Source: Escherichia phage inny
Sequence record: MN850601.1
DNA length: 64,000 nt
Direction: 5' to 3' (one strand)
Shown here: piece after piece, positions 1-64,000 of the stretch
How positions within the stretch are numbered: the stretch's first letter is position 1
Layout of the letters: each line of letters begins with the position of its first letter
Made by a program: the position numbers and the translations under genes
Notes under the pieces: generated by a model
Databases searched by the model: none
Told to the model about the DNA's origin: nothing
The model's input: the letters and a program-made list of their open reading frames with translations, nothing else

Positions 1-2
1 CG

Positions 3-530
3 AAAGGTACAAAAGTAAGTAAGGTTGTTAAAGATTTAGTTAAAGATTTAGGTACTACAGAAGGTAATATTCACGTAGACACAGAGAAAACTTTATCATC
101 TGCAACAGCTATGTGTGGGAACACATCACATTACTTAGAAAGTATCTGTAAAGGTATTGATCACAATGTGTCGATACAAGATGGATCTGTTTACGTAACA
201 CCAAGATCACAAATGTCTAGCGCAAGATGCGCATATATTAGTGCAGAAACAGGTTTAATTGGTAGTCCAGAACCTTTCCACAACGATATTAAACCGACAC
301 AAAAAGTAACTAAATCTTCTAAGAAAGCTAAAAAGCCTACAGATGGTGTTAAGTTCAGATGTGAGATGAACGGTGCTATCCTACCAGAAAAAACTGTTTG
401 GCTCAAGAGCCATAACTACGATGGTGGTTTTAAGGTAGTATCTGTTGTTCATACAGGAGATAGGGAAGGTAAAGACTGGACAACTGAAGTAGAGTCTGTA
501 TCTGTATCTGCAATTATTAAGAAGGGCTAG
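3..530 (+). CDS. structural-module protein, 5' partial (reading frame open to window start; ATG at 111 may be internal)
   Basis: Frame of ORF 111..530 has no stop back to position 3; lies immediately upstream of baseplate genes on same strand. Confidence 0.4.
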   Translation, partial: KGTKVSKVVKDLVKDLGTTEGNIHVDTEKTLSSATAMCGNTSHYLESICKGIDHNVSIQDGSVYVTPRSQMSSARCAYISAETGLIGSPEPFHNDIKPTQKVTKSSKKAKKPTDGVKFRCEMNGAILPEKTVWLKSHNYDGGFKVVSVVHTGDREGKDWTTEVESVSVSAIIKKG

Positions 531-532
531 AA

Positions 533-1270
533 ATGGATGCTTTAAATTTTGTAACAGCAATCCGTGGATTAATCAACGAGCAAGTTGCGGAAGTACATAC
601 ATCTTTACCTGTAAGGGTAATTGGTGTAGATTATGGATCTAAGACAGTAACTTTAGAATCTATCGTAAAAAATACCAGATCTACTGAAGATGAAATAGAT
701 TACCCAACATTCCACGATGTTCCTTTTATGGTAAATGGTGGCGGTACAGGTAGAATTTCATTCCCAATCAAAGCAGGAGATATTGGTGTTGTTGTCTTTT
801 CAGAAAGAGATCCGTCGAATGCTTTCCAGACAGACGGAGATACAGCCAGCAGCGGAACATTAATTCAACCTTGTGGTTTGTATCCAGCCTGTTTTATTCC
901 TAAGATAGCAACAGCTACAGATTCTTCAGAAGAAGTAGACTCTGAAAAAGTTGTTATCTCAAATAATAAGCAAACTTACGCTTCGTTTGATCCTAACGGT
1001 AATATATCTGTGTACAACACACAAGGTATGAAAATAGATATGACACCAAACAGTATCGTTCTTACTGATGCAGGAGGAGGAAAACTTACACTGCAAGGTG
1101 GGACTATGACATATAAAGGTGGTACTGTAAATTTAAACGGTTTAACAATCACACCTGACGGTCGTATGAAAGATAGTGGTGGCATTGGTTTACACACACA
1201 TACACACCCTGTACGCGGTGTTGAAACTGGTGGTAGCACTGTTACTTCCGACAAACCAAATGGAGGTTAA
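533..1270 (+). CDS. baseplate central spike protein (gpV/gp5-like) with His-rich apex motif
   Basis: N-terminal spike-like OB region (VRVIGVDYGS...GDIGVVVF), C-terminal GLHTHTHPV HxH repeat; first of a V-W-J-I style baseplate gene order. Confidence 0.5.
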   Translation: MDALNFVTAIRGLINEQVAEVHTSLPVRVIGVDYGSKTVTLESIVKNTRSTEDEIDYPTFHDVPFMVNGGGTGRISFPIKAGDIGVVVFSERDPSNAFQTDGDTASSGTLIQPCGLYPACFIPKIATATDSSEEVDSEKVVISNNKQTYASFDPNGNISVYNTQGMKIDMTPNSIVLTDAGGGKLTLQGGTMTYKGGTVNLNGLTITPDGRMKDSGGIGLHTHTHPVRGVETGGSTVTSDKPNGG

Positions 1271-1273
1271 CAG

Positions 1274-1909
1274 ATGGGAATACCATTTGATTTAAAACTT
1301 GATGGTTCTAATGATTTAGTGATGGTGGATGGTGATTTAACACTAACCACAACTAAAAGTGAAATTGCATCACAGACGCTTGGAATAACACTTAGAACTT
1401 TCCGTGGAGAATGGTTCCTCAATTCTAATTTTGGGGTTCCATATCTGCAAGAGATTATTGGTGTTGCCAAGAAGAAAGAGATTGTTGATCGCATTTTCTT
1501 ATCAACTATAGCAAGTAATGTTTATATAGATAATATCAATTCCTACACATCCTCTTATGATAGAGATGATAGGTATTACTCAATGAACGTTACTGTTACA
1601 GTTGGTGAACAAGTTGTTAGTGCTCTATTCAGTACACAGCCGTCTGAAGAATATATCTATCCAGAAGCTGGTGATGATAATGCAGCAATCACTTGTGAAG
1701 CATTTGAAATTGTTGAATCTGCAAATAGACTCTATCGCTTTATTAACATTGTTGGTCTTCCTAAAGATACTTATTCTACTTGGTGGAATGAGTGGTCTAA
1801 CGAGGCATTGATTGAAAAATACCTTGTTAACGAAGCCAATAAAGGTCTTGCAACCAATTACAACTATGCTATAACAGCAACAATGGGAGCTACAAATAAT
1901 AATGGCTGA
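1274..1909 (+). CDS. baseplate wedge protein, gp25/GPW-like N-terminal domain
   Basis: TLRTFRGEWFLNSNFGVPYLQEIIG resembles gp25/W family core; 4-nt gap to spike gene. Confidence 0.45.
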   Translation: MGIPFDLKLDGSNDLVMVDGDLTLTTTKSEIASQTLGITLRTFRGEWFLNSNFGVPYLQEIIGVAKKKEIVDRIFLSTIASNVYIDNINSYTSSYDRDDRYYSMNVTVTVGEQVVSALFSTQPSEEYIYPEAGDDNAAITCEAFEIVESANRLYRFINIVGLPKDTYSTWWNEWSNEALIEKYLVNEANKGLATNYNYAITATMGATNNNG

Positions 1910-2375
1910 TTTAACTACAATCAAGGTGACTGATCTACCTGTAACAACATCTGTTTCAGACACAGATTATTTTGTAACAGATCAATCAGGCATCACTAAG
2001 AAAACATCATTACGTGTTCTTCTTGCGGGTGCTGGTGTTACACGAAATCGTCTTTCTGCAAGGGGTACTGTTACAAATACCCTAGCTTTAGATATTAGCA
2101 CGGCAGAGTATTTCTCTGCCACTTTATCTAGTCCAACTTGCAGTATTTCATTTAGTAATGTTCCAGTTACAACTAACATTGTTCAAAACTTTACGCTATC
2201 CCTACGTCAAGGCAGTGGAGCAAATAAAGTAACGTGGCCTCAATCTGTTAAATGGAGTTTTGGTCGCGCTCCTGTTTTGAGTTATAAACAGGGAGCTACA
2301 GATATTTTTGAATTTGTTAGTTATGATAATGGAGCTACCTGGATAGGTAGTTTAGTGATGGCAGGAGTGATTTAA
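1902..2375 (+). CDS. hypothetical structural protein
   Basis: 157 aa ORF, 8-nt overlap with upstream gene, ATGA overlap with downstream gene; inside baseplate block. Confidence 0.4.
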   Translation: MADLTTIKVTDLPVTTSVSDTDYFVTDQSGITKKTSLRVLLAGAGVTRNRLSARGTVTNTLALDISTAEYFSATLSSPTCSISFSNVPVTTNIVQNFTLSLRQGSGANKVTWPQSVKWSFGRAPVLSYKQGATDIFEFVSYDNGATWIGSLVMAGVI

Positions 2376-5251
2376 TGTCAAGAATTAAGCACAGAATTGA
2401 CAATGTTTTTCAACTGATCGATGGACATATTCAGTTCTTAGATCGTAATACAGGTTTAACTGTAGATCCTACAGTGCAACACTATGTATTAAACCCACAA
2501 AACGTTCTAGCTAATAACAGACACTTTATAAACTGGACTGCTCAAGAAGGGCAACCAAACGGGGATGCTACAACAGAAGGTCAATCCGTGCTTATTCTTG
2601 GTTGCGCTTATGCATACCTAGCTTCCGGCGATACAAAGTATTTAGACTCTGCTAAAAAATATTGGCAAGCCTATATAGATTACTTCTTTGGTGGTCAACC
2701 TATCCCAGATCCGCCAGCAAAGTATCGCCCTAACTGGATTATTAACGGTAAAGAACCACGTCTTGCACATTATCCTCTTACAGATGATGGCTACCCTACA
2801 CACGGAGGTTTTAAGGGTAGCTTAATGACGTGGACTAACGGTAGAACAGTTATTCCTCATGGTGCTCCACATTGGGGAGAATACCTTGACAAAGCATGGT
2901 TTGCTTTTAATGGTAATCTAGGATGGAACTCTGTAAACGCTACAGTATATGCTGTTAATGCAGATGGTACAACAGATTGGTCTAAGAAGGGAGATCAATG
3001 GGATGTTGATTGGATCATTGATCGCCTAGGACGTAAAGTTGATTGGGATGGAAATATCTTAGAAGAAGGTTTTCCAACATCTCAATACGGAACAGTTCAA
3101 CTAAAAAATACTTCTGTAAATGGTACATATAAATTTAACTACGCGACTTGTAACCCTGTTGAACACGGTGGTTATTTAATGGAGCGTAACACTATGTGGC
3201 ATAACAGACCAGTTAACGTTCCGGTAGAAATGGGTTTTCAGGATAATGCGTCAGATGCTGAAACTTGGTGGTGTGATGCTAATTACCTGATGTACCAAAT
3301 TACAGGAGAAAGAAAATATTGGCTATGCTGGCAGTCTTCACTGTTAGTGTGTCAAGATTATTCAAACATTGATATGTTTGATAAATTCTTCCGTAAGTCT
3401 ACATATGCAACTATTCCGTTTACAGATGGCATCTCTTACGATTATTCGTATCCATCTACAGCAATACCTAAATATTCAAGAGATACTTTAGGTTATATTG
3501 TTATTAGACAAGATGTTGCTGCTCAAACAACATTAGAACAGCAATCCATTTGGTTTAAAGTTGATCAGAACTCTAAGTTACGAGTTCAGTTCCAAGGTGT
3601 AGATGACGCAGGACATGGTATTCTTTTCCGTCCAGAATTGGAGCTAAGTAAGACCAAAGATGAAAATAACACAGTAACTTACCGTTGTGGCTTACCATTA
3701 GGTACAGCTAATATGACAAGCATGGATATTCCATTATCCAGCTTTATGAGAAGTACCCCTCCAAATGGTGGAACATATATTATCGCAGATCCGCGAATTA
3801 TTGTTGACTGGGGTGACAATACTGTGGTACAATTTAAGTATGTAACAGGTATTACTGGAACTAATGATGACCAGATTGTTACTGCATCAATGGATACGGA
3901 TGGTGGTGTCACTGTTGGTTTTTGGTTAACCCCTACATCAAAAGCTAATGTTAAGTCTATCACATATAGAACATATGAAGATGACTTTAACATGACTATC
4001 ACGGATGCTCAAGGTTGGAGATGGTGGGCTATGCTACCTAAAACGCAAGGAGCATGGAGTACGAAGACTTTATCAGCCTCTGATTTTAAGTTAAGTGCTT
4101 ACCAGCCTAATCATCCAGAAACAGATCCTAAACCTTCAGCAATAAATCTTACTGCTGTAGATCAGGTAAATTTAGTTCTCGATACGGCTCCTGTCAATGG
4201 TTTAACAGGAACAATAGATTTCTATTGTATTAACGATGTGCCTGAAAGATATTCGTCATCTTCTGGTGATGATTATACCATGTACTTCCGTATCACTGTA
4301 CAGGCTTCAAGTCCTCATACTGCTAAGTTAGGTGATTGTACTATTATTGACTATAAGTTAAATAGTCTTAATTACACACCAGGAATAATTCCATTCTCTA
4401 ATATTAGTGACCCAAACACTGCATTGTATGATGGCTGGCGTGGTATTCCATACCCAGGATACCAATACCCTTCCTTATACTGTTTTGCAGGTAGAGATAT
4501 TGATTGGACGCGTTTAAATAACAGTATCAATTTCTTGTATGATTCTCAAATGTGGTTTTATAACACATTCGATCCTGTGATGCCTGGGCCTATGGCACAA
4601 GCGTATGTGTGGGATCGTTGGGATGCAAGAAAATACGGTGAACCAAATACGTTCACAATGAAACACTGGAATGAAAAAGCGTGGGATGGTTATGAAGCTC
4701 GTGCATTCTACTGTGCTTGTCATGCTGTATACGAACTTGTACAAAGAGGAGAAACACCTCCTGAAAAACTAGTAACAGTTTGTAAAAATTGGATCAACTA
4801 TCTTAAATGGTTCCAAGACAATAATGATGGAAGAACACCAACTATCTTTAACCCAGATGGTACAGTTCTTGCGCCTATAGATGACTTTACTAGTCATATG
4901 TCTGCACTGTTTATGGCGGGTTGTTCAATCATGGGCTTGGCAGGTTATGATTCACAAATTCCAAACATTGGTATTGTAGCAGACAGATGTTTTGATCTGA
5001 TTCAGCAAAACTATATTGTGCTTTCCCCTAACCATCCGATGAATGGTTCCTGGAGTGTTGCACCACGCCCAGATTCAGATAACGGAATGTTCTTTGGTTT
5101 CCATGCTGGAGAACTATTACGTGGTTTTGGTTTATATGCCTTGTATCGTAAACTAAACCCTCAAAACGCTTTACCAATTTTGGATAATAGTAACATACCA
5201 ACACTAACTGTTCTAACTATGAATGATATTAGTGTTGATGTAACCAAATAA
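2375..5251 (+). CDS. large baseplate-associated protein, possible (alpha/alpha)6 glycosidase-like domain
   Basis: 958 aa; segment LGCAYAYLASGDTKYLDSAKKYWQ reminiscent of alpha/alpha-toroid glycoside hydrolases; embedded between wedge and J-like genes. Confidence 0.4.
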   Translation: MSRIKHRIDNVFQLIDGHIQFLDRNTGLTVDPTVQHYVLNPQNVLANNRHFINWTAQEGQPNGDATTEGQSVLILGCAYAYLASGDTKYLDSAKKYWQAYIDYFFGGQPIPDPPAKYRPNWIINGKEPRLAHYPLTDDGYPTHGGFKGSLMTWTNGRTVIPHGAPHWGEYLDKAWFAFNGNLGWNSVNATVYAVNADGTTDWSKKGDQWDVDWIIDRLGRKVDWDGNILEEGFPTSQYGTVQLKNTSVNGTYKFNYATCNPVEHGGYLMERNTMWHNRPVNVPVEMGFQDNASDAETWWCDANYLMYQITGERKYWLCWQSSLLVCQDYSNIDMFDKFFRKSTYATIPFTDGISYDYSYPSTAIPKYSRDTLGYIVIRQDVAAQTTLEQQSIWFKVDQNSKLRVQFQGVDDAGHGILFRPELELSKTKDENNTVTYRCGLPLGTANMTSMDIPLSSFMRSTPPNGGTYIIADPRIIVDWGDNTVVQFKYVTGITGTNDDQIVTASMDTDGGVTVGFWLTPTSKANVKSITYRTYEDDFNMTITDAQGWRWWAMLPKTQGAWSTKTLSASDFKLSAYQPNHPETDPKPSAINLTAVDQVNLVLDTAPVNGLTGTIDFYCINDVPERYSSSSGDDYTMYFRITVQASSPHTAKLGDCTIIDYKLNSLNYTPGIIPFSNISDPNTALYDGWRGIPYPGYQYPSLYCFAGRDIDWTRLNNSINFLYDSQMWFYNTFDPVMPGPMAQAYVWDRWDARKYGEPNTFTMKHWNEKAWDGYEARAFYCACHAVYELVQRGETPPEKLVTVCKNWINYLKWFQDNNDGRTPTIFNPDGTVLAPIDDFTSHMSALFMAGCSIMGLAGYDSQIPNIGIVADRCFDLIQQNYIVLSPNHPMNGSWSVAPRPDSDNGMFFGFHAGELLRGFGLYALYRKLNPQNALPILDNSNIPTLTVLTMNDISVDVTK

Positions 5252-5259
5252 GGAAAATA

Positions 5260-7335
5260 ATGAAACAGGCTATTTTTACTGTAACTCGAAATACGAGAGT
5301 AAATGCCAGTTCATTCAGCTATAAGACCGTCGATGGAACGGCGGTCGCTGGTAGAGATTATGTAGCTAAACAGGGAACAGTAACGTTCCCTTCTGATGCA
5401 GATTCTGTTACTGTAGTAGTTGATGTATATGAACGTCCGGCAAACTCTTTAGATCTTTATTTTACTCTTGAGATTACTAGCATAAGTCAAAATAACATGA
5501 TGATCAATGAAGAAATTCGTTGTGTTATTACGACTAATCAATCGAATACAACCCCGCTAACTTGGCCTGTTGTGAAGTCTAGAATGTTTGATCCTAAGTT
5601 TTGGACAATAGATTCTCAAGCAACAGAGAGTTGTTCTATTATCTCTAATGGTGATTCTTTCACAGCAAGAATGGTTAATAGGACAGTGGCTGGTCTTGCT
5701 GGGATTATTTGGTCAACTTACGATAAATATGATCACAAAGGATTAGGCTACCAAGAACATTCTGACTTAAGTAAAGAGAAACTTTGGTTTAAAATGGAAC
5801 TTAGTCAAGGTGTTCCTGGATTAAAAGAAGAAAAATTATTGCCATCCTTAACAGTGACACTGAAGGATGAAACAGTTCATTATGTATCTCTAAACTTTTA
5901 TGCAGAAGAAGTTTCAGAGGACGGTAAAACAGCAATAATCAAATTAGATTTCTCAAATTTAAAATCTGGGCCAGAAAATGATATTGTTGTTGACACTACA
6001 CAGATAGATAACATGTTCTTCTCCTTGATTTCCGCAAGGTATCAAGAAATTGAAGATGTTATACCAGTAGACAATATAGATCTTTCCTTTAAGTTTACCA
6101 TACTAGAGCCTGATACTGGTTACAGTATGATGAATATGGGTAATTTAAATGTTCCGGCGCACACCATAAGAATGTGTACATCTTATGATGATATGTATAA
6201 CCTAACCCCAGAGCGAGTTATTTCTAACACCTATAGATTAGGTTATAGAGATATGATTAACCATTATAATGGTATGTCACACTATTATCAATTTAGTTGG
6301 GATGCTGGATCTAATAAATGGGCTTTGAACAGAACAGAATATTTAAACCCAGCAACAGAAGCCTGGTTTGATAATTTCCACGCTAATGCAAAAGCTATGG
6401 GCTACACAGTAATGAACTCCTTAAGTTTTGAAATTATGAGTACAGTGTGTCCTGTAGAATGGGTACAACATACTTGGAATGATGATCTGGCTGCTACAGG
6501 TTATGAGCCACCAAGTTATGTTTTATCTCCTTCAATTGATGAAGGGATGAATTATTTACAAGGTGTAATAAATAAGATAGCTTCTATATCCGCTGCTAAT
6601 GATCTTCCGGTTATTATTCAGGTTGGTGAACCGTGGTGGTGGTATAACACAGCTACCAATCTACCGTGTATTTATGATTATGCAACCAAAGTTGCATTTA
6701 ATAATGAAACTGGGTTATATGCACAAGATGTTGGTACAGTTAAGAATTATAAAACTGGTACACCATATGATGAATATTATGCATTCCTATCTAAAACATT
6801 AGGACTGCGTGTTGCTAAATTTGCAACAGATACTAAATTAGCCTATCCTGGAGCTAAAGTTACATTATTACCATTTGTGCCATCCATTTTAGGTAATGGT
6901 ATGATGGAGTTTGTTAACTTCCCTAAAGATTATTATATCCCAGAAAACTTTGACTTTTATTGTTCAGAATGTTATGACTGGTTGTTGGAAGGTCAGATGG
7001 AAAGATCTTTCGACGCTATTAAAATACCTAATGAGCAACTAGGTTTTAGTTATGATAAGATACATTATCTTGCAGGGTTTGTTCCAGATGCAACTCTAGC
7101 ACCATTATATGGCTTTGATCCTGAATCAGACTACAGAACATATTTGTGGAAAATGATTATAGGTAATATCGTATTGAACGACCAGAAGTTTGTTGGTTTG
7201 TATCAATACATATGGGCTTATCCACAAATTATGGCAGATTCATTAACTGTTCTTAATTCAAAATCCCAAGTTTTTTATATGGGTAACGTACCTCTGAATG
7301 TCTTTTTACAAGATACAGTATATGTTTCTTCTTAA
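5260..7335 (+). CDS. baseplate-associated protein with N-terminal Calx-beta-like domain
   Basis: 691 aa; N-terminus VDGTAVAGRDYVAKQGTVTFPSDADSVTVVVDVYE matches Calx-beta pattern. Confidence 0.4.
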   Translation: MKQAIFTVTRNTRVNASSFSYKTVDGTAVAGRDYVAKQGTVTFPSDADSVTVVVDVYERPANSLDLYFTLEITSISQNNMMINEEIRCVITTNQSNTTPLTWPVVKSRMFDPKFWTIDSQATESCSIISNGDSFTARMVNRTVAGLAGIIWSTYDKYDHKGLGYQEHSDLSKEKLWFKMELSQGVPGLKEEKLLPSLTVTLKDETVHYVSLNFYAEEVSEDGKTAIIKLDFSNLKSGPENDIVVDTTQIDNMFFSLISARYQEIEDVIPVDNIDLSFKFTILEPDTGYSMMNMGNLNVPAHTIRMCTSYDDMYNLTPERVISNTYRLGYRDMINHYNGMSHYYQFSWDAGSNKWALNRTEYLNPATEAWFDNFHANAKAMGYTVMNSLSFEIMSTVCPVEWVQHTWNDDLAATGYEPPSYVLSPSIDEGMNYLQGVINKIASISAANDLPVIIQVGEPWWWYNTATNLPCIYDYATKVAFNNETGLYAQDVGTVKNYKTGTPYDEYYAFLSKTLGLRVAKFATDTKLAYPGAKVTLLPFVPSILGNGMMEFVNFPKDYYIPENFDFYCSECYDWLLEGQMERSFDAIKIPNEQLGFSYDKIHYLAGFVPDATLAPLYGFDPESDYRTYLWKMIIGNIVLNDQKFVGLYQYIWAYPQIMADSLTVLNSKSQVFYMGNVPLNVFLQDTVYVSS

Positions 7336-7346
7336 GGATCTCTAGT

Positions 7347-7592
7347 ATGAGAAAATTTTTAATAGGTATGTTTTGTACATATCCTGATAATAAAGTCAGT
7401 TCTACTAAAGTTTGGAATGCTATTGGTATGATTGTTATGTCCAGTATGTTTATTTATTTGGGAATTGATAAAGAAATTCCTGAGTGGATGGGCTGGGCTT
7501 TTGTTTTTATGATCACACCATCCAGACTAATGAAGAATTTAATAGATTTACGTTGGGGCAGATCACCTGCCCCTGATAAGGAGGATAACTAA
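7347..7592 (+). CDS. small membrane protein
   Basis: 81 aa, two hydrophobic segments; ATGG/TAATG coupling to downstream J-like gene. Confidence 0.35.
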   Translation: MRKFLIGMFCTYPDNKVSSTKVWNAIGMIVMSSMFIYLGIDKEIPEWMGWAFVFMITPSRLMKNLIDLRWGRSPAPDKEDN

Positions 7593-9079
7593 TGGCAGAT
7601 TATGGTTTAACAGATGCTGGTTTTGTCATTCCAACGTTTGATGATATTTTAAATAATTATATGACAGCATTGAAAAACACTTTTGGTGCAGATACAGCTA
7701 CATCTGAAGATACTGTCTTTGGTCAACTGTTTCGTATTATTGCATATACAGATTACACCCTTTGGGAAGGTATGCAAGGTGTTTACAATACCCAAACCTT
7801 AGATGGTGCAGAAGGTATTTACCTTGATGAAATTTTCTCTAAGAGAGGTTTTTATCGTAAGGCAGCTTCTGCTGGTAGTGGTTATGCTTATGTTAAATCT
7901 AACAATAAGGCAGCTTGGACTTATGAACTAAGCACCGATGTTTATTTTAATGCCGATAACGATTTGACATATTATGTCAGTGCACCAACAATGTTGAATG
8001 CTAAGATTGGAGCATATACCATTTCTAAAGCAAACGCAACAGCTTCTGGTGAAACTTCTATTACTTTCTACATTCAAAGTGCTATTGACGGTGGTCTTAA
8101 CAGTAAAACACTAAGTCCTAGCAATACAAACTTTATTTTAGATCTCACGAATTTCATTAAAGCTAACGTATCAACAACAGATCGTGCTTTAGTATGGAAT
8201 GATGCTAGTAATGTTTACATGGGTTATAATCCAGAAGATAATGTTAACCCAATAGGTCTAGTAACACCAGTGAAATTTTACGCATCTATTGCAATTGGTA
8301 CAAAATGGAGTGAAATTCCAGTTACGTGTTCAGACGTTGGTTATAATCCAGTAGGTACAGAAAGTATTACAGGTATTTCTTCAACGTTTACAGGCTTTTT
8401 AGATACAGGTAACTTCTACCCATTCTCTCCAGGTACGGATGTTGAAACAGATGCAGAATTCCGTTCTCGTTTCAATGATAATATGGATGAAGCTAATGCT
8501 GCTACTCGTGCTGCTATTGTTAAAGCTCTGCTACTGACAGATGGTGTGACAAAGGTTAAGATTTATGATAACCCTACATTACATGATCAGGAACATGCTC
8601 CAGCTATGACATTCCAGACTATTGTGTATGGCGGTACAGCAGAAGAAGTTGCACAGGTTATTTATAATACTAAGCCTATTAACACCTTAACCTATGGTAC
8701 AACAGCAATTACTATTATAACAGAAGACGGCGGTCAAGAAGTAATTCGTTTTTCTCCTGGTGACAATGCTGAATATTCACTTAGACTAGTATATCAAACT
8801 GGCAATGGTAGTGTGTTAAGTACAACAGAAAGAGAAAATATTGTTTCTGCTCTTTCAAATCTACAGGCTTATTTTGAGCTAGGGTCAACAGTAACTAACG
8901 ATCAGATAAAAGGTGTAATTTATTCTGCACTTGCGTTCGGACGCTTGACTTCTCTCCGTGTTTATGTTAAACTTAATACTGAGGATGACAGTAAATATAA
9001 TGAGGGAGATATCACTCCAGCGTACAATGTTGTACCATCCTTTGACCTTGATAATATTTCCTACGAGTACGGAGTCTAA
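7592..9079 (+). CDS. baseplate J-like protein
   Basis: 495 aa; N-terminal GLTDAGFVIPTFDDIL...FGAD...LWEGMQGVY pattern typical of Baseplate_J/gp47 family; followed by I-like gene. Confidence 0.6.
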   Translation: MADYGLTDAGFVIPTFDDILNNYMTALKNTFGADTATSEDTVFGQLFRIIAYTDYTLWEGMQGVYNTQTLDGAEGIYLDEIFSKRGFYRKAASAGSGYAYVKSNNKAAWTYELSTDVYFNADNDLTYYVSAPTMLNAKIGAYTISKANATASGETSITFYIQSAIDGGLNSKTLSPSNTNFILDLTNFIKANVSTTDRALVWNDASNVYMGYNPEDNVNPIGLVTPVKFYASIAIGTKWSEIPVTCSDVGYNPVGTESITGISSTFTGFLDTGNFYPFSPGTDVETDAEFRSRFNDNMDEANAATRAAIVKALLLTDGVTKVKIYDNPTLHDQEHAPAMTFQTIVYGGTAEEVAQVIYNTKPINTLTYGTTAITIITEDGGQEVIRFSPGDNAEYSLRLVYQTGNGSVLSTTERENIVSALSNLQAYFELGSTVTNDQIKGVIYSALAFGRLTSLRVYVKLNTEDDSKYNEGDITPAYNVVPSFDLDNISYEYGV

Positions 9080-9081
9080 AA

Positions 9082-9711
9082 ATGGCAGTGAGTGTTGACC
9101 ATGTGACAACGTGGGATAGTATCAATGAAGATGTTAAAGACCTACTGATTGAAGATTTTAAATCTTCTCCGAACATTGTCAAACTACTCTATATCATTTC
9201 TAGCGAAAAACAAAAGATAGATCAGGCAATGATCTATCTTGCCAAACACCGCTTGATCTCTACTGCAACTGGTAAGTATTTAGATCTTATTGGTGAAGAG
9301 ATGGGGATGGAAAGAAATGGTGCTACAGATGAAGAGTATCGTACAATATTAAAAATCAGGGCTTATCGTGTTGCGTCTTCTGGTACGCGAGATGATATCA
9401 TTGATATGTTCGCTCGTTTTACAGGAACAGAAAAAGAAACGATCAATACATACGTTGGATTAAATAAAACATTCGACGTATTCTTTTATAATTTGTGTCT
9501 ACAATCCGATCAGGCAGTAGCACAGTTACTTAACGTTTTCCCGATCCTAAGTAGTTATCGCTTAGGTGCGAAAGCGGGTTCAGCCTTTGGTTTCACTTCC
9601 TATTATGCCACAACTCCACCTCATGGCATAGGTGGTTTAGGTTCTCTTTACACAGAGGCTGAAGGAGATGATACAGGGCGAATGACTATGCTGATAGCTC
9701 AAATAGAATAA
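9082..9711 (+). CDS. baseplate/tail protein I-like
   Basis: 209 aa; follows J-like gene in canonical order; segment YLDLIGEEMGMERNGATDEEYR resembles gpI-like tail proteins. Confidence 0.5.
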   Translation: MAVSVDHVTTWDSINEDVKDLLIEDFKSSPNIVKLLYIISSEKQKIDQAMIYLAKHRLISTATGKYLDLIGEEMGMERNGATDEEYRTILKIRAYRVASSGTRDDIIDMFARFTGTEKETINTYVGLNKTFDVFFYNLCLQSDQAVAQLLNVFPILSSYRLGAKAGSAFGFTSYYATTPPHGIGGLGSLYTEAEGDDTGRMTMLIAQIE

Positions 9712-9724
9712 GGAGTTACCCTTA

Positions 9725-10705
9725 ATGGCAAAGCCACAATACTACCCTGACTGGGCGACACAAACAGTAACCCTCCCAGGAACGGGAAACACAAACAAGA
9801 TTAGACCAAAAGAAACCATCCGTAATGTTGGTATGGACTTTGGTCAGATTATGACTTGTGAAGAAATGAACTGGATCTTAAACAATATTGGGTCTTGGAT
9901 TCGCTATATGCAAGATGAATTCTTCCCAACATTGCCTACTACATATCTTCCTATAGTCGGTACTAAAATTACAATGGCAGGTGATGCTACAGGTGAAGTT
10001 ACATGGAATGGTAATGCTGCTGTAACATTATCTATTCAAGTAGTAGATAACAGTCATAATCACTTATCAGCTAACATTACAGACGCAACATCGAACCAAG
10101 TTGTAGGAAATGTCCTTGTTAAGCGTGATAATGGTGGTGCTATCTATGCAGGTGATATTTACACTTGTGGTACAGGTGCTACAGATCCTGCAACATTATT
10201 TTTTAGAAACTATAATGGACAAACAGTAGGCAATATGTCTTCTGAACCAGGTGCAGGTGGTCAACTCTATATTTATAGAATAAATCCATCTACTGGAGGA
10301 ACATCTTGTGGAGTCCGTTTGTATGATGCAGGTTATGTTTTAATAGACAATCCTCGTTCTAATTCTGGTCAAGATACTGGCAATGGTAATGCTCTTGTAA
10401 GATTAGATTATCTTAACTCAAGACTAAACTCATTGCAAAGTACACTGCAAAATAATATTAACAACGTTAATAGCAACTTGCAAGGCCAAATTAATAACAT
10501 TAACAACAGAGTTTCTTCTGTTGTGTCTTCTATCCGTCTAGGTACACGTATTAAAGCTGGTGTATCTGAATCTCCTTTCTATGCTGGTCACGTGATCACA
10601 GGTTGGGGTTTTGGTGATAAGAAAGAACTTCGTGGTGCTTGGTATTGGTCTGCTCCGCTACAATATTACATTAATGGTAGCTGGATAACAGTAACCAACG
10701 TTTAG
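9725..10705 (+). CDS. tail fiber protein (short)
   Basis: 326 aa after J/I genes; Asn/Gln-rich coiled segment NNINNVNSNLQGQINNINNR; followed by Tfa-like chaperone gene. Confidence 0.5.
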   Translation: MAKPQYYPDWATQTVTLPGTGNTNKIRPKETIRNVGMDFGQIMTCEEMNWILNNIGSWIRYMQDEFFPTLPTTYLPIVGTKITMAGDATGEVTWNGNAAVTLSIQVVDNSHNHLSANITDATSNQVVGNVLVKRDNGGAIYAGDIYTCGTGATDPATLFFRNYNGQTVGNMSSEPGAGGQLYIYRINPSTGGTSCGVRLYDAGYVLIDNPRSNSGQDTGNGNALVRLDYLNSRLNSLQSTLQNNINNVNSNLQGQINNINNRVSSVVSSIRLGTRIKAGVSESPFYAGHVITGWGFGDKKELRGAWYWSAPLQYYINGSWITVTNV

Positions 10706-10717
10706 TAAGGAGAACAC

Positions 10718-11269
10718 ATGAAAAAAGATGTTATTTACACTGGCTTTGAACTATATCAACCAGAATTGACAGAAGAAAATGTCATCTATCTTTCAATAGG
10801 TGCTGGTTTTCTTAAAGATAAAGATGGTAATGATTGGTACGAAATTCAGAAATATTTATCCAAAAATTACCCTGATGCCTATTTCTTAACTCTAGATCAC
10901 AACAATGTAGTTGTTGCAGCTACGAAAGATGTTTCTACATATTTTCCCGCTGGTCTTACTGTTCTTGTAACATACAATGTTCCAGATAAAATAGAAGAAG
11001 AAAGCAACCTAGGGTCGTGGAGATATGACAATGGTAAGTTTATTTCTCATAATGGGTTTGCAATAGAAGATGCCAACCTTAAAATGGAAAAAGAATTAAC
11101 TTGGGCCACAAATCAAATATCTGCAATTCAAGATTTAGAGGAATTACAAGGTTTATCTGAAGAACAAAAAGATTGGTTAGGAAAAGTTAAACTCTATCGT
11201 GCAACATTAATTCAAATTAACGTTGAAGATGCACCTAATATAACTTGGCCTACAAGACCTAAGAAATAG
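10718..11269 (+). CDS. tail fiber assembly protein (Tfa-like)
   Basis: 183 aa; C-terminal KLYRATLIQINVEDAPNITWPTRP resembles Tfa family C-terminus. Confidence 0.5.
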   Translation: MKKDVIYTGFELYQPELTEENVIYLSIGAGFLKDKDGNDWYEIQKYLSKNYPDAYFLTLDHNNVVVAATKDVSTYFPAGLTVLVTYNVPDKIEEESNLGSWRYDNGKFISHNGFAIEDANLKMEKELTWATNQISAIQDLEELQGLSEEQKDWLGKVKLYRATLIQINVEDAPNITWPTRPKK

Positions 11270-11278
11270 GGGCAATGT

Positions 11279-11620
11279 ATGGAGCTAACAGAAGTATGGG
11301 ATATCGCTAAAGAGGCGATTATCCCTCTTATTGGCGTAATCTGGGTGGTCTTCAAACAGAAGATAGATGATATGGCAAGTGATTTGGATAAAATGGAAGA
11401 CAAATACCGCGAACTAGAAAAGAAGTTGGTGTTTGTTGAATCCACTTATGCTACCAAAGCAGAACTTGCTCAAATGCTTAACCAGATCAACTCTACATTA
11501 ATGGCAAATAATACTGCCTTAGAACAGAAGATTGAAAAAATAATGGATTTAAAAAATGCTCCTGTTCAATTAATGCTAGAGGAGATTACAAAGCGCACAC
11601 AAAGTAAGGACAAAAATTAA
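11279..11620 (+). CDS. hypothetical protein, N-terminal hydrophobic helix plus coiled coil
   Basis: 113 aa; IIPLIGVIWVVF helix then heptad-like charged region; ATGG overlap with next gene. Confidence 0.4.
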   Translation: MELTEVWDIAKEAIIPLIGVIWVVFKQKIDDMASDLDKMEDKYRELEKKLVFVESTYATKAELAQMLNQINSTLMANNTALEQKIEKIMDLKNAPVQLMLEEITKRTQSKDKN

Positions 11621-14034
11621 TGGCGAATTTTCCAACATATCCTGCTACGACACTAGAACAAGGTGTTGATCTGGTTATATTCTCGTCTAACCAGATGCAT
11701 GATGTTATTAATGGGGATGCTACAGCAACTGTAGAAACCGAAACAGGTTTAATACCTACACTGCGTAAAGCACTTGTTGATAACTTCTTCTTTAAGAGTC
11801 CTGTTGCTTGGTCAGCAGGATCAACTGAAACTGTATTTAACCAGTTACGTTATTTTGAAAACGGTATCTTGAGTGGGTACTATTATGCCCCATCTGCCAC
11901 TACTGCGAACCCTGTACCTATGCAGGGCACACCTGTAGGGGACAGTAACTGGACTCTGTACGCTCTTAAAACTGAACAGTTAGCTTCAGATGTGTATCCT
12001 TGGTATTTTAAAGGTGCTACAGGATATGAAACAGAAATCAGTCCTCCTTATATCTTTGATAATGCTATTGTCACCATTAACGGTGTAATTCAGATTCAAG
12101 GTGAAGCATTTACTATCAAAGATAGTAAAATTATTCTGGCAGAACCATTAGGTTTAGATCCGTCTACTGGTCTACCTAACAAATTGTTTGCTTTTATTGG
12201 TAAAACAACAGCCTCTACTTCTTACGTAGAGAAAAACCTTTTGTCATCTACCACTGGTGCAGCAATGGTTGGTCTTCCATCTGGAGGCAACCTGTTACAA
12301 GCTCAATACTTTGTAACGCCTGAGCAGTTTGGTGCAATTGGTGATGGAGTTACCGATGATACTCAAGCAATTTTAAAAACTATTACTTTCGCTAACACGA
12401 ATAACATTCAAGTACGTGCAGATAAGAATTATAGATTCACAAGCTCAATTGCTATGTCTGGTATTCGTTGGTATGGTGGTACATTCACTGGTAACGGTGG
12501 AACAATGATTTCTACTGTGTCCTGTTGGATGGAAAACGTTCGCTTTGAAAAATGTTATGTTAAGATGTTAGGTGGTGATTGCCGATTCTATCGTAATATC
12601 TTCTCCAACGCAACATCTACAGCAGCATTCTTAATGCAAGCAATGACAAGTGAAGGTACGTTGGACTTCAGTTACAACGAAATGTATGGTTGTAAATATG
12701 CGATCCTGCAACAAGGTACTGGAGAAGTAATGACCTACGGGCGTTACTCTAACAACTATATTCACGATATTAAAGGTGATGCTATTGAACTTAACGTAGT
12801 TCAAAAACACTACACTGAAGGTTTGATTATCGAGAATAACCACATTGCTAACGTAGATGCTTCTGGACAAGGGGCAAACTGGGGTATTGGTATTGGTGTA
12901 GCAGGTAGTGGCCCATATGGTGTTGATGTTCCTGATTCACAATATGTACGTAACTTCAGTATCGTTGGGAATAGGGTTTACAATTGCCGTCAATGTTTAC
13001 ACGTTGAAATGGGTAAAAACTTCACAATACGTGATAATGAAGTTTATCCTAACACAGCAGTTTCAACAGGTACAGGTTTAACTACTTGTGGTGTTGCATT
13101 ATACGGATGCCAAGATTTTGAAGTTGATGGTTTAACTGGTTATCTGCTTAATGATCCGTCTGTTTCAACACGCATGGTCTTTATTGATTGGGGTGTTAAC
13201 AGTGGAAGATATGCGGGGCCACCAATTAACTTTACAATTAAGAATTTGGATATTCCAGAATCCTCAATTGAGATTGCAACCTCTGGATCAGATGCTTGGG
13301 AAAACTCTACAATTGTTAGTAATATCAATTGTAATGTTTTTAAATGGCGTGGGCTACCATCTAGCTCTACTTTTAATAATATTCGTTGCCGTAGTATTGA
13401 CTTTATTGGTCAACACGGAAGCGGAGAAGGAAGTGGTGGCGGTTTCTATACTCGCAGCCAATTCACGTATATGAAGTGGGTAGGATGTACAGCACTTAGC
13501 GGAGATGAAACAACAGTTTCTTTTGCTAAAATCTACACTGATCGTTGCGATCAGGTTGGAAATAACTTTGGTGTTCCAACTGCTGTTGATGGTACAGGTC
13601 ATCGTGGGCCAGTTTTAACTACTATTTCTGAACAATATTTTACAGCTTATGATGAATTCCCAGGTGGGCGTGAATTCCCTACTGGAACAGTTATTCATTG
13701 TGCAAGCGGTAAAAAACATGTTGTTACAGTAGGTGGTGCTTTCTTTAGTGCCAACGAGAAAATAAAAGCAACTGTTACAGGTCAAACCTATCTACAGTCT
13801 AATGCTTTAAACTGGGCTAGTAATGGCTACGCTAAAGCAGCAGGTACTAAAATTGTTATTCCAGGTGCAGGTGCAAATGGCGGCGATCTTGTGACAACTA
13901 TAGCACGTGCTACATACGTGACAAATAGTTTGTACACAATAGATATTGCAGATCCAATTGTAACACCTACAGCAGAGAATACACAAATTAAAGCTCTGAA
14001 TCCTGTTACTTTTGTTACTGTCAACAATGCTTAA
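11620..14034 (+). CDS. tailspike with right-handed beta-helix (pectate-lyase-like) domain, putative depolymerase
   Basis: 804 aa; FGAIGDGVTDDTQAI motif typical of pectate lyase superfamily beta-helix proteins; repetitive beta-rich body. Confidence 0.65.
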   Translation: MANFPTYPATTLEQGVDLVIFSSNQMHDVINGDATATVETETGLIPTLRKALVDNFFFKSPVAWSAGSTETVFNQLRYFENGILSGYYYAPSATTANPVPMQGTPVGDSNWTLYALKTEQLASDVYPWYFKGATGYETEISPPYIFDNAIVTINGVIQIQGEAFTIKDSKIILAEPLGLDPSTGLPNKLFAFIGKTTASTSYVEKNLLSSTTGAAMVGLPSGGNLLQAQYFVTPEQFGAIGDGVTDDTQAILKTITFANTNNIQVRADKNYRFTSSIAMSGIRWYGGTFTGNGGTMISTVSCWMENVRFEKCYVKMLGGDCRFYRNIFSNATSTAAFLMQAMTSEGTLDFSYNEMYGCKYAILQQGTGEVMTYGRYSNNYIHDIKGDAIELNVVQKHYTEGLIIENNHIANVDASGQGANWGIGIGVAGSGPYGVDVPDSQYVRNFSIVGNRVYNCRQCLHVEMGKNFTIRDNEVYPNTAVSTGTGLTTCGVALYGCQDFEVDGLTGYLLNDPSVSTRMVFIDWGVNSGRYAGPPINFTIKNLDIPESSIEIATSGSDAWENSTIVSNINCNVFKWRGLPSSSTFNNIRCRSIDFIGQHGSGEGSGGGFYTRSQFTYMKWVGCTALSGDETTVSFAKIYTDRCDQVGNNFGVPTAVDGTGHRGPVLTTISEQYFTAYDEFPGGREFPTGTVIHCASGKKHVVTVGGAFFSANEKIKATVTGQTYLQSNALNWASNGYAKAAGTKIVIPGAGANGGDLVTTIARATYVTNSLYTIDIADPIVTPTAENTQIKALNPVTFVTVNNA

Positions 14035-14037
14035 TTA

Positions 14038-14060
14038 AAAAGGGGCGAAAGCCCCTTTAT
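14038..14060 (+). terminator. rho-independent terminator
   Basis: AGGGGC-GAAA-GCCCCT hairpin followed by TTTAT, directly after tailspike stop. Confidence 0.6.
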
Positions 14061-14075
14061 AAAAGGAGTAGTAAA

Positions 14076-16037
14076 GTGATTTTAACACGTCCAAATAGTG
14101 CCATTGCAGACATGGTAGAGTCTCGCTATAGAAAGCGTAGAAGTTTTGCAAGTGGTTTTACCTTAAGAGATGCTCGTGAAGCATTGCTCTTTGAAACTGA
14201 CGGTAACTACTATCAGTGGAAAGGTTCTCTACCTAAAGTTGTACCTGCTAACTCTACTCCTACATCTACTGGAGGGATTTCAGATACAGCTTGGAAAAAT
14301 GTGGGTAATGCAGATGACATTGCTCAAATAGAATCAGAATTAGATGCTATTGAAGCTGAAATTGAAGATCTTAGAGAATCCATTCCAGAAGCTGGTAAAT
14401 CAGCTTACCAGATTGCCGTAGACAATGGTTTCCAAGGTACTGAGACAGACTGGTTGGCTTCTTTAAAAGGTGATCCAGGTGCTCCATTAAAGCTGCTAGG
14501 GACGCTATCTAATACCAACCAATTACCTACAACTGGAAACAATGCAGGAGATGCATGGATTGTAGGCGAGAATATGTATGCTTGGGATGGTACTGCTTGG
14601 AGAAAAGTAAACTCACAGGGGCCAGAAGGTAAATCAGCTTATCAAGTTTGGCTTGCAGCAGGAAACCAAGGTACAGAACTAGATTATCTTGCTTCAATTA
14701 AAGGTGATAAAGGGGAGCCTGGCCCAGAGGGGCCACAAGGTGTGCCAGGTAACAATGCTAATGGTTTTGATTACCAAGGTGCAGCTAATTCCGTTTCAGA
14801 TCTTCCTTCTGCATCTCCTGGAAACACATCTCAAGCATGGAGTATTGGTACATATCTATACGTGTCAAACGGTGTAGAATGGATCAATATGGGTGCTATA
14901 GTGGGGCCAAAAGGAGATAAAGGCGACAAAGGAGATAAGGGTAACACTGGTGATTCAGCTTATCAAGTCTGGTTAAATGCTGGTAACGTTGGTACTATTG
15001 ACGAATATATTGCCTCTCTGAAAGGAGAAAAAGGTGATAAGGGAGACAAGGGTGATCAAGGTGAGCAGGGTATACAAGGCTTGACGGGGCCAACTGGTGC
15101 AGGGTTGACCATTATTGATATTCTGACTGACACTTCTGAACTACCAGGAACTGGAGAAGATGGTGATGGTTATCTGATCAATAATGAACTTTGGGTTTGG
15201 TTGCAAGGAGCCACACAGTGGACAAATGTTGGTCGTTTAGCTGGTACTCCAATCACTGCAAAAGGACACGTTGCATCTGCAAGTGCACTTCCTCCTACAT
15301 CCAATTACGGTGATGCTTATCTGACGGAAGATACAGGTCATCTTTACATTTACACCTATGATGAACAAACTCAAACTGCTGAATATGTAGATATGGGTAG
15401 TTTGAAAGGTGATAAGGGTGAGAAAGGTGACGCTGGTACTAACGGTACGGATGGCGCAACTTGGATTGTTAAAACAACAGATCCAATCTCTAGGGATGGT
15501 AAACAAGGGGATTATGCCTTTAATATCTCCACTGGCGAGGTGTTCTTAAAAACATCTGCAACTGTCTGGACTTCTCAAGGTACACTACCTAGCATCACAG
15601 ATGCACCTAGTGACGGTAAAATCTATGCTCGTAAAGATGGAGCATGGGAAGAACTCACTAGTTCTGTAGATGGTCAAGATATAGTTCCAACAAAAGTAAC
15701 AACTAATTTTATAGAGGTTACAGCATACACCAACAACTCTGTTACAGGGGACTGGACACCTCCAGGAACACATAACATGAATGTGTTGAATCTTACTGGT
15801 AACTCTACTATAAAAGCATGGCCTGGTGTCGAAGATAGCACAAAACCTAAACCATTCTCTGCAATAGTTTATCTTATCCAAGATGCCACTGGGGGTCGTA
15901 CTGTTACTTTAGACCCATCTTACAAAGTAATTGGTTCTAGTGATATTAATACAGATCCTAACGGAGTAACAATACTACAACTAACATATTGTGGTGTTGG
16001 TGATTACGTGGATGCTATTGTTGCTAAACGCACATAA
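14076..16037 (+). CDS. tail fiber with collagen-like G-X-Y repeats
   Basis: 653 aa, GTG start with AAAAGGAG RBS; runs GDKGDKGDKG and GEKGDKGDKGDQGEQGIQGLTGPTG; threefold repeat of SAYQ(I/V)..(N/D).G.QGTE.D(W/Y)LAS(L/I)KG. Confidence 0.65.
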   Translation: MILTRPNSAIADMVESRYRKRRSFASGFTLRDAREALLFETDGNYYQWKGSLPKVVPANSTPTSTGGISDTAWKNVGNADDIAQIESELDAIEAEIEDLRESIPEAGKSAYQIAVDNGFQGTETDWLASLKGDPGAPLKLLGTLSNTNQLPTTGNNAGDAWIVGENMYAWDGTAWRKVNSQGPEGKSAYQVWLAAGNQGTELDYLASIKGDKGEPGPEGPQGVPGNNANGFDYQGAANSVSDLPSASPGNTSQAWSIGTYLYVSNGVEWINMGAIVGPKGDKGDKGDKGNTGDSAYQVWLNAGNVGTIDEYIASLKGEKGDKGDKGDQGEQGIQGLTGPTGAGLTIIDILTDTSELPGTGEDGDGYLINNELWVWLQGATQWTNVGRLAGTPITAKGHVASASALPPTSNYGDAYLTEDTGHLYIYTYDEQTQTAEYVDMGSLKGDKGEKGDAGTNGTDGATWIVKTTDPISRDGKQGDYAFNISTGEVFLKTSATVWTSQGTLPSITDAPSDGKIYARKDGAWEELTSSVDGQDIVPTKVTTNFIEVTAYTNNSVTGDWTPPGTHNMNVLNLTGNSTIKAWPGVEDSTKPKPFSAIVYLIQDATGGRTVTLDPSYKVIGSSDINTDPNGVTILQLTYCGVGDYVDAIVAKRT

Positions 16038-16039
16038 TC

Positions 16040-16065
16040 AAAGCCCCTTCGGGGGCTTATTGTTT
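16040..16065 (+). terminator. rho-independent terminator
   Basis: AAGCCCC-TTCG-GGGGCTT hairpin followed by ATTGTTT. Confidence 0.55.
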
Positions 16066-16076
16066 AAGGAGATTAA

Positions 16077-18896
16077 ATGTATCCTATTCCTTTATTTATG
16101 TCAACAACATCAGCTTCAGTAGTAACAGCTACATCTATAACTACTTCCTCTATTGGTATTGCAATAGTTGGTGGTAAAAAACAACTGACATACACAGTTA
16201 CACCGGAAGATGGTGCATTATTTGATATAGCTTTTTCATCTTCAGATAATACCAAAATGGTTATAGATAATAGTGGTATGATGGAGTTTGTTGCCGAAGG
16301 TGGTTTTGATGCAATAATGACAGCTAAAAATAATTTAGGTGCTGTCTTAACTGATCAATCTGGTGGTTATGCTTCAGAATTAAGTGTGTACACTGAAAGT
16401 CTATCGGCTATGGATGTAGGCACTACTCAACAGTTGGTTGCTACAATCAGTCCAGAAGGTGCTAAAGACCTTCCAGATATGGTAATTACATACACCACAA
16501 CAGATCCAGAAGTAGCTACTGTAAGCCCTACAGGGTTAATAACTGCTCTTAAAGATGGCGGTTGCCGTATAGGTTGTACTGCAACGTATCAAGGAACAGT
16601 TGTGGCCTCTGATAGTTCTTATTTAGGTGTTAATGCTATTCCTGTTATTTCTAATGTAACAGCCGTGGCAAACAGCTATGGAGACGTTCGTGTTGCTTGG
16701 GATGTAACTGATCCTCTAGATGGTGATACTTATACTGTAGAAGTATTAGATTTAAGTAATAATAGTGTTCAGTGGACTACAACAACCACGAATACTCATG
16801 CTTACTTTGATATCTCTGACTCTATTCCTCTTTATGGGTTTGCTCCAACATACCTTAAAATTAGCGTTAAGAGCACCAAAGCAGCAGCCGTTATCTTTAA
16901 TAACTCAATAGCTACAGATGATTCGTTCATTAAAGAAGTTATTGTCTTTGCTGGACAAGATAACGTAAATGCACACTTTACAGAACTATCTGGTGCAAAT
17001 AAAGCAGCAATGGGTAGCACAACAGCCCGTAATGCATATGCTACGCAACGTGGTTTAGCAAATGCTGAAGTTCTTCCGTTAAATACAGCTTCTGGATCAT
17101 CAGCAGCAGATAAATATGCTGACGATAAAGCTGGAACAGGTACACCAGATAACTACTGGTATGATCTGGATAACACAGCAGATGGGCCATGCTTAACTAA
17201 CTTTATCACTAAAGTCACACCTTATGCAAGTAAGGTTAAAGCAATTATTTGGGGACAAGGTGAAAATGATGCTGTATCAGCATCTTCGACTGTTGCAGGT
17301 AGGTACAGTAACACTACACGTTACCATGATGCTACGATAGCTATCTTTGATAAGATGCGTACAATAGTTCCTGCTTCTCAAGCAAAAATTGTTTGGCAGA
17401 TCCTAGGACGTTCTTATTTATATGGTGTAGAAGTTAATGGTGTGGATTGGCAGAAGTACAGAAATGTACAAAGAACCATCTCTACAGCACGTGATGATGT
17501 TATCATTGGTTCTTGGGTAGATGGTGCTGAACGTTACAGTGGTTATGTTTATGAAGAAGGTATTGATGGTCGTATCCATTATATTTCTTCTGTATACCAA
17601 ACAGCAGCTACAAAACTTGCTAAATCAGCAGCAGACGGTACAGACTTAACATCAACGTCACCTGTTTGGGTTGATATGGCTGTTCCAACTGGAGCAACAG
17701 CTACTTCCCAACCTAATCAAGATACAATTTTAGCATGGGATGCTCAAGGCTATAGTAAACACTACTTCCGTAATATTAACGTCTTAACCGCATCTGTATT
17801 AACTGAACAAACGCTTAATACGAACAGTTATACGTTTACCTATGCAGATCAAGTAGAACAATATGGTTTTGCAGCAGGAACTACTATATTTGATGTTGCA
17901 TATTATGACGAAGCAAATGATGTGTTATCTCCTTTAGTACGTTTTAATGTTAACGTTACAGCAGGAACCGTAGAAGATAAACCTGTCGTGATGGACTATG
18001 ATTTGACGCAAGAAACTCTTCCATCAGATGTTAAGGTTAATGGTGGGAACTCTTTTGCTCGTGCTTCTGGAGATATACTTGTAGCCACTAACACCTTGGT
18101 TGCTCCGTTGGAGTATGTTGGTAATACCCCTGTAGGTAGACGTGTAACAGCTAACACAGCTTCACAAATTTTTGTCAACAACGCCTTAACAAGTGCAAGC
18201 CCGTGGGTAAAGACCAACTTAACTGTTGCAGCTTCATCTGATAAATCTCCGGCTGGAACTACTGCCAATGTATTCAAATTAACTCCGACTACAACCTCTG
18301 GTAGTCATATCTTAACTGCAACATATACTAACGCGTACAACATATCTGCCGGACGTAACTGGTCTGCCTCTGTTTTCTTGAAAGCAAACGGGATTACTAA
18401 GGCCAAACTAAGATTAAAAGCAGGAACTGAAGTTAATGAGGGTACTTTTGATTTAGCAGCAGGTACATTCACAGGAAGTGAAGCTAATATTATATCTATG
18501 GGCAACGGTTGGTATCGTGCTATTCTGCATAAAACAGGGATAGCCAAACAGTCCTTCATAAGTTTTGAAATAATTGCCTTGGATGCAACTGGTGCGGAGA
18601 TTTTCGCTGGAGATGGTACTAGTAACCTTGCAGTTTGGTTGCCACAGCTTGAAGGTGCTTCTACAGGAGAAACATCAAAAGCTGGATCGCCTTATGTCTG
18701 CACATATCCTGGAAATTTAGGAGGAGTATCCTTCACTATACCAAGGAACGGACATACTGGTGTGGATGTTTACTATTCCAACGGAGACGTTGTTCGTGAC
18801 GTATTCTCTGGTACGGCATCTACTTGGACAATAAACTACTCCAGTTTGTACGATTGGGGATCAGTCTTTATTACAGGTTTGAAATATTACGACTAA
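16077..18896 (+). CDS. tail spike/fiber with Ig-like domain and SASA/SGNH-type carbohydrate esterase-like domain
   Basis: 939 aa; Big_2-like segment (TYTTTDPEVATVSPTGLITALKDG); esterase-like VIVFAGQDNVNAHF and IIWGQGENDA. Confidence 0.6.
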   Translation: MYPIPLFMSTTSASVVTATSITTSSIGIAIVGGKKQLTYTVTPEDGALFDIAFSSSDNTKMVIDNSGMMEFVAEGGFDAIMTAKNNLGAVLTDQSGGYASELSVYTESLSAMDVGTTQQLVATISPEGAKDLPDMVITYTTTDPEVATVSPTGLITALKDGGCRIGCTATYQGTVVASDSSYLGVNAIPVISNVTAVANSYGDVRVAWDVTDPLDGDTYTVEVLDLSNNSVQWTTTTTNTHAYFDISDSIPLYGFAPTYLKISVKSTKAAAVIFNNSIATDDSFIKEVIVFAGQDNVNAHFTELSGANKAAMGSTTARNAYATQRGLANAEVLPLNTASGSSAADKYADDKAGTGTPDNYWYDLDNTADGPCLTNFITKVTPYASKVKAIIWGQGENDAVSASSTVAGRYSNTTRYHDATIAIFDKMRTIVPASQAKIVWQILGRSYLYGVEVNGVDWQKYRNVQRTISTARDDVIIGSWVDGAERYSGYVYEEGIDGRIHYISSVYQTAATKLAKSAADGTDLTSTSPVWVDMAVPTGATATSQPNQDTILAWDAQGYSKHYFRNINVLTASVLTEQTLNTNSYTFTYADQVEQYGFAAGTTIFDVAYYDEANDVLSPLVRFNVNVTAGTVEDKPVVMDYDLTQETLPSDVKVNGGNSFARASGDILVATNTLVAPLEYVGNTPVGRRVTANTASQIFVNNALTSASPWVKTNLTVAASSDKSPAGTTANVFKLTPTTTSGSHILTATYTNAYNISAGRNWSASVFLKANGITKAKLRLKAGTEVNEGTFDLAAGTFTGSEANIISMGNGWYRAILHKTGIAKQSFISFEIIALDATGAEIFAGDGTSNLAVWLPQLEGASTGETSKAGSPYVCTYPGNLGGVSFTIPRNGHTGVDVYYSNGDVVRDVFSGTASTWTINYSSLYDWGSVFITGLKYYD

Positions 18897-18897
18897 T

Positions 18898-18928
18898 AAA
18901 AAAGGAGCCATTAGGCTCCTTTTCTTTT
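18898..18928. terminator. bidirectional terminator at structural/early block boundary
   Basis: GGAGCC-ATTA-GGCTCC hairpin flanked by A-run upstream and T-run downstream; sits between convergent genes. Confidence 0.6.
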
Positions 18929-18931
18929 ATC

Positions 18932-19363
18932 TTAATCAGTGAAAATTACGCTTACATCTTCTTTAGAGAAGAGTTTATGATCTTCACCTTTTGTCTCAAG
19001 AGTTTCATACAGGTTAAGAAGTTCTGAAACATCTTTCTCTACCAGTTTCTTCAATGTTGCAATTTTCTGTTTGCGACTCTTAATACGTTCAGCTACAACC
19101 TTACGCTGGTATCCGGCAGTACGATAACCTGAGAAAGTTACACCAGTGAGACTTGCAGTTACAGGATCGTAGTGACGTTCAATCTGAAACTTATTAAAAG
19201 GTACAGCGTCATCACGAATAATCTTACCGCCATTACTTACCTGACGAAGACCAGTAACTTGTTCCAGTCGTGCCATAGAAATCTTTGGAGACAGACCAGA
19301 GTCCAGGTTCATACCGTTGTTAATCAGTGCTTTCAGGGTGATTTTGCTGTTCAGTGTACTCAT
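18932..19363 (-). CDS. hypothetical protein
   Basis: 143 aa; GGAGG RBS located inside 3' end of upstream MTase gene, 44-nt overlap. Confidence 0.45.
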   Translation of the reverse strand: MSTLNSKITLKALINNGMNLDSGLSPKISMARLEQVTGLRQVSNGGKIIRDDAVPFNKFQIERHYDPVTASLTGVTFSGYRTAGYQRKVVAERIKSRKQKIATLKKLVEKDVSELLNLYETLETKGEDHKLFSKEDVSVIFTD

Positions 19364-20051
19364 TTAGTCGTTCCTCCGCTTGCTTAAAAATATTTACATC
19401 GGCTTCACAGCCTAAGTATTCTCTACCTGTTAAAAGTGCCGCAACTTGTGTTGTTGCACTTCCAGAGAAGAAGTCTAAGACTACATCTCCTTCGTTGGTG
19501 TGTATATTAATAAGGTCACAAAACAAAGTCAAGTGTTTTTGTGTTGGATGAAAACGATCTGCTCCTTGATAGATAGGATACTCAAACACACCCTTATGGT
19601 AGGAAGCATTGAAGGTTGGCTTCGAACCTTTAACACAAACAATAGCCATCTCTTTAGCGTTACTAAGATAGTTAACACCACTGTTGATGGGTACAGGGTT
19701 TGTTTTAATCCATTCGATAGTACGGAACATACGAAAACCAAGCGGTTCAAGGATTTCACGTAGCTCCTGGATCTTCCAGATATCATACCAAACTATGCAA
19801 GTACCACCTTTTCTAAGCACCCTGTAGGCTTCTTTGAATACTTCTTTAAAATAAGGAATATCTACAACATCCCAATCACCGAAGTTGTAAGATACACGGA
19901 ATCTATCCGTATCTTTTCCAGTAGGCTCTCCAGACTGAAAATTTGTGTCACGAGAAATAGCATATGGTGGGTCAGTAAGAATCAAATCTACACTATTGCT
20001 TTCGAGGGTTTGCAGGTAGTTTAATGCAGTGTTGTTTACAAATTCGCTCAT
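19320..20051 (-). CDS. DNA methyltransferase (amino-MTase; N6-adenine or N4-cytosine)
   Basis: N-terminal LILTDPPYAI (DPPY motif IV) and C-terminal VVLDFFSGSATT (FxGxG motif I); no adjacent restriction gene seen. Confidence 0.8.
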   Translation of the reverse strand: MSEFVNNTALNYLQTLESNSVDLILTDPPYAISRDTNFQSGEPTGKDTDRFRVSYNFGDWDVVDIPYFKEVFKEAYRVLRKGGTCIVWYDIWKIQELREILEPLGFRMFRTIEWIKTNPVPINSGVNYLSNAKEMAIVCVKGSKPTFNASYHKGVFEYPIYQGADRFHPTQKHLTLFCDLINIHTNEGDVVLDFFSGSATTQVAALLTGREYLGCEADVNIFKQAEERLNEYTEQQNHPESTD

Positions 20052-20065
20052 TATATCTCCTTCAA

Positions 20066-20092
20066 AGAAAAGGAGCCGTTAGGCTCCTTATA
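20066..20092 (-). terminator. rho-independent terminator downstream of SSB gene
   Basis: GGAGCC-(GTTA)-GGCTCC hairpin followed on minus strand by TTTTCTTT. Confidence 0.5.
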
Positions 20093-20111
20093 TTCACACA
20101 ATACTTAACTA

Positions 20112-21059
20112 TTAGAAACAGTGCAGGAAGTTTCGACCATACTGCAAACCAATAGGAGCAAATGGGATATCATCATCGAAATCTTGAACAACAGGTTCTG
20201 GTTCTTTCGGTGCTGGTTCTTTCTTCTCTACTTTTTTAGTTTCTTTCTTAACTTCTTGTACTGGGGTAGACATTCCACGGATAGCAGCAGCTACTTTATC
20301 AGACAAAGCAAGAACTTCACGAGCAGCTTCAATAATCTCTTCTGCCGTTACAGTTTTACCTGTATGATCACGACAAGCGTTAAGAATTGCGTGTCCAACT
20401 GAAGCACCAAGATCATAGTCAGTCACATCAACGCCACGATCTTTAGCAATTTCTGCTTTCAGAGTAACAGTTGCAGATTGTACCACACCAGCCAAGTCGA
20501 AAGCATCACCTTTCACACCAGCACGTAGAAGCTCCAGAGCGCCGTTTACAGCGTGTCCTGTTTCAATCCCTACGGTATCACGTTTTTTGTAGTTAGGCTT
20601 GCTACCTTCGTTATTAGATGGCTTATTTCCACCTTTTGAAGAAGATTGTGCTTGCTGAACACCTTCTGTTGAAAGAATAGTGATTTTACCTTTAGAGGAA
20701 TTGTAGTATGTTTTGCCATTCCATTCAGAAGGTTTAACATCCATAGTTAGTTCTACACCTTTTTCGATAGTAACCCACTTATCACCATCTTTAACTTGCA
20801 GGTTTTCATGTTCTGGGTGCAGTTTAACTTCACCTAGGCTAACCCAAACACCTTTATCATCAGCACCAGCACCTTTCTCTTTAATAAGCAGGGATGCTTT
20901 GTGAGTTGATTCAATTTTCTTATCTGGTTGACCTGCAACCTTAATATAAGAGACTTTCATTTCATCAAACTTATCCAGTTTGACATATTCAACGATACCT
21001 TCAGCCCAGAATGCTTCTTTTTTAGTACGACGGTCGATTTCAGAATTAATTACTGGCAT
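20112..21059 (-). CDS. ssb: single-stranded DNA-binding protein
   Basis: 315 aa; Gly/Ser/Lys-rich linker and acidic DFDDDIPF motif identical to the E. coli SSB C-terminal tip, here followed by 15 extra residues. Confidence 0.7.
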   Translation of the reverse strand: MPVINSEIDRRTKKEAFWAEGIVEYVKLDKFDEMKVSYIKVAGQPDKKIESTHKASLLIKEKGAGADDKGVWVSLGEVKLHPEHENLQVKDGDKWVTIEKGVELTMDVKPSEWNGKTYYNSSKGKITILSTEGVQQAQSSSKGGNKPSNNEGSKPNYKKRDTVGIETGHAVNGALELLRAGVKGDAFDLAGVVQSATVTLKAEIAKDRGVDVTDYDLGASVGHAILNACRDHTGKTVTAEEIIEAAREVLALSDKVAAAIRGMSTPVQEVKKETKKVEKKEPAPKEPEPVVQDFDDDIPFAPIGLQYGRNFLHCF

Positions 21060-21075
21060 AAATTCTCCTCTATAA

Positions 21076-21474
21076 TTACATTACTTTAACACAAAACTCT
21101 CGTAAAAGAGTAGCGTCAGTTTCTTCCAACAGGTATTTACCAAGACCAATACCAAATCCTATTTCACCACTTTCGAAATGGAGGATTTGTATCTTTTCTC
21201 CACCAAGATTAATTACTTTTGCTTTTCCAGGATTATCCAAAACATCTCGTATTGTATCCTGTAGTAACATAAGCTCACGTTTTGTGATAGTGGTTTCAGA
21301 TATCTCTTTGTTTTCTACTCTCACTGTTAAACGATTGTATCCACCAAAGAGACATAGTATTTGAATAAAAAAGGTATTATCTTGAGGTTCAACATCTTTT
21401 TTGGTTAGCTCAAGACGATTAGTTTCTCTACTGTAGAACGTCTCGACTAAGATTTTAGAACGATTATCTGTCAT
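21076..21474 (-). CDS. hypothetical protein
   Basis: 132 aa ORF with GAGGA RBS. Confidence 0.45.
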   Translation of the reverse strand: MTDNRSKILVETFYSRETNRLELTKKDVEPQDNTFFIQILCLFGGYNRLTVRVENKEISETTITKRELMLLQDTIRDVLDNPGKAKVINLGGEKIQILHFESGEIGFGIGLGKYLLEETDATLLREFCVKVM

Positions 21475-21517
21475 TCAAGTCCTCATAATAACACATAATT
21501 ATAATGTTTGTCAACAC

Positions 21518-22111
21518 TTAAATTTTAAATTCTTCATTGTTAAATGAATCCAGTGTACGTACTTCTGGTTCTTTGGGAATGAAAACGTCTTTTACAAAAC
21601 GGAACATAGGGAAACGTTCTGCCATTTTACGGACGTGTGCTTCTTTACCCGTGTATCGGTGATTAATAGTACAAATATTAGTTTTCAGTGCAAATTCAAA
21701 ATCTGGATGATATACGTAATTTTGACCATCCCAGTAACACAAGCAAATAGCTACATCAAAGTTCCATACGATTTCACTGCGTACACCTTCTTCCATGATC
21801 ATAAAGTTAAACTTAAGATCTTTATAGTATGCTTCAAATACCCATTTCAAATGTGGTAGTTCGGCATAAGTGTGTTCTGTTTGCTTAGTAAGTTGTTTAA
21901 CATTACGTGCACCAACACCCAACATCAAAAATTTCTCTACTAGTACGAGTGTATTGTGGTTAGGCATACGCAAGTAAATATCAATATCTTGCGCAGGTTT
22001 CTCTAATCGCCAGTCACGTACAGCGCCGCCAGCTACAATTGCAAACGGATCTACCAGTTGGCACATACGTAATACTTCTAAAGCTCGTACTTTTTGATCT
22101 TCAATATTCAT
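21518..22111 (-). CDS. minimal Pol-beta-superfamily nucleotidyltransferase
   Basis: 197 aa; VAGGAVRDWRLEKPAQDIDIYL = GGxVRD plus DxD catalytic pattern as in CCA-adding/polyA polymerase head domains. Confidence 0.5.
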   Translation of the reverse strand: MNIEDQKVRALEVLRMCQLVDPFAIVAGGAVRDWRLEKPAQDIDIYLRMPNHNTLVLVEKFLMLGVGARNVKQLTKQTEHTYAELPHLKWVFEAYYKDLKFNFMIMEEGVRSEIVWNFDVAICLCYWDGQNYVYHPDFEFALKTNICTINHRYTGKEAHVRKMAERFPMFRFVKDVFIPKEPEVRTLDSFNNEEFKI

Positions 22112-22250
22112 ATTTTCTCCTATCTCTTATGGTCTTTGCGTTATTCTAGATGTTCAAACATCTAATTATGAAATGGTTTAAAAGTGCGGAACAACCTTGG
22201 CAATCACAGATTGTTCCACATAAAAACTCCTTATAAAACAATATGTTAGA

Positions 22251-24830
22251 CTAGTGACAAGACGCCCATGAGTTACCAACATCGTAACCAGCAGTGAGAG
22301 GTACATTAAGATTGTAATACTCACCAGCTTTATTAACAGCGATAGATGCTAATTCTCCAGCACGACTGTAGGCTGTAAACCAACCACCTTTCGGAGATTC
22401 ATGTACGTTAGCCCAAATCTTGCCAGTACGTTTCTCTTCCTCTTCTTTCCAGGCATTAACCTTATCCAAACATTCTTTATCAATTTTCTTTTGTTCTTCT
22501 GGATCATCAACTTGAGTCCAACCTAAAGATTCTTTAGAAAACCATTTAAAATGCACCAGATCACGAGTTACTTCAAGCTGTGCTTCATCGTGATATGCAA
22601 TCATTTGTTGAACGAATGACTTATTTTTCCAGTCATCAACAAAAAAGTCAACAGCTAATCCTTCTTCTTCGATAAGATCGTCGTAGATAACCATTGCTCT
22701 TTTTGCACAAATAACACCACCACTCTGGAACAGAGAGTTAAGTATTGCGTGTGCAGATCGTGTAGGTACTTTTCTACCATCAATACCAAGAATGTATTTC
22801 TTACCTGTTTTAACCCAAAAATCATGCAGACGTTCTTTAAGAAGCGCAAGAGGTTTTGCAGCTTCCCAGAAAGCATCGTATACAAGTTGTCCTGTATACA
22901 TATCACTACCTATAGTTTTTGCTACTTTTGCAGCTTGAGCACCATAAGTAATACCATACTTAACAGATTTAGCAGGGCTTCGTTCAAACTTACGACCAAT
23001 AGTGTCAGAAATACGTCGAGCCATCATTGTATGAACATCATTAGGTTTTTCCAATAATAGAGCATTACAATATTCGTGTGGTTCCTGCTCGTACCGCCAA
23101 CAGTAGTGTGATTCTATTTTTGCCTCAAGAGAATCAAAGTCATAACCAATTTGGAAGTATTTTGGAACTTCTACACCAAATAAGTTACGCATTTCATATC
23201 CGTACAGAGATGTTACACGTGGGATATTTGCTACTAACCTATGTTTCATACGAGACGTAGCTGCATCACACGTTGCAGCAGGGGTTGGTATACGACCATC
23301 AGCCCTTACTGCCGCCAGATAACCTTTATCGTAATCCTCTTCATCTTCTTCCCAATCAGCACCACCACCTAGGATAGAGTTTCTACGATGTTTATACGTA
23401 AGATATTGCACAATCTGCGTAGCATAAGGAAACTTTTCACCCAGTGCTTCCAAGTTAGGACAAATATCTTTCTCTTGCCCTTTTGTAAAGGAAGGGTTAG
23501 TAAGCACTTTAACACCACGACCTTTAGCTTTAGCAATACGATCTCTTAGTTTCCATTCCAAAGTTTCTGGTGTGCACTCCAGATGATCACATCTGTCCTG
23601 GCAGAAGTTAGATGCTAATGTTTGATCAACATAGTCACGAATAGCTTTCTCCATTTGTGCTTCATCTTTCTTAATCTTAGTGCCAGATTTAAGAGTGATA
23701 TCTTTATCTTTATATTCAGATGGACTCCAACCTAAACCAACTAACCAGTTTTTAATATGTGTAGTGTCGTCTAAAGTAGCAGGTACTGTAGGATCACAAA
23801 TAGGTTCTTCTGCTGGAATAGGGAGTTTAAACTCTTTACCTAATGCAAATAGCCACCAACCATCTTCTTTTTGTACAAGTTCACCAGAATGTTTCTCTGC
23901 AAACTTTATCATGTTACTTGAAGGTTCACCATTCTTTTTAAACTGTAGTTTAGGTGGAATGAATGATTTCAAATAACCTTTAGTAGCAGGTTTAGGAGGT
24001 AACACAGGTTCTGCCTCTAAACGACATGCTTCCATTCGAGCATCCAGATCACGAATATTATCTTCTGCTTGTTTCATATTGAAAGCAAAGCCACGGTGCT
24101 CTTGACGTGTAATAATATCAGCTACACGTTGTTCTAAGTTAAAGGGTTCAGACCATTTATTATAATCACCCCACTCTTCCATCAAATAACGGAATACTGC
24201 GGTGTTAGCTTTGTTATCGTAAATACAGTAATACAGCATATCTGCTGCAAATGTTTTAAATCTTTCAGTTTCAGGAATGTTTTTTCTAAAATCAATTTTA
24301 ACATCCCCTCCAGCTTTCTTAGATAACTCTGCCAGACTATGACCACCGAAGCGATCAGGGTTTAGTGTCTTACTTAAGATCATAGTATCACAAATTTCAA
24401 TGTTACTATTACCCCAAGTATTGTACTTAATACTGTAGTTGAGTTTAAAAAATAATTTAATTGCCAGTAAGTCAAAGTTAATGATGTTATGTCCAACTAC
24501 TTTGGTAATTTTATAGTTTGAATTACCTTTAAATTTACCTGTTCCATTTACAAAATCAGGAAAATCTTTAAGAGGGAAATGGGTATATTCTAAATGCTCA
24601 TATTCCTCCAGTCGGTATTCATACTTTCCGTCAGTCTCAACATACGGACGACCATCGAAAAGATATTTATCACCATCATGGAAAGCAATAATCTCTCCAG
24701 TATCATGACTTTCGCACACAATACAGTGCATTGCAAAACTATCTTTTAAACGATATGGACTTGCCAAGTAATCTACACTTTCGTCATTAAGCAAGTTGTT
24801 ACTTTCAATGTCGAAAGTAAAAGCTCCCAT
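22251..24830 (-). CDS. family A DNA polymerase with 3'-5' exonuclease domain
   Basis: 859 aa; exo motif FDIESNNL near N-terminus; polymerase motifs DFDSLEAK, KSVKYGITYG and HDE; AGGAGG RBS. Confidence 0.85.
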   Translation of the reverse strand: MGAFTFDIESNNLLNDESVDYLASPYRLKDSFAMHCIVCESHDTGEIIAFHDGDKYLFDGRPYVETDGKYEYRLEEYEHLEYTHFPLKDFPDFVNGTGKFKGNSNYKITKVVGHNIINFDLLAIKLFFKLNYSIKYNTWGNSNIEICDTMILSKTLNPDRFGGHSLAELSKKAGGDVKIDFRKNIPETERFKTFAADMLYYCIYDNKANTAVFRYLMEEWGDYNKWSEPFNLEQRVADIITRQEHRGFAFNMKQAEDNIRDLDARMEACRLEAEPVLPPKPATKGYLKSFIPPKLQFKKNGEPSSNMIKFAEKHSGELVQKEDGWWLFALGKEFKLPIPAEEPICDPTVPATLDDTTHIKNWLVGLGWSPSEYKDKDITLKSGTKIKKDEAQMEKAIRDYVDQTLASNFCQDRCDHLECTPETLEWKLRDRIAKAKGRGVKVLTNPSFTKGQEKDICPNLEALGEKFPYATQIVQYLTYKHRRNSILGGGADWEEDEEDYDKGYLAAVRADGRIPTPAATCDAATSRMKHRLVANIPRVTSLYGYEMRNLFGVEVPKYFQIGYDFDSLEAKIESHYCWRYEQEPHEYCNALLLEKPNDVHTMMARRISDTIGRKFERSPAKSVKYGITYGAQAAKVAKTIGSDMYTGQLVYDAFWEAAKPLALLKERLHDFWVKTGKKYILGIDGRKVPTRSAHAILNSLFQSGGVICAKRAMVIYDDLIEEEGLAVDFFVDDWKNKSFVQQMIAYHDEAQLEVTRDLVHFKWFSKESLGWTQVDDPEEQKKIDKECLDKVNAWKEEEEKRTGKIWANVHESPKGGWFTAYSRAGELASIAVNKAGEYYNLNVPLTAGYDVGNSWASCH

Positions 24831-24871
24831 TCTCCCTCCTTAAAATATTTCTAAAGTCTTAATTTGTTAAT

Positions 24872-24900
24872 ACTGTACCACAAATTAATTGTTTTGTAAA
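24872..24900 (-). promoter_or_regulatory. candidate sigma70-like promoter upstream of DNA polymerase gene
   Basis: Minus-strand TTTACA, 17-nt spacer, TACAGT; overlaps upstream hairpin. Confidence 0.25.
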
Positions 24901-24922
24901 GGGGCTTTCGCCCCTTCTTGTT
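24898..24922 (-). terminator. hairpin terminator
   Basis: GGGGC-TTTC-GCCCC hairpin between upstream gene stop and polymerase gene. Confidence 0.45.
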
Positions 24923-25316
24923 ATTTATTGTCAGCACTTAGTTGTACTTTAATAAGGCAATTAGGGACACCATTGGTATTTCTCAAGCCTACACGTTCAA
25001 TTTTAACAGTGCCTGTCAAACCATTAAAAGTGGAAACAATGTTATTAATGTTTTCATCCTTACTAGTGATATCAAGAATAACTTTATCACTAACATTTTT
25101 CAACATACGATCTACAAGCTCTCCCACAAAACCACTGGTAGTTTGAATGAGAAGGTATAGACAACCATCTTCAAACCACAAATGTTCACCATAAGCATAA
25201 CCGTATGGTTCTAATTCTGATCCGTCTTGAAATTTAAACTTAGCAATAGTTTTCGTATAATCATACGCTAAAGCAGAAGGGCATACCCCATAGAGGATAT
25301 TTTCGTTGTCTTTCAT
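24921..25316 (-). CDS. hypothetical protein (start moved to internal ATG with GGAG RBS)
   Basis: ORF 24921..25445 overlaps primase-helicase 3' end; ATG at 25316 preceded by TAAGGAGAAAAAT directly after primase stop. Confidence 0.45.
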   Translation of the reverse strand: MKDNENILYGVCPSALAYDYTKTIAKFKFQDGSELEPYGYAYGEHLWFEDGCLYLLIQTTSGFVGELVDRMLKNVSDKVILDITSKDENINNIVSTFNGLTGTVKIERVGLRNTNGVPNCLIKVQLSADNK

Positions 25317-25326
25317 ATTTTTCTCC

Positions 25327-27099
25327 TTAATAAGAACCAGCAGAAATATTTTCTGGGTTACTTGTGTATTGATCGTAATCGTGAAGTGTAGCTGTTTTAA
25401 TCTCATAAAAGAAACTACCTGCTGCACCAGTCTCTGAAAACTCACGGTTCTTTAGAATGTAGCAATATGTGCGGTTACGTTCCATAGGATCTTCAGCTTG
25501 TTTATCACGCTCCAGCGCAATTGTGATACCAGCACCTTTAGCAAGGAAGCTACTACCCATTGCATCATCTTCTACAATATGTTCATTACTATTGTTAGAA
25601 GACTTTTTAACGTGTGAAATTACAACAATGGTTATTGCGTACTCTTTCATAATGCGTTTCAGCCACGTCGCAAGTTCCTCTTGTTGTGACACGTCCATAC
25701 CAGAAAGCAAGTCAGAATAAGGGTCGATAACAAGAATGGTTACTCCGAAATAAATAATCATTTCCAGAACCTTCTCTTTAATCACATCTACGTTAGCTCC
25801 ACGATCATCACAAACATAGAAACGTGGTGTTCCATCTTCTCGTTCGTAAAAATCACGAATCTTTTCTTCATTATCTTTTAAAATCTTTTCCTTCTCTTCT
25901 TTCGTTTTACGGTGAAGAGGGATATGCAAGAATGAAGACAGTAAGTTACGAGAATACTTCTTATACGTTGCCTCCAAAGATAAAATACCAAGAGTATGTT
26001 CTGGGTGTGCAAGAATAATGTGTTTCGTAATCTCGTTAACCAACAGTGTCTTACCGATACTTGTTTTTGCAAGTATAACAGTAATTTCTTCTTCTACCAA
26101 GCCTCCACCTAACATATTTGAAGCAACACGCATGAATGGAGGAAGGGTGATCATTTTAGCTTCCAGGCATTCCAAGGCTGCTTCATACAGTACGTTAGAA
26201 GCGTAAACACCAGCAGGTGTGTACAGTTTAGCTTTGAAAAAGCGATCAATAAAATGATCAATTTTTCCTTCTACTAGTGCCTGGTTAGGATCTTTAACAT
26301 CAGTTAGTTCCATCACGTAAACTTTATTACGTGGTAAGATTTTAACACATTTCTCAACTGCTGCACGTCCAGCTTCATCATTATCCATACATAGAACAAT
26401 CTTTTTAAATTGGTCTAAGAATTTATAACGATGTTGAAGCTGCTTATGCAGAGATGTTTCGCCACAAGTACCAGATACTACAGCAGGAACAGGATATTTA
26501 CCACCCTTGTTATAATCTTTTAGCATCTGTGTTGCAGCCAGCATATCGTGTTCACCACCAACGATTAGAATAGTACCGCTGTGGTTACGATATTTAAACT
26601 CCCCAAAAAGATCACAATCCTTTCCTGTTTCACCGATAGGATGTGAGAAATCTTTTGGATCGATACGTTGTTTATACCCAGCAATATTGTAATCTTTAGT
26701 TGTAGGGTATAGTGTTGAAATTACTTCGCCAGTAGCTTCATCGTACATATAACGTACACCGAAAGGCTTAGAGATATCTTCACGAATACCGCGATAACCT
26801 TTTGGATTAGTTCCAGTGCTGGCTTTTAGTTTATCATGTACTTCTGGATTAAACTCACTACCCAAGATATCCTCCTCTTCAATTTCTTCGCCGTGTGCAT
26901 TTAACCATTTTTGATCAGGGATAGTAAAGCCACAAGAAAAACAATGTGCGCCTCGATGGTCTTCATCGGCATCTAAGCCATATACCATCAAATTGTTTTG
27001 TGATCGATCACGCCCTCCTTTCATACAACGAGGACACCCAGTATGTCCTTCTTGACTCAGATCAATGTTATACCCATATTTATTTACAACATAAGACAC
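25327..27099 (-). CDS. bifunctional primase-helicase (T7 gp4-like)
   Basis: 590 aa; N-terminal zinc-binding CPRC...CFSCGF; central TOPRIM-like region; C-terminal helicase with Walker A ILAKTSIGKT and Walker B ILVIDPYSD. Confidence 0.75.
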   Translation of the reverse strand: MSYVVNKYGYNIDLSQEGHTGCPRCMKGGRDRSQNNLMVYGLDADEDHRGAHCFSCGFTIPDQKWLNAHGEEIEEEDILGSEFNPEVHDKLKASTGTNPKGYRGIREDISKPFGVRYMYDEATGEVISTLYPTTKDYNIAGYKQRIDPKDFSHPIGETGKDCDLFGEFKYRNHSGTILIVGGEHDMLAATQMLKDYNKGGKYPVPAVVSGTCGETSLHKQLQHRYKFLDQFKKIVLCMDNDEAGRAAVEKCVKILPRNKVYVMELTDVKDPNQALVEGKIDHFIDRFFKAKLYTPAGVYASNVLYEAALECLEAKMITLPPFMRVASNMLGGGLVEEEITVILAKTSIGKTLLVNEITKHIILAHPEHTLGILSLEATYKKYSRNLLSSFLHIPLHRKTKEEKEKILKDNEEKIRDFYEREDGTPRFYVCDDRGANVDVIKEKVLEMIIYFGVTILVIDPYSDLLSGMDVSQQEELATWLKRIMKEYAITIVVISHVKKSSNNSNEHIVEDDAMGSSFLAKGAGITIALERDKQAEDPMERNRTYCYILKNREFSETGAAGSFFYEIKTATLHDYDQYTSNPENISAGSY

Positions 27100-27111
27100 A
27101 GGATTCTCCTA

Positions 27112-27381
27112 CTAAAATGATTCGTTTGTCTCCATAATATATTGCATTTCCAAATCTTCCATATGTTTCTTAAATTGGTAAACAATTTCCGATGGGGAAA
27201 TATCTATATCAAAAAGTTCTTTTGTACCAGAATAAAATCTAATACCATCAACAATAAGACCACCATAATAATCCCAATCACTTTCTCGTGAGAAAGGGTT
27301 AGGTTCTTCATAATAGTAATCTACTTCAACAATAATAGGTTCTTTATTATCTTGTTTATACTCAAAATCAAAAGTGTTCAT
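27112..27381 (-). CDS. hypothetical protein
   Basis: 89 aa; TAATG stop/start coupling with upstream glycosyltransferase gene. Confidence 0.4.
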   Translation of the reverse strand: MNTFDFEYKQDNKEPIIVEVDYYYEEPNPFSRESDWDYYGGLIVDGIRFYSGTKELFDIDISPSEIVYQFKKHMEDLEMQYIMETNESF

Positions 27382-28325
27382 TATAAATCCTCGATAAGCA
27401 GTCTGCGGGTTTCATTTAAATCATCAATATTGTAGTTATCTCTTACATACTTAGCAAGAGCCAATCCCTTCTCAATACAAACATCAGGAGATTCGATTAA
27501 GTATTCTACAATATCTTTCCACTCTTTAACTGAATCAGCAAAGAAGATTAGATCTTTAAATTCTTCAGTATAATAGTTCTCTCGTGGTGAACAAACGAGT
27601 GGCAAACCTTTAGCACCAGCTTCAAGAATTTTTAAATTACTTTTGGCATTATTAAAATGATTATTTACTAATGGAGCTATGGAGATTTGATGACCATCGT
27701 ATGCTTCCATATAACACTCATAAGGACGAATACCTTCATAAACACAATCTGGTTGAATATCTTCTTTAATTTGCAACCATTGAGCACTACTTAACTCTTC
27801 GTGATCTCTACGAAATCCACATAAAGTTAAATCTTTACCAAAACCAGGAAGAATTGCTAAATCATGTTTATGTGTTTCACTTCCCGCCCAAACTAGTGGA
27901 CTTTTAGAATAACGGTCTTTCGTAAGAACAAACTGTCCTTCATCAAAAGGTAATCCGTTAGGCACAATATGTACATTATCATTGTATTGGCTTAATTCAA
28001 CCTTTAATGCCGGAGTTGTTGTAGTTACAAGATCGCTTCTTTCAAGGAACCATTTTAGGTCATCTCGGATTTGATTTTCAAATAGTCCTTCAAGCATATG
28101 CCCTTCAGGAATAATTAAAGAATCATCCAGATCCATTACCAATTTAAACCCAAGTTGTTTAAGAGCCAGGAAACCTGGCTTTCCACGTGTTGGTACTCCA
28201 TTGAACACAAAAATATTATGCTTAGGATTAATTGTCAGTTTGCGTTTATATGGCAAAATGATTCTATGAAAATCACATATACTATACTTTTCATTTCCGC
28301 GTGTGTCAAGAATAATATTAGGCAT
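27381..28325 (-). CDS. glycosyltransferase, GT-B fold (GT1/GT4-like)
   Basis: 314 aa; C-terminal NAKSNLKILEAGAKGLPLVCS resembles GT4 E-x7-E region; AAGGAG RBS. Confidence 0.6.
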   Translation of the reverse strand: MPNIILDTRGNEKYSICDFHRIILPYKRKLTINPKHNIFVFNGVPTRGKPGFLALKQLGFKLVMDLDDSLIIPEGHMLEGLFENQIRDDLKWFLERSDLVTTTTPALKVELSQYNDNVHIVPNGLPFDEGQFVLTKDRYSKSPLVWAGSETHKHDLAILPGFGKDLTLCGFRRDHEELSSAQWLQIKEDIQPDCVYEGIRPYECYMEAYDGHQISIAPLVNNHFNNAKSNLKILEAGAKGLPLVCSPRENYYTEEFKDLIFFADSVKEWKDIVEYLIESPDVCIEKGLALAKYVRDNYNIDDLNETRRLLIEDL

Positions 28326-28336
28326 ATATCTCCTTG

Positions 28337-29311
28337 TTAAAGACTTTCAATAACTTGACGACGCAGTTCATTGGCATCTGCAAGATTATAATTAAGACGA
28401 ACGTGTTCTGCAAGCATCATACCACGATCTTCTGTGTATCTAGGGTTCCTCATTAGCTTGACAACTTCATAATGCCAAGATGCTTTAGAGTCTGCATAGA
28501 TAACAGCCTTTGCATCTACCGGATTGAAGTACGGCAGCACAGGAGAACAGATAATAGGAAGACCCTTTGCACCTGCTTCCAAAATCTTCAAATTGCTTTT
28601 ACAGTTGTTGAAGTCATTATCTACCAGGGGAGCAATTGCAATACTGTGACCGTCATACACAGACATATACTCACCTAAATTTTTAATAGCTGGTTTATAC
28701 TGTGCATTTGGAATCTTACGTTTTATTTTAACCCACTCCGCAGTAGTTAGATACTGACTATTATTTCCAACAGGTGCAGAAGGATACACTTCATACCCTG
28801 CAATTGTCAATAGTGTATCATCAAATGTATTAGCTACAAGAGATAAATCAGGTTCGTGGCTTGCTCCTCCAGCCCAGATAATAGGCGTGTCAGAATTACG
28901 GTCTTTTGTCAAAGTAAATTGACCTTCGTCGTAAGGTAGTGCGTTTCTAATAACGACAACATTACGATTTAAATGACGAATTTTGTAAGCTAGGTATTCT
29001 GTTGTTACAGTAACAACATCTGCTAACTTGACCATCTCTACAATAGTCTTTGAGTGATTAGTAAATACGCCAGCCATATAATGTTCAGGATTAAGTGAAT
29101 AAAAATCATCTAAATCAACAATAATCTTAACACCTTGTGCCTTCAGGCGTTTAACCTCGTCTGCTCCACGAGAATACACTCTATTAAAAACTAAAACGTC
29201 TTTCTTAGGTTTAAACGTATTTCCAGCAAATGGCATTACAATACGATGGTAATCACAACCACTGCCTAACTTATTATCACACTTAAGTACAGGAGTATTA
29301 GGATTTACCAT
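28337..29311 (-). CDS. glycosyltransferase, GT-B fold, paralog of 27381..28325 (start set at internal ATG 29311)
   Basis: Colinear similarity to neighbour including CKSNLKILEAGAKGLPIICS; N-terminus aligns from MVNPNTPV; GAGGAGG RBS. Confidence 0.6.
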   Translation of the reverse strand: MVNPNTPVLKCDNKLGSGCDYHRIVMPFAGNTFKPKKDVLVFNRVYSRGADEVKRLKAQGVKIIVDLDDFYSLNPEHYMAGVFTNHSKTIVEMVKLADVVTVTTEYLAYKIRHLNRNVVVIRNALPYDEGQFTLTKDRNSDTPIIWAGGASHEPDLSLVANTFDDTLLTIAGYEVYPSAPVGNNSQYLTTAEWVKIKRKIPNAQYKPAIKNLGEYMSVYDGHSIAIAPLVDNDFNNCKSNLKILEAGAKGLPIICSPVLPYFNPVDAKAVIYADSKASWHYEVVKLMRNPRYTEDRGMMLAEHVRLNYNLADANELRRQVIESL

Positions 29312-29984
29312 ATTTTTGAGCCTCCTCATAAGAGATAAAAGTTTTACCATTGCGAAGATCCTCCAGTGATTGTTTATATTGTTCCCAGTTTACACCAATC
29401 CCCTGTTCTTTCTCTTCTTTTGACAGATTCGCAAAAGGTAAAGGATTATCTCCAAATACATCATCAGGATGGATAAACGCCATAATTCGAATAGGACATG
29501 GCACGCCTTGAATACCTCGGTTCAAACCTGCCAGTGGAACGCGATGAATCCACTCTGCATCTTCATATCCATAACCGTGGGTGTATGAGCGGAAATAGCC
29601 AGCTTTCTCAATAACTGCACGGGAATACATACCAAACTGGCACATACCTAGTTCCCAAATAACCACTTCCCCTTCAATACCTTTTACTTTATCTTTAAAG
29701 TATTCAGGCATACCAAAGAAATCCCAACCATTTTCCTTCGCCTGTTTTACAAAATATGTTTCCCAACCTTGAACAACAGGATAGCAATCATCATCAAAAA
29801 TAAACCAGTAATCATACCCTTCATCATAAAACTTTTTCATCAGTTCATTACGAGCATATGCAACACCTTTTCGTTCACGATCATACTGTACAACAAAAGT
29901 AGCATTAGGATCAGTCACAAGATAATCTTTAAGAGGACGCTTACCTACAGTAATAACACCAACACCAATTTTTGTATTTTCCAA
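29298..29984 (-). CDS. glycosyltransferase, GT-A fold (family 2-like)
   Basis: 228 aa; VGVITVGKR...DYWFIFDDDCYP with DxD-type acidic motif; TTG start after AAGGAG. Confidence 0.55.
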   Translation of the reverse strand: MENTKIGVGVITVGKRPLKDYLVTDPNATFVVQYDRERKGVAYARNELMKKFYDEGYDYWFIFDDDCYPVVQGWETYFVKQAKENGWDFFGMPEYFKDKVKGIEGEVVIWELGMCQFGMYSRAVIEKAGYFRSYTHGYGYEDAEWIHRVPLAGLNRGIQGVPCPIRIMAFIHPDDVFGDNPLPFANLSKEEKEQGIGVNWEQYKQSLEDLRNGKTFISYEEAQKYGKS

Positions 29985-29993
29985 AATAACTCC

Positions 29994-30557
29994 TTAAATA
30001 ATTTTATTCATGTCTTGACAATGTAAAAGGTGTGAAACAGCTTTTCTAGGATCATCATTACCTAAACGGTAGGTGTGAAATAAATATAACCCACGTAATA
30101 AACCTAGCCTTTTGTTGTTAGCATGTAATGCTTTAGAGAAAATTATATCAAACTGTATTGACCTTTCCTCAAAAGGGATTTCATTCCACAGACTCTTACG
30201 AAAGAGAAGAAAGAATCCTGCTAAGATAGCATCTGTAGGTACTTCCTCTATTGAGTTTCCCCATTCTAGATGTGCTCTTTTTGCAATCTCAATGTGGTGT
30301 AATATATTCGGATCTTCACTTCTTTCATTATTAAATAATTGATATGTTGATCCCAATCTGTTACAAGATGCACCAAGAACATCAAAATCAGGATTTGAAC
30401 GGACAATTGATTCCAGCCAAGCAGGTTGTTCTGGAAGAAGAAACATTGTATCAATGTCTCTTAGGCAAATCCAACTATCTTCTGGTAAGACACTTATTGT
30501 GTCATTGATACCTTTTCCAATATCTCCAGAAAGATAGGGAGTTATGTGAAATATCAT
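29994..30557 (-). CDS. putative glycosyltransferase-like protein (GT-A-like N-terminus)
   Basis: 187 aa; N-terminal GDIGKGINDTISVLPEDSWICLRDIDTMF resembles GT-A nucleotide-sugar binding start. Confidence 0.35.
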   Translation of the reverse strand: MIFHITPYLSGDIGKGINDTISVLPEDSWICLRDIDTMFLLPEQPAWLESIVRSNPDFDVLGASCNRLGSTYQLFNNERSEDPNILHHIEIAKRAHLEWGNSIEEVPTDAILAGFFLLFRKSLWNEIPFEERSIQFDIIFSKALHANNKRLGLLRGLYLFHTYRLGNDDPRKAVSHLLHCQDMNKII

Positions 30558-30614
30558 ACTCCCTCCGTATTATTACTTTAGCATTTTTAGACTAAAAAGT
30601 CCAAATGGTTTTAC

Positions 30615-30809
30615 CTATTGATTACGTTTTGCGAGTTCCATTTGGATAGCTAAACTGTGATCTCGTGCTTCCATATACTCTTTATATGTTTCATTAAGAT
30701 GATCACAACAAACATCACGCAGTTTAATCAGTTTATCTGTAGGGATACCACTAAGATCATCCCAAGATTTTACAACTTCACCAGTATCATTGATCCCAAT
30801 GGTTTTCAT
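30615..30809 (-). CDS. hypothetical protein
   Basis: 64 aa; AAGGAGG RBS. Confidence 0.35.
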   Translation of the reverse strand: MKTIGINDTGEVVKSWDDLSGIPTDKLIKLRDVCCDHLNETYKEYMEARDHSLAIQMELAKRNQ

Positions 30810-31017
30810 CTACAACCTCCTTAATTGCTACAGCACAGTTTTTGCAGATACACTGCCCTTTACCTTTAGAAATCTGAATGTAAGGTTCATTTTCATTTTC
30901 GCCCTTACGTGAGTCATATATTACAGTATTGAAGCACACAACGCAAATATTTTTTAAGATTGTATACTTATCAACTTTCTTTTTTGTTTTAAAGTTAACT
31001 TCAATAACATCAGCCAT
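30787..31017 (-). CDS. small Cys-rich zinc-ribbon-like protein (start at internal ATG)
   Basis: CVVCFNTV ... CICKNC paired CxxC motifs; TGATG stop/start overlap with upstream gene. Confidence 0.35.
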   Translation of the reverse strand: MADVIEVNFKTKKKVDKYTILKNICVVCFNTVIYDSRKGENENEPYIQISKGKGQCICKNCAVAIKEVVDENHWDQ

Positions 31018-31295
31018 CAGTGTAACACTCCCAGTATGTTGCTTTGTGACATAACCATAGAACATTCAACATTATCGTGACTACGTGAAAAACGTTCCCA
31101 AACCTCTTCATCGACTCGTAAAGCTATACAAGGATAGACGTTATCATTGATCATTTCAATTGAATAAACATCCATATTGTCTTCGTCTTCGATGAACATC
31201 ATTGCAAACTGTTCTAAATGTTTCCTAATGTAATGTACATCCTCTTCTGTAAGACCAATAACAAGATAACTTGCAACGATAACGCCATCTTTCAT
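31017..31295 (-). CDS. hypothetical protein
   Basis: 92 aa; AAGGAG RBS. Confidence 0.35.
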   Translation of the reverse strand: MKDGVIVASYLVIGLTEEDVHYIRKHLEQFAMMFIEDEDNMDVYSIEMINDNVYPCIALRVDEEVWERFSRSHDNVECSMVMSQSNILGVLH

Positions 31296-31305
31296 CTATA
31301 TCTCC

Positions 31306-31815
31306 TTAGCGATAAAATTGATGTTCTTTGTAGCGGTACACTAGAACCATATCTTTTTCCCAGTGTGCTCTTATTGTAGATTTTTTAAAGTATAATGCTC
31401 CTTTTGTAATATCTAATGCAATTCGTAATTCTGGAAAATGCGTATCGAGATAAAGTAGACGTTCTGCTATAGCCTTAGCTTCCTTCCACTTATCACGTTC
31501 CATAACGTTGAATGTCTTTGTGTAAGAGAATTGTCCTTTTTGAAACAAAACTTCTTTTATAGTATCAGGGAAATATGAATCTCTAGCCCTATTCAATACT
31601 ACATTACCAACAGCAGACATACCGCGCTTTCCTTGATTACGACTTTCTGCATAGATTGCACAAGCTAATAGATTTTCTTTACTATCACGCTTTGTACACT
31701 TGTGAACTACTTTAGCAGTTTTTACGTTTGCAGCTTCGGCTTGCGCCACAACAGGTGTAAATGTAAAAGCAGTTAAGGATAGTAACGCAATTGCGACAAA
31801 GGTTTTTATTGACAA
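31306..31815 (-). CDS. secreted cell-wall hydrolase, SleB/Hydrolase_2 family
   Basis: TTG start after AGGAGG; signal peptide ending VVAQA; core CAIYAESRNQGKRGMSAVGNVVLNRARDSYFPDTIKEVLFQKGQFSY. Confidence 0.65.
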   Translation of the reverse strand: MSIKTFVAIALLSLTAFTFTPVVAQAEAANVKTAKVVHKCTKRDSKENLLACAIYAESRNQGKRGMSAVGNVVLNRARDSYFPDTIKEVLFQKGQFSYTKTFNVMERDKWKEAKAIAERLLYLDTHFPELRIALDITKGALYFKKSTIRAHWEKDMVLVYRYKEHQFYR

Positions 31816-31848
31816 ACTTGCCTCCTATTTTGTTAAACGAACTTTTAT

Positions 31849-31876
31849 TGTAACACAGAAGAGGCTGTTTTGCAAG
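31849..31876 (-). promoter_or_regulatory. candidate sigma70-like promoter for SleB-like gene
   Basis: Minus-strand TTGCAA, 16-nt spacer, TACAAT, about 35 nt upstream of start codon. Confidence 0.4.
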
Positions 31877-31878
31877 TG

Positions 31879-31898
31879 GAGGGGGGATAATCCCCCTC
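31879..31898 (-). terminator. GC-rich hairpin (terminator candidate, no clear U-tract)
   Basis: GAGGGGG-GATAAT-CCCCCTC inverted repeat just downstream of gene 31909..32511. Confidence 0.4.
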
Positions 31899-31908
31899 TT
31901 AGACTCTG

Positions 31909-32511
31909 TTAGATATTGTAAACCTTTGTATGAGTTACTACACCATCTTCTACAAAATCAATACGTTCTTGATCCGTAACTAGTGCAGACAACACTTTAA
32001 ATTTAATTTTTACACGTTCAAAAGCTGGTTGACCATCTTTAAGATAATTATGTTCGGTTGTCACTGTCTTGTTTACAAAATCAACTTTCGCTTTACCGTT
32101 TTCGCGCAAGTGGAATGTTTTTCCTGCTTTATACACAATTTCAACATTACCTTCGAGAGTAATTCCTTCAAAAAGTTCACCCTCTTCTTCATTTTCTTCA
32201 CTTTTGAACAGACGACGAAACTCTTCCATATCAAGATAAACAACATCTTCAGAATAACTATCAGTAAGGTATGTCTTACCATCCATTAACCCGAAATATT
32301 GCCAGATCGCAGAATAAACATCACTAGTTGATCCAAGGGTTTCTCTGAGTTTAGTTCCACGGATTACTTCATAAACTTCAAAATTGAAACCAGACTGCAA
32401 AGCATCAAACAGTACATCACTAACTTCTACAGCATAATCTTGATTGTTGTCAACATCCACAAGAAAATTGCCGCTACGAATAAGTTTTTGACCTTCTAAA
32501 GTAATACCCAT
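31909..32511 (-). CDS. hypothetical protein
   Basis: 200 aa; AGAGGAG RBS; no TerD signature recognised. Confidence 0.45.
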   Translation of the reverse strand: MGITLEGQKLIRSGNFLVDVDNNQDYAVEVSDVLFDALQSGFNFEVYEVIRGTKLRETLGSTSDVYSAIWQYFGLMDGKTYLTDSYSEDVVYLDMEEFRRLFKSEENEEEGELFEGITLEGNVEIVYKAGKTFHLRENGKAKVDFVNKTVTTEHNYLKDGQPAFERVKIKFKVLSALVTDQERIDFVEDGVVTHTKVYNI

Positions 32512-32536
32512 TGTTTTCTCCTCTTTTATTTAAAAT

Positions 32537-32556
32537 ATGCGCCCCGAAGGGCGCTA
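32537..32556 (-). terminator. hairpin terminator downstream of TerD gene
   Basis: GCGCCC-CGAA-GGGCGC hairpin; minus strand followed by ATATTTTAAAT. Confidence 0.45.
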
Positions 32557-32563
32557 TGATTTA

Positions 32564-33160
32564 TTACTCGAACCAATCGTCGCCAGCGCCAAACGCTTTA
32601 ACTACATCGTAAATGTCAAGCCCAGCTTTACCCACACCATACGCTTTCAGTTTCCATTCGCTATCTTCTCGCACCAGGGAGGCAACGTGGCAAATGGTAT
32701 TACCTGCAAGTTCTGGAGCTAAGAAATCAAAATCCAGCAGTTCAACGTTACGTTCATCATCGAAGATTTTAAGGAAACCTTCGGTAGCGTGACCAAGGCG
32801 TTTTTTACCCGTTTCGTCATCAATAGTAATTACGAATGCAATTTCCTGTGCTTCAGCAGAGATATTATCCAGCGTAACATCAATCTGCTCCATCTGTCCT
32901 ACACCGTCACGAACATCTTCACCTGCAAAAGTAGAACGTTCAGGATCAAATTTCTGTGCGTAGCATACCAGGTGGCGAGGAGACAACAGTTCCGGCAGAC
33001 CAGATGCATTGTGTCGGCAAATCAGAGCACTAACATCCAGATCCAGTTTTTCGTTAGATTTCCAAGAGAATTCCAGACGAATGCGTTTCAGTGCTGGTGC
33101 AATCTTTTTCAGAGAAACTTTTTCGCTAGAACCTTTTTTCAGGGAAATTTTCTGAGTCAT
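32564..33160 (-). CDS. terD: TerD-family protein (tellurium-resistance TerD/TerE/TerZ-like)
   Basis: 198 aa; ISLKKGSSEKVSLKK, LDLDVSALI, ITIDD and C-terminal EWKLKAYGVGKAGLDIY closely follow the TerD pattern. Confidence 0.8.
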   Translation of the reverse strand: MTQKISLKKGSSEKVSLKKIAPALKRIRLEFSWKSNEKLDLDVSALICRHNASGLPELLSPRHLVCYAQKFDPERSTFAGEDVRDGVGQMEQIDVTLDNISAEAQEIAFVITIDDETGKKRLGHATEGFLKIFDDERNVELLDFDFLAPELAGNTICHVASLVREDSEWKLKAYGVGKAGLDIYDVVKAFGAGDDWFE

Positions 33161-33232
33161 AATTTATTATCTCCTTTGTTGTTAATTTACGTTGTCTATT
33201 TTACTAATCTTTTCTACAAAGTCAAGCGTTTT

Positions 33233-34027
33233 TTACGCTTTTGCTCCAAATTTTTTAACCCACTCGCCAAACTCTTCGGATAGCAGTTTATCGTAAAGTT
33301 CTTCGTCAGACAAGGACAAATCTGCAATACCGATAAAATCAACATTATCGTATTCTTTTGCCAAGTCTTTCAGGAATTTAAAGTTTGCATTACCTACACC
33401 AACCATAAACCAGTAAACAGGAGTGTTGCGGTGTTTGTTCAGCAAACTACGTACTGCTGAAGTATCCATGTTCTCCCCGTCAGTTTGGAAGAAAATCATT
33501 GCAGGAGTACGATCAACTTGTGCATCAGTATCTACAACCTGTTCTACAACAGTACGTGTAACTTCTACACGTTCTTTTTTACCAGTTAGTTTAGCAAGGA
33601 AGCCCTTAGCCGGAACTTCTTCATACTCAACGACTTCGCGTGTAATATTTTTCATAGGTACACTACCGAAGTATGTATCATAGATCTCTTGCATTACTGG
33701 AGCATAAGCTGTACCACCATTGATGCAAACATTAGACATACAAGAGCCGACATAATCATCATATACATCAGCCGTTGCAGGAGGCAGTTCAAAAGAAGAA
33801 CTATTGAAAGCCCACATGTCAATCTGTGCATTATCATCAAACTTCATACCAAACGGCAGCAGCTTACCTACAAAATCACTGACAGTGCCATCACGATACA
33901 GCTCACACATACTACCCGAAATATCTAAGGCGCTACCTACACGAAGAACAACATCGTTAATCTTTTTCTTACGCAGGGATACAGTAAGAGTTTCTTGACG
34001 TTTTTTAAGACTGATTTTATTGGACAT
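33233..34027 (-). CDS. von Willebrand factor A domain protein (TerY-like)
   Basis: 264 aa; MIDAS motif ALDISGSM, later IFFQTDGEN; adjacent to TerD as in ter-type neighbourhoods. Confidence 0.7.
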   Translation of the reverse strand: MSNKISLKKRQETLTVSLRKKKINDVVLRVGSALDISGSMCELYRDGTVSDFVGKLLPFGMKFDDNAQIDMWAFNSSSFELPPATADVYDDYVGSCMSNVCINGGTAYAPVMQEIYDTYFGSVPMKNITREVVEYEEVPAKGFLAKLTGKKERVEVTRTVVEQVVDTDAQVDRTPAMIFFQTDGENMDTSAVRSLLNKHRNTPVYWFMVGVGNANFKFLKDLAKEYDNVDFIGIADLSLSDEELYDKLLSEEFGEWVKKFGAKA

Positions 34028-34028
34028 A

Positions 34029-34298
34029 TTATTTCTCCTTTCTGACTGTAATGTTAGTAACTTCTAAATCCACTTCTACCACTTCTGTATCATATAAAAT
34101 ACAGTTAAGTTGACCTCTTTGTGAACCGTTCAGACACATTGCTTGGTTTGTATTAACCTTAATAAACACTAAGTTTCTGAACGTATCTAAACCAGCATCT
34201 TGATAGGCAACATAATATACGAATGTATCACCTGTGTCAAGTTCTCCAAAACATTTAGGTTCATCTGATTTGTCGTCTTTGATATTAAATTTAAGCAC
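34029..34298 (-). CDS. hypothetical protein
   Basis: 89 aa; GTG start after AAGGAG, 8-nt overlap with upstream gene. Confidence 0.35.
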   Translation of the reverse strand: MLKFNIKDDKSDEPKCFGELDTGDTFVYYVAYQDAGLDTFRNLVFIKVNTNQAMCLNGSQRGQLNCILYDTEVVEVDLEVTNITVRKEK

Positions 34299-34854
34299 TG
34301 TCTTCTCCTTTACCTGCTCTCAAGCCTAAATAGAAAGCCTCTCTGGTGATCTTTTGCAACTCGTTTAAAGAGATAGTTACAACTAAATCATCTTCAATTT
34401 CTAGCTTTGAGTCTTCTTCTGTCTCAATGCAAGTATTATGCACTTTGTGGTAAGGATTGTCAACACGTTTAAATTTATTATTTTCAGTGCTGAAGAAGCA
34501 ATCTGGATCTTCTTCCCCATCACCCCAACCCTGGTTAGGATCTTCTTCAGATCTTTCTGTTGGGATCTCGCCTGTAAAGTGCTCTTCTAATACCAGAGCA
34601 ATCCCATCTCCAAGATCGGAAGAGAACATCAAATTACAAACTTCTTCCCAAGGCATAGACCACTTAAATCTTTTACGATTGCCATGTTTATCTTCTTCGT
34701 TAGAGAAAACACTACCATAGCTATCATAATTCCCATACATCTCTTCGACAACCTTACCACCTTTCAAAAGAAATAGGTAGCAAGGAGAGCCATCGAAAGA
34801 GGTAGAAAGAGCAGCATTACCAGACTCTTTGCACAAGAAACTAAAACACCCCAT
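34291..34854 (-). CDS. hypothetical acidic protein
   Basis: 187 aa; TAATG coupling with upstream gene. Confidence 0.4.
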   Translation of the reverse strand: MGCFSFLCKESGNAALSTSFDGSPCYLFLLKGGKVVEEMYGNYDSYGSVFSNEEDKHGNRKRFKWSMPWEEVCNLMFSSDLGDGIALVLEEHFTGEIPTERSEEDPNQGWGDGEEDPDCFFSTENNKFKRVDNPYHKVHNTCIETEEDSKLEIEDDLVVTISLNELQKITREAFYLGLRAGKGEDSA

Positions 34855-35054
34855 TATACACCAGCCTTAAGATCAATTAAAGCCAAAGTTGTTTCAGAGT
34901 GTGTTTGCTCGTCTACAGGTGCAGTCATATGATAATACAAAAAATCTTCGGCATCATACCAATCTGATTCTTGACCTTGTTTCCAACCATCAATGAAAGC
35001 ATCTTCCATAATGGTTTGCAATTCTTCACGAGTTAAGTGAATATCTTTACTCAT
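34854..35054 (-). CDS. hypothetical protein
   Basis: 66 aa; TAATG coupling. Confidence 0.35.
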   Translation of the reverse strand: MSKDIHLTREELQTIMEDAFIDGWKQGQESDWYDAEDFLYYHMTAPVDEQTHSETTLALIDLKAGV

Positions 35055-35260
35055 TACACATTTTCCTCTTTTACCAATTCCATTGTTGAATTGTCAAAAC
35101 CATCTTTAGAAGAATAGGTATAGACAGCACGTAGTTCTCGCAGGACAGTGAATACATTAGGATCATCTAACCAAGCATCCTGGAGGAGAACATAACGATC
35201 TTCATTGTCATACTGGACAGCAATCATAGAGCCAGACAGTTTGTAAATTTTAATATTCAT
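35054..35260 (-). CDS. hypothetical protein (start at internal ATG after AAGGAG)
   Basis: ORF 35054..35287 overlaps TelA-like gene; ATG at 35260 has AAGGAG RBS just after TelA stop. Confidence 0.35.
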   Translation of the reverse strand: MNIKIYKLSGSMIAVQYDNEDRYVLLQDAWLDDPNVFTVLRELRAVYTYSSKDGFDNSTMELVKEENV

Positions 35261-35273
35261 AATATATTTCTCC

Positions 35274-36377
35274 TTAAAGTAGACCACGTTTAACAGTTTG
35301 AATCATACCATCTTCAAGAGATTGCACTTCTTGAATGTAATCAATACGAGCAGCACGGGCTTCAGTGTTGATTCGGTTAGTTTCTTCCAACATTTTAACT
35401 AAGTTTTCTTGATCACGACGCAATGTTTCAATATCCAATACTTGACGATTAGCAAGTTGTGTAGCTTCAATCTGGTTTTGTGCAGCCAGATCACTACCCA
35501 TTGCAATAGCAGCATTAAATTCATTCAGTACGTTGTTCTGTGTATCGGCTGCTTTCTTCTGGCGCAGACTTTCAATATACATAGAAAAGTTTGCAGAGTA
35601 AGCAGGAATAACATTGTTCACAATATTACGGGCTGATCGCATCAAACTTGCAGATACTTTCTGCATACTTTGTACACGTGGCCCCATCTGAACGCACAGT
35701 AAGCGTAAGGCTTTCAGGTCTGCAATACGAATTTCAAGCAGATCCATAGTGTCACGAGTACGTTGACGCTCTTCTACTTCATTTTCAGGTAGTGTATTAA
35801 GGCGAACTTCTTCTTTTTCATAAGTAGCTGTTAGAAGCTCTATATCCCTGTTTAAGCTAAGAGCATATTTTGCAATAGCCTCCTCTAAACGTTGCAGATA
35901 TCGTAAAGAATCTTCTTCTTTTTTCAAGTCTGTTTGGAGTGTCTTTACCAAACCCTCAATACGATTATTGATGGTGTCAAATTCTCCAAACAAATCTTCT
36001 TTCATACCTAATACTTTCTTAACTAACTTACCTAAACCTTTAGATTGTTTAATAGAATTAGGATCAAGTTGCTTTGCTTGCTTAATAAGTGCAGTTAAAC
36101 GTTCACTCATTTCATCTCCCTGAGATGAACGCTGGTGTTTAAGCACTTCAGCATTAAGGTTACGAAGAGTAAGTCCTGCATCAGCACCAACTTGTTCAAT
36201 CTCTTCACGAGACATTGGAGGCAGCATTTGTACAGGTCGTGCAACAGCAGGGGCATATACAGGACTTGCATCCATAGCACTTGGAGCAAACAAAGACTTA
36301 CTTTTTTCTGTTGTTGCCGTGAATACACTCATTTCAGACGGTTTGCTTTTTACGGCACTGATAAAAGGACTGGACAT
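35274..36377 (-). CDS. telA: TelA-like protein (toxic anion resistance / KlaA family)
   Basis: 367 aa mostly helical; LDPNSIKQSKGLGKLVKKVLG...FDTINNRIEGL matches TelA layout as recalled; sits in the Ter cluster. Confidence 0.55.
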   Translation of the reverse strand: MSSPFISAVKSKPSEMSVFTATTEKSKSLFAPSAMDASPVYAPAVARPVQMLPPMSREEIEQVGADAGLTLRNLNAEVLKHQRSSQGDEMSERLTALIKQAKQLDPNSIKQSKGLGKLVKKVLGMKEDLFGEFDTINNRIEGLVKTLQTDLKKEEDSLRYLQRLEEAIAKYALSLNRDIELLTATYEKEEVRLNTLPENEVEERQRTRDTMDLLEIRIADLKALRLLCVQMGPRVQSMQKVSASLMRSARNIVNNVIPAYSANFSMYIESLRQKKAADTQNNVLNEFNAAIAMGSDLAAQNQIEATQLANRQVLDIETLRRDQENLVKMLEETNRINTEARAARIDYIQEVQSLEDGMIQTVKRGLL

Positions 36378-36445
36378 TCAATTTCCTCCATATTCTTTAG
36401 TAGATGGTGATACCTCTGTACCACCATCATAACACAAATTAAGTA

Positions 36446-37297
36446 TTAAACAAACATATCTAAATAATTTGTAGTAATAAATGCTCCATCTGCTTCCAGA
36501 TTAACATAACCAGTAGCATTAGTGGTTAAGAAATCCAGATCGAAGGACTCTTTAACACCCCGTACCTCAACACGAGAGATATCGAATACAGGTAGTGTAA
36601 CAGCCTCTTCGTGCAATACCGTACCTTTGTAGGTTGCCTTAATGATAAACTTGATATTACCCGTTCCAGCATCATACAAAACACTTTCAAACCCTTTGAG
36701 AGTATATTTATCACCAGAAGTGAAGTGCAAAGTTGCTTTGTTTACAGTACGTTTTTTACGAGGAGTTCCTTTCACACGTTTATGATCACTACGTTTTTTG
36801 TATTTAGGAATGAATACAAACGATACACTCTCAAGAAAGGTATCAACATCAAGGATTTTAATATCCTCTGTTGCAGCAAATTTTGAAGTCGTTGCATCAA
36901 AATGCTTTTCCCTGCGATCATACATAAAGATATCAAACCGATCTTCTAAATCAAACAAATTATGTATTTTAATTTCAGAATGCTTGCGCATTGCAGCAAC
37001 CTTGAACTCTTCAAAACGTGGGTGTTCTACAAGTTCTTCAAGTTTTACACCAAAGACAGTATATTGCTTCGAAGTCTTTTCTGGTGTTGGCATTACAGAA
37101 GCATAATCACCGATTGCGCTCTTAAAGCAAAATTGTTCTTGACCTGTATTTTTACCAACGAATTTACAGTATTCGTCATTGTGCATACTTTCCTTAGTAG
37201 TACCAACAAACTCAAAACCATCTTTATTCTTCTCAAGGATTTCTTGATTAAAGATCCAACCTTCCAGGCGATATACTTTACCAACTTCTAGTTTCAT
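36446..37297 (-). CDS. hypothetical protein
   Basis: 283 aa; AAGGAG RBS. Confidence 0.45.
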   Translation of the reverse strand: MKLEVGKVYRLEGWIFNQEILEKNKDGFEFVGTTKESMHNDEYCKFVGKNTGQEQFCFKSAIGDYASVMPTPEKTSKQYTVFGVKLEELVEHPRFEEFKVAAMRKHSEIKIHNLFDLEDRFDIFMYDRREKHFDATTSKFAATEDIKILDVDTFLESVSFVFIPKYKKRSDHKRVKGTPRKKRTVNKATLHFTSGDKYTLKGFESVLYDAGTGNIKFIIKATYKGTVLHEEAVTLPVFDISRVEVRGVKESFDLDFLTTNATGYVNLEADGAFITTNYLDMFV

Positions 37298-37332
37298 CTG
37301 TTTCTCCTTCTTATTTAATCTGTATTAAATTA

Positions 37333-37923
37333 TTAACGACGACGTGAGCTACTAAAACTACGTTTCGACGAAGAATAACTTTTCGAAGACTTACTATAAG
37401 AGCTAATAGGGCTTGAGTAAGACTTACGAGCAGAGTAATCACTATTCACTTTTGTTGTTGACGGGCGTGAATACGTTTGTACACTTTGCTGCTTAATTGT
37501 GTTTTGTTTAGTGGTTGTATATTTATTTCCTTGTTTATCATAAAAACTATGCTTTTGTGTTGTATATGCTTTACTGTTAGTTGTAGGAGCAGCGTTGTTA
37601 TTAATAATTGTTGTACTGCTACCACCATCTCTATAACCGCCACCGCCACTATTACCACTCAACATATGACCAAGAAGCATACCTGTAGCAAACTCACCTA
37701 CACCAGAAGAACCACTGCCGCCTCCTTGCACAACAACTGTTGAAGGTTGTGCAGGTGCTGCTTGAACAACTTGAGGTGCAGGTTGATTTACATATTGTTC
37801 ATCTACCATCTGATTTGGTGTTTGTTGGTAACGTTGATTTTGTACATTTTCAGAATCATCACAACCTACCAGCAATGCACTACCTAATACAACTGCAACA
37901 ATAAAAGATTTAATGTTTTTCAT
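37333..37923 (-). CDS. lipoprotein with glycine-zipper segment (start at second ATG)
   Basis: Signal peptide with lipobox LLVGC; Gly-rich GGGSGSSGVGEFATGMLLGHMLSGNSGGGG; Ser/Gln-rich tail. Confidence 0.5.
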   Translation of the reverse strand: MKNIKSFIVAVVLGSALLVGCDDSENVQNQRYQQTPNQMVDEQYVNQPAPQVVQAAPAQPSTVVVQGGGSGSSGVGEFATGMLLGHMLSGNSGGGGYRDGGSSTTIINNNAAPTTNSKAYTTQKHSFYDKQGNKYTTTKQNTIKQQSVQTYSRPSTTKVNSDYSARKSYSSPISSYSKSSKSYSSSKRSFSSSRRR

Positions 37924-38116
37924 TTGTAACCCTCTCATTTAAAGTCTCAACACAATTTTTAAAATCCCTAGAGAAACAATACATCTGTTCTCCGTTCCTG
38001 TTGATAGTAATTGTATGGTTATCAATATATGTTGTCAAGATAAAAATCAAACAAAACAACCCTAGAGCAAAACAAATATTTTCAAACAGAATCCAAAGAA
38101 CACGTAAAACCACCAT
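37910..38116 (-). CDS. small hydrophobic protein
   Basis: 68 aa with one hydrophobic helix. Confidence 0.3.
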   Translation of the reverse strand: MVVLRVLWILFENICFALGLFCLIFILTTYIDNHTITINRNGEQMYCFSRDFKNCVETLNERVTNEKH

Positions 38117-38155
38117 CAGATCACCTCAACAAAGCCCCCGAAGTGGCTTAATGAA

Positions 38156-39133
38156 TTAAGCAACAGTCTGGTCTTCTTTTTCAGGGAAGATTAAACTTGC
38201 AATAACACCCAACCCAAGAGTACCTAACACAATATACATACTGATCGTCGGATCAATGTGTGCTGGCAGGAAACTCACTTTTGCGTGCAGAGTTTCTGCA
38301 AACGGATGATACATCAGTTTTACACCCACAAACACCAGGACTACGATAACTGCTTTCTCCAGATGAACCAAATACTTCAGTGCAACACTAAGAACAAAGA
38401 ACAGAGCACGTAAACCTAAGATTGCACAAAGCATCGAAGAGAACACCAGCAGAGGTTCTTGTGTCACTGCAATTACTGCTGGAACAGAGTCTACTGCAAA
38501 GATTACGTCTACCATTTCCATTACAAACACACAAACCAGAGCCGGAGTTGCTACACGAACACCATTTTTGATTGTGAAGAACTTCTCACCATCCATCTGA
38601 TCAGATACAGGGAACAGCTTACGAACAATACGAGTAGCCCAGTGTTTAGAGTAATCAATTTCTGCATCATTATCCCCAGCGAATACCATTTTAGCCGCAC
38701 AGAAAAGGATGACAGCACCGAAGAAGATATTAACATACCAGCCCAAACTCAACAAGTAAGTACCTACTGCTACAAACACACCTCGGAAGACAATTGCACC
38801 TGCAATACCCCAAAGTAGAATCTTGTGCTGCAAGTGTGTGCTTTTAATACCAAAACTTGCGAAGACTGCCACAAATACTACTAAGTTATCTACAGAAAGA
38901 GATTTCTCCAACACATAACCACTCAAGAACAAGCTCGCAAAATCAGCACCGTGTTGGAAGTATACAAAACCATAGTAGGCTAATGATACCCCAATCCAGA
39001 AAATTGACCAACCAATTGCAGATTTAAATGAGATCTCTTTGTTTTCTCTGTGTCCAAAGAAGTCAATACAAATCGACAAGACTAAAATACCCACTAAAAC
39101 AACCACATCAATAATTGGGAAACCCAGTTGCAT
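38156..39133 (-). CDS. terC: TerC-family integral membrane protein
   Basis: 325 aa polytopic; EKSLSVDNLVVFVAVF and later AVDSVPAVIAVT match TerC/Alx signatures. Confidence 0.8.
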   Translation of the reverse strand: MQLGFPIIDVVVLVGILVLSICIDFFGHRENKEISFKSAIGWSIFWIGVSLAYYGFVYFQHGADFASLFLSGYVLEKSLSVDNLVVFVAVFASFGIKSTHLQHKILLWGIAGAIVFRGVFVAVGTYLLSLGWYVNIFFGAVILFCAAKMVFAGDNDAEIDYSKHWATRIVRKLFPVSDQMDGEKFFTIKNGVRVATPALVCVFVMEMVDVIFAVDSVPAVIAVTQEPLLVFSSMLCAILGLRALFFVLSVALKYLVHLEKAVIVVLVFVGVKLMYHPFAETLHAKVSFLPAHIDPTISMYIVLGTLGLGVIASLIFPEKEDQTVA

Positions 39134-39151
39134 TCTTTTCTCCTCTTTAAT

Positions 39152-39170
39152 GCGGAGGACAATCCTCCGC
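39152..39170 (-). promoter_or_regulatory. 5' leader hairpin immediately upstream of terC RBS
   Basis: GCGGAGG-(5 nt)-CCTCCGC inverted repeat ends 5 nt before the AGAGGAG RBS of terC. Confidence 0.4.
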
Positions 39171-39182
39171 TCTATGTCTTAT

Positions 39183-39210
39183 ACTATAAACTGTTTTTAA
39201 AGAAAGTCAA
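39183..39210 (-). promoter_or_regulatory. candidate sigma70-like promoter for terC
   Basis: Minus-strand TTGACT, 16-nt spacer, TATAGT directly after upstream stop codon. Confidence 0.35.
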
Positions 39211-39459
39211 CTAGTTCAGTTCTGTAATTTTAAGTTTATCTTCTTTGTTAATGATAGGGAAAGCTACAGCATCACCTACGTCATCAATAAAGCAAATAGC
39301 AATACCACCTTCCACTTTGCTAATCTGACCATTAAAGGCATGATACGGGGCAGGAACTTGATCTCCATCTTCAAGGAGAATAGCCTCGTAAACCTTGCCG
39401 ATAGTACAATCACGAGTGTTTCTAAATTTTTCAAGCACTTCAACATTTACTTTACGCAT
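39211..39459 (-). CDS. hypothetical protein
   Basis: 82 aa; GAGAGGA RBS. Confidence 0.4.
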   Translation of the reverse strand: MRKVNVEVLEKFRNTRDCTIGKVYEAILLEDGDQVPAPYHAFNGQISKVEGGIAICFIDDVGDAVAFPIINKEDKLKITELN

Positions 39460-39473
39460 ATAAAAATCCTCTC

Positions 39474-39680
39474 TTATTTGTTAGATTGAAAGATACCACG
39501 AAGTACCGCAAGAATGAACGTCACACAGACTACACTCCAAAACGTTACAGGAACATGATGCCAGTCTAAACCGATAATGTCAATCATATAGTTGTATGCT
39601 AAAAGCAGTAGCCAACTAGGGATTAACACAATCAAGAACACAACAATAAAACAACCTAATACTGCTAAAACACCTGCCAT
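39474..39680 (-). CDS. small membrane protein
   Basis: 68 aa, two hydrophobic helices; AAGGAG RBS. Confidence 0.4.
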   Translation of the reverse strand: MAGVLAVLGCFIVVFLIVLIPSWLLLLAYNYMIDIIGLDWHHVPVTFWSVVCVTFILAVLRGIFQSNK

Positions 39681-39689
39681 ACTTTCTCC

Positions 39690-40406
39690 TTATTTCAGTT
39701 TGTAAACAATTACATTTAAACCTTTGTTCACTAGAGTTTCTTCGATCATAAGTTTTACAATATTCCAAGAACCTCCAGCCAAACCACAACCAAGCATTGG
39801 TAAACCTACAATTTTACCGCCTGAAGATACAACATCGTCTCCCATACTATCTAACGCATTGTAGATAGCTTCATAATTCAGGTCACGCTTACCTTCCTCA
39901 CGACGACTATAACCATATTGTCCATATAAATTATAAATTGTCAAATTGTTTTCTGTATATTTGGTAAACGTACCTAATTTTTTATAATCACCACGTTTAG
40001 TGGCACAATCTGCTTTAAACGCACCAGGCCACTTGCTTTTAATTTTTGGTGCAATACCACTACCCATAGTGCAAAAACAGTTACAGCAGTGTGCTATAGC
40101 GTCTATATCGCCTCTCTCGGCTGCTGCTAAAAGATCACCGTATACCTCAATGATACCTGCCGGATAACTTGTTACAATTTCATCTTCCCAATACATTTTC
40201 TCTACACCACCGATCAGTGCAAAGTTTTGTGTAATGCGATCATCAATATAGTTAAGACCTGAAACATACACAGCGTATTCATCCTGTGCTGTAATACCTT
40301 GCACACGAATTCTTAAGACACCATCTTTATCTGTTGCTACACGCCCAAAATCTTTTTCTGTAATATTGGTGATAGGATCTCCGAAAGTCATTACTTTATT
40401 AGACAT
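39690..40406 (-). CDS. macro-domain protein (ADP-ribose binding/processing), start at internal ATG overlapping upstream stop
   Basis: GDLLAAAERGDIDAIAHCCNCFCTMGSGIA parallels GDIT..DAIVNAAN..GGGV; later GLPMLGCGLAGGSW; ATGTCTAA start/stop overlap with PRTase gene. Confidence 0.6.
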   Translation of the reverse strand: MSNKVMTFGDPITNITEKDFGRVATDKDGVLRIRVQGITAQDEYAVYVSGLNYIDDRITQNFALIGGVEKMYWEDEIVTSYPAGIIEVYGDLLAAAERGDIDAIAHCCNCFCTMGSGIAPKIKSKWPGAFKADCATKRGDYKKLGTFTKYTENNLTIYNLYGQYGYSRREEGKRDLNYEAIYNALDSMGDDVVSSGGKIVGLPMLGCGLAGGSWNIVKLMIEETLVNKGLNVIVYKLK

Positions 40407-41256
40407 AATAATCCCCTTTAACATTAGGTTTGTTGATAATGTTGCTTTCAAAAAATTGACGTAGGAAATCAAAGTTCTCTTTGTATTTTTCAATGTTATT
40501 GTAACCTTCTGCAAGGCAACCAAAGAACAGTTGTTCTACATAATACAAAGGAAGTTGTGAAAGTGCAATTTTAAAATCAACTTCGCTTTGACTCATTAGA
40601 TACTTAATAGGACGAACCAAACATTTAGCATCAGCTTCTTGCTTAATCATTTTAATAAAAGCTGCCAGATTATTGATATAGTTGAAGTTAAGTGCAGCTT
40701 CGGTGTTGGCTTCTGTACCTTCATACTTTGCAAAGTACAGGAAAAACGTATCGTTTTCAACACCTTCTTTGTCTAAAATTTCAATAAGTTTTTCTTCGTG
40801 TGTTCCTGTAATATTAACATCATCAATGAAAATCAGAGTTTTATTACCCCAGAAATCACGATTGATAGAGAAAGTGTCACCATCGATCAAAGCCTTACGA
40901 TCTTCTTTGCTAAGAAATCCATAATCATTGATATAGCTCACTTTACGATGAACGATATCCCACTCCACTGGTTTACCACCTTTGATAGAGATTAGGTAGT
41001 TGAGGTGATCTACAAAATGTTCAGATAACACTGTAGCTGCATTTTTCACATAGTTATATGGAGATGGAATAACAACAAAACTTTCATTTACCAGTCGTTC
41101 TTCATACTTAGAAAAGAAACTTTCAGCCAGAATGCGCCCCATTCTTTTTGCTGCCTGGTTACTACCAAACTTTAGTTTGGAATAATCTGCAATGTTAAAT
41201 TTTGCTTCCTTCAGGTTAGTAAAAGTATTAGCAAAATGTTGAATTTGATTACGCAT
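40399..41256 (-). CDS. type I phosphoribosyltransferase-fold protein
   Basis: 285 aa; KTLIFIDDVNITGTHEE matches the PRPP-binding motif hhhhDDhhTTGxT; 8-nt overlaps with both neighbours. Confidence 0.65.
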   Translation of the reverse strand: MRNQIQHFANTFTNLKEAKFNIADYSKLKFGSNQAAKRMGRILAESFFSKYEERLVNESFVVIPSPYNYVKNAATVLSEHFVDHLNYLISIKGGKPVEWDIVHRKVSYINDYGFLSKEDRKALIDGDTFSINRDFWGNKTLIFIDDVNITGTHEEKLIEILDKEGVENDTFFLYFAKYEGTEANTEAALNFNYINNLAAFIKMIKQEADAKCLVRPIKYLMSQSEVDFKIALSQLPLYYVEQLFFGCLAEGYNNIEKYKENFDFLRQFFESNIINKPNVKGDYYV

Positions 41257-41905
41257 TAATAAGTTCCTCTTTTTTAAGTTTAGCCAACAAGTCTTCTGGA
41301 TTAATAATATGACAGAACTTCATCCCTATGTCAACAGCTTTTCCATCATAAATCAAACTATCTCCAACGTGTAAAATCTCTTCTGGTGCGAGATCAAACG
41401 TCACCATTTCATCAAAAGAGAGTTTAAAAAACCTAGGATCTGGTTTACACAAGCAAAACTCGTCAGAAAAATGCATAAAGTCAAATGGTAATTTTGTTAA
41501 GCCAGAATATACAGCTAAGAAACTACCTGGTACAAAATTAGTATTGCTCTTAATACTCAAAGAGTAGGTTGAACTTAGCTCTTCCAACTTCTTGCAAAGT
41601 TCAGGATTCAATGTTGGAGGATGTTTTATAAACATTGCCAAACAATCTCTTTTTAACCCATCCACTTTATCAAGATCAATGTTCAAACGAGTAGAAAGTG
41701 TTACCCAAGCATCCTTAGACGTTCCACAAATGCCTTTTTCTGCTTTTAAATCCAAGAAAGTTTTTACCTCTTTGTATACGGTAGCTGCTTCTGCCTCAGA
41801 GCAAGAGGCATACTCGGCAATAACCTTGTTGCGCTCTTCTGCATACAAAGGGTTAGCAGTAATAAGAGTATTCCATACATCAAAAGAAATATGCTTAACA
41901 GTCAT
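41249..41905 (-). CDS. HAD-superfamily hydrolase-like protein (non-canonical motif I), start at ATG with GGAGG RBS
   Basis: N-terminal KHISFDVWNTLI in motif I position (second Asp replaced); C-terminal HVGDSLIYDGKA fits GDxxxD motif IV. Confidence 0.5.
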   Translation of the reverse strand: MTVKHISFDVWNTLITANPLYAEERNKVIAEYASCSEAEAATVYKEVKTFLDLKAEKGICGTSKDAWVTLSTRLNIDLDKVDGLKRDCLAMFIKHPPTLNPELCKKLEELSSTYSLSIKSNTNFVPGSFLAVYSGLTKLPFDFMHFSDEFCLCKPDPRFFKLSFDEMVTFDLAPEEILHVGDSLIYDGKAVDIGMKFCHIINPEDLLAKLKKEELINA

Positions 41906-41907
41906 TT

Positions 41908-42063
41908 TTAATCCTCCGTCCAAAAGAATATCATCTGCTTAATTTTATTGATTTCTTGATGTAGTAACTTTCCAGCATGTGATTGATCTTTAATATTGAC
42001 AGCAAGAATTTCAAGTTCCGTTAGTTTTTCTTGGATAGCTTTATATTCATCATCTGTAAGCAT
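41908..42063 (-). CDS. small hypothetical protein (not in ORF track, below 60 aa)
   Basis: 51-codon ORF with AAAGGGGAAG RBS ending 2 nt before HAD start. Confidence 0.25.
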   Translation of the reverse strand: MLTDDEYKAIQEKLTELEILAVNIKDQSHAGKLLHQEINKIKQMIFFWTED

Positions 42064-42074
42064 TTTCTTCCCCT

Positions 42075-42266
42075 TTAGAATGGTAATCTTTGTATGTCAC
42101 TTATCCCCACACCAAGAAGTCTAGCAATATCCTTATCTAAAAGCAACTCTTTTTGTTCTAAAATGTTAATCAGATCTCCTAATACTTCTTTAATGTCACG
42201 ATCATTTTTAGCAACGTGACCACCTGCTGTATCAACTTTATCTTTAAAAACAAAGTAATGATCCAT
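42075..42266 (-). CDS. hypothetical protein (start at ATG after GGAGGG)
   Basis: 63 aa; first gene after terminator 42286..42309. Confidence 0.35.
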   Translation of the reverse strand: MDHYFVFKDKVDTAGGHVAKNDRDIKEVLGDLINILEQKELLLDKDIARLLGVGISDIQRLPF

Positions 42267-42285
42267 AATACCCTCCATATAAATA

Positions 42286-42309
42286 AAGGAGGCTTTCGCC
42301 TCCTTTTAT
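42286..42309 (-). terminator. rho-independent terminator after AAA+ ATPase gene
   Basis: GGAGGC-(TTTC)-GCCTCC hairpin; minus strand followed by TTTATTTAT. Confidence 0.55.
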
Positions 42310-42312
42310 CAC

Positions 42313-43473
42313 TTAGTAAGAACGACCACCAAACACATACTCTGTGTAGTTTTTACGTTCTTTGTTTTTAATAACAACTTCAATGTTGTTGCCTTTATCA
42401 TCGGTGAACACAAAGTGATAACCGTCACCACCCATTGTACGGATGTGTTTTTCATCATACGTCAGCAAGATACGGTCTACACCCCAGTAGTAGTCACCTT
42501 CTTCATCTTTGTCTTCTACTGTAACGACCCCTTCCATTTCAGGAAGATGCTCCTCTCCTAGCTTATGGTCTACAGCTACAACATAACGATTACCGCTAAA
42601 CAAACCCTGTGCTGTCATACCGTCAATATCGGTATCTGCCGAAACATCTCCTGTACGATCTACACCGTTAACTTTCAGGAGTTTAACTTCTTTTGCAGCA
42701 TAGCGGTGTTCAGTAATACTGATACCCATTAATGCAAGTGCATCAGAGAATTTGTCATTAGGGTAACGGTTAAGTTCTTCTACTAGTGACTGAACAATAT
42801 CAAAGTTCAAGTCCACGGAAAGATTATAAAGCGTTTCAAAATCTGGTAAAAAGGCTTTGTTCTCCAGATTTTTAGCCAGATAGTCATCCATAGTAGCTTT
42901 AGGTAGTTTCTTATAGCTAAAACTGTAGAAAATACGGCTAGGACGATTACGCAAAAATTCTGATACATAACCATCATTTTTAGTCAATACAAACAGCTTG
43001 TCATAGCCACCTACACCATCCAGCAGAGTAAGCAAACCATCCTGTGCATCTTTTTCAGCATACAGTTTATCAAATTCATCGATCATAATCATCACAGGTT
43101 GTGTGATTTTAGACATAAAATTGATAAAGCCTTCGCCATTAAAAGCACTACCGATAGAAATAGTAGGAATACCCATTTCACGAAGAGCAGAAGACAGCAT
43201 TTTAGCTTGCAAAGTTTTACCACTACCCTTCGTACCCTCAAGGAGAACACCTGTGTTTTTACCTTTGCGGCTAAGGAACGTCTTGATAATACGTTCTGAT
43301 TTATCATCAGTATCACCGTATGTTACTGAAGGGACTTCCATATCGTTTTTAGGATACAGGAAGAACTCACCACTTTGAGTAACACCTACACCAAAAGTTC
43401 CTGCTGGAATTTCTTCAATATCTGTACCAGATTTCTGACGCAGGAAGATTTGATTGCCGAATACTGTAAACAT
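42313..43473 (-). CDS. AAA+-type ATPase, paralog A
   Basis: 386 aa; Walker A GTKGSGKT, Walker B VMIMIDEFDK, sensor-like LFVLTKND; colinear with 59019..60146. Confidence 0.6.
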   Translation of the reverse strand: MFTVFGNQIFLRQKSGTDIEEIPAGTFGVGVTQSGEFFLYPKNDMEVPSVTYGDTDDKSERIIKTFLSRKGKNTGVLLEGTKGSGKTLQAKMLSSALREMGIPTISIGSAFNGEGFINFMSKITQPVMIMIDEFDKLYAEKDAQDGLLTLLDGVGGYDKLFVLTKNDGYVSEFLRNRPSRIFYSFSYKKLPKATMDDYLAKNLENKAFLPDFETLYNLSVDLNFDIVQSLVEELNRYPNDKFSDALALMGISITEHRYAAKEVKLLKVNGVDRTGDVSADTDIDGMTAQGLFSGNRYVVAVDHKLGEEHLPEMEGVVTVEDKDEEGDYYWGVDRILLTYDEKHIRTMGGDGYHFVFTDDKGNNIEVVIKNKERKNYTEYVFGGRSY

Positions 43474-43493
43474 AGTTTTCTCCTCTATTTAAT

Positions 43494-43964
43494 TTAGTCA
43501 GATTCCCAAATGTTGTCTTTCTTAACCCACATTCGTTGATTATCTGAACCTCTATAACGTTTCGTTGTTGGTTGATTCATATCATACTTACCATCTATCA
43601 CTATGTCAACCAGTTTTTTAATTTTCTCTGGAATTTCTTCAAAAAGATATCCTGTATATAAGACAATATCTTTTTTGTTTCCAAAACAATCTCTTACCTT
43701 CTCAAGAACATACTCTACAGTGTCAATGTTCTCTTTGTCAAGAGGTTCACCACCTAAAACTGTTAATCCTTTAATGAAAGGTCGAGATAAATCTTCCAAG
43801 ATAAGATCTAATGTTTCAGTAGTGAACTCTTGTCCGTAGTTATACGACCAGGCTTTCTGGTTAAAGCAGCCACGGCAACCGTGGCTACAACCGCTCACCC
43901 ACAAAGAGCATCTTACACCATCACCGTTGAGCATGTCAACAGGTTCATATCCGGCGTAATTCAA
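43494..43964 (-). CDS. nrdG: anaerobic ribonucleotide reductase activating protein
   Basis: 156 aa; radical-SAM cluster motif CSHGCRGC near N-terminus; immediately downstream of nrdD with overlapping stop/start. Confidence 0.85.
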   Translation of the reverse strand: MNYAGYEPVDMLNGDGVRCSLWVSGCSHGCRGCFNQKAWSYNYGQEFTTETLDLILEDLSRPFIKGLTVLGGEPLDKENIDTVEYVLEKVRDCFGNKKDIVLYTGYLFEEIPEKIKKLVDIVIDGKYDMNQPTTKRYRGSDNQRMWVKKDNIWESD

Positions 43965-45760
43965 AAATGTTTCTCCCTTTCTAGTACCTCTTGCATTTTA
44001 CCTTTATTATAAGGGCGAGAGTTAGGGGCAGAAAGGTATCCTGACACTCTTCTGATTACAGATATAGATTCTTCCTCATGATTGCCACAACTTGGACACT
44101 CGAAGCCTTTAGCTGTTGCCTTAAATTCACCATGAAAACCACATTTGAAACACTGATCTACAGGTTGGTTCACGCCAAAATAAGGAATTTTGTTGTAGGC
44201 ATAATCTACAAGAGTTTCCAGTGCTTGCAAGTTATTTTTAAGGTTTGGTGTTTCTACATAACCTATGTTCCCACCGTTACTGATTTGTGCAAAACCTTCC
44301 TCATAATCCCACTTTTGGAACGGGGTAGTGTGCATCCACACAGGTTGATGGAAAGAGTTTGTCAAGTAGTCACGATCAATAGAACCAGGATAGCGATCAT
44401 TTAATGCTTTGGCAAATTTATAGCACAAGGATTCTGCTGGTGTTCCATACAAACTAAAAGCTAAACCAGAACGTTCTTTAAATGTGCCACAGATATCCTT
44501 CATATATTGAAGGATGTTTTTACCCATTGCTTTTGGATTGGTGTTACCTGGGTATAAAATCTCCATAGCTTCTGCTAAACCTACATAACCGATACTAATA
44601 GAGGCATAACCACCTTCAAATAGTTTACCAATCTCTTCATTAGCTTCTAGTCGAGCTAAAGCCCCTTCCATAAACAATGTAGGGTTTTGAGATGCTTTGG
44701 TATGTCTAATACGGTTAACACGTAGCATATGTGCCTTATACGCCATCTCCATATGTTGTTCCAACAGTTCAGTAAATAAGATGCCCTTTTCACGGGACTC
44801 TGCTGCAATGATAGGTAAGTTTAAAGAAACTACGCCTAAGTTGAAACGACCATCATATTTTTCACCTTGCTCTGTTGCATAGTATGACAAGAAGCTACGG
44901 CAACCCATGCTTGTGACGCGACCATCTGAAGATCCTGTAACTTCTTTATTTAAAGGTACAGAGATAAAATCAGGATAAATGCGTTCAGCACAACACTCCA
45001 TTGCCAGTTGCTTCAAATCATAGTTTGGATCGCCAGCTTTCATGTTAACACCATCTTCCAAGAAGAAGATAACTTTAGGAAACACAGGAGTTACCCTATC
45101 TTTTCCCAATCCTTGTTTGTGCACCATTAGGTAGTTTTTAGTGATCATTCTACCAAAAGCAGAGGTATCCAAACCTAAACTAATTGTTATAAAAGGTGAC
45201 TGACCATTTACACTCATTAGAGTGTTCACCTGGTAGATTAAAGTTTGCATTGCATCATAGACCTGTTTATCTACCATACGCATAGCAATATCATAATCGC
45301 CAACATCGGCATATATTTTATTAAAACTTGCTTTAACGTATTGACTAAGCCCAGTATCAACATGTGCACAAGTTTGTCCACCATATTGGCTAGAAGCTAC
45401 TGCTTGAATAATTTGAGTTAGGACAGTAGTCGCTACACCGATAGATTTTGGTTTTTCAATATGTGCATTACCAATACGGAAACCGTTCTCAAGCATATCT
45501 TGGTAATTTACCAGGCAACAATTAGTTAAAGGTGAGAGTAAATAATCTAAATCGTGAATGTGACCATACCCACTTTTATGCCATTCTGCCAGATCTTCCG
45601 GTAAAATATGGGTCATTGCCATGTGCTTGCTTAGGATACCTGCTAGTAAGTCTCGGTGAGTATTAACAATCATTGCAGGTTTGTTTGCATTTTCACGAGT
45701 AAATTCTTCGGATGTTTGTTCGAGGAATCCGATTACATCCTCATATAGTTTTTGGGTCAT
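43961..45760 (-). CDS. nrdD: anaerobic ribonucleoside-triphosphate reductase (start set at ATG with GGAGG RBS)
   Basis: About 600 aa; C-terminal Cys4 ribbon CFKCGFHGEF...CPSCGN and glycyl-radical site RRVSGYL. Confidence 0.9.
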   Translation of the reverse strand: MTQKLYEDVIGFLEQTSEEFTRENANKPAMIVNTHRDLLAGILSKHMAMTHILPEDLAEWHKSGYGHIHDLDYLLSPLTNCCLVNYQDMLENGFRIGNAHIEKPKSIGVATTVLTQIIQAVASSQYGGQTCAHVDTGLSQYVKASFNKIYADVGDYDIAMRMVDKQVYDAMQTLIYQVNTLMSVNGQSPFITISLGLDTSAFGRMITKNYLMVHKQGLGKDRVTPVFPKVIFFLEDGVNMKAGDPNYDLKQLAMECCAERIYPDFISVPLNKEVTGSSDGRVTSMGCRSFLSYYATEQGEKYDGRFNLGVVSLNLPIIAAESREKGILFTELLEQHMEMAYKAHMLRVNRIRHTKASQNPTLFMEGALARLEANEEIGKLFEGGYASISIGYVGLAEAMEILYPGNTNPKAMGKNILQYMKDICGTFKERSGLAFSLYGTPAESLCYKFAKALNDRYPGSIDRDYLTNSFHQPVWMHTTPFQKWDYEEGFAQISNGGNIGYVETPNLKNNLQALETLVDYAYNKIPYFGVNQPVDQCFKCGFHGEFKATAKGFECPSCGNHEEESISVIRRVSGYLSAPNSRPYNKGKMQEVLEREKHF

Positions 45761-45778
45761 TAATCCTCCGTGGAAAAT

Positions 45779-45801
45779 AAAAGCCAGCATTAAGCTGGCT
45801 T
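45779..45801 (-). terminator. rho-independent terminator upstream of nrdD RBS
   Basis: AAAGCCAGC-(4 nt)-GCTGGCTTT hairpin, minus strand followed by TATTTT then GGAGG. Confidence 0.5.
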
Positions 45802-45849
45802 TAGGGTGGATCTTTATTTTAAATCTTTTTCGTAAGATTGTCCTTGATC

Positions 45850-46800
45850 TTAGTCAAGGTTTTTGGTAATACGTGTACAACCATCAGAAGTCAAACCGTC
45901 AACTTGAGTTTCCCAAGTGCCATGAATATTTCGGAACAATGTTGTTACACCTTTTGGTTCATTAATAATGATTGCCATAACAAGTTTAGGATCGATAACA
46001 GACATAATCTTTTCCTCAATACCCTCTGTAATAACATTATTACGCACAATATTAATTACATCTTCTTGTACAGAAAGGGTACTTACGTTCTTAAGAGTAT
46101 ATACCTGCTGCGTAGTGTAAATGATACGAACATAACTTACAGAACGAGTAGGCACAGGTTTACGCGGTCGGCGAAAACGTGGTTTTGGTGAAGATTCAGT
46201 CTTACTTTCATTTTTTGAATAATACTCCTCAAACAGTTTAGTAAATGTTTTTACATCAACTACAAACCGATCTTTCCTATATGGAGAATTCTTATGTGCA
46301 CCATTAATACCACTGTTTTCATCGAAGAAAGTAATGTTTTCTTCAGTTGAATATGTTAGATAATGGTTTGCATCTTTCCAATGTGGTTGTGGACAATGCG
46401 GATTACAAACGGAAAGCAGATAACTAATATCTTCTTCCGTTGCACTAGTATCCAAGAAACACGTATTATGCACAGTCAGTTCTACTTTTGCAACCATATC
46501 CATTTCTTTATCCTCATTGGCAAGATATTCAGTACGAATAATCTCCAGAAAACCTTCAGGTGTTACTTCCATAAATGTGTATTCAGGGTGAAGTTCCATA
46601 TATTCAAATCCACAACCATCTAATTGCTGTAGGAAGTTAGGATAGAAGAACAAGTCATTAACACTATGAATCAGATCATTGATTTCTGCTTCAGATGTGT
46701 AACCAAAACTTTTGTGAATTGCTTCATTAAGAATATGCAGGATACCCATCTCTTCTGCTGCTTTTTTAACTTCCAGTTTATTAGCGTAAAATGCAATCAT
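45850..46800 (-). CDS. hypothetical protein
   Basis: 316 aa; AAGGAG RBS. Confidence 0.45.
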   Translation of the reverse strand: MIAFYANKLEVKKAAEEMGILHILNEAIHKSFGYTSEAEINDLIHSVNDLFFYPNFLQQLDGCGFEYMELHPEYTFMEVTPEGFLEIIRTEYLANEDKEMDMVAKVELTVHNTCFLDTSATEEDISYLLSVCNPHCPQPHWKDANHYLTYSTEENITFFDENSGINGAHKNSPYRKDRFVVDVKTFTKLFEEYYSKNESKTESSPKPRFRRPRKPVPTRSVSYVRIIYTTQQVYTLKNVSTLSVQEDVINIVRNNVITEGIEEKIMSVIDPKLVMAIIINEPKGVTTLFRNIHGTWETQVDGLTSDGCTRITKNLD

Positions 46801-46817
46801 TATGTTCTCCTTCTAAA

Positions 46818-47252
46818 TTAGTTTAAAATTTCTTTGGCAATGGTAGAAGCAAGTTTTCCATCATATTGATTAGGATACTCTGCTTTAAGGTGTTTCATCA
46901 TATCTGGCATTTTCTTGCCTGTCAAGGCAAATTCTTCAGCAATCGCTCGAAGGTCATCTTCAGATAGCATTTCTGGTAAATATTTTTCCAGAGTGGTGAT
47001 ATCACGCATAGCTCGCTCACATTTGCTAATGGAAGCATTAACTTTCTTAAGTGAGTCTAGCTCCTCTTTAGCGTGTGCAATACCAATCTTAACAATGTTA
47101 ATCATAATATCATCTTCTGATTTATTTAGATTTGCCTTTTGAGTACGAGCAAGGTCAAACTCACCAATAATATTAGTTAACAAAGCAAAAGCACCCTTAT
47201 CGGTTGTACGTGCTAAGATACGATCTGCTTTCATTTGTGTCACAATAGACAT
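46818..47252 (-). CDS. GatB/YqeY-domain protein
   Basis: 144 aa; LPEMLSEDDLRAIAEEFALTGKKMPDMMKHLKAEYPNQYDGKLASTIAKEIL follows YqeY pattern. Confidence 0.7.
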   Translation of the reverse strand: MSIVTQMKADRILARTTDKGAFALLTNIIGEFDLARTQKANLNKSEDDIMINIVKIGIAHAKEELDSLKKVNASISKCERAMRDITTLEKYLPEMLSEDDLRAIAEEFALTGKKMPDMMKHLKAEYPNQYDGKLASTIAKEILN

Positions 47253-47264
47253 TCTATTCTCCTC

Positions 47265-47837
47265 TTATTTGCTAATGCTTTGAATCTTATTTACAACACG
47301 GTTTATTGCCAGTGAAGCCCTAGGCTCCGCAATACCTGTTGCATAGATATAAGGATGACCTTTTGGAGACTCCCTTATACCGAATGAACCTAATTCTAAA
47401 CCATATTCATCTTCTACGTCAACCCCAATATTAGTGGGTACTAAATATGTTTTAACTCCATAATAAGTAGAGAAGAAACAGCGCATAGAGTTAGCATACT
47501 CTTCAATTGTAGCATCAGGGTAGAACTCAATCAACTCCAATTTCAAGAAAATATTAAAATGAGTATCATCTAAATTTTCTTCTGTACGGTAACATGGTGT
47601 TAGTGCCATATAAGGATTACCTGCTGCAAATTCAAAACCATCCTTCTCCATTTGCAGGAAAGATTGTTCTGCACTGGCTACATAGTATTTACCGTTAGGA
47701 TGCCCTAATGGGCGATCCTCTTTATTTTCTGGTAGTGTGTACGCCAGTATATCAGCATCCACGAGATATGGAACTTCCAACATCTGTGCAAACCGACCAT
47801 AGTAATCAATAGCTTGAGCTATTACTTCAACATTCAT
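47265..47837 (-). CDS. hypothetical protein with possible class II aminoacyl-tRNA-synthetase-like motif 2
   Basis: 190 aa; TPCYRTEENLDDTHFNIFLKLELIEFY resembles class II motif 2 (FRNE...H..EF..lE.y); weak single-motif evidence. Confidence 0.3.
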   Translation of the reverse strand: MNVEVIAQAIDYYGRFAQMLEVPYLVDADILAYTLPENKEDRPLGHPNGKYYVASAEQSFLQMEKDGFEFAAGNPYMALTPCYRTEENLDDTHFNIFLKLELIEFYPDATIEEYANSMRCFFSTYYGVKTYLVPTNIGVDVEDEYGLELGSFGIRESPKGHPYIYATGIAEPRASLAINRVVNKIQSISK

Positions 47838-48085
47838 GAGCGACCTCCATTGCGGAATGCACGTTTAGTAATGTTCGACATAGTGATCAAATCTTGAAGC
47901 GTCATATCAGGAAAATGCTGTTCAAGAACACCTTCAACAGCGCCTACAATATCTGATAACTCGATAAGTTGCATCAGCTTGCAATCTTGATCAATAGCAT
48001 CCTGAAGTTCATAAAGCTCTTCTTGAATTTTAGCAATAGAACCATATTCCTCTTTGCTAATCTCCTTCAAATGATACCCTGCCAC
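47834..48085 (-). CDS. MazG-like nucleotide pyrophosphohydrolase-like small protein
   Basis: 83 aa all-helical; IQEELYELQDA and ELSDIVGAVEG resemble MazG/HisE EExxE...D pattern; GTG start after AAGGGGG. Confidence 0.4.
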   Translation of the reverse strand: MAGYHLKEISKEEYGSIAKIQEELYELQDAIDQDCKLMQLIELSDIVGAVEGVLEQHFPDMTLQDLITMSNITKRAFRNGGRS

Positions 48086-48095
48086 TTTAACCCCC

Positions 48096-49832
48096 TTAGT
48101 TTACCAGTTTATTTATATCTGGTAAAAGATTTATTTCACCTAAAAAATCACCTTCACCTTCCTCTAACCAACTCTCATATGCTTGTGCATGATTATAGTT
48201 ACCATCAAAAGAATCTGCAACAAATTTTTCTACAGCTTTTCGAGATGTGCCAGTGCCAAATACACCAAGTTTAATACCATTGATCGGTAAAGTGGTGCTT
48301 GTTGGTACTTTCTCTGTTGCAACACGGTTAATATCTATAATCTCCTGTACGGTTGTGTTCCATTGTAAGCATTTAACACAACGGGTATGCGCTACATACA
48401 GTAGGTTTCGCTCTGCCTCTTCCAGTCCTATCCATTGACCAGTCTTTTTATCATAGTTGGAAGGAAAATCATTAGCAACAATAACCTGATCCCACTCCAA
48501 ACCTTTAGACTTGTGTGCTGTAGTCAGTGTGACTTTTGCTGTAGGAGAATTTCTATGCGTTCTAAGTGTATGTGCTATAGTGTTTGCCTTACCAGAAACT
48601 ACGATGTTTAACAAGCGTTTAGCATCTGGATCAGCCTCTGCACACTCAACAAATTCATTCCAGTCTGCGTAAGGTAATACAGTTTCATGTTTTACTTTCT
48701 CAATATCTCCTCTCCGAAGAGCATTAACACTATCTACCATAGAGATAAAATCCCTGGTATCTACGTTAATAATAATTTCTTCCCCATCTGCAATACGATC
48801 CATTGCCTCCATAAGCAAGGTTAAATTCTTGCGAAAGATGATAGTGTAAGGTTTTGTATAGTCTACAACATCTGATTTGTAGCTACCTACTACAGTATCA
48901 AAGCCTTTACCAACCAAAGGATGACGCAAAGGTTCTTTATCGCTTAAAATCATATTGGCAATGTTTGCCACTTTGGGGCCAAAACGGAAGCAAGCAGTTA
49001 ATGGAAGCTCTGCCCCATATGTAGAGGTTTCCTTCATCATATTTTGGCTTCCACGGAACTGGTAGATGCTCTGATATTCGTCACCCACCACTACTACTTG
49101 TTTTGCAGATTTAGCATTTCGCAGAATAGACAAGAATGCAGGGTTAACATCCTGAAATTCATCACCAAAAATAATATCATAACCAAGATCAGCACCAGAT
49201 AATTCAAACAATTTTACATAGGTATCATGCGTCATCAAAGTATCTGTATTAGGATCGATGCGCTCTCGCCACAATTGTTTTGCATACTTAACTACTTCTG
49301 TAATTAGTTTGTGTTCGTTAATACCTTTTCTTTTAATATCTGCAAGATGTACACTAGGAAAATGTTTACGGCTGATAAAAGGATCATCCGAAAATTCAAA
49401 CTTACCTACGGTTTGCTTGATCATTAAACCAATCATAGCACGAGTTAAAAGTGTTTTCCCTCGTTTATCAATAAGATTATTAATCTTAAATTTCTTTGCT
49501 ATCTCACTACCTGTACCTGCAACGTTAACATACTGTCCTTCTGGTCGTGACAGTTTTGCACGTAAACGATGATCCAGGAATTGATAGCAAATAGAATGCA
49601 ATGTACGGCATTCTACATTTAGTGGCATCTTACGTCGTGCTTCTTCTGCCATGCTTTTATTGAAAGCTAAGTAAAGAATGCGATCTTCTGTACTGTTAGC
49701 CAGCAAATAAAGTGTTGACGTTTTGCCTGATCCAGATTTAGCTTGGATAGTTAAAAAGCGATGGTCTGGAAAAGCCTCCTTAATAGCTGTTTGCTCTTCT
49801 GTTGGAGTGAAGCTCAACTCTTTCTTAGCCAT
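48096..49832 (-). CDS. UvrD/Rep-type SF1 DNA helicase (start at ATG with AGAGAGG RBS)
   Basis: Walker A QAKSGSGKTSTL and motif II IIFGDEFQD. Confidence 0.8.
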   Translation of the reverse strand: MAKKELSFTPTEEQTAIKEAFPDHRFLTIQAKSGSGKTSTLYLLANSTEDRILYLAFNKSMAEEARRKMPLNVECRTLHSICYQFLDHRLRAKLSRPEGQYVNVAGTGSEIAKKFKINNLIDKRGKTLLTRAMIGLMIKQTVGKFEFSDDPFISRKHFPSVHLADIKRKGINEHKLITEVVKYAKQLWRERIDPNTDTLMTHDTYVKLFELSGADLGYDIIFGDEFQDVNPAFLSILRNAKSAKQVVVVGDEYQSIYQFRGSQNMMKETSTYGAELPLTACFRFGPKVANIANMILSDKEPLRHPLVGKGFDTVVGSYKSDVVDYTKPYTIIFRKNLTLLMEAMDRIADGEEIIINVDTRDFISMVDSVNALRRGDIEKVKHETVLPYADWNEFVECAEADPDAKRLLNIVVSGKANTIAHTLRTHRNSPTAKVTLTTAHKSKGLEWDQVIVANDFPSNYDKKTGQWIGLEEAERNLLYVAHTRCVKCLQWNTTVQEIIDINRVATEKVPTSTTLPINGIKLGVFGTGTSRKAVEKFVADSFDGNYNHAQAYESWLEEGEGDFLGEINLLPDINKLVN

Positions 49833-49833
49833 T

Positions 49834-50310
49834 TCAACCTCTCTTAATTTGTTTAACAAGCATAGGAACAAAATCTCGTTTTAAAATTTGTTCAATAATA
49901 TGATCAGGTAGCTGTTGGAAATTATAATTAAAAGCTACTGTCTCACCTTTAGGTGTTTCTACCCGCACATATAACATGTTACGAAGTTTATCCACTTGTG
50001 CTGTATATTCTAAACCATGTAATTGATGCATTGCAAACATCAAGTCATCAGTTTCAGTTTGGAATCTATCATTTGCTTGCATTAAGGACAAGGTAAAAGG
50101 TAGATTTTCCCTAAGAGCCACCTTCTTAGGAACTAGTGAAGGAAAATACTCACCAATAACTTCCTGTGTAAGCTGGATACACTCTTTTTCAAGTTGGTTT
50201 TGTTCCTTAAGTTCACAAACACTTTTTTGTAAAGTGTTAACCTCTTTTTGCAAAGCTGCTAGTTGAGCACTTAACTTTCTTTTTTGATTACGACCAAAAC
50301 GTTTAGACAT
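49834..50310 (-). CDS. hypothetical coiled-coil protein
   Basis: 158 aa; basic N-terminus then heptad-like region. Confidence 0.45.
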   Translation of the reverse strand: MSKRFGRNQKRKLSAQLAALQKEVNTLQKSVCELKEQNQLEKECIQLTQEVIGEYFPSLVPKKVALRENLPFTLSLMQANDRFQTETDDLMFAMHQLHGLEYTAQVDKLRNMLYVRVETPKGETVAFNYNFQQLPDHIIEQILKRDFVPMLVKQIKRG

Positions 50311-50318
50311 ATTTCCCC

Positions 50319-50834
50319 CTAGTAAAACCCTTTAACAATCTGTATTAACTCGGCACAACGGTTGACCAACTTTTCCTCATACAATACACGTTGTGGCATA
50401 TGTTGTATAATATACTCCATTTGCTCATGCCATGTCCACTTTTCTTTTTTGTCTGGGATAACATCACTAGCACGAGAATTATCTTTTAATGTTTGTATAA
50501 TCCAATTGCTTGGAAAGTGCTCTCCACCTTTCTTAAATGGTTTATAGTGGCCTAGAGTGAATTGAGAATCCCCTGTTAGAGCACCCAATTTATTTAAATG
50601 GATAATCAAACTACGAAACACGTAGTATTCATAGATGTTATCCACCGTATAGCAAGCATAATATTTCAAGATGCCCTTATCTCGCGGATACTTACCAACA
50701 TCCAGATTGCACCAGTTGACATTTTCTGGATCATAGTGGTGTTCCTTAAGCCATATTTCTCTTTCATCAAAGTCTGGATATATTACCGCCCTGCTTACAG
50801 AGTCAACAAGTGGAAATTGAGCATCAAAAAACAT
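50319..50834 (-). CDS. hypothetical protein
   Basis: 171 aa; AAGGAAAATATA RBS. Confidence 0.45.
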   Translation of the reverse strand: MFFDAQFPLVDSVSRAVIYPDFDEREIWLKEHHYDPENVNWCNLDVGKYPRDKGILKYYACYTVDNIYEYYVFRSLIIHLNKLGALTGDSQFTLGHYKPFKKGGEHFPSNWIIQTLKDNSRASDVIPDKKEKWTWHEQMEYIIQHMPQRVLYEEKLVNRCAELIQIVKGFY

Positions 50835-50855
50835 TATATTTTCCTTATTGGTTTG

Positions 50856-51221
50856 TTAAACGTTTTCTAAATCTTTTAAGGCATTACCCAACGTTAGAAC
50901 AATAACATCGTTTGCTGCCTCTTCCCCATTGATATTGGTGAAATTTGGTGTGACAAAAGTAACCATATAAAACTCGTCTACCTGGAAGACAGCAATAACA
51001 CCATCCATCTTAACATCTTGACGAAAGGAAAAACCAATCATCTTCTCTTGCAAAGGCATATCCCCTTCCTTCATTACCGCTAGGGAGTTTTCAGGAATGT
51101 TATATTTATCTGCTCCGATGTAGATGTACGTAATGTTATCTTTATCGTGATGATACAGGGTTGCTTTTTCCATATCTAAACCTGACAGATCAAATACGTT
51201 AATTTCTTGTGTAGTCTTCAT
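50856..51221 (-). CDS. hypothetical protein (start at internal ATG with GGGAGG RBS)
   Basis: ORF 50856..51296 trimmed to ATG at 51221. Confidence 0.4.
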   Translation of the reverse strand: MKTTQEINVFDLSGLDMEKATLYHHDKDNITYIYIGADKYNIPENSLAVMKEGDMPLQEKMIGFSFRQDVKMDGVIAVFQVDEFYMVTFVTPNFTNINGEEAANDVIVLTLGNALKDLENV

Positions 51222-51585
51222 AAATATCCTCCCAAATCCAATAATCATCTGTGTAAGTAGGATGCCTTTTATCCCACTCTGTTCTAGCCCAAGCAACCGC
51301 TGCTACTAACACATCACCATGACAAGGTTGAGGTGAGCAGAAGCAAACTAAGTCTTTCCCTTCTAATTCTAACAAATCCTCAAGAGTGATTTTACCACAA
51401 CGAATTTGTTCCCACAACCACTCTTTATATCTTTGTATAGTTGACCCTCGTGGTTCATCATCCTTTAACTTAAAAGGATTTGCAAACTTTGAGGCTTTTA
51501 ACCCCATATGAGGCATAGCTCTGCCAATGTAAACTGCACCTTCAGGTATTACTTTACCTAAGTGGTAAAAATTTAATACTTTCAT
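51199..51585 (-). CDS. hypothetical Cys/His-motif protein
   Basis: Contains KDLVCFCSPQPCHGDVL; start ambiguous (TTG at 51609 or ATG at 51585). Confidence 0.4.
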   Translation of the reverse strand: MKVLNFYHLGKVIPEGAVYIGRAMPHMGLKASKFANPFKLKDDEPRGSTIQRYKEWLWEQIRCGKITLEDLLELEGKDLVCFCSPQPCHGDVLVAAVAWARTEWDKRHPTYTDDYWIWEDIYEDYTRN

Positions 51586-51586
51586 A

Positions 51587-51937
51587 TTAACCCAAACACA
51601 TCTGTGCAATCAAGCCCTGTATAAATTTATTAGCTTCTTTACTGTCGTAGTCAGTCTCTTCTGGATATCCATCTTCATCGTACACAACTGTACCTTCAAT
51701 ATACCCTGCCTCAATTAAGGCGCGGATCATATCAAATTGCCAGCATGAGTTACCAAATGGACGTTTACCATTAAAACACTCTTCTTCTCTCCATAACGTA
51801 GAGAGTAGTTGTCGGAAATATTCCCGTACAGTGACAGTACCAAGATCTGAATCCTCAAACATAACATCCAAGGCATCAGGATTGCTTTTCTCTACATAAG
51901 GAATATATTTAACACCATTAATAGTTACATCAAGCAT
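51587..51937 (-). CDS. hypothetical protein
   Basis: 116 aa; AAGGAG RBS, start abuts upstream stop. Confidence 0.45.
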   Translation of the reverse strand: MLDVTINGVKYIPYVEKSNPDALDVMFEDSDLGTVTVREYFRQLLSTLWREEECFNGKRPFGNSCWQFDMIRALIEAGYIEGTVVYDEDGYPEETDYDSKEANKFIQGLIAQMCLG

Positions 51938-52300
51938 TTATTTCTCCTTATCATCATATTCTAGGAACATATCTGCACGATATGCTTTACGCTCTTCAAA
52001 CTTAGCAGGATCTACAACAATAAGCAATACAAGGTTAACATCTAAATACTTCTTAACAAATAGAAATAAATCTTTTCCACAGTTAAAACCTACACCAGTA
52101 TAGGCATCCCCATATTGATCTACTGATTTAATCTTCTTACTAACCGTACACTCTATGCTATTCTTTTCTTCTTGGTATAAGGCTTTCCCACCCCAATATG
52201 TAAAGAATTTAGTACCGTCAGCACCAAGTTTAAAACCCTCTGTTGCATGTCCCGCAAATGAAAGTAAACATAACCAAGTGATCATCAGGTACTTTAGCAT
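51938..52300 (-). CDS. predicted secreted protein (start at ATG giving signal peptide)
   Basis: N-terminus MLKYLMITWLCLLSFAGHA signal-peptide-like. Confidence 0.4.
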   Translation of the reverse strand: MLKYLMITWLCLLSFAGHATEGFKLGADGTKFFTYWGGKALYQEEKNSIECTVSKKIKSVDQYGDAYTGVGFNCGKDLFLFVKKYLDVNLVLLIVVDPAKFEERKAYRADMFLEYDDKEK

Positions 52301-52301
52301 T

Positions 52302-52784
52302 TTAACCACCCAATTGCAAATGTTTAGAAAGAACAATATCCCACTGATCACCACAACCGTTATCTATGCGGAACATAATGTACGTATCATCTTCTTCTAC
52401 AACATACCGTACCTCATAGGAGTTACAACAGCCTTCCCAATTTTTAACGGCTTCTGGTGTATGATGTGTAAGAATTTCATTACCATCATATGACCAAAAC
52501 AAAGGGGTAAGGTTTTCGAAGGTCAGTGAAGTAGGGTTTACTTCGTCTTTAACTGCTTCCTCATATTCCTTATGCGTTTGTACTGCTTTAGTTAGTGTAC
52601 TCATGTCTATCTCCTTTTCTCCTTCTTGACTATAGAGGATAGCGAACTCTCTAAACTCCACTTCACGCCATGTTTTCAGGTAGTGCTTTATAATTTTATC
52701 AACATCTGCCTGTTCAACATTACTTTTCAAGCAATAGTAGTCATGGTCTTCACCCATTCTACCCCATATGCTATACATTATCAT
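52302..52784 (-). CDS. hypothetical protein
   Basis: 160 aa ORF. Confidence 0.45.
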   Translation of the reverse strand: MIMYSIWGRMGEDHDYYCLKSNVEQADVDKIIKHYLKTWREVEFREFAILYSQEGEKEIDMSTLTKAVQTHKEYEEAVKDEVNPTSLTFENLTPLFWSYDGNEILTHHTPEAVKNWEGCCNSYEVRYVVEEDDTYIMFRIDNGCGDQWDIVLSKHLQLGG

Positions 52785-53052
52785 CTGATTGATCCTTCAC
52801 ATTGCTCTTGGCATACACAGGAATAACATCATGGTGATCTTTATTACTTTCGTCTGTTAAAGCCCAAAACAACTTACCTGCCGGATGTTTAAAGATGTAA
52901 GCAATAGGTTCCTCTTCCTGTGCCTCTTTGCTACGGATGCCATCCCGCCAGGCAAGCCAAGTGTAGATCATCATCTCTTGACGTTCTTCTTCATTAGGCC
53001 ACAGATGGGGTAGAAAGTTTTTATCAAACCATTGCTTAAATTCTTCAGTCAT
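52771..53052 (-). CDS. hypothetical protein
   Basis: 93 aa; AAGGAG RBS. Confidence 0.4.
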   Translation of the reverse strand: MTEEFKQWFDKNFLPHLWPNEEERQEMMIYTWLAWRDGIRSKEAQEEEPIAYIFKHPAGKLFWALTDESNKDHHDVIPVYAKSNVKDQSDDNV

Positions 53053-53061
53053 AGTCTACTC

Positions 53062-53226
53062 CTTAGCGTACAAAATTAACTTCTGCTTCTTTCAGCTTTG
53101 ACACTTCTACATAACCACCATGATCATCTTTAATCCATTCTTTTCCTTTACGGATGATAACAGGATATGTAGAGTGAGTAAGTTTAGGTACAGATCTTTT
53201 TGTTTTAGTGATAGAAATGTTTTGCA
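53062..53226 (-). CDS. small hypothetical protein (not in ORF track)
   Basis: 54-aa ORF starting ATGCAAAAC with AAGGAG RBS; stop overlaps next RBS. Confidence 0.3.
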
Positions 53227-53287
53227 TAGTAATCTCCTTAGTAAACTTTACATAGAGTTTAGATTATTTAGTAGGTAGAGTCAATAA

Positions 53288-53554
53288 CTAATTACTGTTA
53301 GATCTGTATTCTGTCTTCCATTCACAATGGTAAACTTCAACAGGTTCTAACTTCCAATGTTCAGGAACTAATTCAGGGCAATATCTACAAAAGAGAAATA
53401 GATAGATAACTAAGACAGGTATTAAATAGTAAAATGGTATACGATCATAACCATACTTACGAGATAACATGTAGACATATAGATAGGGTATAACAATTAA
53501 TCCTATAACTATAAGTAAGAAGAGAAGTATAAACCTTAGTGTAGTAACACCCAT
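53288..53554 (-). CDS. small membrane protein
   Basis: 88 aa, two hydrophobic helices; TAGGAGAATGCT RBS. Confidence 0.4.
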   Translation of the reverse strand: MGVTTLRFILLFLLIVIGLIVIPYLYVYMLSRKYGYDRIPFYYLIPVLVIYLFLFCRYCPELVPEHWKLEPVEVYHCEWKTEYRSNSN

Positions 53555-53718
53555 AGCATTCTCCTATACAGTAATATACTCTGTTCCTGCCCCTCCATGA
53601 GTGACAGGAACAATATCTATAGAGAATACTAACTCGCTTCGCTCGTCACCTTTCAGGTTTAGGGTAGCATGTTTTTCTGAAAAAGTCAATACTCTCCACA
53701 AAACTTTACAAAATACTT

Positions 53719-53991
53719 TTACATAGGTACAACAGAGTCTGTTTTGAAGTCGTACATATGATTTACACCTGTGATTTTTGACATAGAGATTGCACGTTTA
53801 GCACCTGCAATTACCTGGTCTGTCTTCTTAATCTCTTCACGGAACTTACGTACAGTTAAAGAGAAGAAACGATGATCCATCCATTGACGATTCACACGAT
53901 CACGCTTGAAGTGACGGAAATCTTCAATCTGTTTATTGCGCAATCGGCGCAGTACATGCAATAGTTTATAGTAAGGGTGTTTATTTTTCAT
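53719..53991 (-). CDS. hypothetical basic protein
   Basis: 90 aa; GGAGAATAAATT RBS. Confidence 0.4.
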   Translation of the reverse strand: MKNKHPYYKLLHVLRRLRNKQIEDFRHFKRDRVNRQWMDHRFFSLTVRKFREEIKKTDQVIAGAKRAISMSKITGVNHMYDFKTDSVVPM

Positions 53992-53994
53992 AAT

Positions 53995-54423
53995 TTATTC
54001 TCCAAATCGAAAATCGTCAATATCATCAAACCATACACAATGGCGAGTCCTTTCTTTTTCTGTTGCAGACATTGTTTCAACAGCTTTAGGACTAAGCACA
54101 ACAGGAATGTAACGAACAGGTCGTTCATAATAGTAGCCATACTTTTCTGTATTAGCTGCCTCAAAGACTTTACGGCGTTCTTCAAGATCTTCTATGGTGA
54201 ATCCTACCATATAACCATCATGTTTGCTACCCCATCCTTCCTCACTTTCAACAATCGGGATATAAAAGCCGTTACGCGTCCCTGACGCTGGTTCTTCTTG
54301 AGCCTGAAGGCAAGCCTCCCATCCTGCTTTAAAGACGTTATAGAGCGATTTACGCACGTTATGAGTGCCGCTTTCGCTTGCTGGATAGAGTTCATTAAAT
54401 TTGTCTTGGATTTGTTGTGTCAT
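53995..54423 (-). CDS. hypothetical protein
   Basis: 142 aa; AAGGGG RBS. Confidence 0.45.
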   Translation of the reverse strand: MTQQIQDKFNELYPASESGTHNVRKSLYNVFKAGWEACLQAQEEPASGTRNGFYIPIVESEEGWGSKHDGYMVGFTIEDLEERRKVFEAANTEKYGYYYERPVRYIPVVLSPKAVETMSATEKERTRHCVWFDDIDDFRFGE

Positions 54424-54566
54424 ACTCGCCCCTTAGTGATTATTTGACCAGCTAAACAAATAGCTTGTAGTACAATAAAGAAGTAGCCTAATTTTACACT
54501 ACCCAATACCCAGAATGCAATGTTTGCAAACAAACAAAAAGCAATATTAAGTCTAAAGAATAACAT
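54420..54566 (-). CDS. small hydrophobic protein (not in ORF track)
   Basis: 48-aa ORF MLFFRLNIAFCLFANIAFWVLG... directly after upstream TAA, overlapping downstream start. Confidence 0.3.
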   Translation of the reverse strand: MLFFRLNIAFCLFANIAFWVLGSVKLGYFFIVLQAICLAGQIITKGRV

Positions 54567-54767
54567 TTAATCCCCTTCATATTTAGGTAAAGGCATATAT
54601 GCCACAATAGGAGGGTAATCAAAGTGAAAATGATGGTTCACCACAATAATCTTACCAGACATACTTTTATGCACTTCACAATACCCTTTTCCACCATCTT
54701 CCATTACCACCACATACTCACCTAGTGGGATATCGTATGGGTCTTCTACTTTTACCCATTCTGTCAT
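54567..54767 (-). CDS. hypothetical protein
   Basis: 66 aa; ATGA start/stop overlap with upstream gene. Confidence 0.35.
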   Translation of the reverse strand: MTEWVKVEDPYDIPLGEYVVVMEDGGKGYCEVHKSMSGKIIVVNHHFHFDYPPIVAYMPLPKYEGD

Positions 54768-55033
54768 TTTGGAAACACCTCTTGTCCATCTTCATGCATT
54801 TGTAGTAAAGTTTCACAGATTTCATACACATCTTGATATGTTACAACTGAGAGATCAGATTCTTGATCTTCGACAAGCATAGCACAAAGAGCTTTAATGT
54901 CAATACCTTTACAATGTTCCGTAGCTATACGGTACATTTCACCATCCTCCCAAACAATTGGTTGCGGAAGCAAAACGTCTGTACCATCTTCACAAGTTAC
55001 AATGTAGTCTGCAATATTATCACGAATTTTCAT
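54764..55033 (-). CDS. hypothetical protein
   Basis: 89 aa; AAGGGGG RBS. Confidence 0.4.
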   Translation of the reverse strand: MKIRDNIADYIVTCEDGTDVLLPQPIVWEDGEMYRIATEHCKGIDIKALCAMLVEDQESDLSVVTYQDVYEICETLLQMHEDGQEVFPK

Positions 55034-55287
55034 TGTACTACCCCCTTAAATCCAGATGTGCTGCCAGTTTTAACTTTTGCTTTAAGATGTTCCAACTCTA
55101 CCATAGGTGTTGCTACTTGTATAGGATTTTCCTCAACCTCATGGATATAATATTCATAATAAGCATACTTACCAATAGAGTGCAGATACTTAATTGCATG
55201 TTCAGGCGAATCTGCTTCGACATACCCTAAATCTTTTGTGGTACGACCTTCGCAATCACCTTCGGTAGTTACATGATAAAGTGTCAT
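55030..55287 (-). CDS. hypothetical protein
   Basis: 85 aa; GAGGAGG RBS. Confidence 0.4.
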   Translation of the reverse strand: MTLYHVTTEGDCEGRTTKDLGYVEADSPEHAIKYLHSIGKYAYYEYYIHEVEENPIQVATPMVELEHLKAKVKTGSTSGFKGVVQ

Positions 55288-55436
55288 AAAACCTCCTCAT
55301 AGTAAGGTAAAGCCTTGATCAGTTGTTCTGAAGTGCCATTTTGTACCCACGTAACACCATTGTCAACAGAAACATACCCTTTTTTGTCAATAAATTTACG
55401 CAGACAGCCAGTGAACTTATTTTTGTAGATAACCAT
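55284..55436 (-). CDS. small hypothetical protein (not in ORF track)
   Basis: 50-aa ORF MVIYKNKFTGCLRKF... with AAGGAG RBS; ATGA overlap with downstream gene. Confidence 0.3.
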   Translation of the reverse strand: MVIYKNKFTGCLRKFIDKKGYVSVDNGVTWVQNGTSEQLIKALPYYEEVL

Positions 55437-55445
55437 GTTTACTCC

Positions 55446-56549
55446 TTAATCAATTTTTTCACTAACAAAATTTTTTATATTTTCATAATCTTCTAGATTA
55501 TATGTTTCTGTATATCCATCCGGTAGCCACTCTTTTAAGCATAAAGAGCGGTTAAAACATTTTTTAACTTCTTTCTCCAAAGCGAAAATAGTAGCATAAT
55601 CTCCACTGAAACTGTCAAGTAGATAATGCTTAAACATGCTGTTTTTACTTTGCTCTTTGATTCTACGATCAATATCTACCGTAATCCCTGCTTTCAAGCA
55701 GGTATAAAACGGAGAAACCAATTTTTGTATATAAAAACACCAATTTGATTGTTGGTTTTCGGTGTACGGAATTTCTTTTACTCTTTTTTGCTTTTTAACA
55801 TTCATCTCTGTAAAGGGTAATGCTTTATAGAGTGATGTTTGACCGTGGCGTGTCTCTACAGAAAGAACTCCCATATCAACAAACATATTTATAATATTGC
55901 GTACCTGACGATCACTAACCATTCCAATATTAGCTAATGTTTTTTGAGTAGCGTAACATTCTTGCCCTTGTTCATTGAATCCAGCTATATAGCTATAGAT
56001 TTCAACGGCTGGCAGTGTAGCGGTGTATTCATTACCAGATGGTGAATACCATTTTTTAAACATTTTCCATTCTGTAGGGGGAAGCTGTTCAGGAACAGCT
56101 TTAACAGTAGATACTTGCTCTGTCTGTGGCTTTTCTGCATTTACAGAGGCTTTCGCTTCTCTTGGGGGAGTAATATGTGCATCTGTGAGAGGTAGCGCAC
56201 GTAATTTTAAAGGACGTTTTGGAATTCGTTCTCCGACCTCTTCTAAAAGACCGATTTTAATCATAATACCAATCAATTCATTAACTGTCTTACGGCTACA
56301 GCTACAAACTTTACTTAACTTCGTTTGTGTTTCAAAACATATTCCCCCTGATTTATCCCAATCTGAAACATAGCAATATAATTTTTGCATTTCTACACTA
56401 AACTTAACTTTTCCACCACCAACACTTGAGGAGTAGATAAACTCAATCTCACAAAAGTAATGAGGTATATTCAAAGTTCGGTCTTTAATTTCTCCTGTTT
56501 GTTTATCAACATACTGGTATTTTTCACGAATCAATTTAATTTTAGACAT
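55446..56549 (-). CDS. hypothetical protein with two helix-turn-helix-like segments (start at ATG with AAGGAG RBS)
   Basis: Segments TVNELIGIMIKIGLL and ATQKTLANIGMVSDRQVRNIINMFVDMGVL resemble winged-helix recognition regions. Confidence 0.45.
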   Translation of the reverse strand: MSKIKLIREKYQYVDKQTGEIKDRTLNIPHYFCEIEFIYSSSVGGGKVKFSVEMQKLYCYVSDWDKSGGICFETQTKLSKVCSCSRKTVNELIGIMIKIGLLEEVGERIPKRPLKLRALPLTDAHITPPREAKASVNAEKPQTEQVSTVKAVPEQLPPTEWKMFKKWYSPSGNEYTATLPAVEIYSYIAGFNEQGQECYATQKTLANIGMVSDRQVRNIINMFVDMGVLSVETRHGQTSLYKALPFTEMNVKKQKRVKEIPYTENQQSNWCFYIQKLVSPFYTCLKAGITVDIDRRIKEQSKNSMFKHYLLDSFSGDYATIFALEKEVKKCFNRSLCLKEWLPDGYTETYNLEDYENIKNFVSEKID

Positions 56550-56586
56550 TAGAATAATCTCCTTATAAATCACGCTTAATGCGCTA

Positions 56587-56769
56587 CTAAAGTGAATGAG
56601 GATCATTTACCTTTTTTTGTTTGATATTCTCTGCTGCTTCAGTAATGATTTCTAACATCAAATCACTGACCATAATTTGCCTTTTCTTGGCTTCAGCAAA
56701 TAAAACCTTGAAGATTTCAGGGTCAACGTGTAGGTAAGTGCGCGGAATTGGTTTCTTAGTTTCGCTCAT
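56587..56769 (-). CDS. small ribbon-helix-helix-like protein (start at internal ATG with AAGGAG RBS)
   Basis: 60 aa; PRTYLHVDPEIFKVLFAEAKKRQIMVSDLMLEII resembles RHH/Arc-type regulators. Confidence 0.35.
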   Translation of the reverse strand: MSETKKPIPRTYLHVDPEIFKVLFAEAKKRQIMVSDLMLEIITEAAENIKQKKVNDPHSL

Positions 56770-56782
56770 AGTTTTCTCCTTA

Positions 56783-57136
56783 TTACATCCACAGATTATG
56801 GAAATACTTAGCAAACAAAATACGACCTTCTAAACGATCTTGCCGCTGTTTTTCATTAACTTCTTCTGGTGGAGTTGAGTCCTTAAAAGAAGACTCCATT
56901 TTTTCAAGAATTTCTAACCAGTGTTCTGCTGCTCGTTCTTCCATATAAGGTAGATAGTCACCTTTAGCGTGTGGGTACATCCGACGAAGTAACCCACTAG
57001 GAATTTTAACATTGTTTGTGGCTATCACTTTTGCACGATATGCAGAAAGTGCATTGTAGATCAGTTTACTTAGTGTCACATCTAGATCAAGAAGATCACT
57101 CTCTTCAAATTGAATTTCATCGTGTACAATTTTCAT
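56783..57136 (-). CDS. hypothetical protein
   Basis: 117 aa; AAGGAGAG RBS. Confidence 0.4.
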   Translation of the reverse strand: MKIVHDEIQFEESDLLDLDVTLSKLIYNALSAYRAKVIATNNVKIPSGLLRRMYPHAKGDYLPYMEERAAEHWLEILEKMESSFKDSTPPEEVNEKQRQDRLEGRILFAKYFHNLWM

Positions 57137-57147
57137 ATCACTCTCCT

Positions 57148-57438
57148 TTATAGTAAAACACGTTTTGCACTGCTTGGTGCATTGTCGAACATGTTTATCA
57201 CTTTGTCAAGTTTGTGTATTAACTCGTTCGTAATGTTCCACTCTTTGTATGATCTCCATTGTTTCTTATTCTCACCTACCTGGTGTAAAACTTTGATTGG
57301 TGCATTCAAACGTACATTGCGTTCTTTGTCCTCTTCAAAAGAGGCTAACCATTTTTCGTTATGCCCATGAACAGCAATAATAATGCCAAAACCATCAAAA
57401 GTTTCTGTAATATTCTTAGTTGCTAGTGTGATGTTCAT
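57148..57438 (-). CDS. hypothetical protein, first gene of minus-strand block
   Basis: 96 aa; AGAGG RBS; preceded by divergent intergenic region. Confidence 0.4.
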   Translation of the reverse strand: MNITLATKNITETFDGFGIIIAVHGHNEKWLASFEEDKERNVRLNAPIKVLHQVGENKKQWRSYKEWNITNELIHKLDKVINMFDNAPSSAKRVLL

Positions 57439-57497
57439 ATCTAACCTCTTTTGTTACGATGCACACAGAGTACCAGAAATTAATTTCAGATCAAGTA

Positions 57498-57526
57498 TTG
57501 ACATACTGTTTTATTGTGCTAATCTT
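57498..57526 (+). promoter_or_regulatory. candidate sigma70-like promoter in divergent intergenic region
   Basis: TTGACA, 16-17 nt spacer, TAATCT/AATCTT, about 30 nt upstream of ATG at 57558. Confidence 0.3.
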
Positions 57527-57557
57527 AATGCATACACAAATGAGAGGAGATAAACGA

Positions 57558-58109
57558 ATGCAAAACATCGATCTGACTTGGATAGAAGCCAAAGAAGCAA
57601 TGTTAAAAGGCAAACGCGTTAAACATAAATACTTCTGCGAAGGAGAATGGTTTGAAATGTGTAACCGATCCATTGTAGATGAAAAAGGGAATGACATGCA
57701 ACAATGGTTCAAAAATGAAATTTGGCAGGGAACAGGTTGGTCTATAGTTGAAGAGCAGCCTAGCTCAAGCGCACTGTTTAGCCCTATTATGTATCGCGTT
57801 ATCGGTGCTTTAGTTGTTGATCACGGGATTGCAGTGGAAAAAGAATGCTGGGAAGAGGTATCTTTTTTCAACCTGGCTTCTTATGCAAAAAGCCATATGC
57901 ACTTGTTTGAAGAAGGGGATGAATTTGTTCTTCGTATGCGATATGGCAAAGAATTCAGATTACCACTTGATAACGATGTAGACACTGTTGTAAAATGGTT
58001 AGCAGAGCATTACGCTTACGATGCAATTTGTGGTCGCAGCTTCGGCAACGAACGCTGGGACATGATTTGTGAAAAATATGATTTTGAGCCGGAGTACGGA
58101 GTTTTATAA
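57558..58109 (+). CDS. hypothetical protein (start at ATG with GAGAGGAG RBS)
   Basis: ORF 57459..58109 trimmed to ATG at 57558. Confidence 0.45.
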   Translation: MQNIDLTWIEAKEAMLKGKRVKHKYFCEGEWFEMCNRSIVDEKGNDMQQWFKNEIWQGTGWSIVEEQPSSSALFSPIMYRVIGALVVDHGIAVEKECWEEVSFFNLASYAKSHMHLFEEGDEFVLRMRYGKEFRLPLDNDVDTVVKWLAEHYAYDAICGRSFGNERWDMICEKYDFEPEYGVL

Positions 58110-58360
58110 TGTTAAGTATCAAACCTAAAATGATAACAGAAGACGAAGCAGACTTTATTTTCAAATGTGGACGTGTATGGAGAGAATTCACAAAAGGGAA
58201 TGAAGTGGTGGTTGTTGTCGAACACAAGATATCTATCCAGGATCTGTTTGGACAATATGTTGATGTTATTAAATTAGGTATTGACAAGGGTTTAGTTGAG
58301 GTGTTAACATTAGATCAAGTTGAAGCAGAGCACCTCGACAAAGTAGTGGTTGAATTTTAA
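58109..58360 (+). CDS. hypothetical protein
   Basis: 83 aa; TAATG coupling. Confidence 0.4.
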   Translation: MLSIKPKMITEDEADFIFKCGRVWREFTKGNEVVVVVEHKISIQDLFGQYVDVIKLGIDKGLVEVLTLDQVEAEHLDKVVVEF

Positions 58361-58380
58361 AATACAGATGGGAGAAAGGT

Positions 58381-58554
58381 ATGAGTTTCTTTGTTACAGT
58401 ATTTATGGCTATCTGGATTGTAGTCTCACTCGTTCTTTTCCTGGTGGGTTGTCTGGAAGAGATTAAGAAAGCGGTTATTTGCGGTTTCTTTGGCTTTATT
58501 ATCTCTCCTGCCTGGATGTGGTTCTTCATTATGATTGGTTTCCTTAAAAGGTAA
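58381..58554 (+). CDS. small membrane protein (not in ORF track)
   Basis: 57-aa ORF MSFFVTVFMAIWIVVSLVLFLVGC... with GGAGAAAGGT RBS. Confidence 0.3.
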   Translation: MSFFVTVFMAIWIVVSLVLFLVGCLEEIKKAVICGFFGFIISPAWMWFFIMIGFLKR

Positions 58555-58568
58555 GTGAGGAATAAAGA

Positions 58569-59006
58569 ATGAGTAAAACAAACGCAATCGCAGATAAAGC
58601 AACTGATGTACTTCTGAACATGGTTAACGTCACTATTCAAACAATGAGTGATGTTGTAGAGTTTGGAAAACAACAAATTCCAGAAGTAATTCATCAATTA
58701 TTAATGTGGAAAGCAGTATCCGCAGGTTTATGGCAACTTTTTAGTATTTGCTTTATGTTTATTACTTTTATTGTTGTGCGGAACCTCATAAAAGCAATTA
58801 AAGATAAAGAATGTCTGTGGTCACGAGATCGCTATGGTGAGGTATCTGCTTTGCCTATTGTTGGTCTTGTTGTCTGTGCTTTCTTTTTCTTTTTAGGATT
58901 TGTTATTTTCTTTTCGAATTTCGATTGGCTAAAAATTATTATTGCACCAAAAGTGTATCTGATTGAATTTGCTGCTGATTTAATTCGTTCATCTCAACAA
59001 AGATAA
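58569..59006 (+). CDS. membrane protein
   Basis: 145 aa with two or three hydrophobic helices; GAGGAATAAAGA RBS. Confidence 0.45.
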   Translation: MSKTNAIADKATDVLLNMVNVTIQTMSDVVEFGKQQIPEVIHQLLMWKAVSAGLWQLFSICFMFITFIVVRNLIKAIKDKECLWSRDRYGEVSALPIVGLVVCAFFFFLGFVIFFSNFDWLKIIIAPKVYLIEFAADLIRSSQQR

Positions 59007-59018
59007 AAGGGGTTTAAA

Positions 59019-60146
59019 ATGAAATACACGATTTATGGTGATATTGTAAGTGTAAATAAAGATATGGGCGTGGAATCTAACTATCTTCCACCTGGATTCT
59101 ATACTGTTAGTCGTGATCCCCTTGGCAATTACTTTTTAAGCCGTGGTAATCTAACAGGTGTACCGGATGTTCTGTATGGTGAAACAGAAAAACGAGCAAA
59201 TCACGTTATTCGTACATTCCATCGCCGGAGTGCACAAGGTAAAAACACAGGTTTGCTCCTGACAGGCACTAAGGGCAGTGGTAAAACTATGTTAGCCAAA
59301 CTCATTAGTCGTGACCTTGTAGAAGAAGGTATTCCAACTATTATGGTTACTCAAGCCTACAGCGATGCTAATTTCATTGAACTTATTAGCAAGATCACCG
59401 ACAAAGCAGTGATTATTTTTGACGAGTTTGATAAAGTATATGAGAAGAAACAAGATCAAGAAGCACTTCTCACTTTGTTAGATGGTACTGGCAGTGGTAA
59501 TAAACTGTTTATTCTAACTAAAAACAGTGGCTTTATCTCTGAATTCTTTCTAAATCGTCCTAGTCGTGTGTTTTATAATTTTAATTATGATAAAATCTCA
59601 CTAGAAACTATGATTGACTATTTAGATAAAAACCTGGATAACAAAGCACACTTTGATAATTTCCAAAGGCTTTGGGATGTAAGTTTAGAGTTGTCCTTTG
59701 ATGTGATCCAAGGTATAGTAGAAGAACTTAATTTCTACCCTGATTTATCCTTTAAAGAATGCATCTCTATGATGGGCGTTTCTTTGGGTGGTGGTAATAA
59801 GTGGGATATCAGCAGCGTTGTTATTAATGGGAAACTTCAGAAAGTTAGCTGGGTATCTAGTTGGCATAACTTCACACCTGCAATCTTTTTAGGTGGCTCG
59901 TGCACACTAGACGTGTACTTGTCATCTCCAAGTGATGCAGACTCTAAAGAAGCCCTTGCTAATAGCTCTTACGTGGTTTTTGATGATGAAGGAGATGCTC
60001 GAATTCCATTGAATGCGACAAAAATGAAAGCAGATCTTATTACAGGCGGTAAAATCGTTGTGTTTAGTGATGATCCAGAAGATTCTTTCCGTATTGTTCT
60101 GGAACCAACTATCACCAATGGTGCAACTTTGGCAAGCGTGTTTTAA
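59019..60146 (+). CDS. AAA+-type ATPase, paralog B
   Basis: 375 aa; Walker A GTKGSGKT, Walker B VIIFDEFDK, LFILTKNS; colinear with 42313..43473 over the first ~250 residues. Confidence 0.6.
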   Translation: MKYTIYGDIVSVNKDMGVESNYLPPGFYTVSRDPLGNYFLSRGNLTGVPDVLYGETEKRANHVIRTFHRRSAQGKNTGLLLTGTKGSGKTMLAKLISRDLVEEGIPTIMVTQAYSDANFIELISKITDKAVIIFDEFDKVYEKKQDQEALLTLLDGTGSGNKLFILTKNSGFISEFFLNRPSRVFYNFNYDKISLETMIDYLDKNLDNKAHFDNFQRLWDVSLELSFDVIQGIVEELNFYPDLSFKECISMMGVSLGGGNKWDISSVVINGKLQKVSWVSSWHNFTPAIFLGGSCTLDVYLSSPSDADSKEALANSSYVVFDDEGDARIPLNATKMKADLITGGKIVVFSDDPEDSFRIVLEPTITNGATLASVF

Positions 60147-60163
60147 GTAAGCCAGCAAATAAA

Positions 60164-60186
60164 AACCCGCTCCGGCGGGTTTTCTT
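60164..60186 (+). terminator. rho-independent terminator
   Basis: AAAAACCCGC-TCC-GGCGGGTTTTCTTGTAT. Confidence 0.6.
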
Positions 60187-60220
60187 GTATTGATGCCAGA
60201 TTTAATAAGAGGAGTAATAG

Positions 60221-61393
60221 ATGACAGCACCAAAATCATGGGAACAATATAAAGAAGAATTAACACCCCTTGCTAAAAATCGCAATATTCAAATCCGGGG
60301 TTATGTTGGTGAATGGAAAGGGAACAAGACTAAACTTAAGCTATCTTGCCCTAAACATGGAGAGTGGAACACCACGAACATTAATGATTTTAAGAAGGGA
60401 CGTGGTTGTCCTATCTGTTCTGGTAAGAAGCCGTTAACATGGGAAACAGAATTGCCGATCTTGGAAGAGATAGCACAGAAGAGGGGGTATCAGGTGTTAG
60501 GGTACGTGGGAGAATGGAAAGGGAATAAAACAAAACTTGATTTGTTGTGTCATTGTGGTAATAAATGGGATACTACAAGTATTAACAATTTTAAACGTGG
60601 TAGCGGTTGTCCACAATGTAAGAGGGAGAGACAAACAATGTCCGACGATCAACATATTGCAGATTTCTTTTCTACAGGGGAATTTAAGGAAGGCACTATC
60701 TTCACCAATACAGGGAAACGTAACAAGCGTGATGCAGTATGGATGGTTGAGTGTCCTGTTTGCTCCCATGATGAATATGTTCAAGCAGGTGTTTGTGATG
60801 GTAAATTTTACTCTGCAGGACATAACCTTAAACAAGGGTATATTCCGTGTCGTTGTGGGAACTATCAGTATACAGAAGACCAGATCACCTATAGGGTAAA
60901 AAAGGAAGTAGAAGGGAAAGGGTATGTCTGGGTAGATTGGATTACCAAACCCTCTTCTATAGGTAAGTTTAAATATCTTTGTCTTGTGCATGGTGAGCAG
61001 ATAGGGAGTGCTCGTAATTTATTAAGCCTCGGTCAAGGTTGTCCACAGTGTGCTGGTCATAATCAACAGCAATTATATATTAATATTGTTAAAGATAATG
61101 ATATTATAGTTGCTCTTAAGTTTGGTATATCTAAAGATAGCGATAGACGATTAAACGGTCAAAATAGCCGTAATCTGTTTTTTATGGAGCGTATTTGTTT
61201 ATATGATTTTAGCACAGTGAAACAATGTAGGGCTGCTGAAAGAGCTATAAAGAAAAAATTAAAAACTGGTATTTTAACGGCAAGAGAGTTGAAAGATGGT
61301 TATACAGAAACAGTAAGTGTTTCTGATTTGGAAAATCTTCAAAAAATTATTACACAATATGGTGGCAAATTAGTATACAGTAAGGAGATGTAA
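60221..61393 (+). CDS. zinc-ribbon repeat protein with C-terminal T5orf172/GIY-YIG-like region (tentative)
   Basis: Repeated module Y(V/L)GEWKGNKTKL..C..HG.W.TT.IN.FK.G.GCP.C three times (CPIC, CPQC, CPQC); C-terminus IVALKFGISKDSDRRL. Confidence 0.5.
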   Translation: MTAPKSWEQYKEELTPLAKNRNIQIRGYVGEWKGNKTKLKLSCPKHGEWNTTNINDFKKGRGCPICSGKKPLTWETELPILEEIAQKRGYQVLGYVGEWKGNKTKLDLLCHCGNKWDTTSINNFKRGSGCPQCKRERQTMSDDQHIADFFSTGEFKEGTIFTNTGKRNKRDAVWMVECPVCSHDEYVQAGVCDGKFYSAGHNLKQGYIPCRCGNYQYTEDQITYRVKKEVEGKGYVWVDWITKPSSIGKFKYLCLVHGEQIGSARNLLSLGQGCPQCAGHNQQQLYINIVKDNDIIVALKFGISKDSDRRLNGQNSRNLFFMERICLYDFSTVKQCRAAERAIKKKLKTGILTARELKDGYTETVSVSDLENLQKIITQYGGKLVYSKEM

Positions 61394-61945
61394 ATGCGGA
61401 TTACTGATAAGTATGTGTTCTTCTTCTCGGCAAAAGATGAATTTAGCAACTGGTATCTATCATCTTTTATTGAACCTTTAGCTCCCAAGTATAATAATTC
61501 TATTACAAGTTCTGTTGAATTTACTTGTGTGGAACAATATATGATGTGGAGAAAAGCATGTTTGTTTTATGATTACAACATTGCATCTTCTATTTTAACC
61601 GGAGATCTAAGATATACAGGAGAAAAAGAACAGGCATATTATAAGCGACTAGGTAGATTAGTTAAAGATTACGATGAAGCTACTTGGACTTCTTTACGGG
61701 AGAAGATTGTCAAGCGTGGTTTGTATCTTAAATACACACAAAATGAAGATCTCAAAAATAAACTTATCGCTTACGCAGATAAGGAGTTCGTAGAGGCAAG
61801 CCCTTATGATTCTATTTATGGTATCAAAATGGGAATGTGGGATCGTGATGTGGAAAATAAGGACTGTTGGAAAGGACAAAATCTTTTAGGAAAATGGCAT
61901 ACAGACCTTGCTGTTTATCTAAAAGCACAATCTGATATTTCCTGA
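61394..61945 (+). CDS. NADAR-domain protein (YbiA/DUF1768-like)
   Basis: 183 aa; FFFSAKDEFSNWY, EQYMMWRKA, LVKDYDEATW, EFVEASPYDSIYGIKMG and GQNLLGK are colinear with E. coli YbiA; TAAATG coupling. Confidence 0.8.
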   Translation: MRITDKYVFFFSAKDEFSNWYLSSFIEPLAPKYNNSITSSVEFTCVEQYMMWRKACLFYDYNIASSILTGDLRYTGEKEQAYYKRLGRLVKDYDEATWTSLREKIVKRGLYLKYTQNEDLKNKLIAYADKEFVEASPYDSIYGIKMGMWDRDVENKDCWKGQNLLGKWHTDLAVYLKAQSDIS

Positions 61946-62160
61946 TATTTTGAAAATTTTTATTTTTATAAAAAGGGGTGTGGGTTTCATGTACGGAAAT
62001 CCACCCTCTGAATAATATATCCAGAGTAAATATTATTCTGTACTCTGTTAATAAAGTATTTAATTTGTTTGTTTGACTATGGTATCTGATCTTTAAAAGA
62101 CATACTATCTCTTAACTACTACTTATAACAGAACAGTAAAATCATTTTTATAAAAAGTAC

Positions 62161-62365
62161 AAAATTATTTAAAGTTTTTACAGATTTTTGGGTACAAATT
62201 TTGAAAATGAAAAGTTCAAGTTTGGTCAAAATTATTTAAAGTTTTTGTACGTATTTCTGTCCAGATTTTGAAAATGAAAACTTCAATTTTTTAAAAATTC
62301 CCCAGTTTATTTAAAGTTTTTTTGCCTTTTTCCGTAGAAAAATCAAAAATGAAAAGTTCAATTTC
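62161..62365. repeat. three imperfect tandem direct repeats (~67-78 bp period)
   Basis: Each unit holds ATTATTTAAAGTTTTT and GAAAATGAAAAGTTCAA cores (units at about 62161, 62228, 62306); AT-rich, no ORF. Confidence 0.6.
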
Positions 62366-62385
62366 GTGTTTTTATAGGTGTGTTA

Positions 62386-62497
62386 ATGAGAATCATTTTC
62401 GTTTGTAAATGAGAATCATTATCATTTAACTATGTAAGTGATAATCATTCTCAGTAAGAGAATGAGAATCATTAGCAAATGAGAATTTTCTCATTTA
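62386..62497. promoter_or_regulatory. array of Fur-box-like palindromes (candidate iron-responsive operator cluster)
   Basis: AATGAGAATCATT at 62386, 62409 and 62462, GATAATCATTCTC at 62441 and AATGAGAA-TT-TTCTCATT at 62480; 62409..62425 matches the Fur box core at 15 of 16 positions. Confidence 0.5.
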
Positions 62498-62731
62498 GAG
62501 AATAACGCGCAGGGGCGGTGTTTGTCTCGCGCTCCCGTGTCCCCTCGCCATACAATAAGAATAGCATAACCAACAACAAAAGCAAGCGATTATTTTTATC
62601 TTTACATTTCTTTACAAATTTATTTTAGACGAGCTACCGGCGATCAACCTTCCAACCAGTGCCCCCTGGTATGTTAGCCCCGCCTTTACGCCGTGGGGGT
62701 GGCGTTTCCTCTTCTGTATGTAAAACAGTAT

Positions 62732-62750
62732 AAGCCCGATCCCTGGGCTT
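62732..62750. terminator. bidirectional hairpin terminator
   Basis: AAGCCC-GATCCCT-GGGCTT; T-rich on plus side (ATTATTTTTTGTTTT) and directly downstream of minus-strand ORF 62758..63024. Confidence 0.45.
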
Positions 62751-62757
62751 GTCAAGA

Positions 62758-63024
62758 TTATTTTTTGTTTTCTTGCCAGGATAGGACACCTAACCAAAAA
62801 TACATGTCGCCCCGCGCCCCTGGCGGGATCTTGCTTTCCCCGCCGCCACTACAAGCCCATAGATAACCATTAGCGAACGGATCAAAATGATCTATTTCTT
62901 CCACCTTATGATCGCCCAGGTTGAGAACGGTTTCAACCTTTAAGCCCGTTGCGCTTGCTACCTGGTGCACCGTGCCGCCTTGCCAGCCTAATGAGTGCAT
63001 GAGGTGTAGAGTAGTATTTGTCAT
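62758..63024 (-). CDS. hypothetical protein in GC-richer segment
   Basis: 88 aa; AAGG-type RBS; codon usage visibly GC-richer than the phage core. Confidence 0.4.
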   Translation of the reverse strand: MTNTTLHLMHSLGWQGGTVHQVASATGLKVETVLNLGDHKVEEIDHFDPFANGYLWACSGGGESKIPPGARGDMYFWLGVLSWQENKK

Positions 63025-63137
63025 GGTATCGCCCTTTCTTTGATGTGCGCCCTGGTTGGCGCGGTAGAAAGATAATAGCCCTTTCCTTTATAGATAGCAA
63101 GCAAAAAAAAGAAATGAAAAAAAGATTAAAAAAGGGG

Positions 63138-63166
63138 TTGACGTTCCTCACCTGGTAGCGTATTAT
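63138..63166 (+). promoter_or_regulatory. candidate sigma70 promoter
   Basis: TTGACG, 17-nt spacer, TATTAT, preceded by A-rich tract. Confidence 0.4.
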
Positions 63167-63293
63167 TCATCTTGTCGAGGGGGGCGAGGCACAACGACAA
63201 TAAACAAAAGGAGGGCGCAATGTAGGACGGGCAAAGGTGAGGATCTCCATAATCCACCGTCACAATAACATTACTTATAAAAGGTTGATAACG

Positions 63294-63389
63294 ATGATCA
63301 AGAAAGAAAACAGCTTGACGGTTGGAACGATTAACGCTATCATTCTTGCCGTTCCATTTTGGATTGTAGTTGCGGTTATTATTTTTTAA
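63294..63389 (+). CDS. small hydrophobic peptide (not in ORF track)
   Basis: 31-aa ORF MIKKENSLTVGTINAIILAVPFWIVVAVIIF with AAGG upstream. Confidence 0.3.
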   Translation: MIKKENSLTVGTINAIILAVPFWIVVAVIIF

Positions 63390-63397
63390 AAATATTC

Positions 63398-63425
63398 TTG
63401 ACAACGTTTTTTAATCTGATAAGAT
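63398..63425 (+). promoter_or_regulatory. candidate strong sigma70 promoter
   Basis: TTGACA, 16-nt spacer, TAAGAT, about 50 nt upstream of ATG at 63478. Confidence 0.45.
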
Positions 63426-63477
63426 GTATCACATAGGGCGGCAATAGTGCCGCTCATAACAGAAGAGAGAAATAATC

Positions 63478-63750
63478 ATGGCATCATATAGCGCATCAAT
63501 GATCGTAATGGGCATCACTGGTAAACCTATGCGCGGTGGCGGATCTTTCGCTAACATCAATATTGATGGGCGTTTATCCCTGGATGCAGCGATCACCGTG
63601 GCACGGGAAACATTTAAAAAAGAATGTAATTTCAATAAACAAGATTATCTCGGTTTCGCTATTGAAAAAACCGCGCGATTTGTGGATTATAAAAGCCCGA
63701 AAATGATCGACACTACACTAAAAGCGCAAGATGTAGCGTTTTTGCTTTAA
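63478..63750 (+). CDS. hypothetical protein
   Basis: 90 aa; GAGAGAAATAATC RBS; downstream of TTGACA promoter. Confidence 0.45.
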   Translation: MASYSASMIVMGITGKPMRGGGSFANINIDGRLSLDAAITVARETFKKECNFNKQDYLGFAIEKTARFVDYKSPKMIDTTLKAQDVAFLL

Positions 63751-63753
63751 GTC

Positions 63754-63781
63754 TTGACACTGAAAAATAATTTGGTAATAT
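63754..63781 (+). promoter_or_regulatory. candidate strong sigma70 promoter
   Basis: TTGACA, 16-nt spacer, TAATAT, about 55 nt upstream of ATG at 63839. Confidence 0.4.
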
Positions 63782-63838
63782 ATACTCCATAAGGCGGGAA
63801 ATGGTTTCCCGCCAGGCCATCAAAGAAAGGGTAACACA

Positions 63839-64000
63839 ATGAGCAAGCAAATCAATACTATCATGTTAAACCTGGTATCTTTCCGCGACGACGTGAAAAA
63901 TCTTCCACGTGATGCAGTGGATGCACGGATCGAAAGCTATCGCTCACAGATCGCAACGCTACCGCTAAAACGTGATCAACATGCCGCTAATATGATGCTT
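63839..64000 (+). CDS. hypothetical protein, 3' partial (runs off window end)
   Basis: ATG at 63839 with AAAGGG RBS; frame open to window end. Confidence 0.4.
   Translation, partial: MSKQINTIMLNLVSFRDDVKNLPRDAVDARIESYRSQIATLPLKRDQHAANMML

Follow-up and report, generated by a model that had tools for sequence, protein, structure and literature searches.

What would a virulent phage gain from genes of the bacterial tellurite-resistance (Ter) type? The window, i.e. the whole stretch of 64,000 nucleotides of Escherichia phage inny (MN850601.1) analysed here, encodes TerD, a TerF-type vWA protein, TelA and TerC in a co-directional run of genes, all four on the minus strand, as are all genes and promoters whose coordinates are given below. 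The initial annotation had pointed out this cluster and had named host chromosome, rather than phage DNA, as the origin that would undo its reading. The region 31300-39500, however, aligns along 100% of its length with Escherichia phage ALITA (Justusliebigvirus) at 99.6% identity, at least 80% of it is covered in each of 54 phage records, and a megablast search of 5,426 complete E. coli genomes gave no match to the segment. The source is thus a phi92-like E. coli phage, and the locus represents the conserved Ter block of a virulent myophage (Justusliebigvirus). Phi92 and its relatives (ALITA, Paula, alia, VEcB and others) share these genes and their order, with a nucleotide identity of 98-99.6%, and the TerD and TelA proteins of many Justusliebigvirus isolates are 100% identical to those of the window. 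There is no difference of substance from phi92 gp170-gp187, the phi92 numbering of the block, which includes genes for a HAD hydrolase, a phosphoribosyltransferase (PRTase_3) and a macro domain protein; the window is a further isolate of this block. In phage Paula, the block (phi92 gp170-gp182) is flanked by DNA polymerase/primase-helicase genes and anaerobic RNR genes.

That the segment represents host or prophage DNA, or functionless, decaying gene remnants, has next to no probability: besides the match to complete virulent phage genomes, the TerD, vWA, TelA and TerC genes of the window and Paula are separated by 51 synonymous and 2 nonsynonymous differences (8/0, 10/0, 20/0 and 13/2, respectively). 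This reading is already refuted, and nothing was found in its favour. The corresponding values are 11/3 for the PRTase and 17/2 for the HAD gene, and the genes are intact across genera, with 65-81% amino-acid identity. Judging from these substitutions, the cassette genes are under strong purifying selection.

Ter blocks in phages are not new. The Ter genes of phi92 had already been annotated, and they are listed by name in a paper of 2015. Phage Ter systems were described by Iyer, Anantharaman, Krishnan, Burroughs and Aravind (2021) for Acinetobacter phage ME3 and jumbo phages of Caulobacter, and those of phiKp34 and phiPsa374 likewise precede ours. All of these systems share one component list (TerC, TerD, TerF-vWA and TelA, in some cases plus PRTase and HAD) with the present phage, which nevertheless differs in its gene order, in being a non-jumbo phage of 147 kb, and in additionally encoding a lipoprotein, a coupled macro domain and, linked to the block, a hydrolase of the SleB type.

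The four Ter proteins and their bacterial counterparts

Profile HMM searches, which had been named beforehand as the check on the four family assignments, placed each protein above the curated Pfam cut-off. TerD (phi92 gp172, 32564..33160) matches PF02342 (E 5e-28) and PDB 2KXT (9e-15). The Ca2+ binding ascribed to it is half supported: the ligand positions of site Ca1 are retained, while at Ca2 a Met stands where Klebsiella TerD has the carboxylate D88, so that a single predicted site appears complete. The vWA protein (gp173, 33233..34027; PF10138, vWA-TerF-like, E 7e-39) carries, by inspection, a complete MIDAS motif (D35-x-S37-x-S39, T106, D183), as claimed initially. Its description as TerY-like has to be given up, as the homology is to plasmid TerF, in its C-terminal half (27% identity, DxSGS in both, with an insertion of ~45 aa in the phage protein) and the PADLOC TerY-P models do not match it. 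TelA (gp178, 35274..36377) is recognised by PF05816 (E 5e-34) and by phrog_5890 ('tellurite resistance'); its AF2 model (pLDDT 63) is a long, purely helical bundle in which three of the helices are very long. Identities within the phage clade of TelA descend to 39% and are followed by a gap, bacterial TelA/YaaN proteins standing at 21-27%.

The fourth protein, the integral membrane protein TerC (gp182, 38156..39133; PF03741, E 1e-38), scores 322 bits against the NCBIfam TerC/Alx model TIGR03718 (cut-off 246 bits). By sequence identity it is of the ter-operon type, nearer to TerC of the IncHI2 plasmid ter operon (47%) than to host Alx (37%, E. coli K-12). Both metal-binding motifs of Alx, LEKSLSVDN and VIFAVDS, are retained. 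The TerC-family Mn exporters/metalation factors Alx of E. coli and MeeF/MeeY of B. subtilis belong to the same TIGR03718 subfamily, with the paired acidic membrane motifs kept. None of the PADLOC defence models matches the Ter proteins.

Compared to the plasmid terZABCDEF locus (IncHI2 R478 type, O157 islands), the phage block thus resembles it in its TerC, its TerD-domain protein, its TerF-type vWA and the idea of a linked PRTase and phosphatase. Yet, the phage has one TerD where the plasmid locus has TerZ, A, D, E and F, its vWA has a gene of its own instead of being fused to a TerD domain, and it lacks TerB, ATP-grasp_Ter, the C-C lyase, StiP and PRTase_2-TRSP of the canonical locus. Its PRTase is from another family, PRTase_3, and the sole direct comparison, with the plasmid HAD-like ORF, gave no BLAST similarity. 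Conversely, TelA is part of the phage block and not of the plasmid operon. The envelope-stress operon yceCDEFGH of B. subtilis (three TerD, TerC, YceG and TelA), compared here by its known gene content, likewise combines TerD, TerC and TelA in one direction of transcription, but is without the vWA and the PRTase/HAD pair of the phage.

Interleaved genes and expression signals

The Ter genes are interleaved with small or poorly characterised genes. Upstream of terC in the direction of transcription lie gp184 (39474..39680), a hydrophobic protein of 68 aa that probably has two membrane spans (phrog_16065; 60% identity to an unannotated ORF of Phapecoctavirus SKA64), and gp183 (39211..39459; 82 aa), which has no assigned function and matches phrog_17459 only, with no Pfam family. 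Downstream of terC, the small N-terminally hydrophobic gp181 (37910..38116; phrog_17591) and the Gly/Ser-rich predicted lipoprotein gp180 (37333..37938; phrog_21570) have Phapecoctavirus counterparts at 49% and 35% identity. The latter had been described as a glycine-zipper lipoprotein; the lipobox (LVG-C, then Asp-Asp) is present, but no Pfam family is significant, the glycine-zipper families included. Asp at position +2 leads to retention of a lipoprotein in the inner membrane under the Lol-avoidance rule, and gp180 may therefore stay there. The 283-aa gp179 (36446..37297; phrog_27504 only) has no assigned function and resembles none of the ~300-aa partner proteins encoded in other phage Ter cassettes. 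The four small to medium genes gp177, gp176, gp175 and gp174 (34029..35287) match only PHROGs of unknown function; gp175, gp174 and gp176 are 76%, 64% and 50% identical to Phapecoctavirus proteins, and no homologue of gp174-gp177 was found in FBKp34 or the other cassette loci. The 200-aa gp171 (31909..32511; phrog_22473 only, no assigned function) is specific to Justusliebigvirus, being absent from Phapecoctavirus and FBKp34. Finally, the secreted SleB-like hydrolase of the initial annotation is confirmed by PF07486 (E 6.5e-20), endolysin PHROGs, an N-terminal signal peptide seen by inspection and the endolysin annotation of its relatives, but this gene (gp170) is found at 31306..31815, outside the range given to the cluster. 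Synteny between gp170 and the Ter genes is seen in three Stephanstirmvirinae lineages and not in other phage lineages.

The promoter and leader hairpin suggested for terC are both present and conserved. An intergenic sigma-70-like promoter (39183..39210; TTGACT, 16 nt, TATAGT; 10/12) has a -35 box, TTGAC(A/T), that is conserved in five Stephanstirmvirinae. It is followed by a hairpin at 39152..39170 (GCGGAGGA-TTG-TCCTCCGC), a Shine-Dalgarno sequence GAGGAG and the ATG at 39133. The hairpin consensus of five phages has 8 pairs, 4 of them with compensatory double changes. With no T-run 3' of it on the gene strand, the hairpin does not serve this operon as a terminator. A Mn riboswitch was considered and rejected, because the leader matches no Rfam family, yybP-ykoY included: unlike those of Alx, MeeF and MeeY, it is a short promoter-proximal hairpin without a yybP-ykoY/PRE riboswitch. 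A similar intergenic site precedes terD (33198..33225; TTGACT, 16 nt, TAAAAT; 10/12), and phage FBKp34 has a promoter annotated at the equivalent vWA/TerD junction. A further site (TTGACA-17-TACAAT, 11/12; 38038-38010) lies inside gp181, upstream of the lipoprotein gene. Overall, promoter-like sites are not above chance (45 observed versus 38.5 +/- 5.2 in shuffles). After terD, before gp171, stands a GC-rich palindromic hairpin (32539..32554; GCGCCC-TTCG-GGGCGC) that is terminator-like on both strands. Any timing of expression is suggested by position and promoter-like sites only.

A linked HAD and PRTase_3 gene pair

The initial annotation had rightly delimited four Ter genes but missed three genes at 39690-41905, just upstream in transcription. 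These encode a HAD-superfamily hydrolase (gp187, 41249..41905; PF00702, E 1e-5, and several NCBIfam HAD-IA models), a ComF-like type I phosphoribosyltransferase, PRTase_3 (gp186, 40399..41256; PF15610, E 1e-41), and a macro domain protein of the TARG1/SCO6735/DarG type (gp185, 39690..40406; PF01661, E 2e-7; PDB 5e3b, 3e-15; PADLOC DarG model, 1e-13) with an additional N-terminal region of ~85 aa. Overlaps of 8 nt join HAD to PRTase_3 and PRTase_3 to the macro gene. The HAD and PRTase_3 pair is translationally coupled and its PRPP-binding motif LIFIDDVNITGTHEE is intact, with D145, D146, T150 and G151 invariant among 46 homologues. The PRTase_3 model (AF2, pLDDT 92) has HGXPRT, PyrR and ComF as nearest solved folds, at identities of at most 18%. 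The macro gene adjoins the PRTase only in Stephanstirmvirinae.

The survey of related phages proposed at the outset was carried out and showed that the block recurs with varying gene order. At each of the 16 IMG/VR loci, and likewise at the 12 cassette loci that were compared, the gene directly upstream of PRTase_3 codes for a HAD homologue. Nine of the 16 IMG/VR loci have the full set of four Ter genes within 10 kb, against a background in which Ter genes are found in just ~0.3-0.5% of phage records, and a tenth (L017) has TerC, TelA and vWA and ends before TerD. Ter genes are also nearby in four of five metagenomic contexts. The pair is located between TerC and TerD in L019, L025 and L009 (TerC-HAD-PRT-TerD) and between TelA and vWA in L027 (TelA-HAD-PRT-vWA), the order being shuffled among phages of 58-350 kb. 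The pair also occurs without Ter genes, in 6 of the 16 loci, in L011 and in Rhizobium phages, so that its link to them is not an obligate one. What our analysis adds, judging from gene content, is that the Ter genes belong together with HAD and PRTase_3 in a cassette of six genes, which recurs among many large virulent phages.

Possible roles in the infected cell

We tentatively regard the block as a reduced form of the Ter membrane-stress system of bacteria, probably expressed by the phage in the infected cell, a reading to which we give somewhat less than an even chance. Most likely it would work as a membrane-linked divalent-cation module by which the envelope of the infected cell is kept stable and superinfecting phages or colicins are shut out. 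Going by the protein families, PRTase_3 and HAD might produce a nucleoside-like small molecule, TerD, vWA and TelA could build a divalent-cation-responsive assembly around TerC at the inner membrane face, and TerC may move Mn2+, Zn2+ or Ca2+ outwards. The envelope and ion balance of the infected cell would then be held stable up to programmed lysis, and the cell would withstand superinfecting phages and pore-forming colicins, as with the plasmid ter operon, which inhibits both (Phi and PacB phenotypes) and requires terZ, terC and terD to do so. In K. pneumoniae, terC deletion leads to larger plaques (PMC12054061). Superinfection exclusion was proposed for phage Ter systems by Iyer et al. (2021); taking these systems together with phiKp34 and phiPsa374, the proposals are superinfection exclusion or tolerance of xenobiotics. 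In the phiPsa374 paper, the authors express doubt that partial ter sets of this kind confer tellurite resistance. In favour of our reading count the family assignments, the purifying selection, the recurrence of the cassette, the Mn export and metalation by TerC proteins, and a TerC nearer to the plasmid protein than to Alx. Against it count the components of the canonical ter locus that the phage lacks, the HAD and PRTase_3 pairs without Ter genes and the failure of every PADLOC defence model to match the Ter proteins. We found no experiment on any phage Ter gene in the literature.

Two independent modules might instead lie side by side, with HAD, PRTase_3 and the macro protein serving nucleotide or ADP-ribose metabolism and counter-defence (e.g. 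reversal of DarT-type DNA ADP-ribosylation, or nucleotide salvage) and the Ter proteins acting separately at the membrane. The best matches of the macro domain, TARG1/SCO6735 and the DarG antitoxin macro domain, are in line with this, as are the anaerobic RNR genes that adjoin the trio in the window, the NMNAT/Nudix, adenylosuccinate synthetase and 5'-nucleotidase genes near the pairs that lack Ter genes, and the FBKp34 pair, which is ~2 kb downstream of the Ter genes, past the hydrolase gene. We nonetheless consider it rather unlikely, given the pairs embedded between Ter genes in several unrelated large phages, a four-gene co-occurrence far above background, and the inclusion of PRTase and HAD among the Ter system components by Iyer et al. 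(2021).

A control of lysis timing, in which the Ter proteins keep the membrane energised and thereby hold an exported, periplasmic signal-peptide endolysin from early activation, would account for the synteny that the Sec-signal hydrolase keeps with the Ter genes, in spite of rearrangement, in Justusliebigvirus, Phapecoctavirus and FBKp34-like phages, and would suit the interleaved small membrane proteins and lipoprotein. It is quite improbable, as the cassette has no linked SleB homologue outside Stephanstirmvirinae, no holin or spanins were identified, and the terminator-like hairpin and genus-specific gp171 stand between TerD and the hydrolase. Auxiliary metal homeostasis for replication or export, with no exclusion at all, is likewise unlikely, if less so: TerC would tune Mn, Zn or Ca in the cytosol, or supply exported phage proteins with metal, to the benefit of metal-dependent phage enzymes, and TerD, vWA and TelA would be its regulators. 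This leaves unexplained why TelA, TerD, vWA and PRTase/HAD travel with TerC in distant phages; Alx is already provided by the host, and no metal requirement of SleB-type lytic enzymes is known. On the other hand, the TerC score above the TerC/Alx cut-off, its two conserved motifs and the annotation of Alx as a Mn2+ exporter agree with it, TerC proteins are Mn exporters that also metalate exoenzymes in the course of Sec export (PMC10550928), and the cluster adjoins both ribonucleotide reductase genes and a Sec-exported hydrolase. TerC alleles are also exchanged between genera, TerC of SKA64 being 95% identical and its neighbouring genes 49-65%, which suggests adaptive tuning.

The Ter genes and their phage context

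All ORFs of the Ter region lie on the minus strand, and Pfam agrees with each of the family assignments made in the initial annotation, at exactly the same coordinates. TerD (32564-33160, -) matches PF02342 (E 5e-28, 98 bits versus a 25-bit cut-off) and PDB 2KXT (9e-15), TelA (35274-36377, -) matches PF05816 (E 5e-34, 118 bits), and TerC (38156-39133, -) matches both PF03741 (E 1e-38, 133 bits) and NCBIfam TIGR03718 (TerC/Alx, 322 bits versus a cut-off of 246), so that TerD, TerC and TelA are all upheld by profile searches, as is the secreted SleB-like hydrolase (31306-31815, -; PF07486, E 6.5e-20). The vWA protein (33233-34027, -) indeed has the vWA domain and the MIDAS motif first noticed, but its description as TerY-like did not hold: the best Pfam match is the TerF-type family PF10138, vWA-TerF-like ("vWA found in TerF C terminus"; E 7e-39, 134 bits), and no PADLOC model matches. 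By inspection of the translation, the MIDAS is complete (D35-I-S37-G-S39, T106, D183), and it coincides with the TerF motifs LDASGSM and ITDG when the protein is aligned to plasmid TerF, whose C-terminal half it matches at 27% identity, apart from ∼45 inserted residues. PADLOC assigned the Ter proteins neither to a TerY-P triad (TerY vWA, PP2C phosphatase, Ser/Thr kinase) nor to any other catalogued defence system, and profile searches of the Ter neighbourhood detected no phosphatase or kinase domain.

The DNA belongs to a virulent phage and not to a host chromosome, because the 8.2-kb region is nearly identical to Justusliebigvirus genomes (99.6% to Escherichia phage ALITA in one uninterrupted alignment, 98.5% to phage Paula, 98-99% to about 50 others) and a megablast search of 5,426 complete E. 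coli genomes gave no match to it. The Paula annotation maps one-to-one onto phi92 genes, the Ter region corresponding to gp170-gp182, and both sequence and gene order follow phi92 gp170-gp187, as expected of a conserved block of phi92-like phages; in Paula it has DNA polymerase and a T7-like primase-helicase at one end and the genes for anaerobic ribonucleotide reductase at the other. A number of GenBank entries titled 'Campylobacter phage' that give C. jejuni as host (MG065639, MG065645, MG065656 and others) are 98% identical to the block, and their host assignment looks doubtful.

The Ter block of phi92-like phages is a known, catalogued feature and not a discovery: Phi92_gp172, gp173 and gp178 were listed as tellurium and tellurite resistance proteins in a 2015 paper, the genes have PHROG families of their own, and phage Ter systems have been the subject of a comparative review (Iyer et al., 2021). 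What we add is the extension of the cluster, whose four Ter genes stand but which is larger than first claimed, to upstream HAD, PRTase_3 and macro domain genes, the quantification of a six-gene cassette across distant phages, checks of the calcium and MIDAS sites, and a covarying hairpin in the terC leader.

Purifying selection on the proteins is apparent from the comparison with Paula, where the four Ter genes differ by 51 synonymous and 2 nonsynonymous changes (PRTase 11/3, HAD 17/2, macro domain 7/0). In Klebsiella TerD (2KXT), Ca1 is bound by residues 40, 41, 42, 78, 79 and 89, and Ca2 by 29, 82, 84 and 88 (PMC8779313, citing Pan et al., 2011). Aligned to this protein, the phage TerD has D40, L41, D42, E81/D82 and E91 at the Ca1 positions, which appear to be kept as a putative Ca2+ site, while at Ca2 the only side-chain carboxylate, D88, is replaced by M90, with two residues fewer in the acidic loop; Asp88 is retained in several other phage TerDs. 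TerC keeps both acidic membrane motifs, and with 37% identity to host Alx versus 47% to TerC of the IncHI2 plasmid ter operon, a recently captured host alx is ruled out. Between the phage TelA clade and bacterial TelA/YaaN, identity falls from 39% to 21-27%, a gap that argues for a long residence in phages. The AF2 model of TelA is of moderate quality (pLDDT 63); Foldseek found no match in the PDB at E up to 1e-3 and returned only generic long helical bundles (BAR domains, designed bundles, AhlC), from which we draw no conclusion. PDB sequence searches with TelA, vWA and PRTase_3 gave nothing useful. As for the proteins without a family, gp171, gp175 and gp179 were considered as hidden Ter components, but have no Pfam or NCBIfam match and are unrelated by BLAST and hhalign to TerD, TelA, gp134 of the divergent Klebsiella phage FBKp34, or the ∼300-aa proteins accompanying TerD in other phage cassettes.

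The upstream genes and the cassette across phages

Three further genes directly precede the Ter genes in the order of transcription, encoding a HAD hydrolase (41249-41905), a PRTase_3 "ComF-like" phosphoribosyltransferase (40399-41256, E 1e-41) and a protein with a macro domain (39690-40406, -). An 8-nt overlap at both of their junctions points to translational coupling. PRTases and HAD phosphoesterases form the signal-biosynthesis arm of Ter systems (Iyer et al., 2021). The PRTase_3 protein is a type I phosphoribosyltransferase by its invariant PRPP loop motif IFIDDVxITGTHE and by the fold of its AF2 model (pLDDT 92), for which Foldseek found 6-oxopurine PRTases (HGXPRT), PyrR and ComF as closest structures (E ∼1e-6, at most 18% identity); the substrate would not be readable from such a modelled fold or from the PRPP loop. 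The macro domain protein has its nearest relatives in SCO6735, TARG1/OARD1 and the macro domain of the DarG antitoxin (PDB 5e3b at 3e-15, PADLOC DarG at 1e-13), and carries an N-terminal extension of ∼85 aa that is absent from its 157-aa Phapecoctavirus homologue.

The wider distribution of these families was surveyed by tblastn in 50,697 phage records, of which 244 match TelA, 176 TerC, 156 PRTase_3 and 147 TerD. Gene order in Phapecoctavirus is as in the window, and in FBKp34 the genes are rearranged (TerC...vWA-TerD-TerD-x-TelA-SleB...HAD-PRTase) and the macro domain is missing. Metagenomic phage-like contigs with PRTase_3 at 45-48% identity carry Ter genes within 10 kb in four of five cases. 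We further scanned IMG/VR with the PRTase_3 profile and annotated the loci using HMMs built for this analysis: in all 16 loci PRTase_3 is immediately preceded by HAD, and TerC, TelA, vWA and TerD are all found within 10 kb of the pair in nine of them, a tenth (L017) having TerC, TelA and vWA but ending before TerD. Contigs of 58, 197, 211 and 350 kb are among those with HAD/PRTase_3 embedded between Ter genes. When the ORFs of 12 loci were clustered, the shared core consisted of exactly HAD, PRTase_3, TerC, TelA, vWA and TerD.

In seven Ter cassettes of phages outside Stephanstirmvirinae, an uncharacterised, mostly helical protein of ∼300 aa adjoins TerD (comparison loci L009 11536-12432, L010 1571-2557, L019 11529-12386, L025 11530-12465, L007 7094-8029, L008 3001-3855 and L028 6907-7806). 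These proteins fall into two groups linked by hhalign (70% probability, E 4e-5) and may represent a seventh cassette component, of which no counterpart was detected in the window. In Rhizobium phages such as RHph_TM61 (L003, 4093-6420), HAD and PRTase_3 have no Ter genes beside them and adjoin an NMN adenylyltransferase/Nudix gene, with an adenylosuccinate synthetase homologue a few kb away; this context hints that the pair may have a role in nucleotide or NAD-related metabolism.

The TerC proteins of the Phapecoctavirus phages SKA64, Mt1B1_P17, BI-EHEC and P3322 are 94-95% identical to Justusliebigvirus TerC, versus ∼72% for most Phapecoctavirus, and the SKA64 genes flanking terC are only 49-65% identical. 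We take this sequence pattern as evidence of a probable exchange of TerC alleles between the genera (window 38156-39133; comparison locus L004, 5814-6788).

In their 2012 account, Anantharaman, Iyer and Aravind reportedly define the Ter-dependent stress-response system by TerD, TerC, TelA and/or a TerF/TerY vWA, TerB and linked genes whose products (PRTases, HAD, ATP-grasp, C-C lyase) would make a nucleoside-like metabolite, with tellurite, phage or colicin resistance as phenotype. The phage block has a TerD-domain protein, TerC, TelA and a TerF-type vWA; PRTase_3 and HAD, linked to the Ter genes by comparison across phages, may represent part of a metabolite module. TerB (PF05099) matched no ORF between 31306 and 43473, whereas it was found in the plasmid control, and profile searches of the block detected no ATPgrasp_Ter, C-C_Bond_Lyase, StiP or PRTase_2-TRSP. 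The IncHI2 ter locus comprises TerZ, A, B, C, D, E and F along with ATP-grasp_Ter, PRTase_2-TRSP, StiP-PELOTA, a HAD-like protein and a C-C lyase; the phage, in contrast, has a single TerD and a stand-alone TerF-type vWA, lacks TerB, ATP-grasp and lyase, uses a PRTase of a different family, and adds TelA. The phage cassette is a reduced variant of the Ter system, and neither a TerY-P triad nor a riboswitch-controlled alx.

Promoter-like sites and the terC leader

The promoter and leader hairpin initially proposed for terC were both recovered: in the 77-nt gap before the gene, a promoter-like site (TTGACT-16-TATAGT) is followed by a GC-rich hairpin of 8 bp and then by a strong Shine-Dalgarno sequence. 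Across five Stephanstirmvirinae the -35 box is kept, and a hairpin of differing sequence is kept in the same place, with compensatory double changes in four of the eight pairs. The hairpin has no T-run after it on the gene strand and no matching family in Rfam. Our reading is that it forms the 5' end of the mRNA, with a pyrimidine arm similar to an anti-SD sequence, and that it may stabilise the mRNA or tune translation; the predicted terC transcription start, ∼7 nt past TATAGT, would place it at this end. A manganese riboswitch (yybP-ykoY) was also sought upstream of terC, without an Rfam match at the gathering threshold in the window; a permissive search (E up to 10) of the terC leaders of the window and of SKA64 gave none either. 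A second promoter-like site precedes terD, and a promoter is annotated at the equivalent junction in FBKp34. The class of promoter-like sites as a whole shows no enrichment relative to shuffled sequence, so only those that are intergenic and conserved carry weight.

A perfect GC-rich palindrome, GCGCCC-TTCG-GGGCGC (32539-32554), lies between terD and gp171 and is terminator-like on both strands, and a similar hairpin with an A/T-rich tail (42285-42306) closes the preceding AAA-ATPase gene.

Possible roles of the cassette and neighbouring genes

The initial annotation was correct in its observation and suitably cautious in its interpretation. Our literature search for experiments on phage Ter genes or clusters, or on those of Stephanstirmvirinae, found annotation-level remarks only. 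Based on the phage inhibition (Phi) and colicin resistance (PacB) that the plasmid ter operon confers and on larger plaques seen with a K. pneumoniae terC mutant (PMC12054061), on manganese export and metalation by TerC proteins (PMC10550928), and on the proposal of Iyer et al. (2021), we tentatively propose by analogy, as the best-supported account, that in the infected cell the cassette mimics bacterial Ter systems in their membrane-linked functions, which depend on divalent cations, leading to envelope stability and the exclusion of phages and colicins, a reading that we consider quite possible though somewhat short of probable. TerC would move Mn, Zn or Ca, TerD, vWA and TelA would form a cation-responsive assembly beneath the membrane, and PRTase and HAD would supply a small-molecule ligand, leaving the infected cell with a stable envelope and closed to secondary phages and colicins. 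Genomes of Phapecoctavirus and Justusliebigvirus were found inside bacterial isolate assemblies in a preprint, a circumstantial finding that fits host-protective genes aiding persistent infection.

Three other readings compete with it. The enzymatic trio (HAD, PRTase_3, macro) might act independently, in nucleotide or ADP-ribose counter-defence, which seems rather unlikely. HAD and PRTase_3 do stand alone in 6 of the 16 IMG/VR loci and also in Rhizobium phages, so that their link to Ter genes is strong without being obligate, and the macro protein could itself be a stand-alone anti-DarT counter-defence gene (against DNA ADP-ribosylation) and not part of the Ter cassette. A pure metal-homeostasis function of the Ter block, on which the TerC export data bear as well, we regard as unlikely, the core shared across loci also including the enzymatic pair. 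Control of lysis timing, coupled to the Sec-exported endolysin, is the most improbable of these; the SleB hydrolase and the macro domain are additions specific to Stephanstirmvirinae. Going beyond the proposed envelope function, the six genes could form a phage-specific, self-contained signalling and effector system, in which a nucleoside-like messenger made by HAD/PRTase would be read by TerD/vWA/TelA at the inner membrane and gate TerC, so that rival phages could not inject their DNA and colicins would be shut out of the infected cell; such a widespread and mechanistically new superinfection-exclusion class in large virulent phages of many hosts strikes us as unlikely.

K-12 is among the hosts recorded for phi92-like phages, and E. 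coli K-12 supports plating, which, together with a minimal and strongly conserved six-gene version of the Ter system, makes these phages a convenient genetic model. It could address the roles of TerD, TelA, TerC and vWA, and test whether these bind what PRTase/HAD produces.

Several neighbouring genes deserve mention. For the lipoprotein (37333-37938, -), described at first as a glycine-zipper protein, HMM searches gave no glycine-zipper family support. It has Asp-Asp directly after the lipobox Cys, the classical inner-membrane retention signal in E. coli, and a short way upstream, within the gp181 ORF, there is a strong sigma-70-like site, TTGACA-17-TACAAT (11/12 matches, 38038-38010). Lipoproteins that phages make early often serve in superinfection exclusion. 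The 187-aa gp175 (34291-34854, -) has the N-terminus MGCFSFLC and an acidic, Trp-rich middle; no family and no homologue outside Stephanstirmvirinae was detected, and its 76% identity between the two genera matches the conservation of TelA. Finally, the four consecutive genes gp163-gp166 (27381-30557, -), between the Ter block and the primase-helicase, give weak matches to Glyco_trans_1_2 (26.9 bits, just above the cut-off) and to a TET-associated glycosyltransferase family (24.1 bits, just below it); their SKA64 homologues are annotated as glycosyltransferases, and the four may constitute a DNA-base or envelope glycosylation module.

Follow-up and report, generated by a model that had tools for sequence, protein, structure and literature searches.

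The gene terC of Escherichia phage inny (sequence record MN850601.1) is separated from the preceding open reading frame (ORF) by a gap of 77 nt, and this gap holds a promoter and a hairpin. The question that the locus raises is whether such an arrangement is a leader switch devoted to terC or an element of wider use in the phage genome. A preliminary description had drawn attention to the pairing, within the hairpin, of a Shine-Dalgarno-like GGAGG with CCUCC, and had considered a small structural switch or an RNase processing site possible, noting that bacterial TerC-family genes are often under riboswitch or leader control.

The stretch of DNA analysed, hereafter the window, comprises 64,000 nucleotides and belongs to a phi92-like Escherichia myovirus of Justusliebigvirus. 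It is 99.9% identical to Escherichia phage ALITA, and its identity to phi92, Paula, alia and further Justusliebigvirus phages is 96-99%. Sequences of the phi92/phAPEC8 type are also found under unexpected record names: the Campylobacter phages A150, A145, C3 and A110a (97-98% identical to the window), Pseudomonas phage PsgM04F, which likewise matches the window, and Enterococcus phage heks (39.7 kb), which matches at 548-600 the promoter and stem-loop module described below. These records are probably the result of mislabelling, contamination or chimeric assembly.

terC (38156-39133, minus strand) lies in a minus-strand gene array that spans from about 18.9 kb to 57.4 kb of the window, and it encodes a TerC-family integral membrane protein of 325 aa (Pfam PF03741, E = 1.4e-38). 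The upstream ORF, of 82 aa (39211-39459), ends with the stop codon TAG at 39213-39211 on the minus strand. On the 3' side of terC, a weak terminator-like hairpin, AAGCCACUUCGGGGGCUU followed by UGUUG (38120-38150, minus strand), closes a self-contained cassette; in phage ASO2A, TransTermHP and WebGeSTer place a terminator at the orthologous site. A Ter-associated accessory cluster, carried in this case by a virulent phage, extends over 35274-41923 (minus strand) and contains genes for TelA, TerC, a Macro-domain protein, a ComF-like PRTase and a HAD hydrolase, a gene set described in the literature as a 'Ter-dependent stress response / nucleoside-like metabolite' system. Elsewhere on the minus strand, the 'gaps' left by the coarse ORF map at 24831-25326, 51297-51586 and 54768-55445 are not true intergenic regions, because unlisted small ORFs with good ribosome-binding sites (RBSs) are found inside them; as an example, the RBS and ORF start GGAGAAAAATATG opens the first of these.

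The promoter and stem-loop upstream of terC

All the elements listed in the preliminary description are present where it had placed them, on the minus strand. The -35 hexamer TTGACT (39205-39210) abuts the TAG stop codon of the upstream ORF and is followed, after a spacer of 16 nt, by the -10 hexamer TATAGT (39183-39188). Then come ATAAGACATAGA and, 12 nt after the -10 hexamer, a stem-loop (39152-39170) that reads GCGGAGG-ATTGT-CCTCCGC in the DNA and folds in the RNA as GCGGAGGA-UUG-UCCUCCGC, with 8 bp and a UUG triloop. The sequence AUUAA links it to the Shine-Dalgarno (SD) sequence of terC, AGAGGAG (39140-39146), which lies in an A-rich unstructured tract and is separated by the 6 nt AAAAGA from the AUG at 39133. 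The predicted initiation region, ACAUAGA (39171-39177), is located just 5' of the hairpin and fits the motif CA-U-A-G of the family of modules described below; from the promoter geometry and the family alignment, the +1 nucleotide of terC would be the A at about 39175. The leader RNA is about 45 nt long and has one helix.

The hairpin alone has a folding energy of -13.4 kcal/mol, and the 71-nt leader reaches a minimum free energy of -18.8 kcal/mol (z = -2.4). By itself the promoter match (10 of 12 positions) is not above chance in this AT-rich genome, since 45 promoter-like sites were counted against 38 expected from shuffles. The window is strongly enriched in perfect GC-rich hairpins with 7 bp or more, of which 18 were counted and 3.2 expected; most of the others are terminators, with the order A-run, stem and U-run, whereas the terC hairpin has no U-run. 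The combination of TTGACW, 16 nt, TAnnnT, up to 16 nt and a GC hairpin occurs three times in the window, where 0.45 occurrences would be expected.

The terC leader in related phages

The regions upstream of terC were compared among 14 phage records, several IMG/VR contigs and two metagenome contigs. IMG/VR yielded seven loci, and a single metagenome scan, which returned mostly cellular TerC genes, gave two useful loci. A common layout is found in at least five terC lineages of Stephanstirmvirinae: TTGAC(A/T), exactly 16 nt, TAnnnT, 9-12 nt, a GC stem of 7-8 bp, 7-9 nt, GGAG and then ATG. This architecture is the same in Justusliebigvirus, in two Phapecoctavirus groups, in Klebsiella phages and in three metagenomic or viral contigs, although the stems differ. 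The stem is GCGGAGGA/UCCUCCGC in Justusliebigvirus, GCGGGGAA/UUCCCCGC in Phapecoctavirus and GCGGGGAG/UUCCCCGC in the phiWec188 group, and it reads GAGGG(G/A)G/CUCCCUC in the Klebsiella phages and in locus L019, and GGGAGAG/CUCUCCC in loci L018 and L034.

Covariation was analysed in an alignment of 12 distinct leaders. All the core cells (100%) are paired, and compensatory double changes are found in five of the seven core stem pairs, together with one G·U intermediate. The covariation score is 0.58, against 0.07-0.19 when the partners are slid, and none of 500 shuffles matches the observed value; RNAalifold independently predicts the identical helix. Mean column conservation is 0.95 in the -35 hexamer, 0.81 in the -10 hexamer and 0.65 in the spacer. 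This conservation and covariation across lineages show that purifying and compensatory selection acts on both the promoter hexamers and the helix. It is thus very probable, to judge from sequence comparison, that terC has a sigma70-type promoter of its own, as the preliminary description proposed: in no fewer than five lineages the two hexamers persist and stay 16 nt apart, while the bases between them change. The proposal that the leader folds into a hairpin is supported as well, the compensatory changes being those of a selected structure. Besides, the loop core A-U-N-G is near-invariant across the terC lineages.

On the other hand, the pairing of an SD-like GGAGG with CCUCC, to which that description drew attention, is not conserved. 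The stem is GCGGGGAA/UUCCCCGC in Phapecoctavirus and GGCGGGAAA/UUUCCCGCC in most of the paralogous modules, and the GGAGG is not under selection, its place being taken by GGGGAA in Phapecoctavirus.

In the terC genes examined from phages outside Stephanstirmvirinae the module is absent. There is no gap before terC in GAP52 and 3H10_20, and in APT65 the place is taken by a true terminator; on these layouts the idea of a terC-linked element beyond the subfamily was rejected. Outside the subfamily a hairpin without a U-tract was found before terC only in Vibrio phage PhiImVa-1 (Schitoviridae; locus L022, about 462-495), where AUAGGGGA-GUAA-UCCCCUAU lies 5 nt before the GGAG of terC, and the 32-nt gap leaves no room for a promoter.

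A family of promoter and stem-loop cassettes

A search for hairpins of the same loop type revealed a near-twin of the terC hairpin at 63793-63813, on the plus strand. It belongs to a paralogous module (63754-63839) composed of TTGACA, 16 nt, TAATAT, 11 nt, GGCGGGAAA-UGG-UUUCCCGCC and an SD, followed by an ATG at 63840. Another plus-strand module (63398-63477) contains TTGACA, 16 nt, TAAGAT, GTATCACATA, GGGCGGCA-AUAG-UGCCGCUC and an SD, and its ATG is at 63478. Each of the two is followed by a small ORF, where the early-gene block starts. Since the window ends where this block begins, the remainder of the ALITA genome was scanned as well. The census consisted of an explicit pattern scan with random-sequence controls, chosen over a covariance model of the whole module because MAFFT placed one hairpin subfamily out of register. 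Modules fitting the strict template number 17 in the whole ALITA genome, against 1.7 in random sequence of equal composition, and 11 of the 17 are located between small hypothetical ORFs in the early-gene block (ALITA 90.0-98.6 kb). The terC copy is one of about three inside the long minus-strand metabolic array.

The members of the family share TTGACA, a spacer of 16-17 nt, TAnnnT, an initiator-like C-A-U-A-G and the hairpin; the -35 hexamer conforms to TTGAC(A/T) in every terC lineage and in all 11 early-block paralogues. Most members have 9-12 nt between the -10 hexamer and the stem-loop, and the tail that leads to the ATG is A-rich, 17-24 nt long and contains the SD. The hairpins have folding energies from -8 to -14 kcal/mol and purine-rich 5' arms. 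In most paralogous copies the stem is GGCGGGAAA/UUUCCCGCC, and the loops vary among UGG, AUAG, UAG, CGG, UAU, CAAA and UUG. The terC leader of Phapecoctavirus, TAAGATATATCACATGAAGCGGGGAAUAGUUCCCCGC, is nearly identical to the family consensus, and a 52-nt module of the ALITA early block directly matches the terC leader of phiWec188 in BLAST. The module is present in 128 phage records, essentially all of them from Stephanstirmvirinae, with 2-6 BLAST-detectable copies per genome. The element upstream of terC is, from all these sequence comparisons, one copy of a repeated promoter and stem-loop cassette and not a terC-specific switch. The idea of a leader control typical of the TerC family likewise finds no support, with the module preceding at least 11 unrelated small early ORFs and lacking at terC genes outside the subfamily.

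The view that a full Mn riboswitch was unlikely here, also part of the preliminary description, agrees with an Rfam scan of window positions 38000-40500 at E values up to 10, in which no riboswitch was found and the matches were three chance-level eukaryotic ones; with the length of about 45 nt, this rules out an Mn riboswitch or another known RNA family. The yybP-ykoY Mn2+ riboswitch is a four-helix leader of about 100-170 nt. The only likeness of the terC leader to it, or to the pH-responsive leader of alx, is the family of the downstream gene, and it differs from both in its shortness, its single 8-bp hairpin, the lack of an Rfam match and the presence of the same leader before unrelated genes.

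The closest known kind of element is the PeSL (promoter-early stem-loop), a composite intergenic cassette described in the T4-type phages RB49, phi1, PST and nt-1 (Arbiol et al. 2010, PMC2839356; Comeau et al. 2014, PMC4122927), and the structural features of the phi92-type modules are such that these may be called PeSL-like. PeSLs have been shown to act as promoters, one of their stem-loops lowered downstream expression like a terminator, and the authors interpreted the stem-loops as terminators or attenuators (PMC2839356); it has also been proposed that PeSLs mediate modular shuffling, the marks of which are cassette-bounded indels and mini-circles (PMC2839356; PMC4122927). Both kinds of cassette consist of a near-consensus sigma70 early promoter and a stable stem-loop with a G-tract and a C-tract, with occasional G·T pairs. 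Both are present in many copies per genome, concentrated among small ORFans. The limits of the terC module, with a -35 hexamer that abuts the stop codon TAG and an end formed by AGAGGAG, 6 nt and ATG, also fit the published description. However, the hosts of the present modules are Stephanstirmvirinae and not T4-type phages, the modules lack a U-tract, and their stem-loop is uniformly located 9-12 nt past the -10 box, whereas in PeSLs it is mostly between or over the promoter boxes; one of the five positional subclasses of PeSLs does have the stem-loop 3' of the -10 box (PMC2839356). A comparison with the RB49 motifs, which was not rigorous, found no sequence relationship. In the literature on rV5-, phi92- and phAPEC8-type phages no description of such cassettes was found, only promoter and terminator calls made by software, and in that on Stephanstirmvirinae no transcriptome or mapping of transcription starts was found.

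Some features of these genomes are suggestive of shuffling at the module. When genera are compared, the DNA becomes homologous again within the promoter spacer. The ORF of about 80 aa located 5' of terC, which has promoter cassettes at its borders, occurs in Justusliebigvirus and in the Klebsiella phages and is absent from Phapecoctavirus, where the terC module abuts a membrane ORF of 73 aa. Related to this, the module at 63754-63839 is not the same in the window as in ALITA: the differences concern the stretch between the -10 hexamer and the stem-loop, the 5' arm of the stem-loop and the tail that follows, which hints at an exchange at the level of modules.

Other arrangements of promoters and stem-loops were observed near these genes. 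In Klebsiella phage loci L014 (370-493), L013 (383-506) and L021 (47-170), a true terminator, GAGCCUCC-UAC-GGGAGGCU with a U-run, is located 5' of the ORF of about 80 aa, and a promoter without hairpin (TTGACT, 16 nt, TAAACT) precedes this ORF. Upstream of telA (36378-36445, minus strand) an extended -10-like sequence, TGTTATGAT, is overlapped by a strong hairpin of 11 bp, GATGGUGGUAC-AGAG-GUAUCACCAUC, situated just before the telA RBS. This resembles the PeSL subclass in which the stem-loop lies over the -10 box, an arrangement in which the whole hairpin would be present only in read-through transcripts. At 31879-31898 (minus strand), a hairpin without U-tract, GAGGGGG-AUUAU-CCCCCCUC, lies 3 nt 5' of a promoter composed of TTGCAA, 17 nt and TACAAT; here the stem-loop comes before the promoter, the reverse of the order in the terC module.

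Possible roles of the stem-loop

The interpretation preferred here, to which we give about an even chance of being right, is that of a compact expression cassette in which a sigma70 early promoter, a GC-rich stem-loop, an A-rich RBS and the gene follow one another, and in which the hairpin would stabilise or insulate the mRNA near its 5' end. The helix lies inside the transcript of the cassette itself, because it is located 9-12 nt 3' of the -10 box. The promoter, a putatively strong early promoter read with host sigma70, would start transcription at the A of the conserved CAUAG, which would leave 2-5 nt between the start of the terC mRNA and the hairpin. In such a position the stem-loop could slow the decay pathways that depend on the 5' end (RppH, RNase E) and keep the adjacent RBS clear of pairing with upstream sequences. 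It would fold equally well in read-through RNA initiated upstream, and there it may serve as a weak attenuator or as a barrier at the 3' end. The GGAGG in the 5' arm of the terC copy would be incidental, and the arms would be purine-rich and pyrimidine-rich because they have evolved by transitions through G·U intermediates.

In E. coli, 5'-terminal stem-loops stabilise mRNAs, as was reportedly found for the ompA 5' UTR by Emory, Bouvet and Belasco in 1992. The terC leader resembles hairpin 1 of that UTR, and synthetic 5' hairpins, in having a short stable hairpin near the predicted 5' end, with an unstructured RBS next to it and an SD that is not masked. To protect the 5' end of an mRNA, a hairpin is expected to lie at a distance of about 0-4 nt from it. 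The number of unpaired 5' nucleotides predicted from promoter geometry is about 2 in the Klebsiella-type and L018 leaders but about 5 in the window and in Phapecoctavirus, which is borderline, at the upper limit for protection. Regarding expression, terC is probably transcribed immediately after infection as an autonomous, moron-like unit. Morons are autonomous promoter-gene-terminator units, classically found in temperate phages and expressed from the prophage. As in a moron, terC is an accessory gene with its own predicted promoter and a terminator-like hairpin downstream, but the phage is virulent and the promoter belongs to the phage's own early class.

Applied to this locus, the opinion of the PeSL authors would mean that the stem-loop stops or damps transcription arriving from upstream, so that each cassette sets its own expression, and that the same hairpin is tolerated, or partly attenuating, in the cassette's own transcript. 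Such a function is unlikely, although the hairpin has the GC-rich stem of 7-9 bp and the loop of 3-5 nt of an intrinsic terminator, a G-tract followed by a C-tract, and the size of the phage's true terminators. It also has to be set against a stabilising role that an RB49 PeSL stem-loop cut the expression of lacZ as strongly as rrnB T1 (PMC2839356). However, the sense-strand tail of the terC hairpin, AUUAAAGA, contains 2 U in 8 nt and that of Phapecoctavirus terC none; the lineages and paralogues have 0-2 U among the first 8 nt 3' of the stem, where true terminators, which in this genome are flanked by an A-run and a U-run, have 4-5. With such tails, and no U-tract in any lineage or paralogue, a sense-strand intrinsic terminator is rejected. 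Moreover, the hairpin is placed after the promoter and not before it, and an efficient terminator 9-12 nt 3' of the -10 box would abort the cassette's own transcripts. An RNase III site is dismissed as well, because this enzyme requires a stem longer than 8 bp. Public records do not agree on the strand: those of Paula and PATM contain an opposite-strand terminator, and that of ASO2A has the promoter and then a rho-independent 'terminator' called by WebGeSTer on the sense strand, which speaks for a terminator or attenuator. The terminator scan flagged the hairpin on the opposite strand only, with a poor tail (UCUAUGUCUU) that is nevertheless somewhat richer in U. From this tail and the annotations of Paula and PATM, and considering that PeSLs serve as recombination joints in T4-type phages (PMC2839356) and that the ORF 5' of terC has been gained or lost at promoter cassettes, it could be argued that the palindrome works in double-stranded DNA, as an operator or recombination site, or as a terminator of antisense transcription. 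This is very unlikely. The six non-Watson-Crick positions found in the stems are all G·U on the sense strand and none is A·C, so each would turn into a C·A mismatch if the opposite strand or a palindrome in DNA were the functional form; this 6:0 asymmetry points to a helix in the RNA transcribed in the sense of terC. The asymmetry also disfavours the opposite-strand terminator of the Paula and PATM records, as does the lack of plus-strand genes to be terminated at the terC locus, and other lineages have no U-tract in the tail of the opposite strand. A role in recombination is compatible with the expression cassette and does not replace it.

The small structural switch is the most improbable of the mechanisms considered. 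It would use the 5' arm as a decoy that holds the pyrimidine-rich 3' arm, and once RNase cleavage, an internal start or an sRNA had removed or bound the 5' arm, its partner would pair with the SD and repress the translation of terC. The intact hairpin neither masks nor unmasks the RBS, because opening the SD-AUG region costs 0.69 kcal/mol with the hairpin and 0.71 kcal/mol without it. Without the 5' arm the SD does become harder to open, at an extra cost of 2.3 kcal/mol in the window, where the freed 3' arm sequesters the SD weakly, and of 3.4-6.8 kcal/mol in the leaders of the Klebsiella type and of L018 and L019. However, the increase is just 0.6-1.4 kcal/mol in Phapecoctavirus, and since the penalty is large only in those Klebsiella-type, L018 and L019 leaders the switch is not a conserved property. 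Besides, the alternative helix is far weaker than the hairpin, which forms first during transcription; the GGAGG is not conserved; no ligand-binding fold or Rfam match is present; and identical modules precede many unrelated genes with 3' arms that are not complementary to the SD. Thus, of the preliminary interpretation, the promoter and the structured leader stand, and the SD mimic, the switch and a regulation specific to TerC do not. A recognition signal is also to be considered, if with little probability. The 5' stem-loop would be a regulon-wide tag with a U-R-G loop core, bound by a phage or host RNA-binding factor that acts on all the early transcripts, and terC would have been recruited to this class control of early mRNAs; shut-off, decay, antitermination or translational control could be involved, as with lambda nut/boxB or the targets of T4 RegB and RegA. 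The loop core A-U-N-G, nearly invariant even though five of seven stem pairs have changed, points to such a factor, and so do the high sequence likeness of the paralogous hairpins and the specific marking of the early-gene block by the module; the first two observations also speak against the stabiliser, since either a recognising factor or gene conversion could lie behind them. On the contrary, the loops differ among paralogues, the stems differ widely between terC lineages, duplication or gene conversion could explain the likeness of the paralogues, and no candidate binding protein was identified.

The account in terms of expression cassettes operates at the level of the genome and replaces that of a gene-specific switch in the terC leader. 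It implies that Stephanstirmvirinae, that is phi92, phAPEC8 and their relatives, which are commonly isolated as candidates for therapy, possess a family of PeSL-like promoter and stem-loop cassettes in which the transcribed stem-loop is predicted to form, in every case, the 5' end of the mRNA. The conflicting 'terminator' annotations of the public records are explained in this way, and the prediction follows that terC and the early ORFans are expressed immediately by the host RNA polymerase. The cassettes are also compact natural parts made of a promoter, a 5' hairpin and an RBS, with a helix backed by covariation. If they were recombination joints as well, this would account for the way in which small genes have been gained and lost as modules in Stephanstirmvirinae.

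Follow-up and report, generated by a model that had tools for sequence, protein, structure and literature searches.

Three overlapping genes upstream of the phage Ter genes

The window, a 64,000-nucleotide stretch of Escherichia phage inny (MN850601.1), shares 99.9% identity with Escherichia phage ALITA, a phi92-like Justusliebigvirus, and contains three minus-strand genes encoding a HAD-like hydrolase, a type I phosphoribosyltransferase (PRTase) and a macrodomain protein. Pfam, PHROG and PDB matches bear out these three domain calls, which had been made in the original prediction. The homologues in phi92 are gp185–187 (macro protein, PRTase and HAD, in that order), and sister phages such as Bas60 already have the HAD, PRTase and macro domain names in their GenBank records. 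The genes and the features that flank them are as follows.

42285..42306, minus strand, terminator-like hairpin 3′ of the AAA ATPase gene; phage Paula has annotated terminators at this position
41905..41249, minus strand, HAD-superfamily hydrolase (phi92 gp187 homologue), 218 aa
41249..41256, minus strand, HAD/PRTase 8-nt stop/start overlap ATGCGTAA, read in the sequence
41256..40399, minus strand, PRTase_3 (phi92 gp186 homologue), 285 aa
40399..40406, minus strand, PRTase/macro fusion gene 8-nt stop/start overlap ATGTCTAA, read in the sequence
40406..39690, minus strand, macro protein, 238 aa
39474..39680, minus strand, 68-aa predicted membrane protein (gp184 homologue), conserved as the next gene after macro across Stephanstirmvirinae
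39211..39459, minus strand, 82-aa protein (gp183 homologue), from its ORF
39152..39210, minus strand, sigma70-like promoter (TTGACT ... TATAGT) and 5′-UTR hairpin GCGGAGGATTGTCCTCCGC before terC, from a sequence scan
38156..39133, minus strand, TerC/Alx-family membrane protein (PF03741, E 1.4e-38; TIGR03718, 322 bits, cut-off 246)

Both of the predicted 8-nt overlaps are present in the sequence, and each start is preceded by a Shine-Dalgarno-like site (GGAGGA for HAD, AAGAGGA for the PRTase and AAAGGGGA for the macro gene). Some GenBank records, including that of Bas60, start the macro protein 18 nt further upstream, which gives 244 aa and extends the overlap to 26 nt; no Shine-Dalgarno-like site was found at this start. 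Overlaps are common in the ALITA annotation, where they occur at 17 of the 59 same-strand junctions and measure 8 nt at three, so that an overlap alone is weak evidence for a shared function. The hairpin at 42285..42306 is likely to be the upstream boundary of a transcription unit with gp189, gp188, HAD, PRTase and macro, and nrdD/nrdG adjoin the HAD-PRTase-macro cassette.

The cassette had been described as lying directly upstream of terC, but the genes for the 68-aa and 82-aa proteins, followed by the promoter and hairpin, intervene; in phAPEC8 a promoter is annotated at the matching place before terC. Genes of the TerC/Alx family are often under yybP-ykoY riboswitch control. A riboswitch before terC was rejected here, as the whole window gave no Rfam match and the 77-nt spacer contains what looks like a promoter, plus a simple hairpin. 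All of Stephanstirmvirinae retain the gene order HAD-PRTase-(x)-macro-TM protein-TerC, and this conserved order, together with the apparent co-transcription, may reflect cooperation between the HAD-PRTase pair and the macro protein.

The HAD-PRTase_3 pair and its Ter neighbourhood

The proposed profile search placed the PRTase in PF15610, PRTase_3 (ComF-like), at 143.2 bits (E 1.3e-41, cut-off 28.7) over profile positions 14–264 of 264. The PRPP-binding loop that had been recognised in it, LIFIDDVNITGTHEE, occupies residues 141–155, with D145, D146, T150, G151 and H153 invariant in 108 of 108 PRTase_3 family ORFs, and 17 further positions checked besides the loop were invariant in the 108 PRTases. 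Fold searches were needed because a sequence search of the PDB gave no meaningful match for the PRTase; its structure model was confident, the closest structures were ComFC and HGPRT and the PRTase fold was confirmed, with additional helices forming a C-terminal region (about residues 185–274). The PRTase is present in 156 phage genomes, and literature searches found no experimental work on PRTase_3/HAD.

With a ComF-like family name and ComFC, a DNA-uptake protein, as the nearest structure, PRTase_3 might bind PRPP and handle or mark single-stranded DNA, with the HAD protein as a partner and the macro protein, whose class acts on DNA (PMC9411070), also working on DNA. This reading is unlikely in our view, as the PRTase is only 12% identical to ComFC (H. 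pylori ComF, PDB 7p0h), has neither an evident zinc-finger N-terminus nor the helicase partner ComFA, possesses the additional C-terminal helical domain and is always paired with HAD. In addition, the strict bacterial coupling to HAD, TerD, TelA and TerC suggests a system working at the membrane or on small molecules, and the PRPP-loop residues are all invariant, as catalysis would require.

The HAD protein scored 26.3 bits against Pfam Hydrolase (cut-off 26.4) and fell under the cut-off in all NCBIfam HAD-IA models; it matched phrog_14393 at E 1e-118 and PDB 2om6 over its full length at E 6e-8, with FDVWNTL common to both proteins. The non-canonical motif I that had been noted is real: in SFDVWNTL, Asp9 is the nucleophile and Trp11 stands at the Asp+2 position, where Trp replaces the second Asp of the canonical DxDx(T/V). 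The 108 HAD ORFs linked to a PRTase have D9 in 107/107 cases and W11 in 106/107 (one Tyr), and motifs II (S120-N121), III (K154-P155) and IV (G181-D182...D187) are conserved in 106–108 of the 108. The near-invariant Trp at the catalytic Asp+2 position appears, from these sequences, to be a new detail of this HAD subfamily, and as the Asp+2 general acid/base is missing, a simple phosphomonoesterase step is not assured.

In all 27 phage, plasmid and metagenome loci, and in all 80 loci of the bacterial set, which includes one phage contig (79 genuine bacterial loci), the HAD gene directly precedes PRTase_3 and shares its strand. Of the 80, 73 have at least one Ter gene no more than 10 kb from the pair (TerD 73, TelA 70, TerC 58), frequently in the operon order HAD-PRT-TerD-TelA-TerC, although this set comes mostly from Sphingobacteriaceae and Rhizobium, so that its samples are not independent. 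The Ter link in phages is frequent but not obligate, since 11 of the above 27 loci (~8 distinct lineages) have no Ter gene within 10 kb. The HAD/PRTase overlap, of the form ATGxxTAA, recurs in phAPEC8-like phages and in loci L016/L017, L009/L020 (48% identity) and L026, and is thus kept far outside the genus, whereas the PRTase/macro overlap is not. In the window, TerC follows the pair at 1.3 kb, and TelA, a vWA-TerF protein and TerD at 4, 6.4 and 7.2 kb.

35274..36377, minus strand, TelA-family protein (PF05816, E 5e-34)
33233..34027, minus strand, vWA domain, TerF C-terminal type (PF10138, E 7e-39)
32564..33160, minus strand, TerD-domain protein (PF02342, E 5e-28)

Judged from sequence and gene order, HAD-PRTase_3 is a conserved two-gene unit known from bacterial "tellurite-resistance" (Ter) systems. 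Such systems are described as encoding PRTases and HAD enzymes whose predicted product is a derivative of a nucleoside or nucleotide; phage ME3 and 'certain other related smaller tailed phages' are noted as carrying these PRTase/HAD genes (Iyer et al. 2021, PMC7824862). The original prediction was correct in tying the PRTase and HAD to Ter loci and to a proposed 'nucleoside-like metabolite', a proposal that, as far as the summaries in PMC7824862 and PMC5512222 relate it, goes back to Anantharaman, Iyer and Aravind 2012. The phage genes resemble this Ter biosynthetic pair in their PF15610 membership, in their HAD-to-PRTase order and coupling, and in having TerD, TelA, TerC and a TerF-type vWA protein as neighbours, but they are carried by a virulent coliphage that lacks the TerB/TerZ/TerA/TerE set and in which a macrodomain gene stands between the pair and terC. 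An ATP-grasp protein and a second PRTase, reportedly part of the large enterobacterial ter locus described in 2012, are both absent from the phage locus.

Could the pair instead be an ordinary nucleotide salvage or pool-sanitising pair that serves phage replication, unlinked to the Ter proteins? The neighbouring NrdD/G and nucleotide-metabolism genes such as MazG-like and NUDIX would suit such a role, as would the several phage lineages with no Ter gene within 10 kb and XaC1, whose only TerD-like match lies ~165 kb from the pair. We nevertheless regard it as improbable, given the TerD, TelA or TerC genes near the pair in 73 of the 80 bacterial loci, the absence of any PRTase match among the NCBIfam salvage-enzyme models and the structural distance from HGPRT and OPRT (TM 0.35–0.44); moreover, a phosphatase acting after a salvage PRTase would reverse salvage.

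The macrodomain and its fused N-terminal module

The macro domain predicted for the third protein is confirmed for residues ~85–238, whereas residues 1–84 belong to a different module.

40155..40406, minus strand, N-terminal 84 residues of the macro protein, a non-macro module (BLASTP, hhalign)
39690..40154, minus strand, macrodomain, residues ~85–238, ALC1-like class (SCO6735, BT1257, TARG1, DarG)

The macro protein matched PF01661 over residues 106–217 (E 2e-7, 31.3 bits, cut-off 22) and contains the motifs AHCCNCFCTMGSGIA and GCGLAGG. The macrodomain was modelled by AF2 with pLDDT >90, Foldseek returned TARG1 (E 1e-12, TMt 0.90), BT1257, DarG and SCO6735, and the PDB sequence matches were 5e3b, 2fg1 and 4j5q, with SCO6735 the best (SCO6735/BT1257, E 3e-15). 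Matches to DarG models (E 5e-13 and 1e-13) stayed under threshold and covered the macro part only; against the DarG antitoxin model NF048014, the score was 48.9 bits (cut-off 250), with only profile positions 4–147 of 338 matched. PADLOC gave a sub-family DarG match for the macro protein and none for the HAD, PRTase or Ter proteins. The phage protein thus resembles DarG of DarTG2 in macrodomain fold and in sequence over the macro part, but it has no C-terminal DarT-binding domain, no darT adjoins its gene in the window, and the catalytic Lys of DarG is a Gln here.

Gln163 and Asn109, invariant in 37 family members, correspond to Gln85 and Asn27 of SCO6735, and the GCGLAGG loop is shared with the SCO6735/BT1257 subclass of ALC1-like macrodomains. 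Gln163 stands at the position of TARG1 Lys84 and DarG Lys80 and Ala210 at that of TARG1 Asp125, so that the Lys84/Asp125 catalytic dyad of TARG1 is absent. The phage protein differs from SCO6735 in Ser116 and Ser167 in place of Lys34 and Lys89, which position DNA, with Arg168-Arg169 following, and in Cys in place of Val25. SCO6735 is a thymidine-ADPr-DNA hydrolase able to rescue cells from DarT, Gln85 and Asn27 being essential in mutagenesis, and the SCO6735/DarG/TARG1 class acts on ADP-ribosylated DNA or protein, that is, on macromolecular ADP-ribose (PMC9411070).

A second line of comparison leads to phage T4, whose Tk.4 matched the macro protein at 30% identity (BLASTP E 9e-18), both belonging to phrog_335 (E 7e-65 and 1e-65). 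The two share the motifs AHxCNCFxTMGSG, NLYxQ and P.IGxG...G.W and are both orphan macrodomains without a DarT-binding domain, differing in the extra 84-residue N-terminal module of the phi92-like protein. According to one preprint, T4 growth on DarTG2 hosts needs Tk.4, which is the anti-DarTG2 factor AdfM (10.1101/2025.11.20.689424), and Bas60-62, of the same genus as the phage studied here, carry a validated anti-DarTG1 NADAR enzyme (PMC11825919). By analogy with these proteins, the macrodomain most likely removes ADP-ribose from DNA. The class to which it belongs and its anti-DarTG2 homologue in T4 make the counter-defence role that had been suggested plausible for the macro protein alone, directed against DNA ADP-ribosylation, but not against NAD depletion.

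Residues 1–84 of the macro protein are homologous to the N-domain of a 188-aa protein of sister phages, which consists of this N-domain and a MazG-like pyrophosphatase (C-terminal half against phrog_1247, MazG-like, E 1.9e-21) and is encoded between the PRTase and macro genes. This homology rests on pairwise BLASTP (E 2e-6, 2e-5), hhalign (probability 97.2%, E 4.5e-11) and synteny; with the 188-aa protein as query, phmmer against the database failed to recover the phi92 N-extension at E <= 0.01. The module was modelled with an AF2 pLDDT of 32–61, and its variants in close relatives are seven synonymous and one non-synonymous. The PRTase-macro spacing is a 1-nt gap in L030, 9–13 nt in phAPEC8-like phages and 560–945 nt in L016/L017, where one or two other genes intervene, and the 8-nt overlap is specific to the phi92-like lineage. 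The first 84 residues therefore come from the neighbouring MazG-like gene, the rest of which was lost by deletion and fusion, a detail that appears to be new. As the overlap results from this lineage-specific removal of the MazG part and overlaps are frequent in the genome, it was rejected as evidence of coupling.

One pathway or two modules

The original prediction had joined the three enzymes in one module with an ADP-ribose-related substrate or product, in which HAD, PRTase and macro proteins would make or destroy an ADP-ribose- or NAD-derived small molecule, either for metabolite synthesis or to counter NAD-depleting or ADPr-signalling defence. In phi92-like phages the three genes are coupled and seem to share a transcript, the PRTase...macro order is conserved across Stephanstirmvirinae with a MazG-like NTP pyrophosphatase between the two in sister phages, and a Rhizobium phage gene ~250 nt after the pair is annotated as a putative NMN adenylyltransferase/NUDIX (NUDIX only by Pfam). 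The distribution of the genes makes such a pathway unlikely, however. A macrodomain lies near the pair in one of the 80 loci of the bacterial set, that one being the phage contig, and in 0 of the 79 genuine bacterial loci; most phage lineages have the pair without it. The macro gene adjoins the PRTase only in Stephanstirmvirinae, with the sister-genus gaps given above, and elsewhere, where both exist, the pair and macro gene lie 6–7.5 kb apart. With ~2,970 phage genomes (2,972 phage records), the macrodomain family is ~19 times commoner in phages than the PRTase. The PRTase/macro overlap, moreover, is a recent deletion product, and the macro class acts on macromolecular ADP-ribose.

The NARP1/NARP2 enzymes, which reportedly are Prs-like (Adps) and Nampt-like (Namat), or Nampt and Nmnat, differ from the families of the cassette. 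The likeness to NARP1/NARP2 (10.1101/2024.02.11.579819) lies in a phage PRPP-using enzyme near ADP-ribose-related genes, and a NARP-like NAD-salvage reading was rejected, as Pfam and NCBIfam searches gave only PRTase_3, HAD and Macro for the cassette proteins and no Nampt, Nmnat or Adps-like enzyme. A variant confined to Stephanstirmvirinae, in which the macro protein with its MazG-derived N-module has been recruited to act on a ribosyl-linked compound made by the HAD(Trp)-PRTase_3 pair, completing a pathway of three steps that makes or erases the Ter 'nucleoside-like' signal in infection, is a speculation to which we attach very little probability.

From family memberships, conserved residues, gene order, co-occurrence and fusion history, we infer, with a probability of roughly 0.6, two functionally separate, co-transcribed modules, namely a HAD-to-PRTase_3 Ter pair and an anti-DarT2-type macrodomain; the enzymatic activities, substrates and infection roles proposed for them are as follows. 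The PRTase, with its intact PRPP loop, would most likely join the phosphoribose of PRPP to a base-like acceptor, and the coupled HAD protein would process the product or a by-product, the usual proposal being removal of the 5′-phosphate to yield a riboside. The product of the pair may then act with the membrane-associated TerD/TelA/TerC proteins, encoded by the phage 1–9 kb downstream, in remodelling of the infected cell or in competitor exclusion. Separately, the macrodomain would most likely strip ADP-ribose from thymidines in phage DNA and thereby counter DarT2-type defence, having been fused in phi92-like phages to the N-terminal domain of its MazG-like neighbour upon deletion of the MazG part.

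Taking these observations together, current concepts are unchanged and a three-enzyme ADP-ribose pathway is unsupported. A nucleoside-like molecule has been the predicted product of the Ter HAD-PRTase pair since 2012, and easily grown E. coli K-12 phages (phi92, BASEL Bas60) that carry the pair with a minimal Ter set offer a tractable system for finding its product; the same phages could show why virulent phages bear Ter genes. The macrodomain, in turn, is a good candidate for a second anti-DarT factor of this phage group, beside the validated NADAR enzyme.

Gene content and surroundings of the cassette

The three genes are best read as two modules: the HAD and PRTase_3 form a Ter-type pair, and the macrodomain is an AdfM-like orphan. 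Both are of kinds already known; what is new is small, namely how the fusion arose and the Trp that is near-invariant in the HAD. The 5.5 kb around the cassette shared 99.9% identity with Escherichia phage ALITA and 98% with phi92, Paula and the BASEL phages (Justusliebigvirus, Stephanstirmvirinae), with phi92 gp187, gp186 and gp185 corresponding to the HAD, the PRTase and the macro protein, respectively, and with the labels 'putative HAD-like superfamily protein', 'putative phosphoribosyltransferase' and 'putative macrodomain protein' already present in the BASEL records. In Bas60, bas60_0072, bas60_0071 and bas60_0070 are the HAD, PRTase and macro genes. MG065639, MG065645, MG065656 and MG065689, labelled 'Campylobacter phage' with C. 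jejuni as host, were 98% identical to the E. coli phi92-like phages here, and these host labels look doubtful. The three original domain calls hold in Pfam, PHROGs and the match to PDB 2om6, the last two backing the HAD assignment:

41905..41249, minus strand: HAD; Pfam Hydrolase/HAD, 26.3 bits, just below the 26.4 cut-off
41256..40399, minus strand: PRTase; Pfam PRTase_3, E 1e-41
40406..39690, minus strand: macro protein; Pfam Macro, E 2e-7, residues 106-217

The noted start/stop overlaps ATGCGTAA and ATGTCTAA were confirmed in the sequence, and an SD-like site precedes every cassette start codon; gene overlaps are frequent in this phage, occurring at 17 of 59 same-strand junctions. The cassette had been placed directly upstream of terC, which is correct only as to proximity, as two small genes and a promoter with a hairpin lie between:

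39152-39210, minus strand: terC promoter, sigma70-like (TTGACT ... TATAGT), then a perfect 8-bp 5′ UTR hairpin and a strong SD

The TerC/Alx family is often under riboswitch control, and an Rfam scan of the whole window found no yybP-ykoY riboswitch before terC. Beyond terC lie other Ter-family genes, encoding TelA, a TerF-type vWA protein and TerD. The gene following terC (37333-37938; phrog_21570), conserved alongside the Ter cluster in Stephanstirmvirinae, encodes a protein with a signal like that of lipoproteins (…LLVGC) and a long tail rich in Ser, Gly and Thr.

Upstream of the cassette is an AAA ATPase gene (gp190 homologue), a paralogue of which (phmmer E 1e-75) lies on the opposite strand ~16 kb off in the ALITA genome (window 42313-43473; compared locus L001, 40430-41593). 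Phages of the phAPEC8-like group and related phages conserve a 201-aa protein (phrog_22504; no Pfam hit) immediately upstream of the HAD, while phi92-like phages lack its gene and carry a 51-aa gene in its place:

L003 (compared locus), 7745-8350: phrog_22504 201-aa protein, upstream of HAD
L016 (sister contig), 6981-7625: the same
L017 (sister contig), 1924-2529: the same

Elsewhere in the window, a run of glycosyltransferase-like genes (27381-30557) adjoins the primase/helicase and DNA polymerase genes, within which 29298-29984 weakly matched the TET-associated glycosyltransferase family PF20691 (E 4e-5, below cut-off).

The HAD–PRTase_3 pair and its Ter association

The conserved unit is HAD→PRTase_3. 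The gene directly preceding the PRTase is the HAD in phAPEC8, Xanthomonas phage XaC1, Rhizobium phages and metagenomic phage contigs, as well as on one plasmid each from Rhizobium and Hymenobacter, and the 8-nt ATGxxTAA overlap between the two genes is often kept across phage, plasmid and metagenome loci. A bacterial survey with one genome per species detected relatives in 377 species; among the best 80 loci, which are mostly from Sphingobacteriaceae and Rhizobium and therefore not independent samples, the HAD adjoined the PRTase in all 80, and TerD, TelA and TerC occurred within 10 kb of the pair in 73, 70 and 58, respectively, usually in the order HAD-PRT-TerD-TelA-TerC. The proposed Ter connection of the PRTase and HAD is upheld. 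The pair in the window corresponds to the Ter 'biosynthetic' pair, for which Aravind's group predicted a nucleoside or nucleotide derivative as the product and which they also saw in phage ME3 and some smaller phages (PMC7824862, PMC5512222); our literature searches turned up no experimental characterisation of it.

Across 108 PRTase ORFs, the PRPP-loop residues D145, D146, T150, G151 and H153 were invariant, as were another 13 positions, and the nucleophile Asp, Ser-Asn, Lys and acidic pair were conserved in 108 PRTase-linked HAD ORFs. The motif I of the HAD had been called non-canonical, and indeed the general acid/base position, Asp+2, is Trp in 106/107 linked HADs, making it a family hallmark rather than a quirk of one phage and reducing the textbook step 'HAD phosphatase removes the 5'-phosphate' to an assumption. 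The archaeal structural-genomics protein PDB 2om6 also has FDVWNTL.

Origin of the PRTase/macro overlap

In phAPEC8-like phages, the macro gene encodes 157 aa and starts 9-13 nt past the PRTase. The closer sister contigs L016 and L017 (80% PRTase identity) carry one or two additional genes between PRTase and macro, including one for a 188-aa protein:

L016, 9505-10071: 188-aa protein, novel N-domain plus MazG-like pyrophosphatase
L017, 4024-4590: the same

Its C-terminal half is MazG-like (phrog_1247, E 2e-21; 'NTP pyrophosphatase' in one source), and the protein occurs in ~27 protein clusters, many on ~150 kb phage contigs. Because its first ~85 residues and the N-module, residues 1-84 of the phi92-type macro protein, are homologous (BLASTP E 2e-6 and 2e-5; hhalign probability 97.2%, E 4.5e-11), the phi92-type macro gene is a fusion that remained after the MazG-like domain was deleted. 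A less closely related contig has the same fusion and no PRTase overlap. N-module variants among close relatives comprised seven synonymous and one non-synonymous, and the module is under constraint; fold prediction gave it no confident structure.

The macrodomain as a separate phage gene

By tblastn, the macro part was found in 2,972 phage records versus 156 for the PRTase, and nearly all macro homologues stand alone at ~150 aa. Of the best 80 bacterial loci, just one (L032; JAEZZU010000022.1, 'MAG: Proteobacteria bacterium') had a macro gene close to the pair; this contig is a piece of a phAPEC8-like phage in which gp189, HAD, PRTase and macro follow the phage arrangement. The macrodomain gene is distinct from the pair and widespread in phages, and the original suggestion that it defines an ADP-ribose-related substrate of a three-enzyme pathway disagrees with the comparative evidence and is unlikely.

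The macro protein shares phrog_335 with T4 Tk.4 (30% identity, E 9e-18), renamed AdfM and required for T4 growth on DarTG2 hosts (preprint, 10.1101/2025.11.20.689424). Its nearest relatives by sequence and fold searches are SCO6735, BT1257, TARG1 and DarG, among which SCO6735 de-ADP-ribosylates DNA at thymidine and rescues cells from DarT (PMC9411070). Like SCO6735, the phage macrodomain has Gln where TARG1 and DarG have the catalytic Lys and keeps the Gln-positioning Asn, whereas the two DNA-contacting lysines of SCO6735 are replaced by Ser. The AdfM-like macrodomain probably reverses DNA ADP-ribosylation. DarG itself was ruled out as an identity, given the missing DarT-binding domain and a score far under the cut-off.

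Bas60-62, of the same genus, carry a validated anti-DarTG1 NADAR enzyme (PMC11825919). A DarT2-directed macrodomain would complete the anti-DarT set of the genus, just as one completes that of T4.
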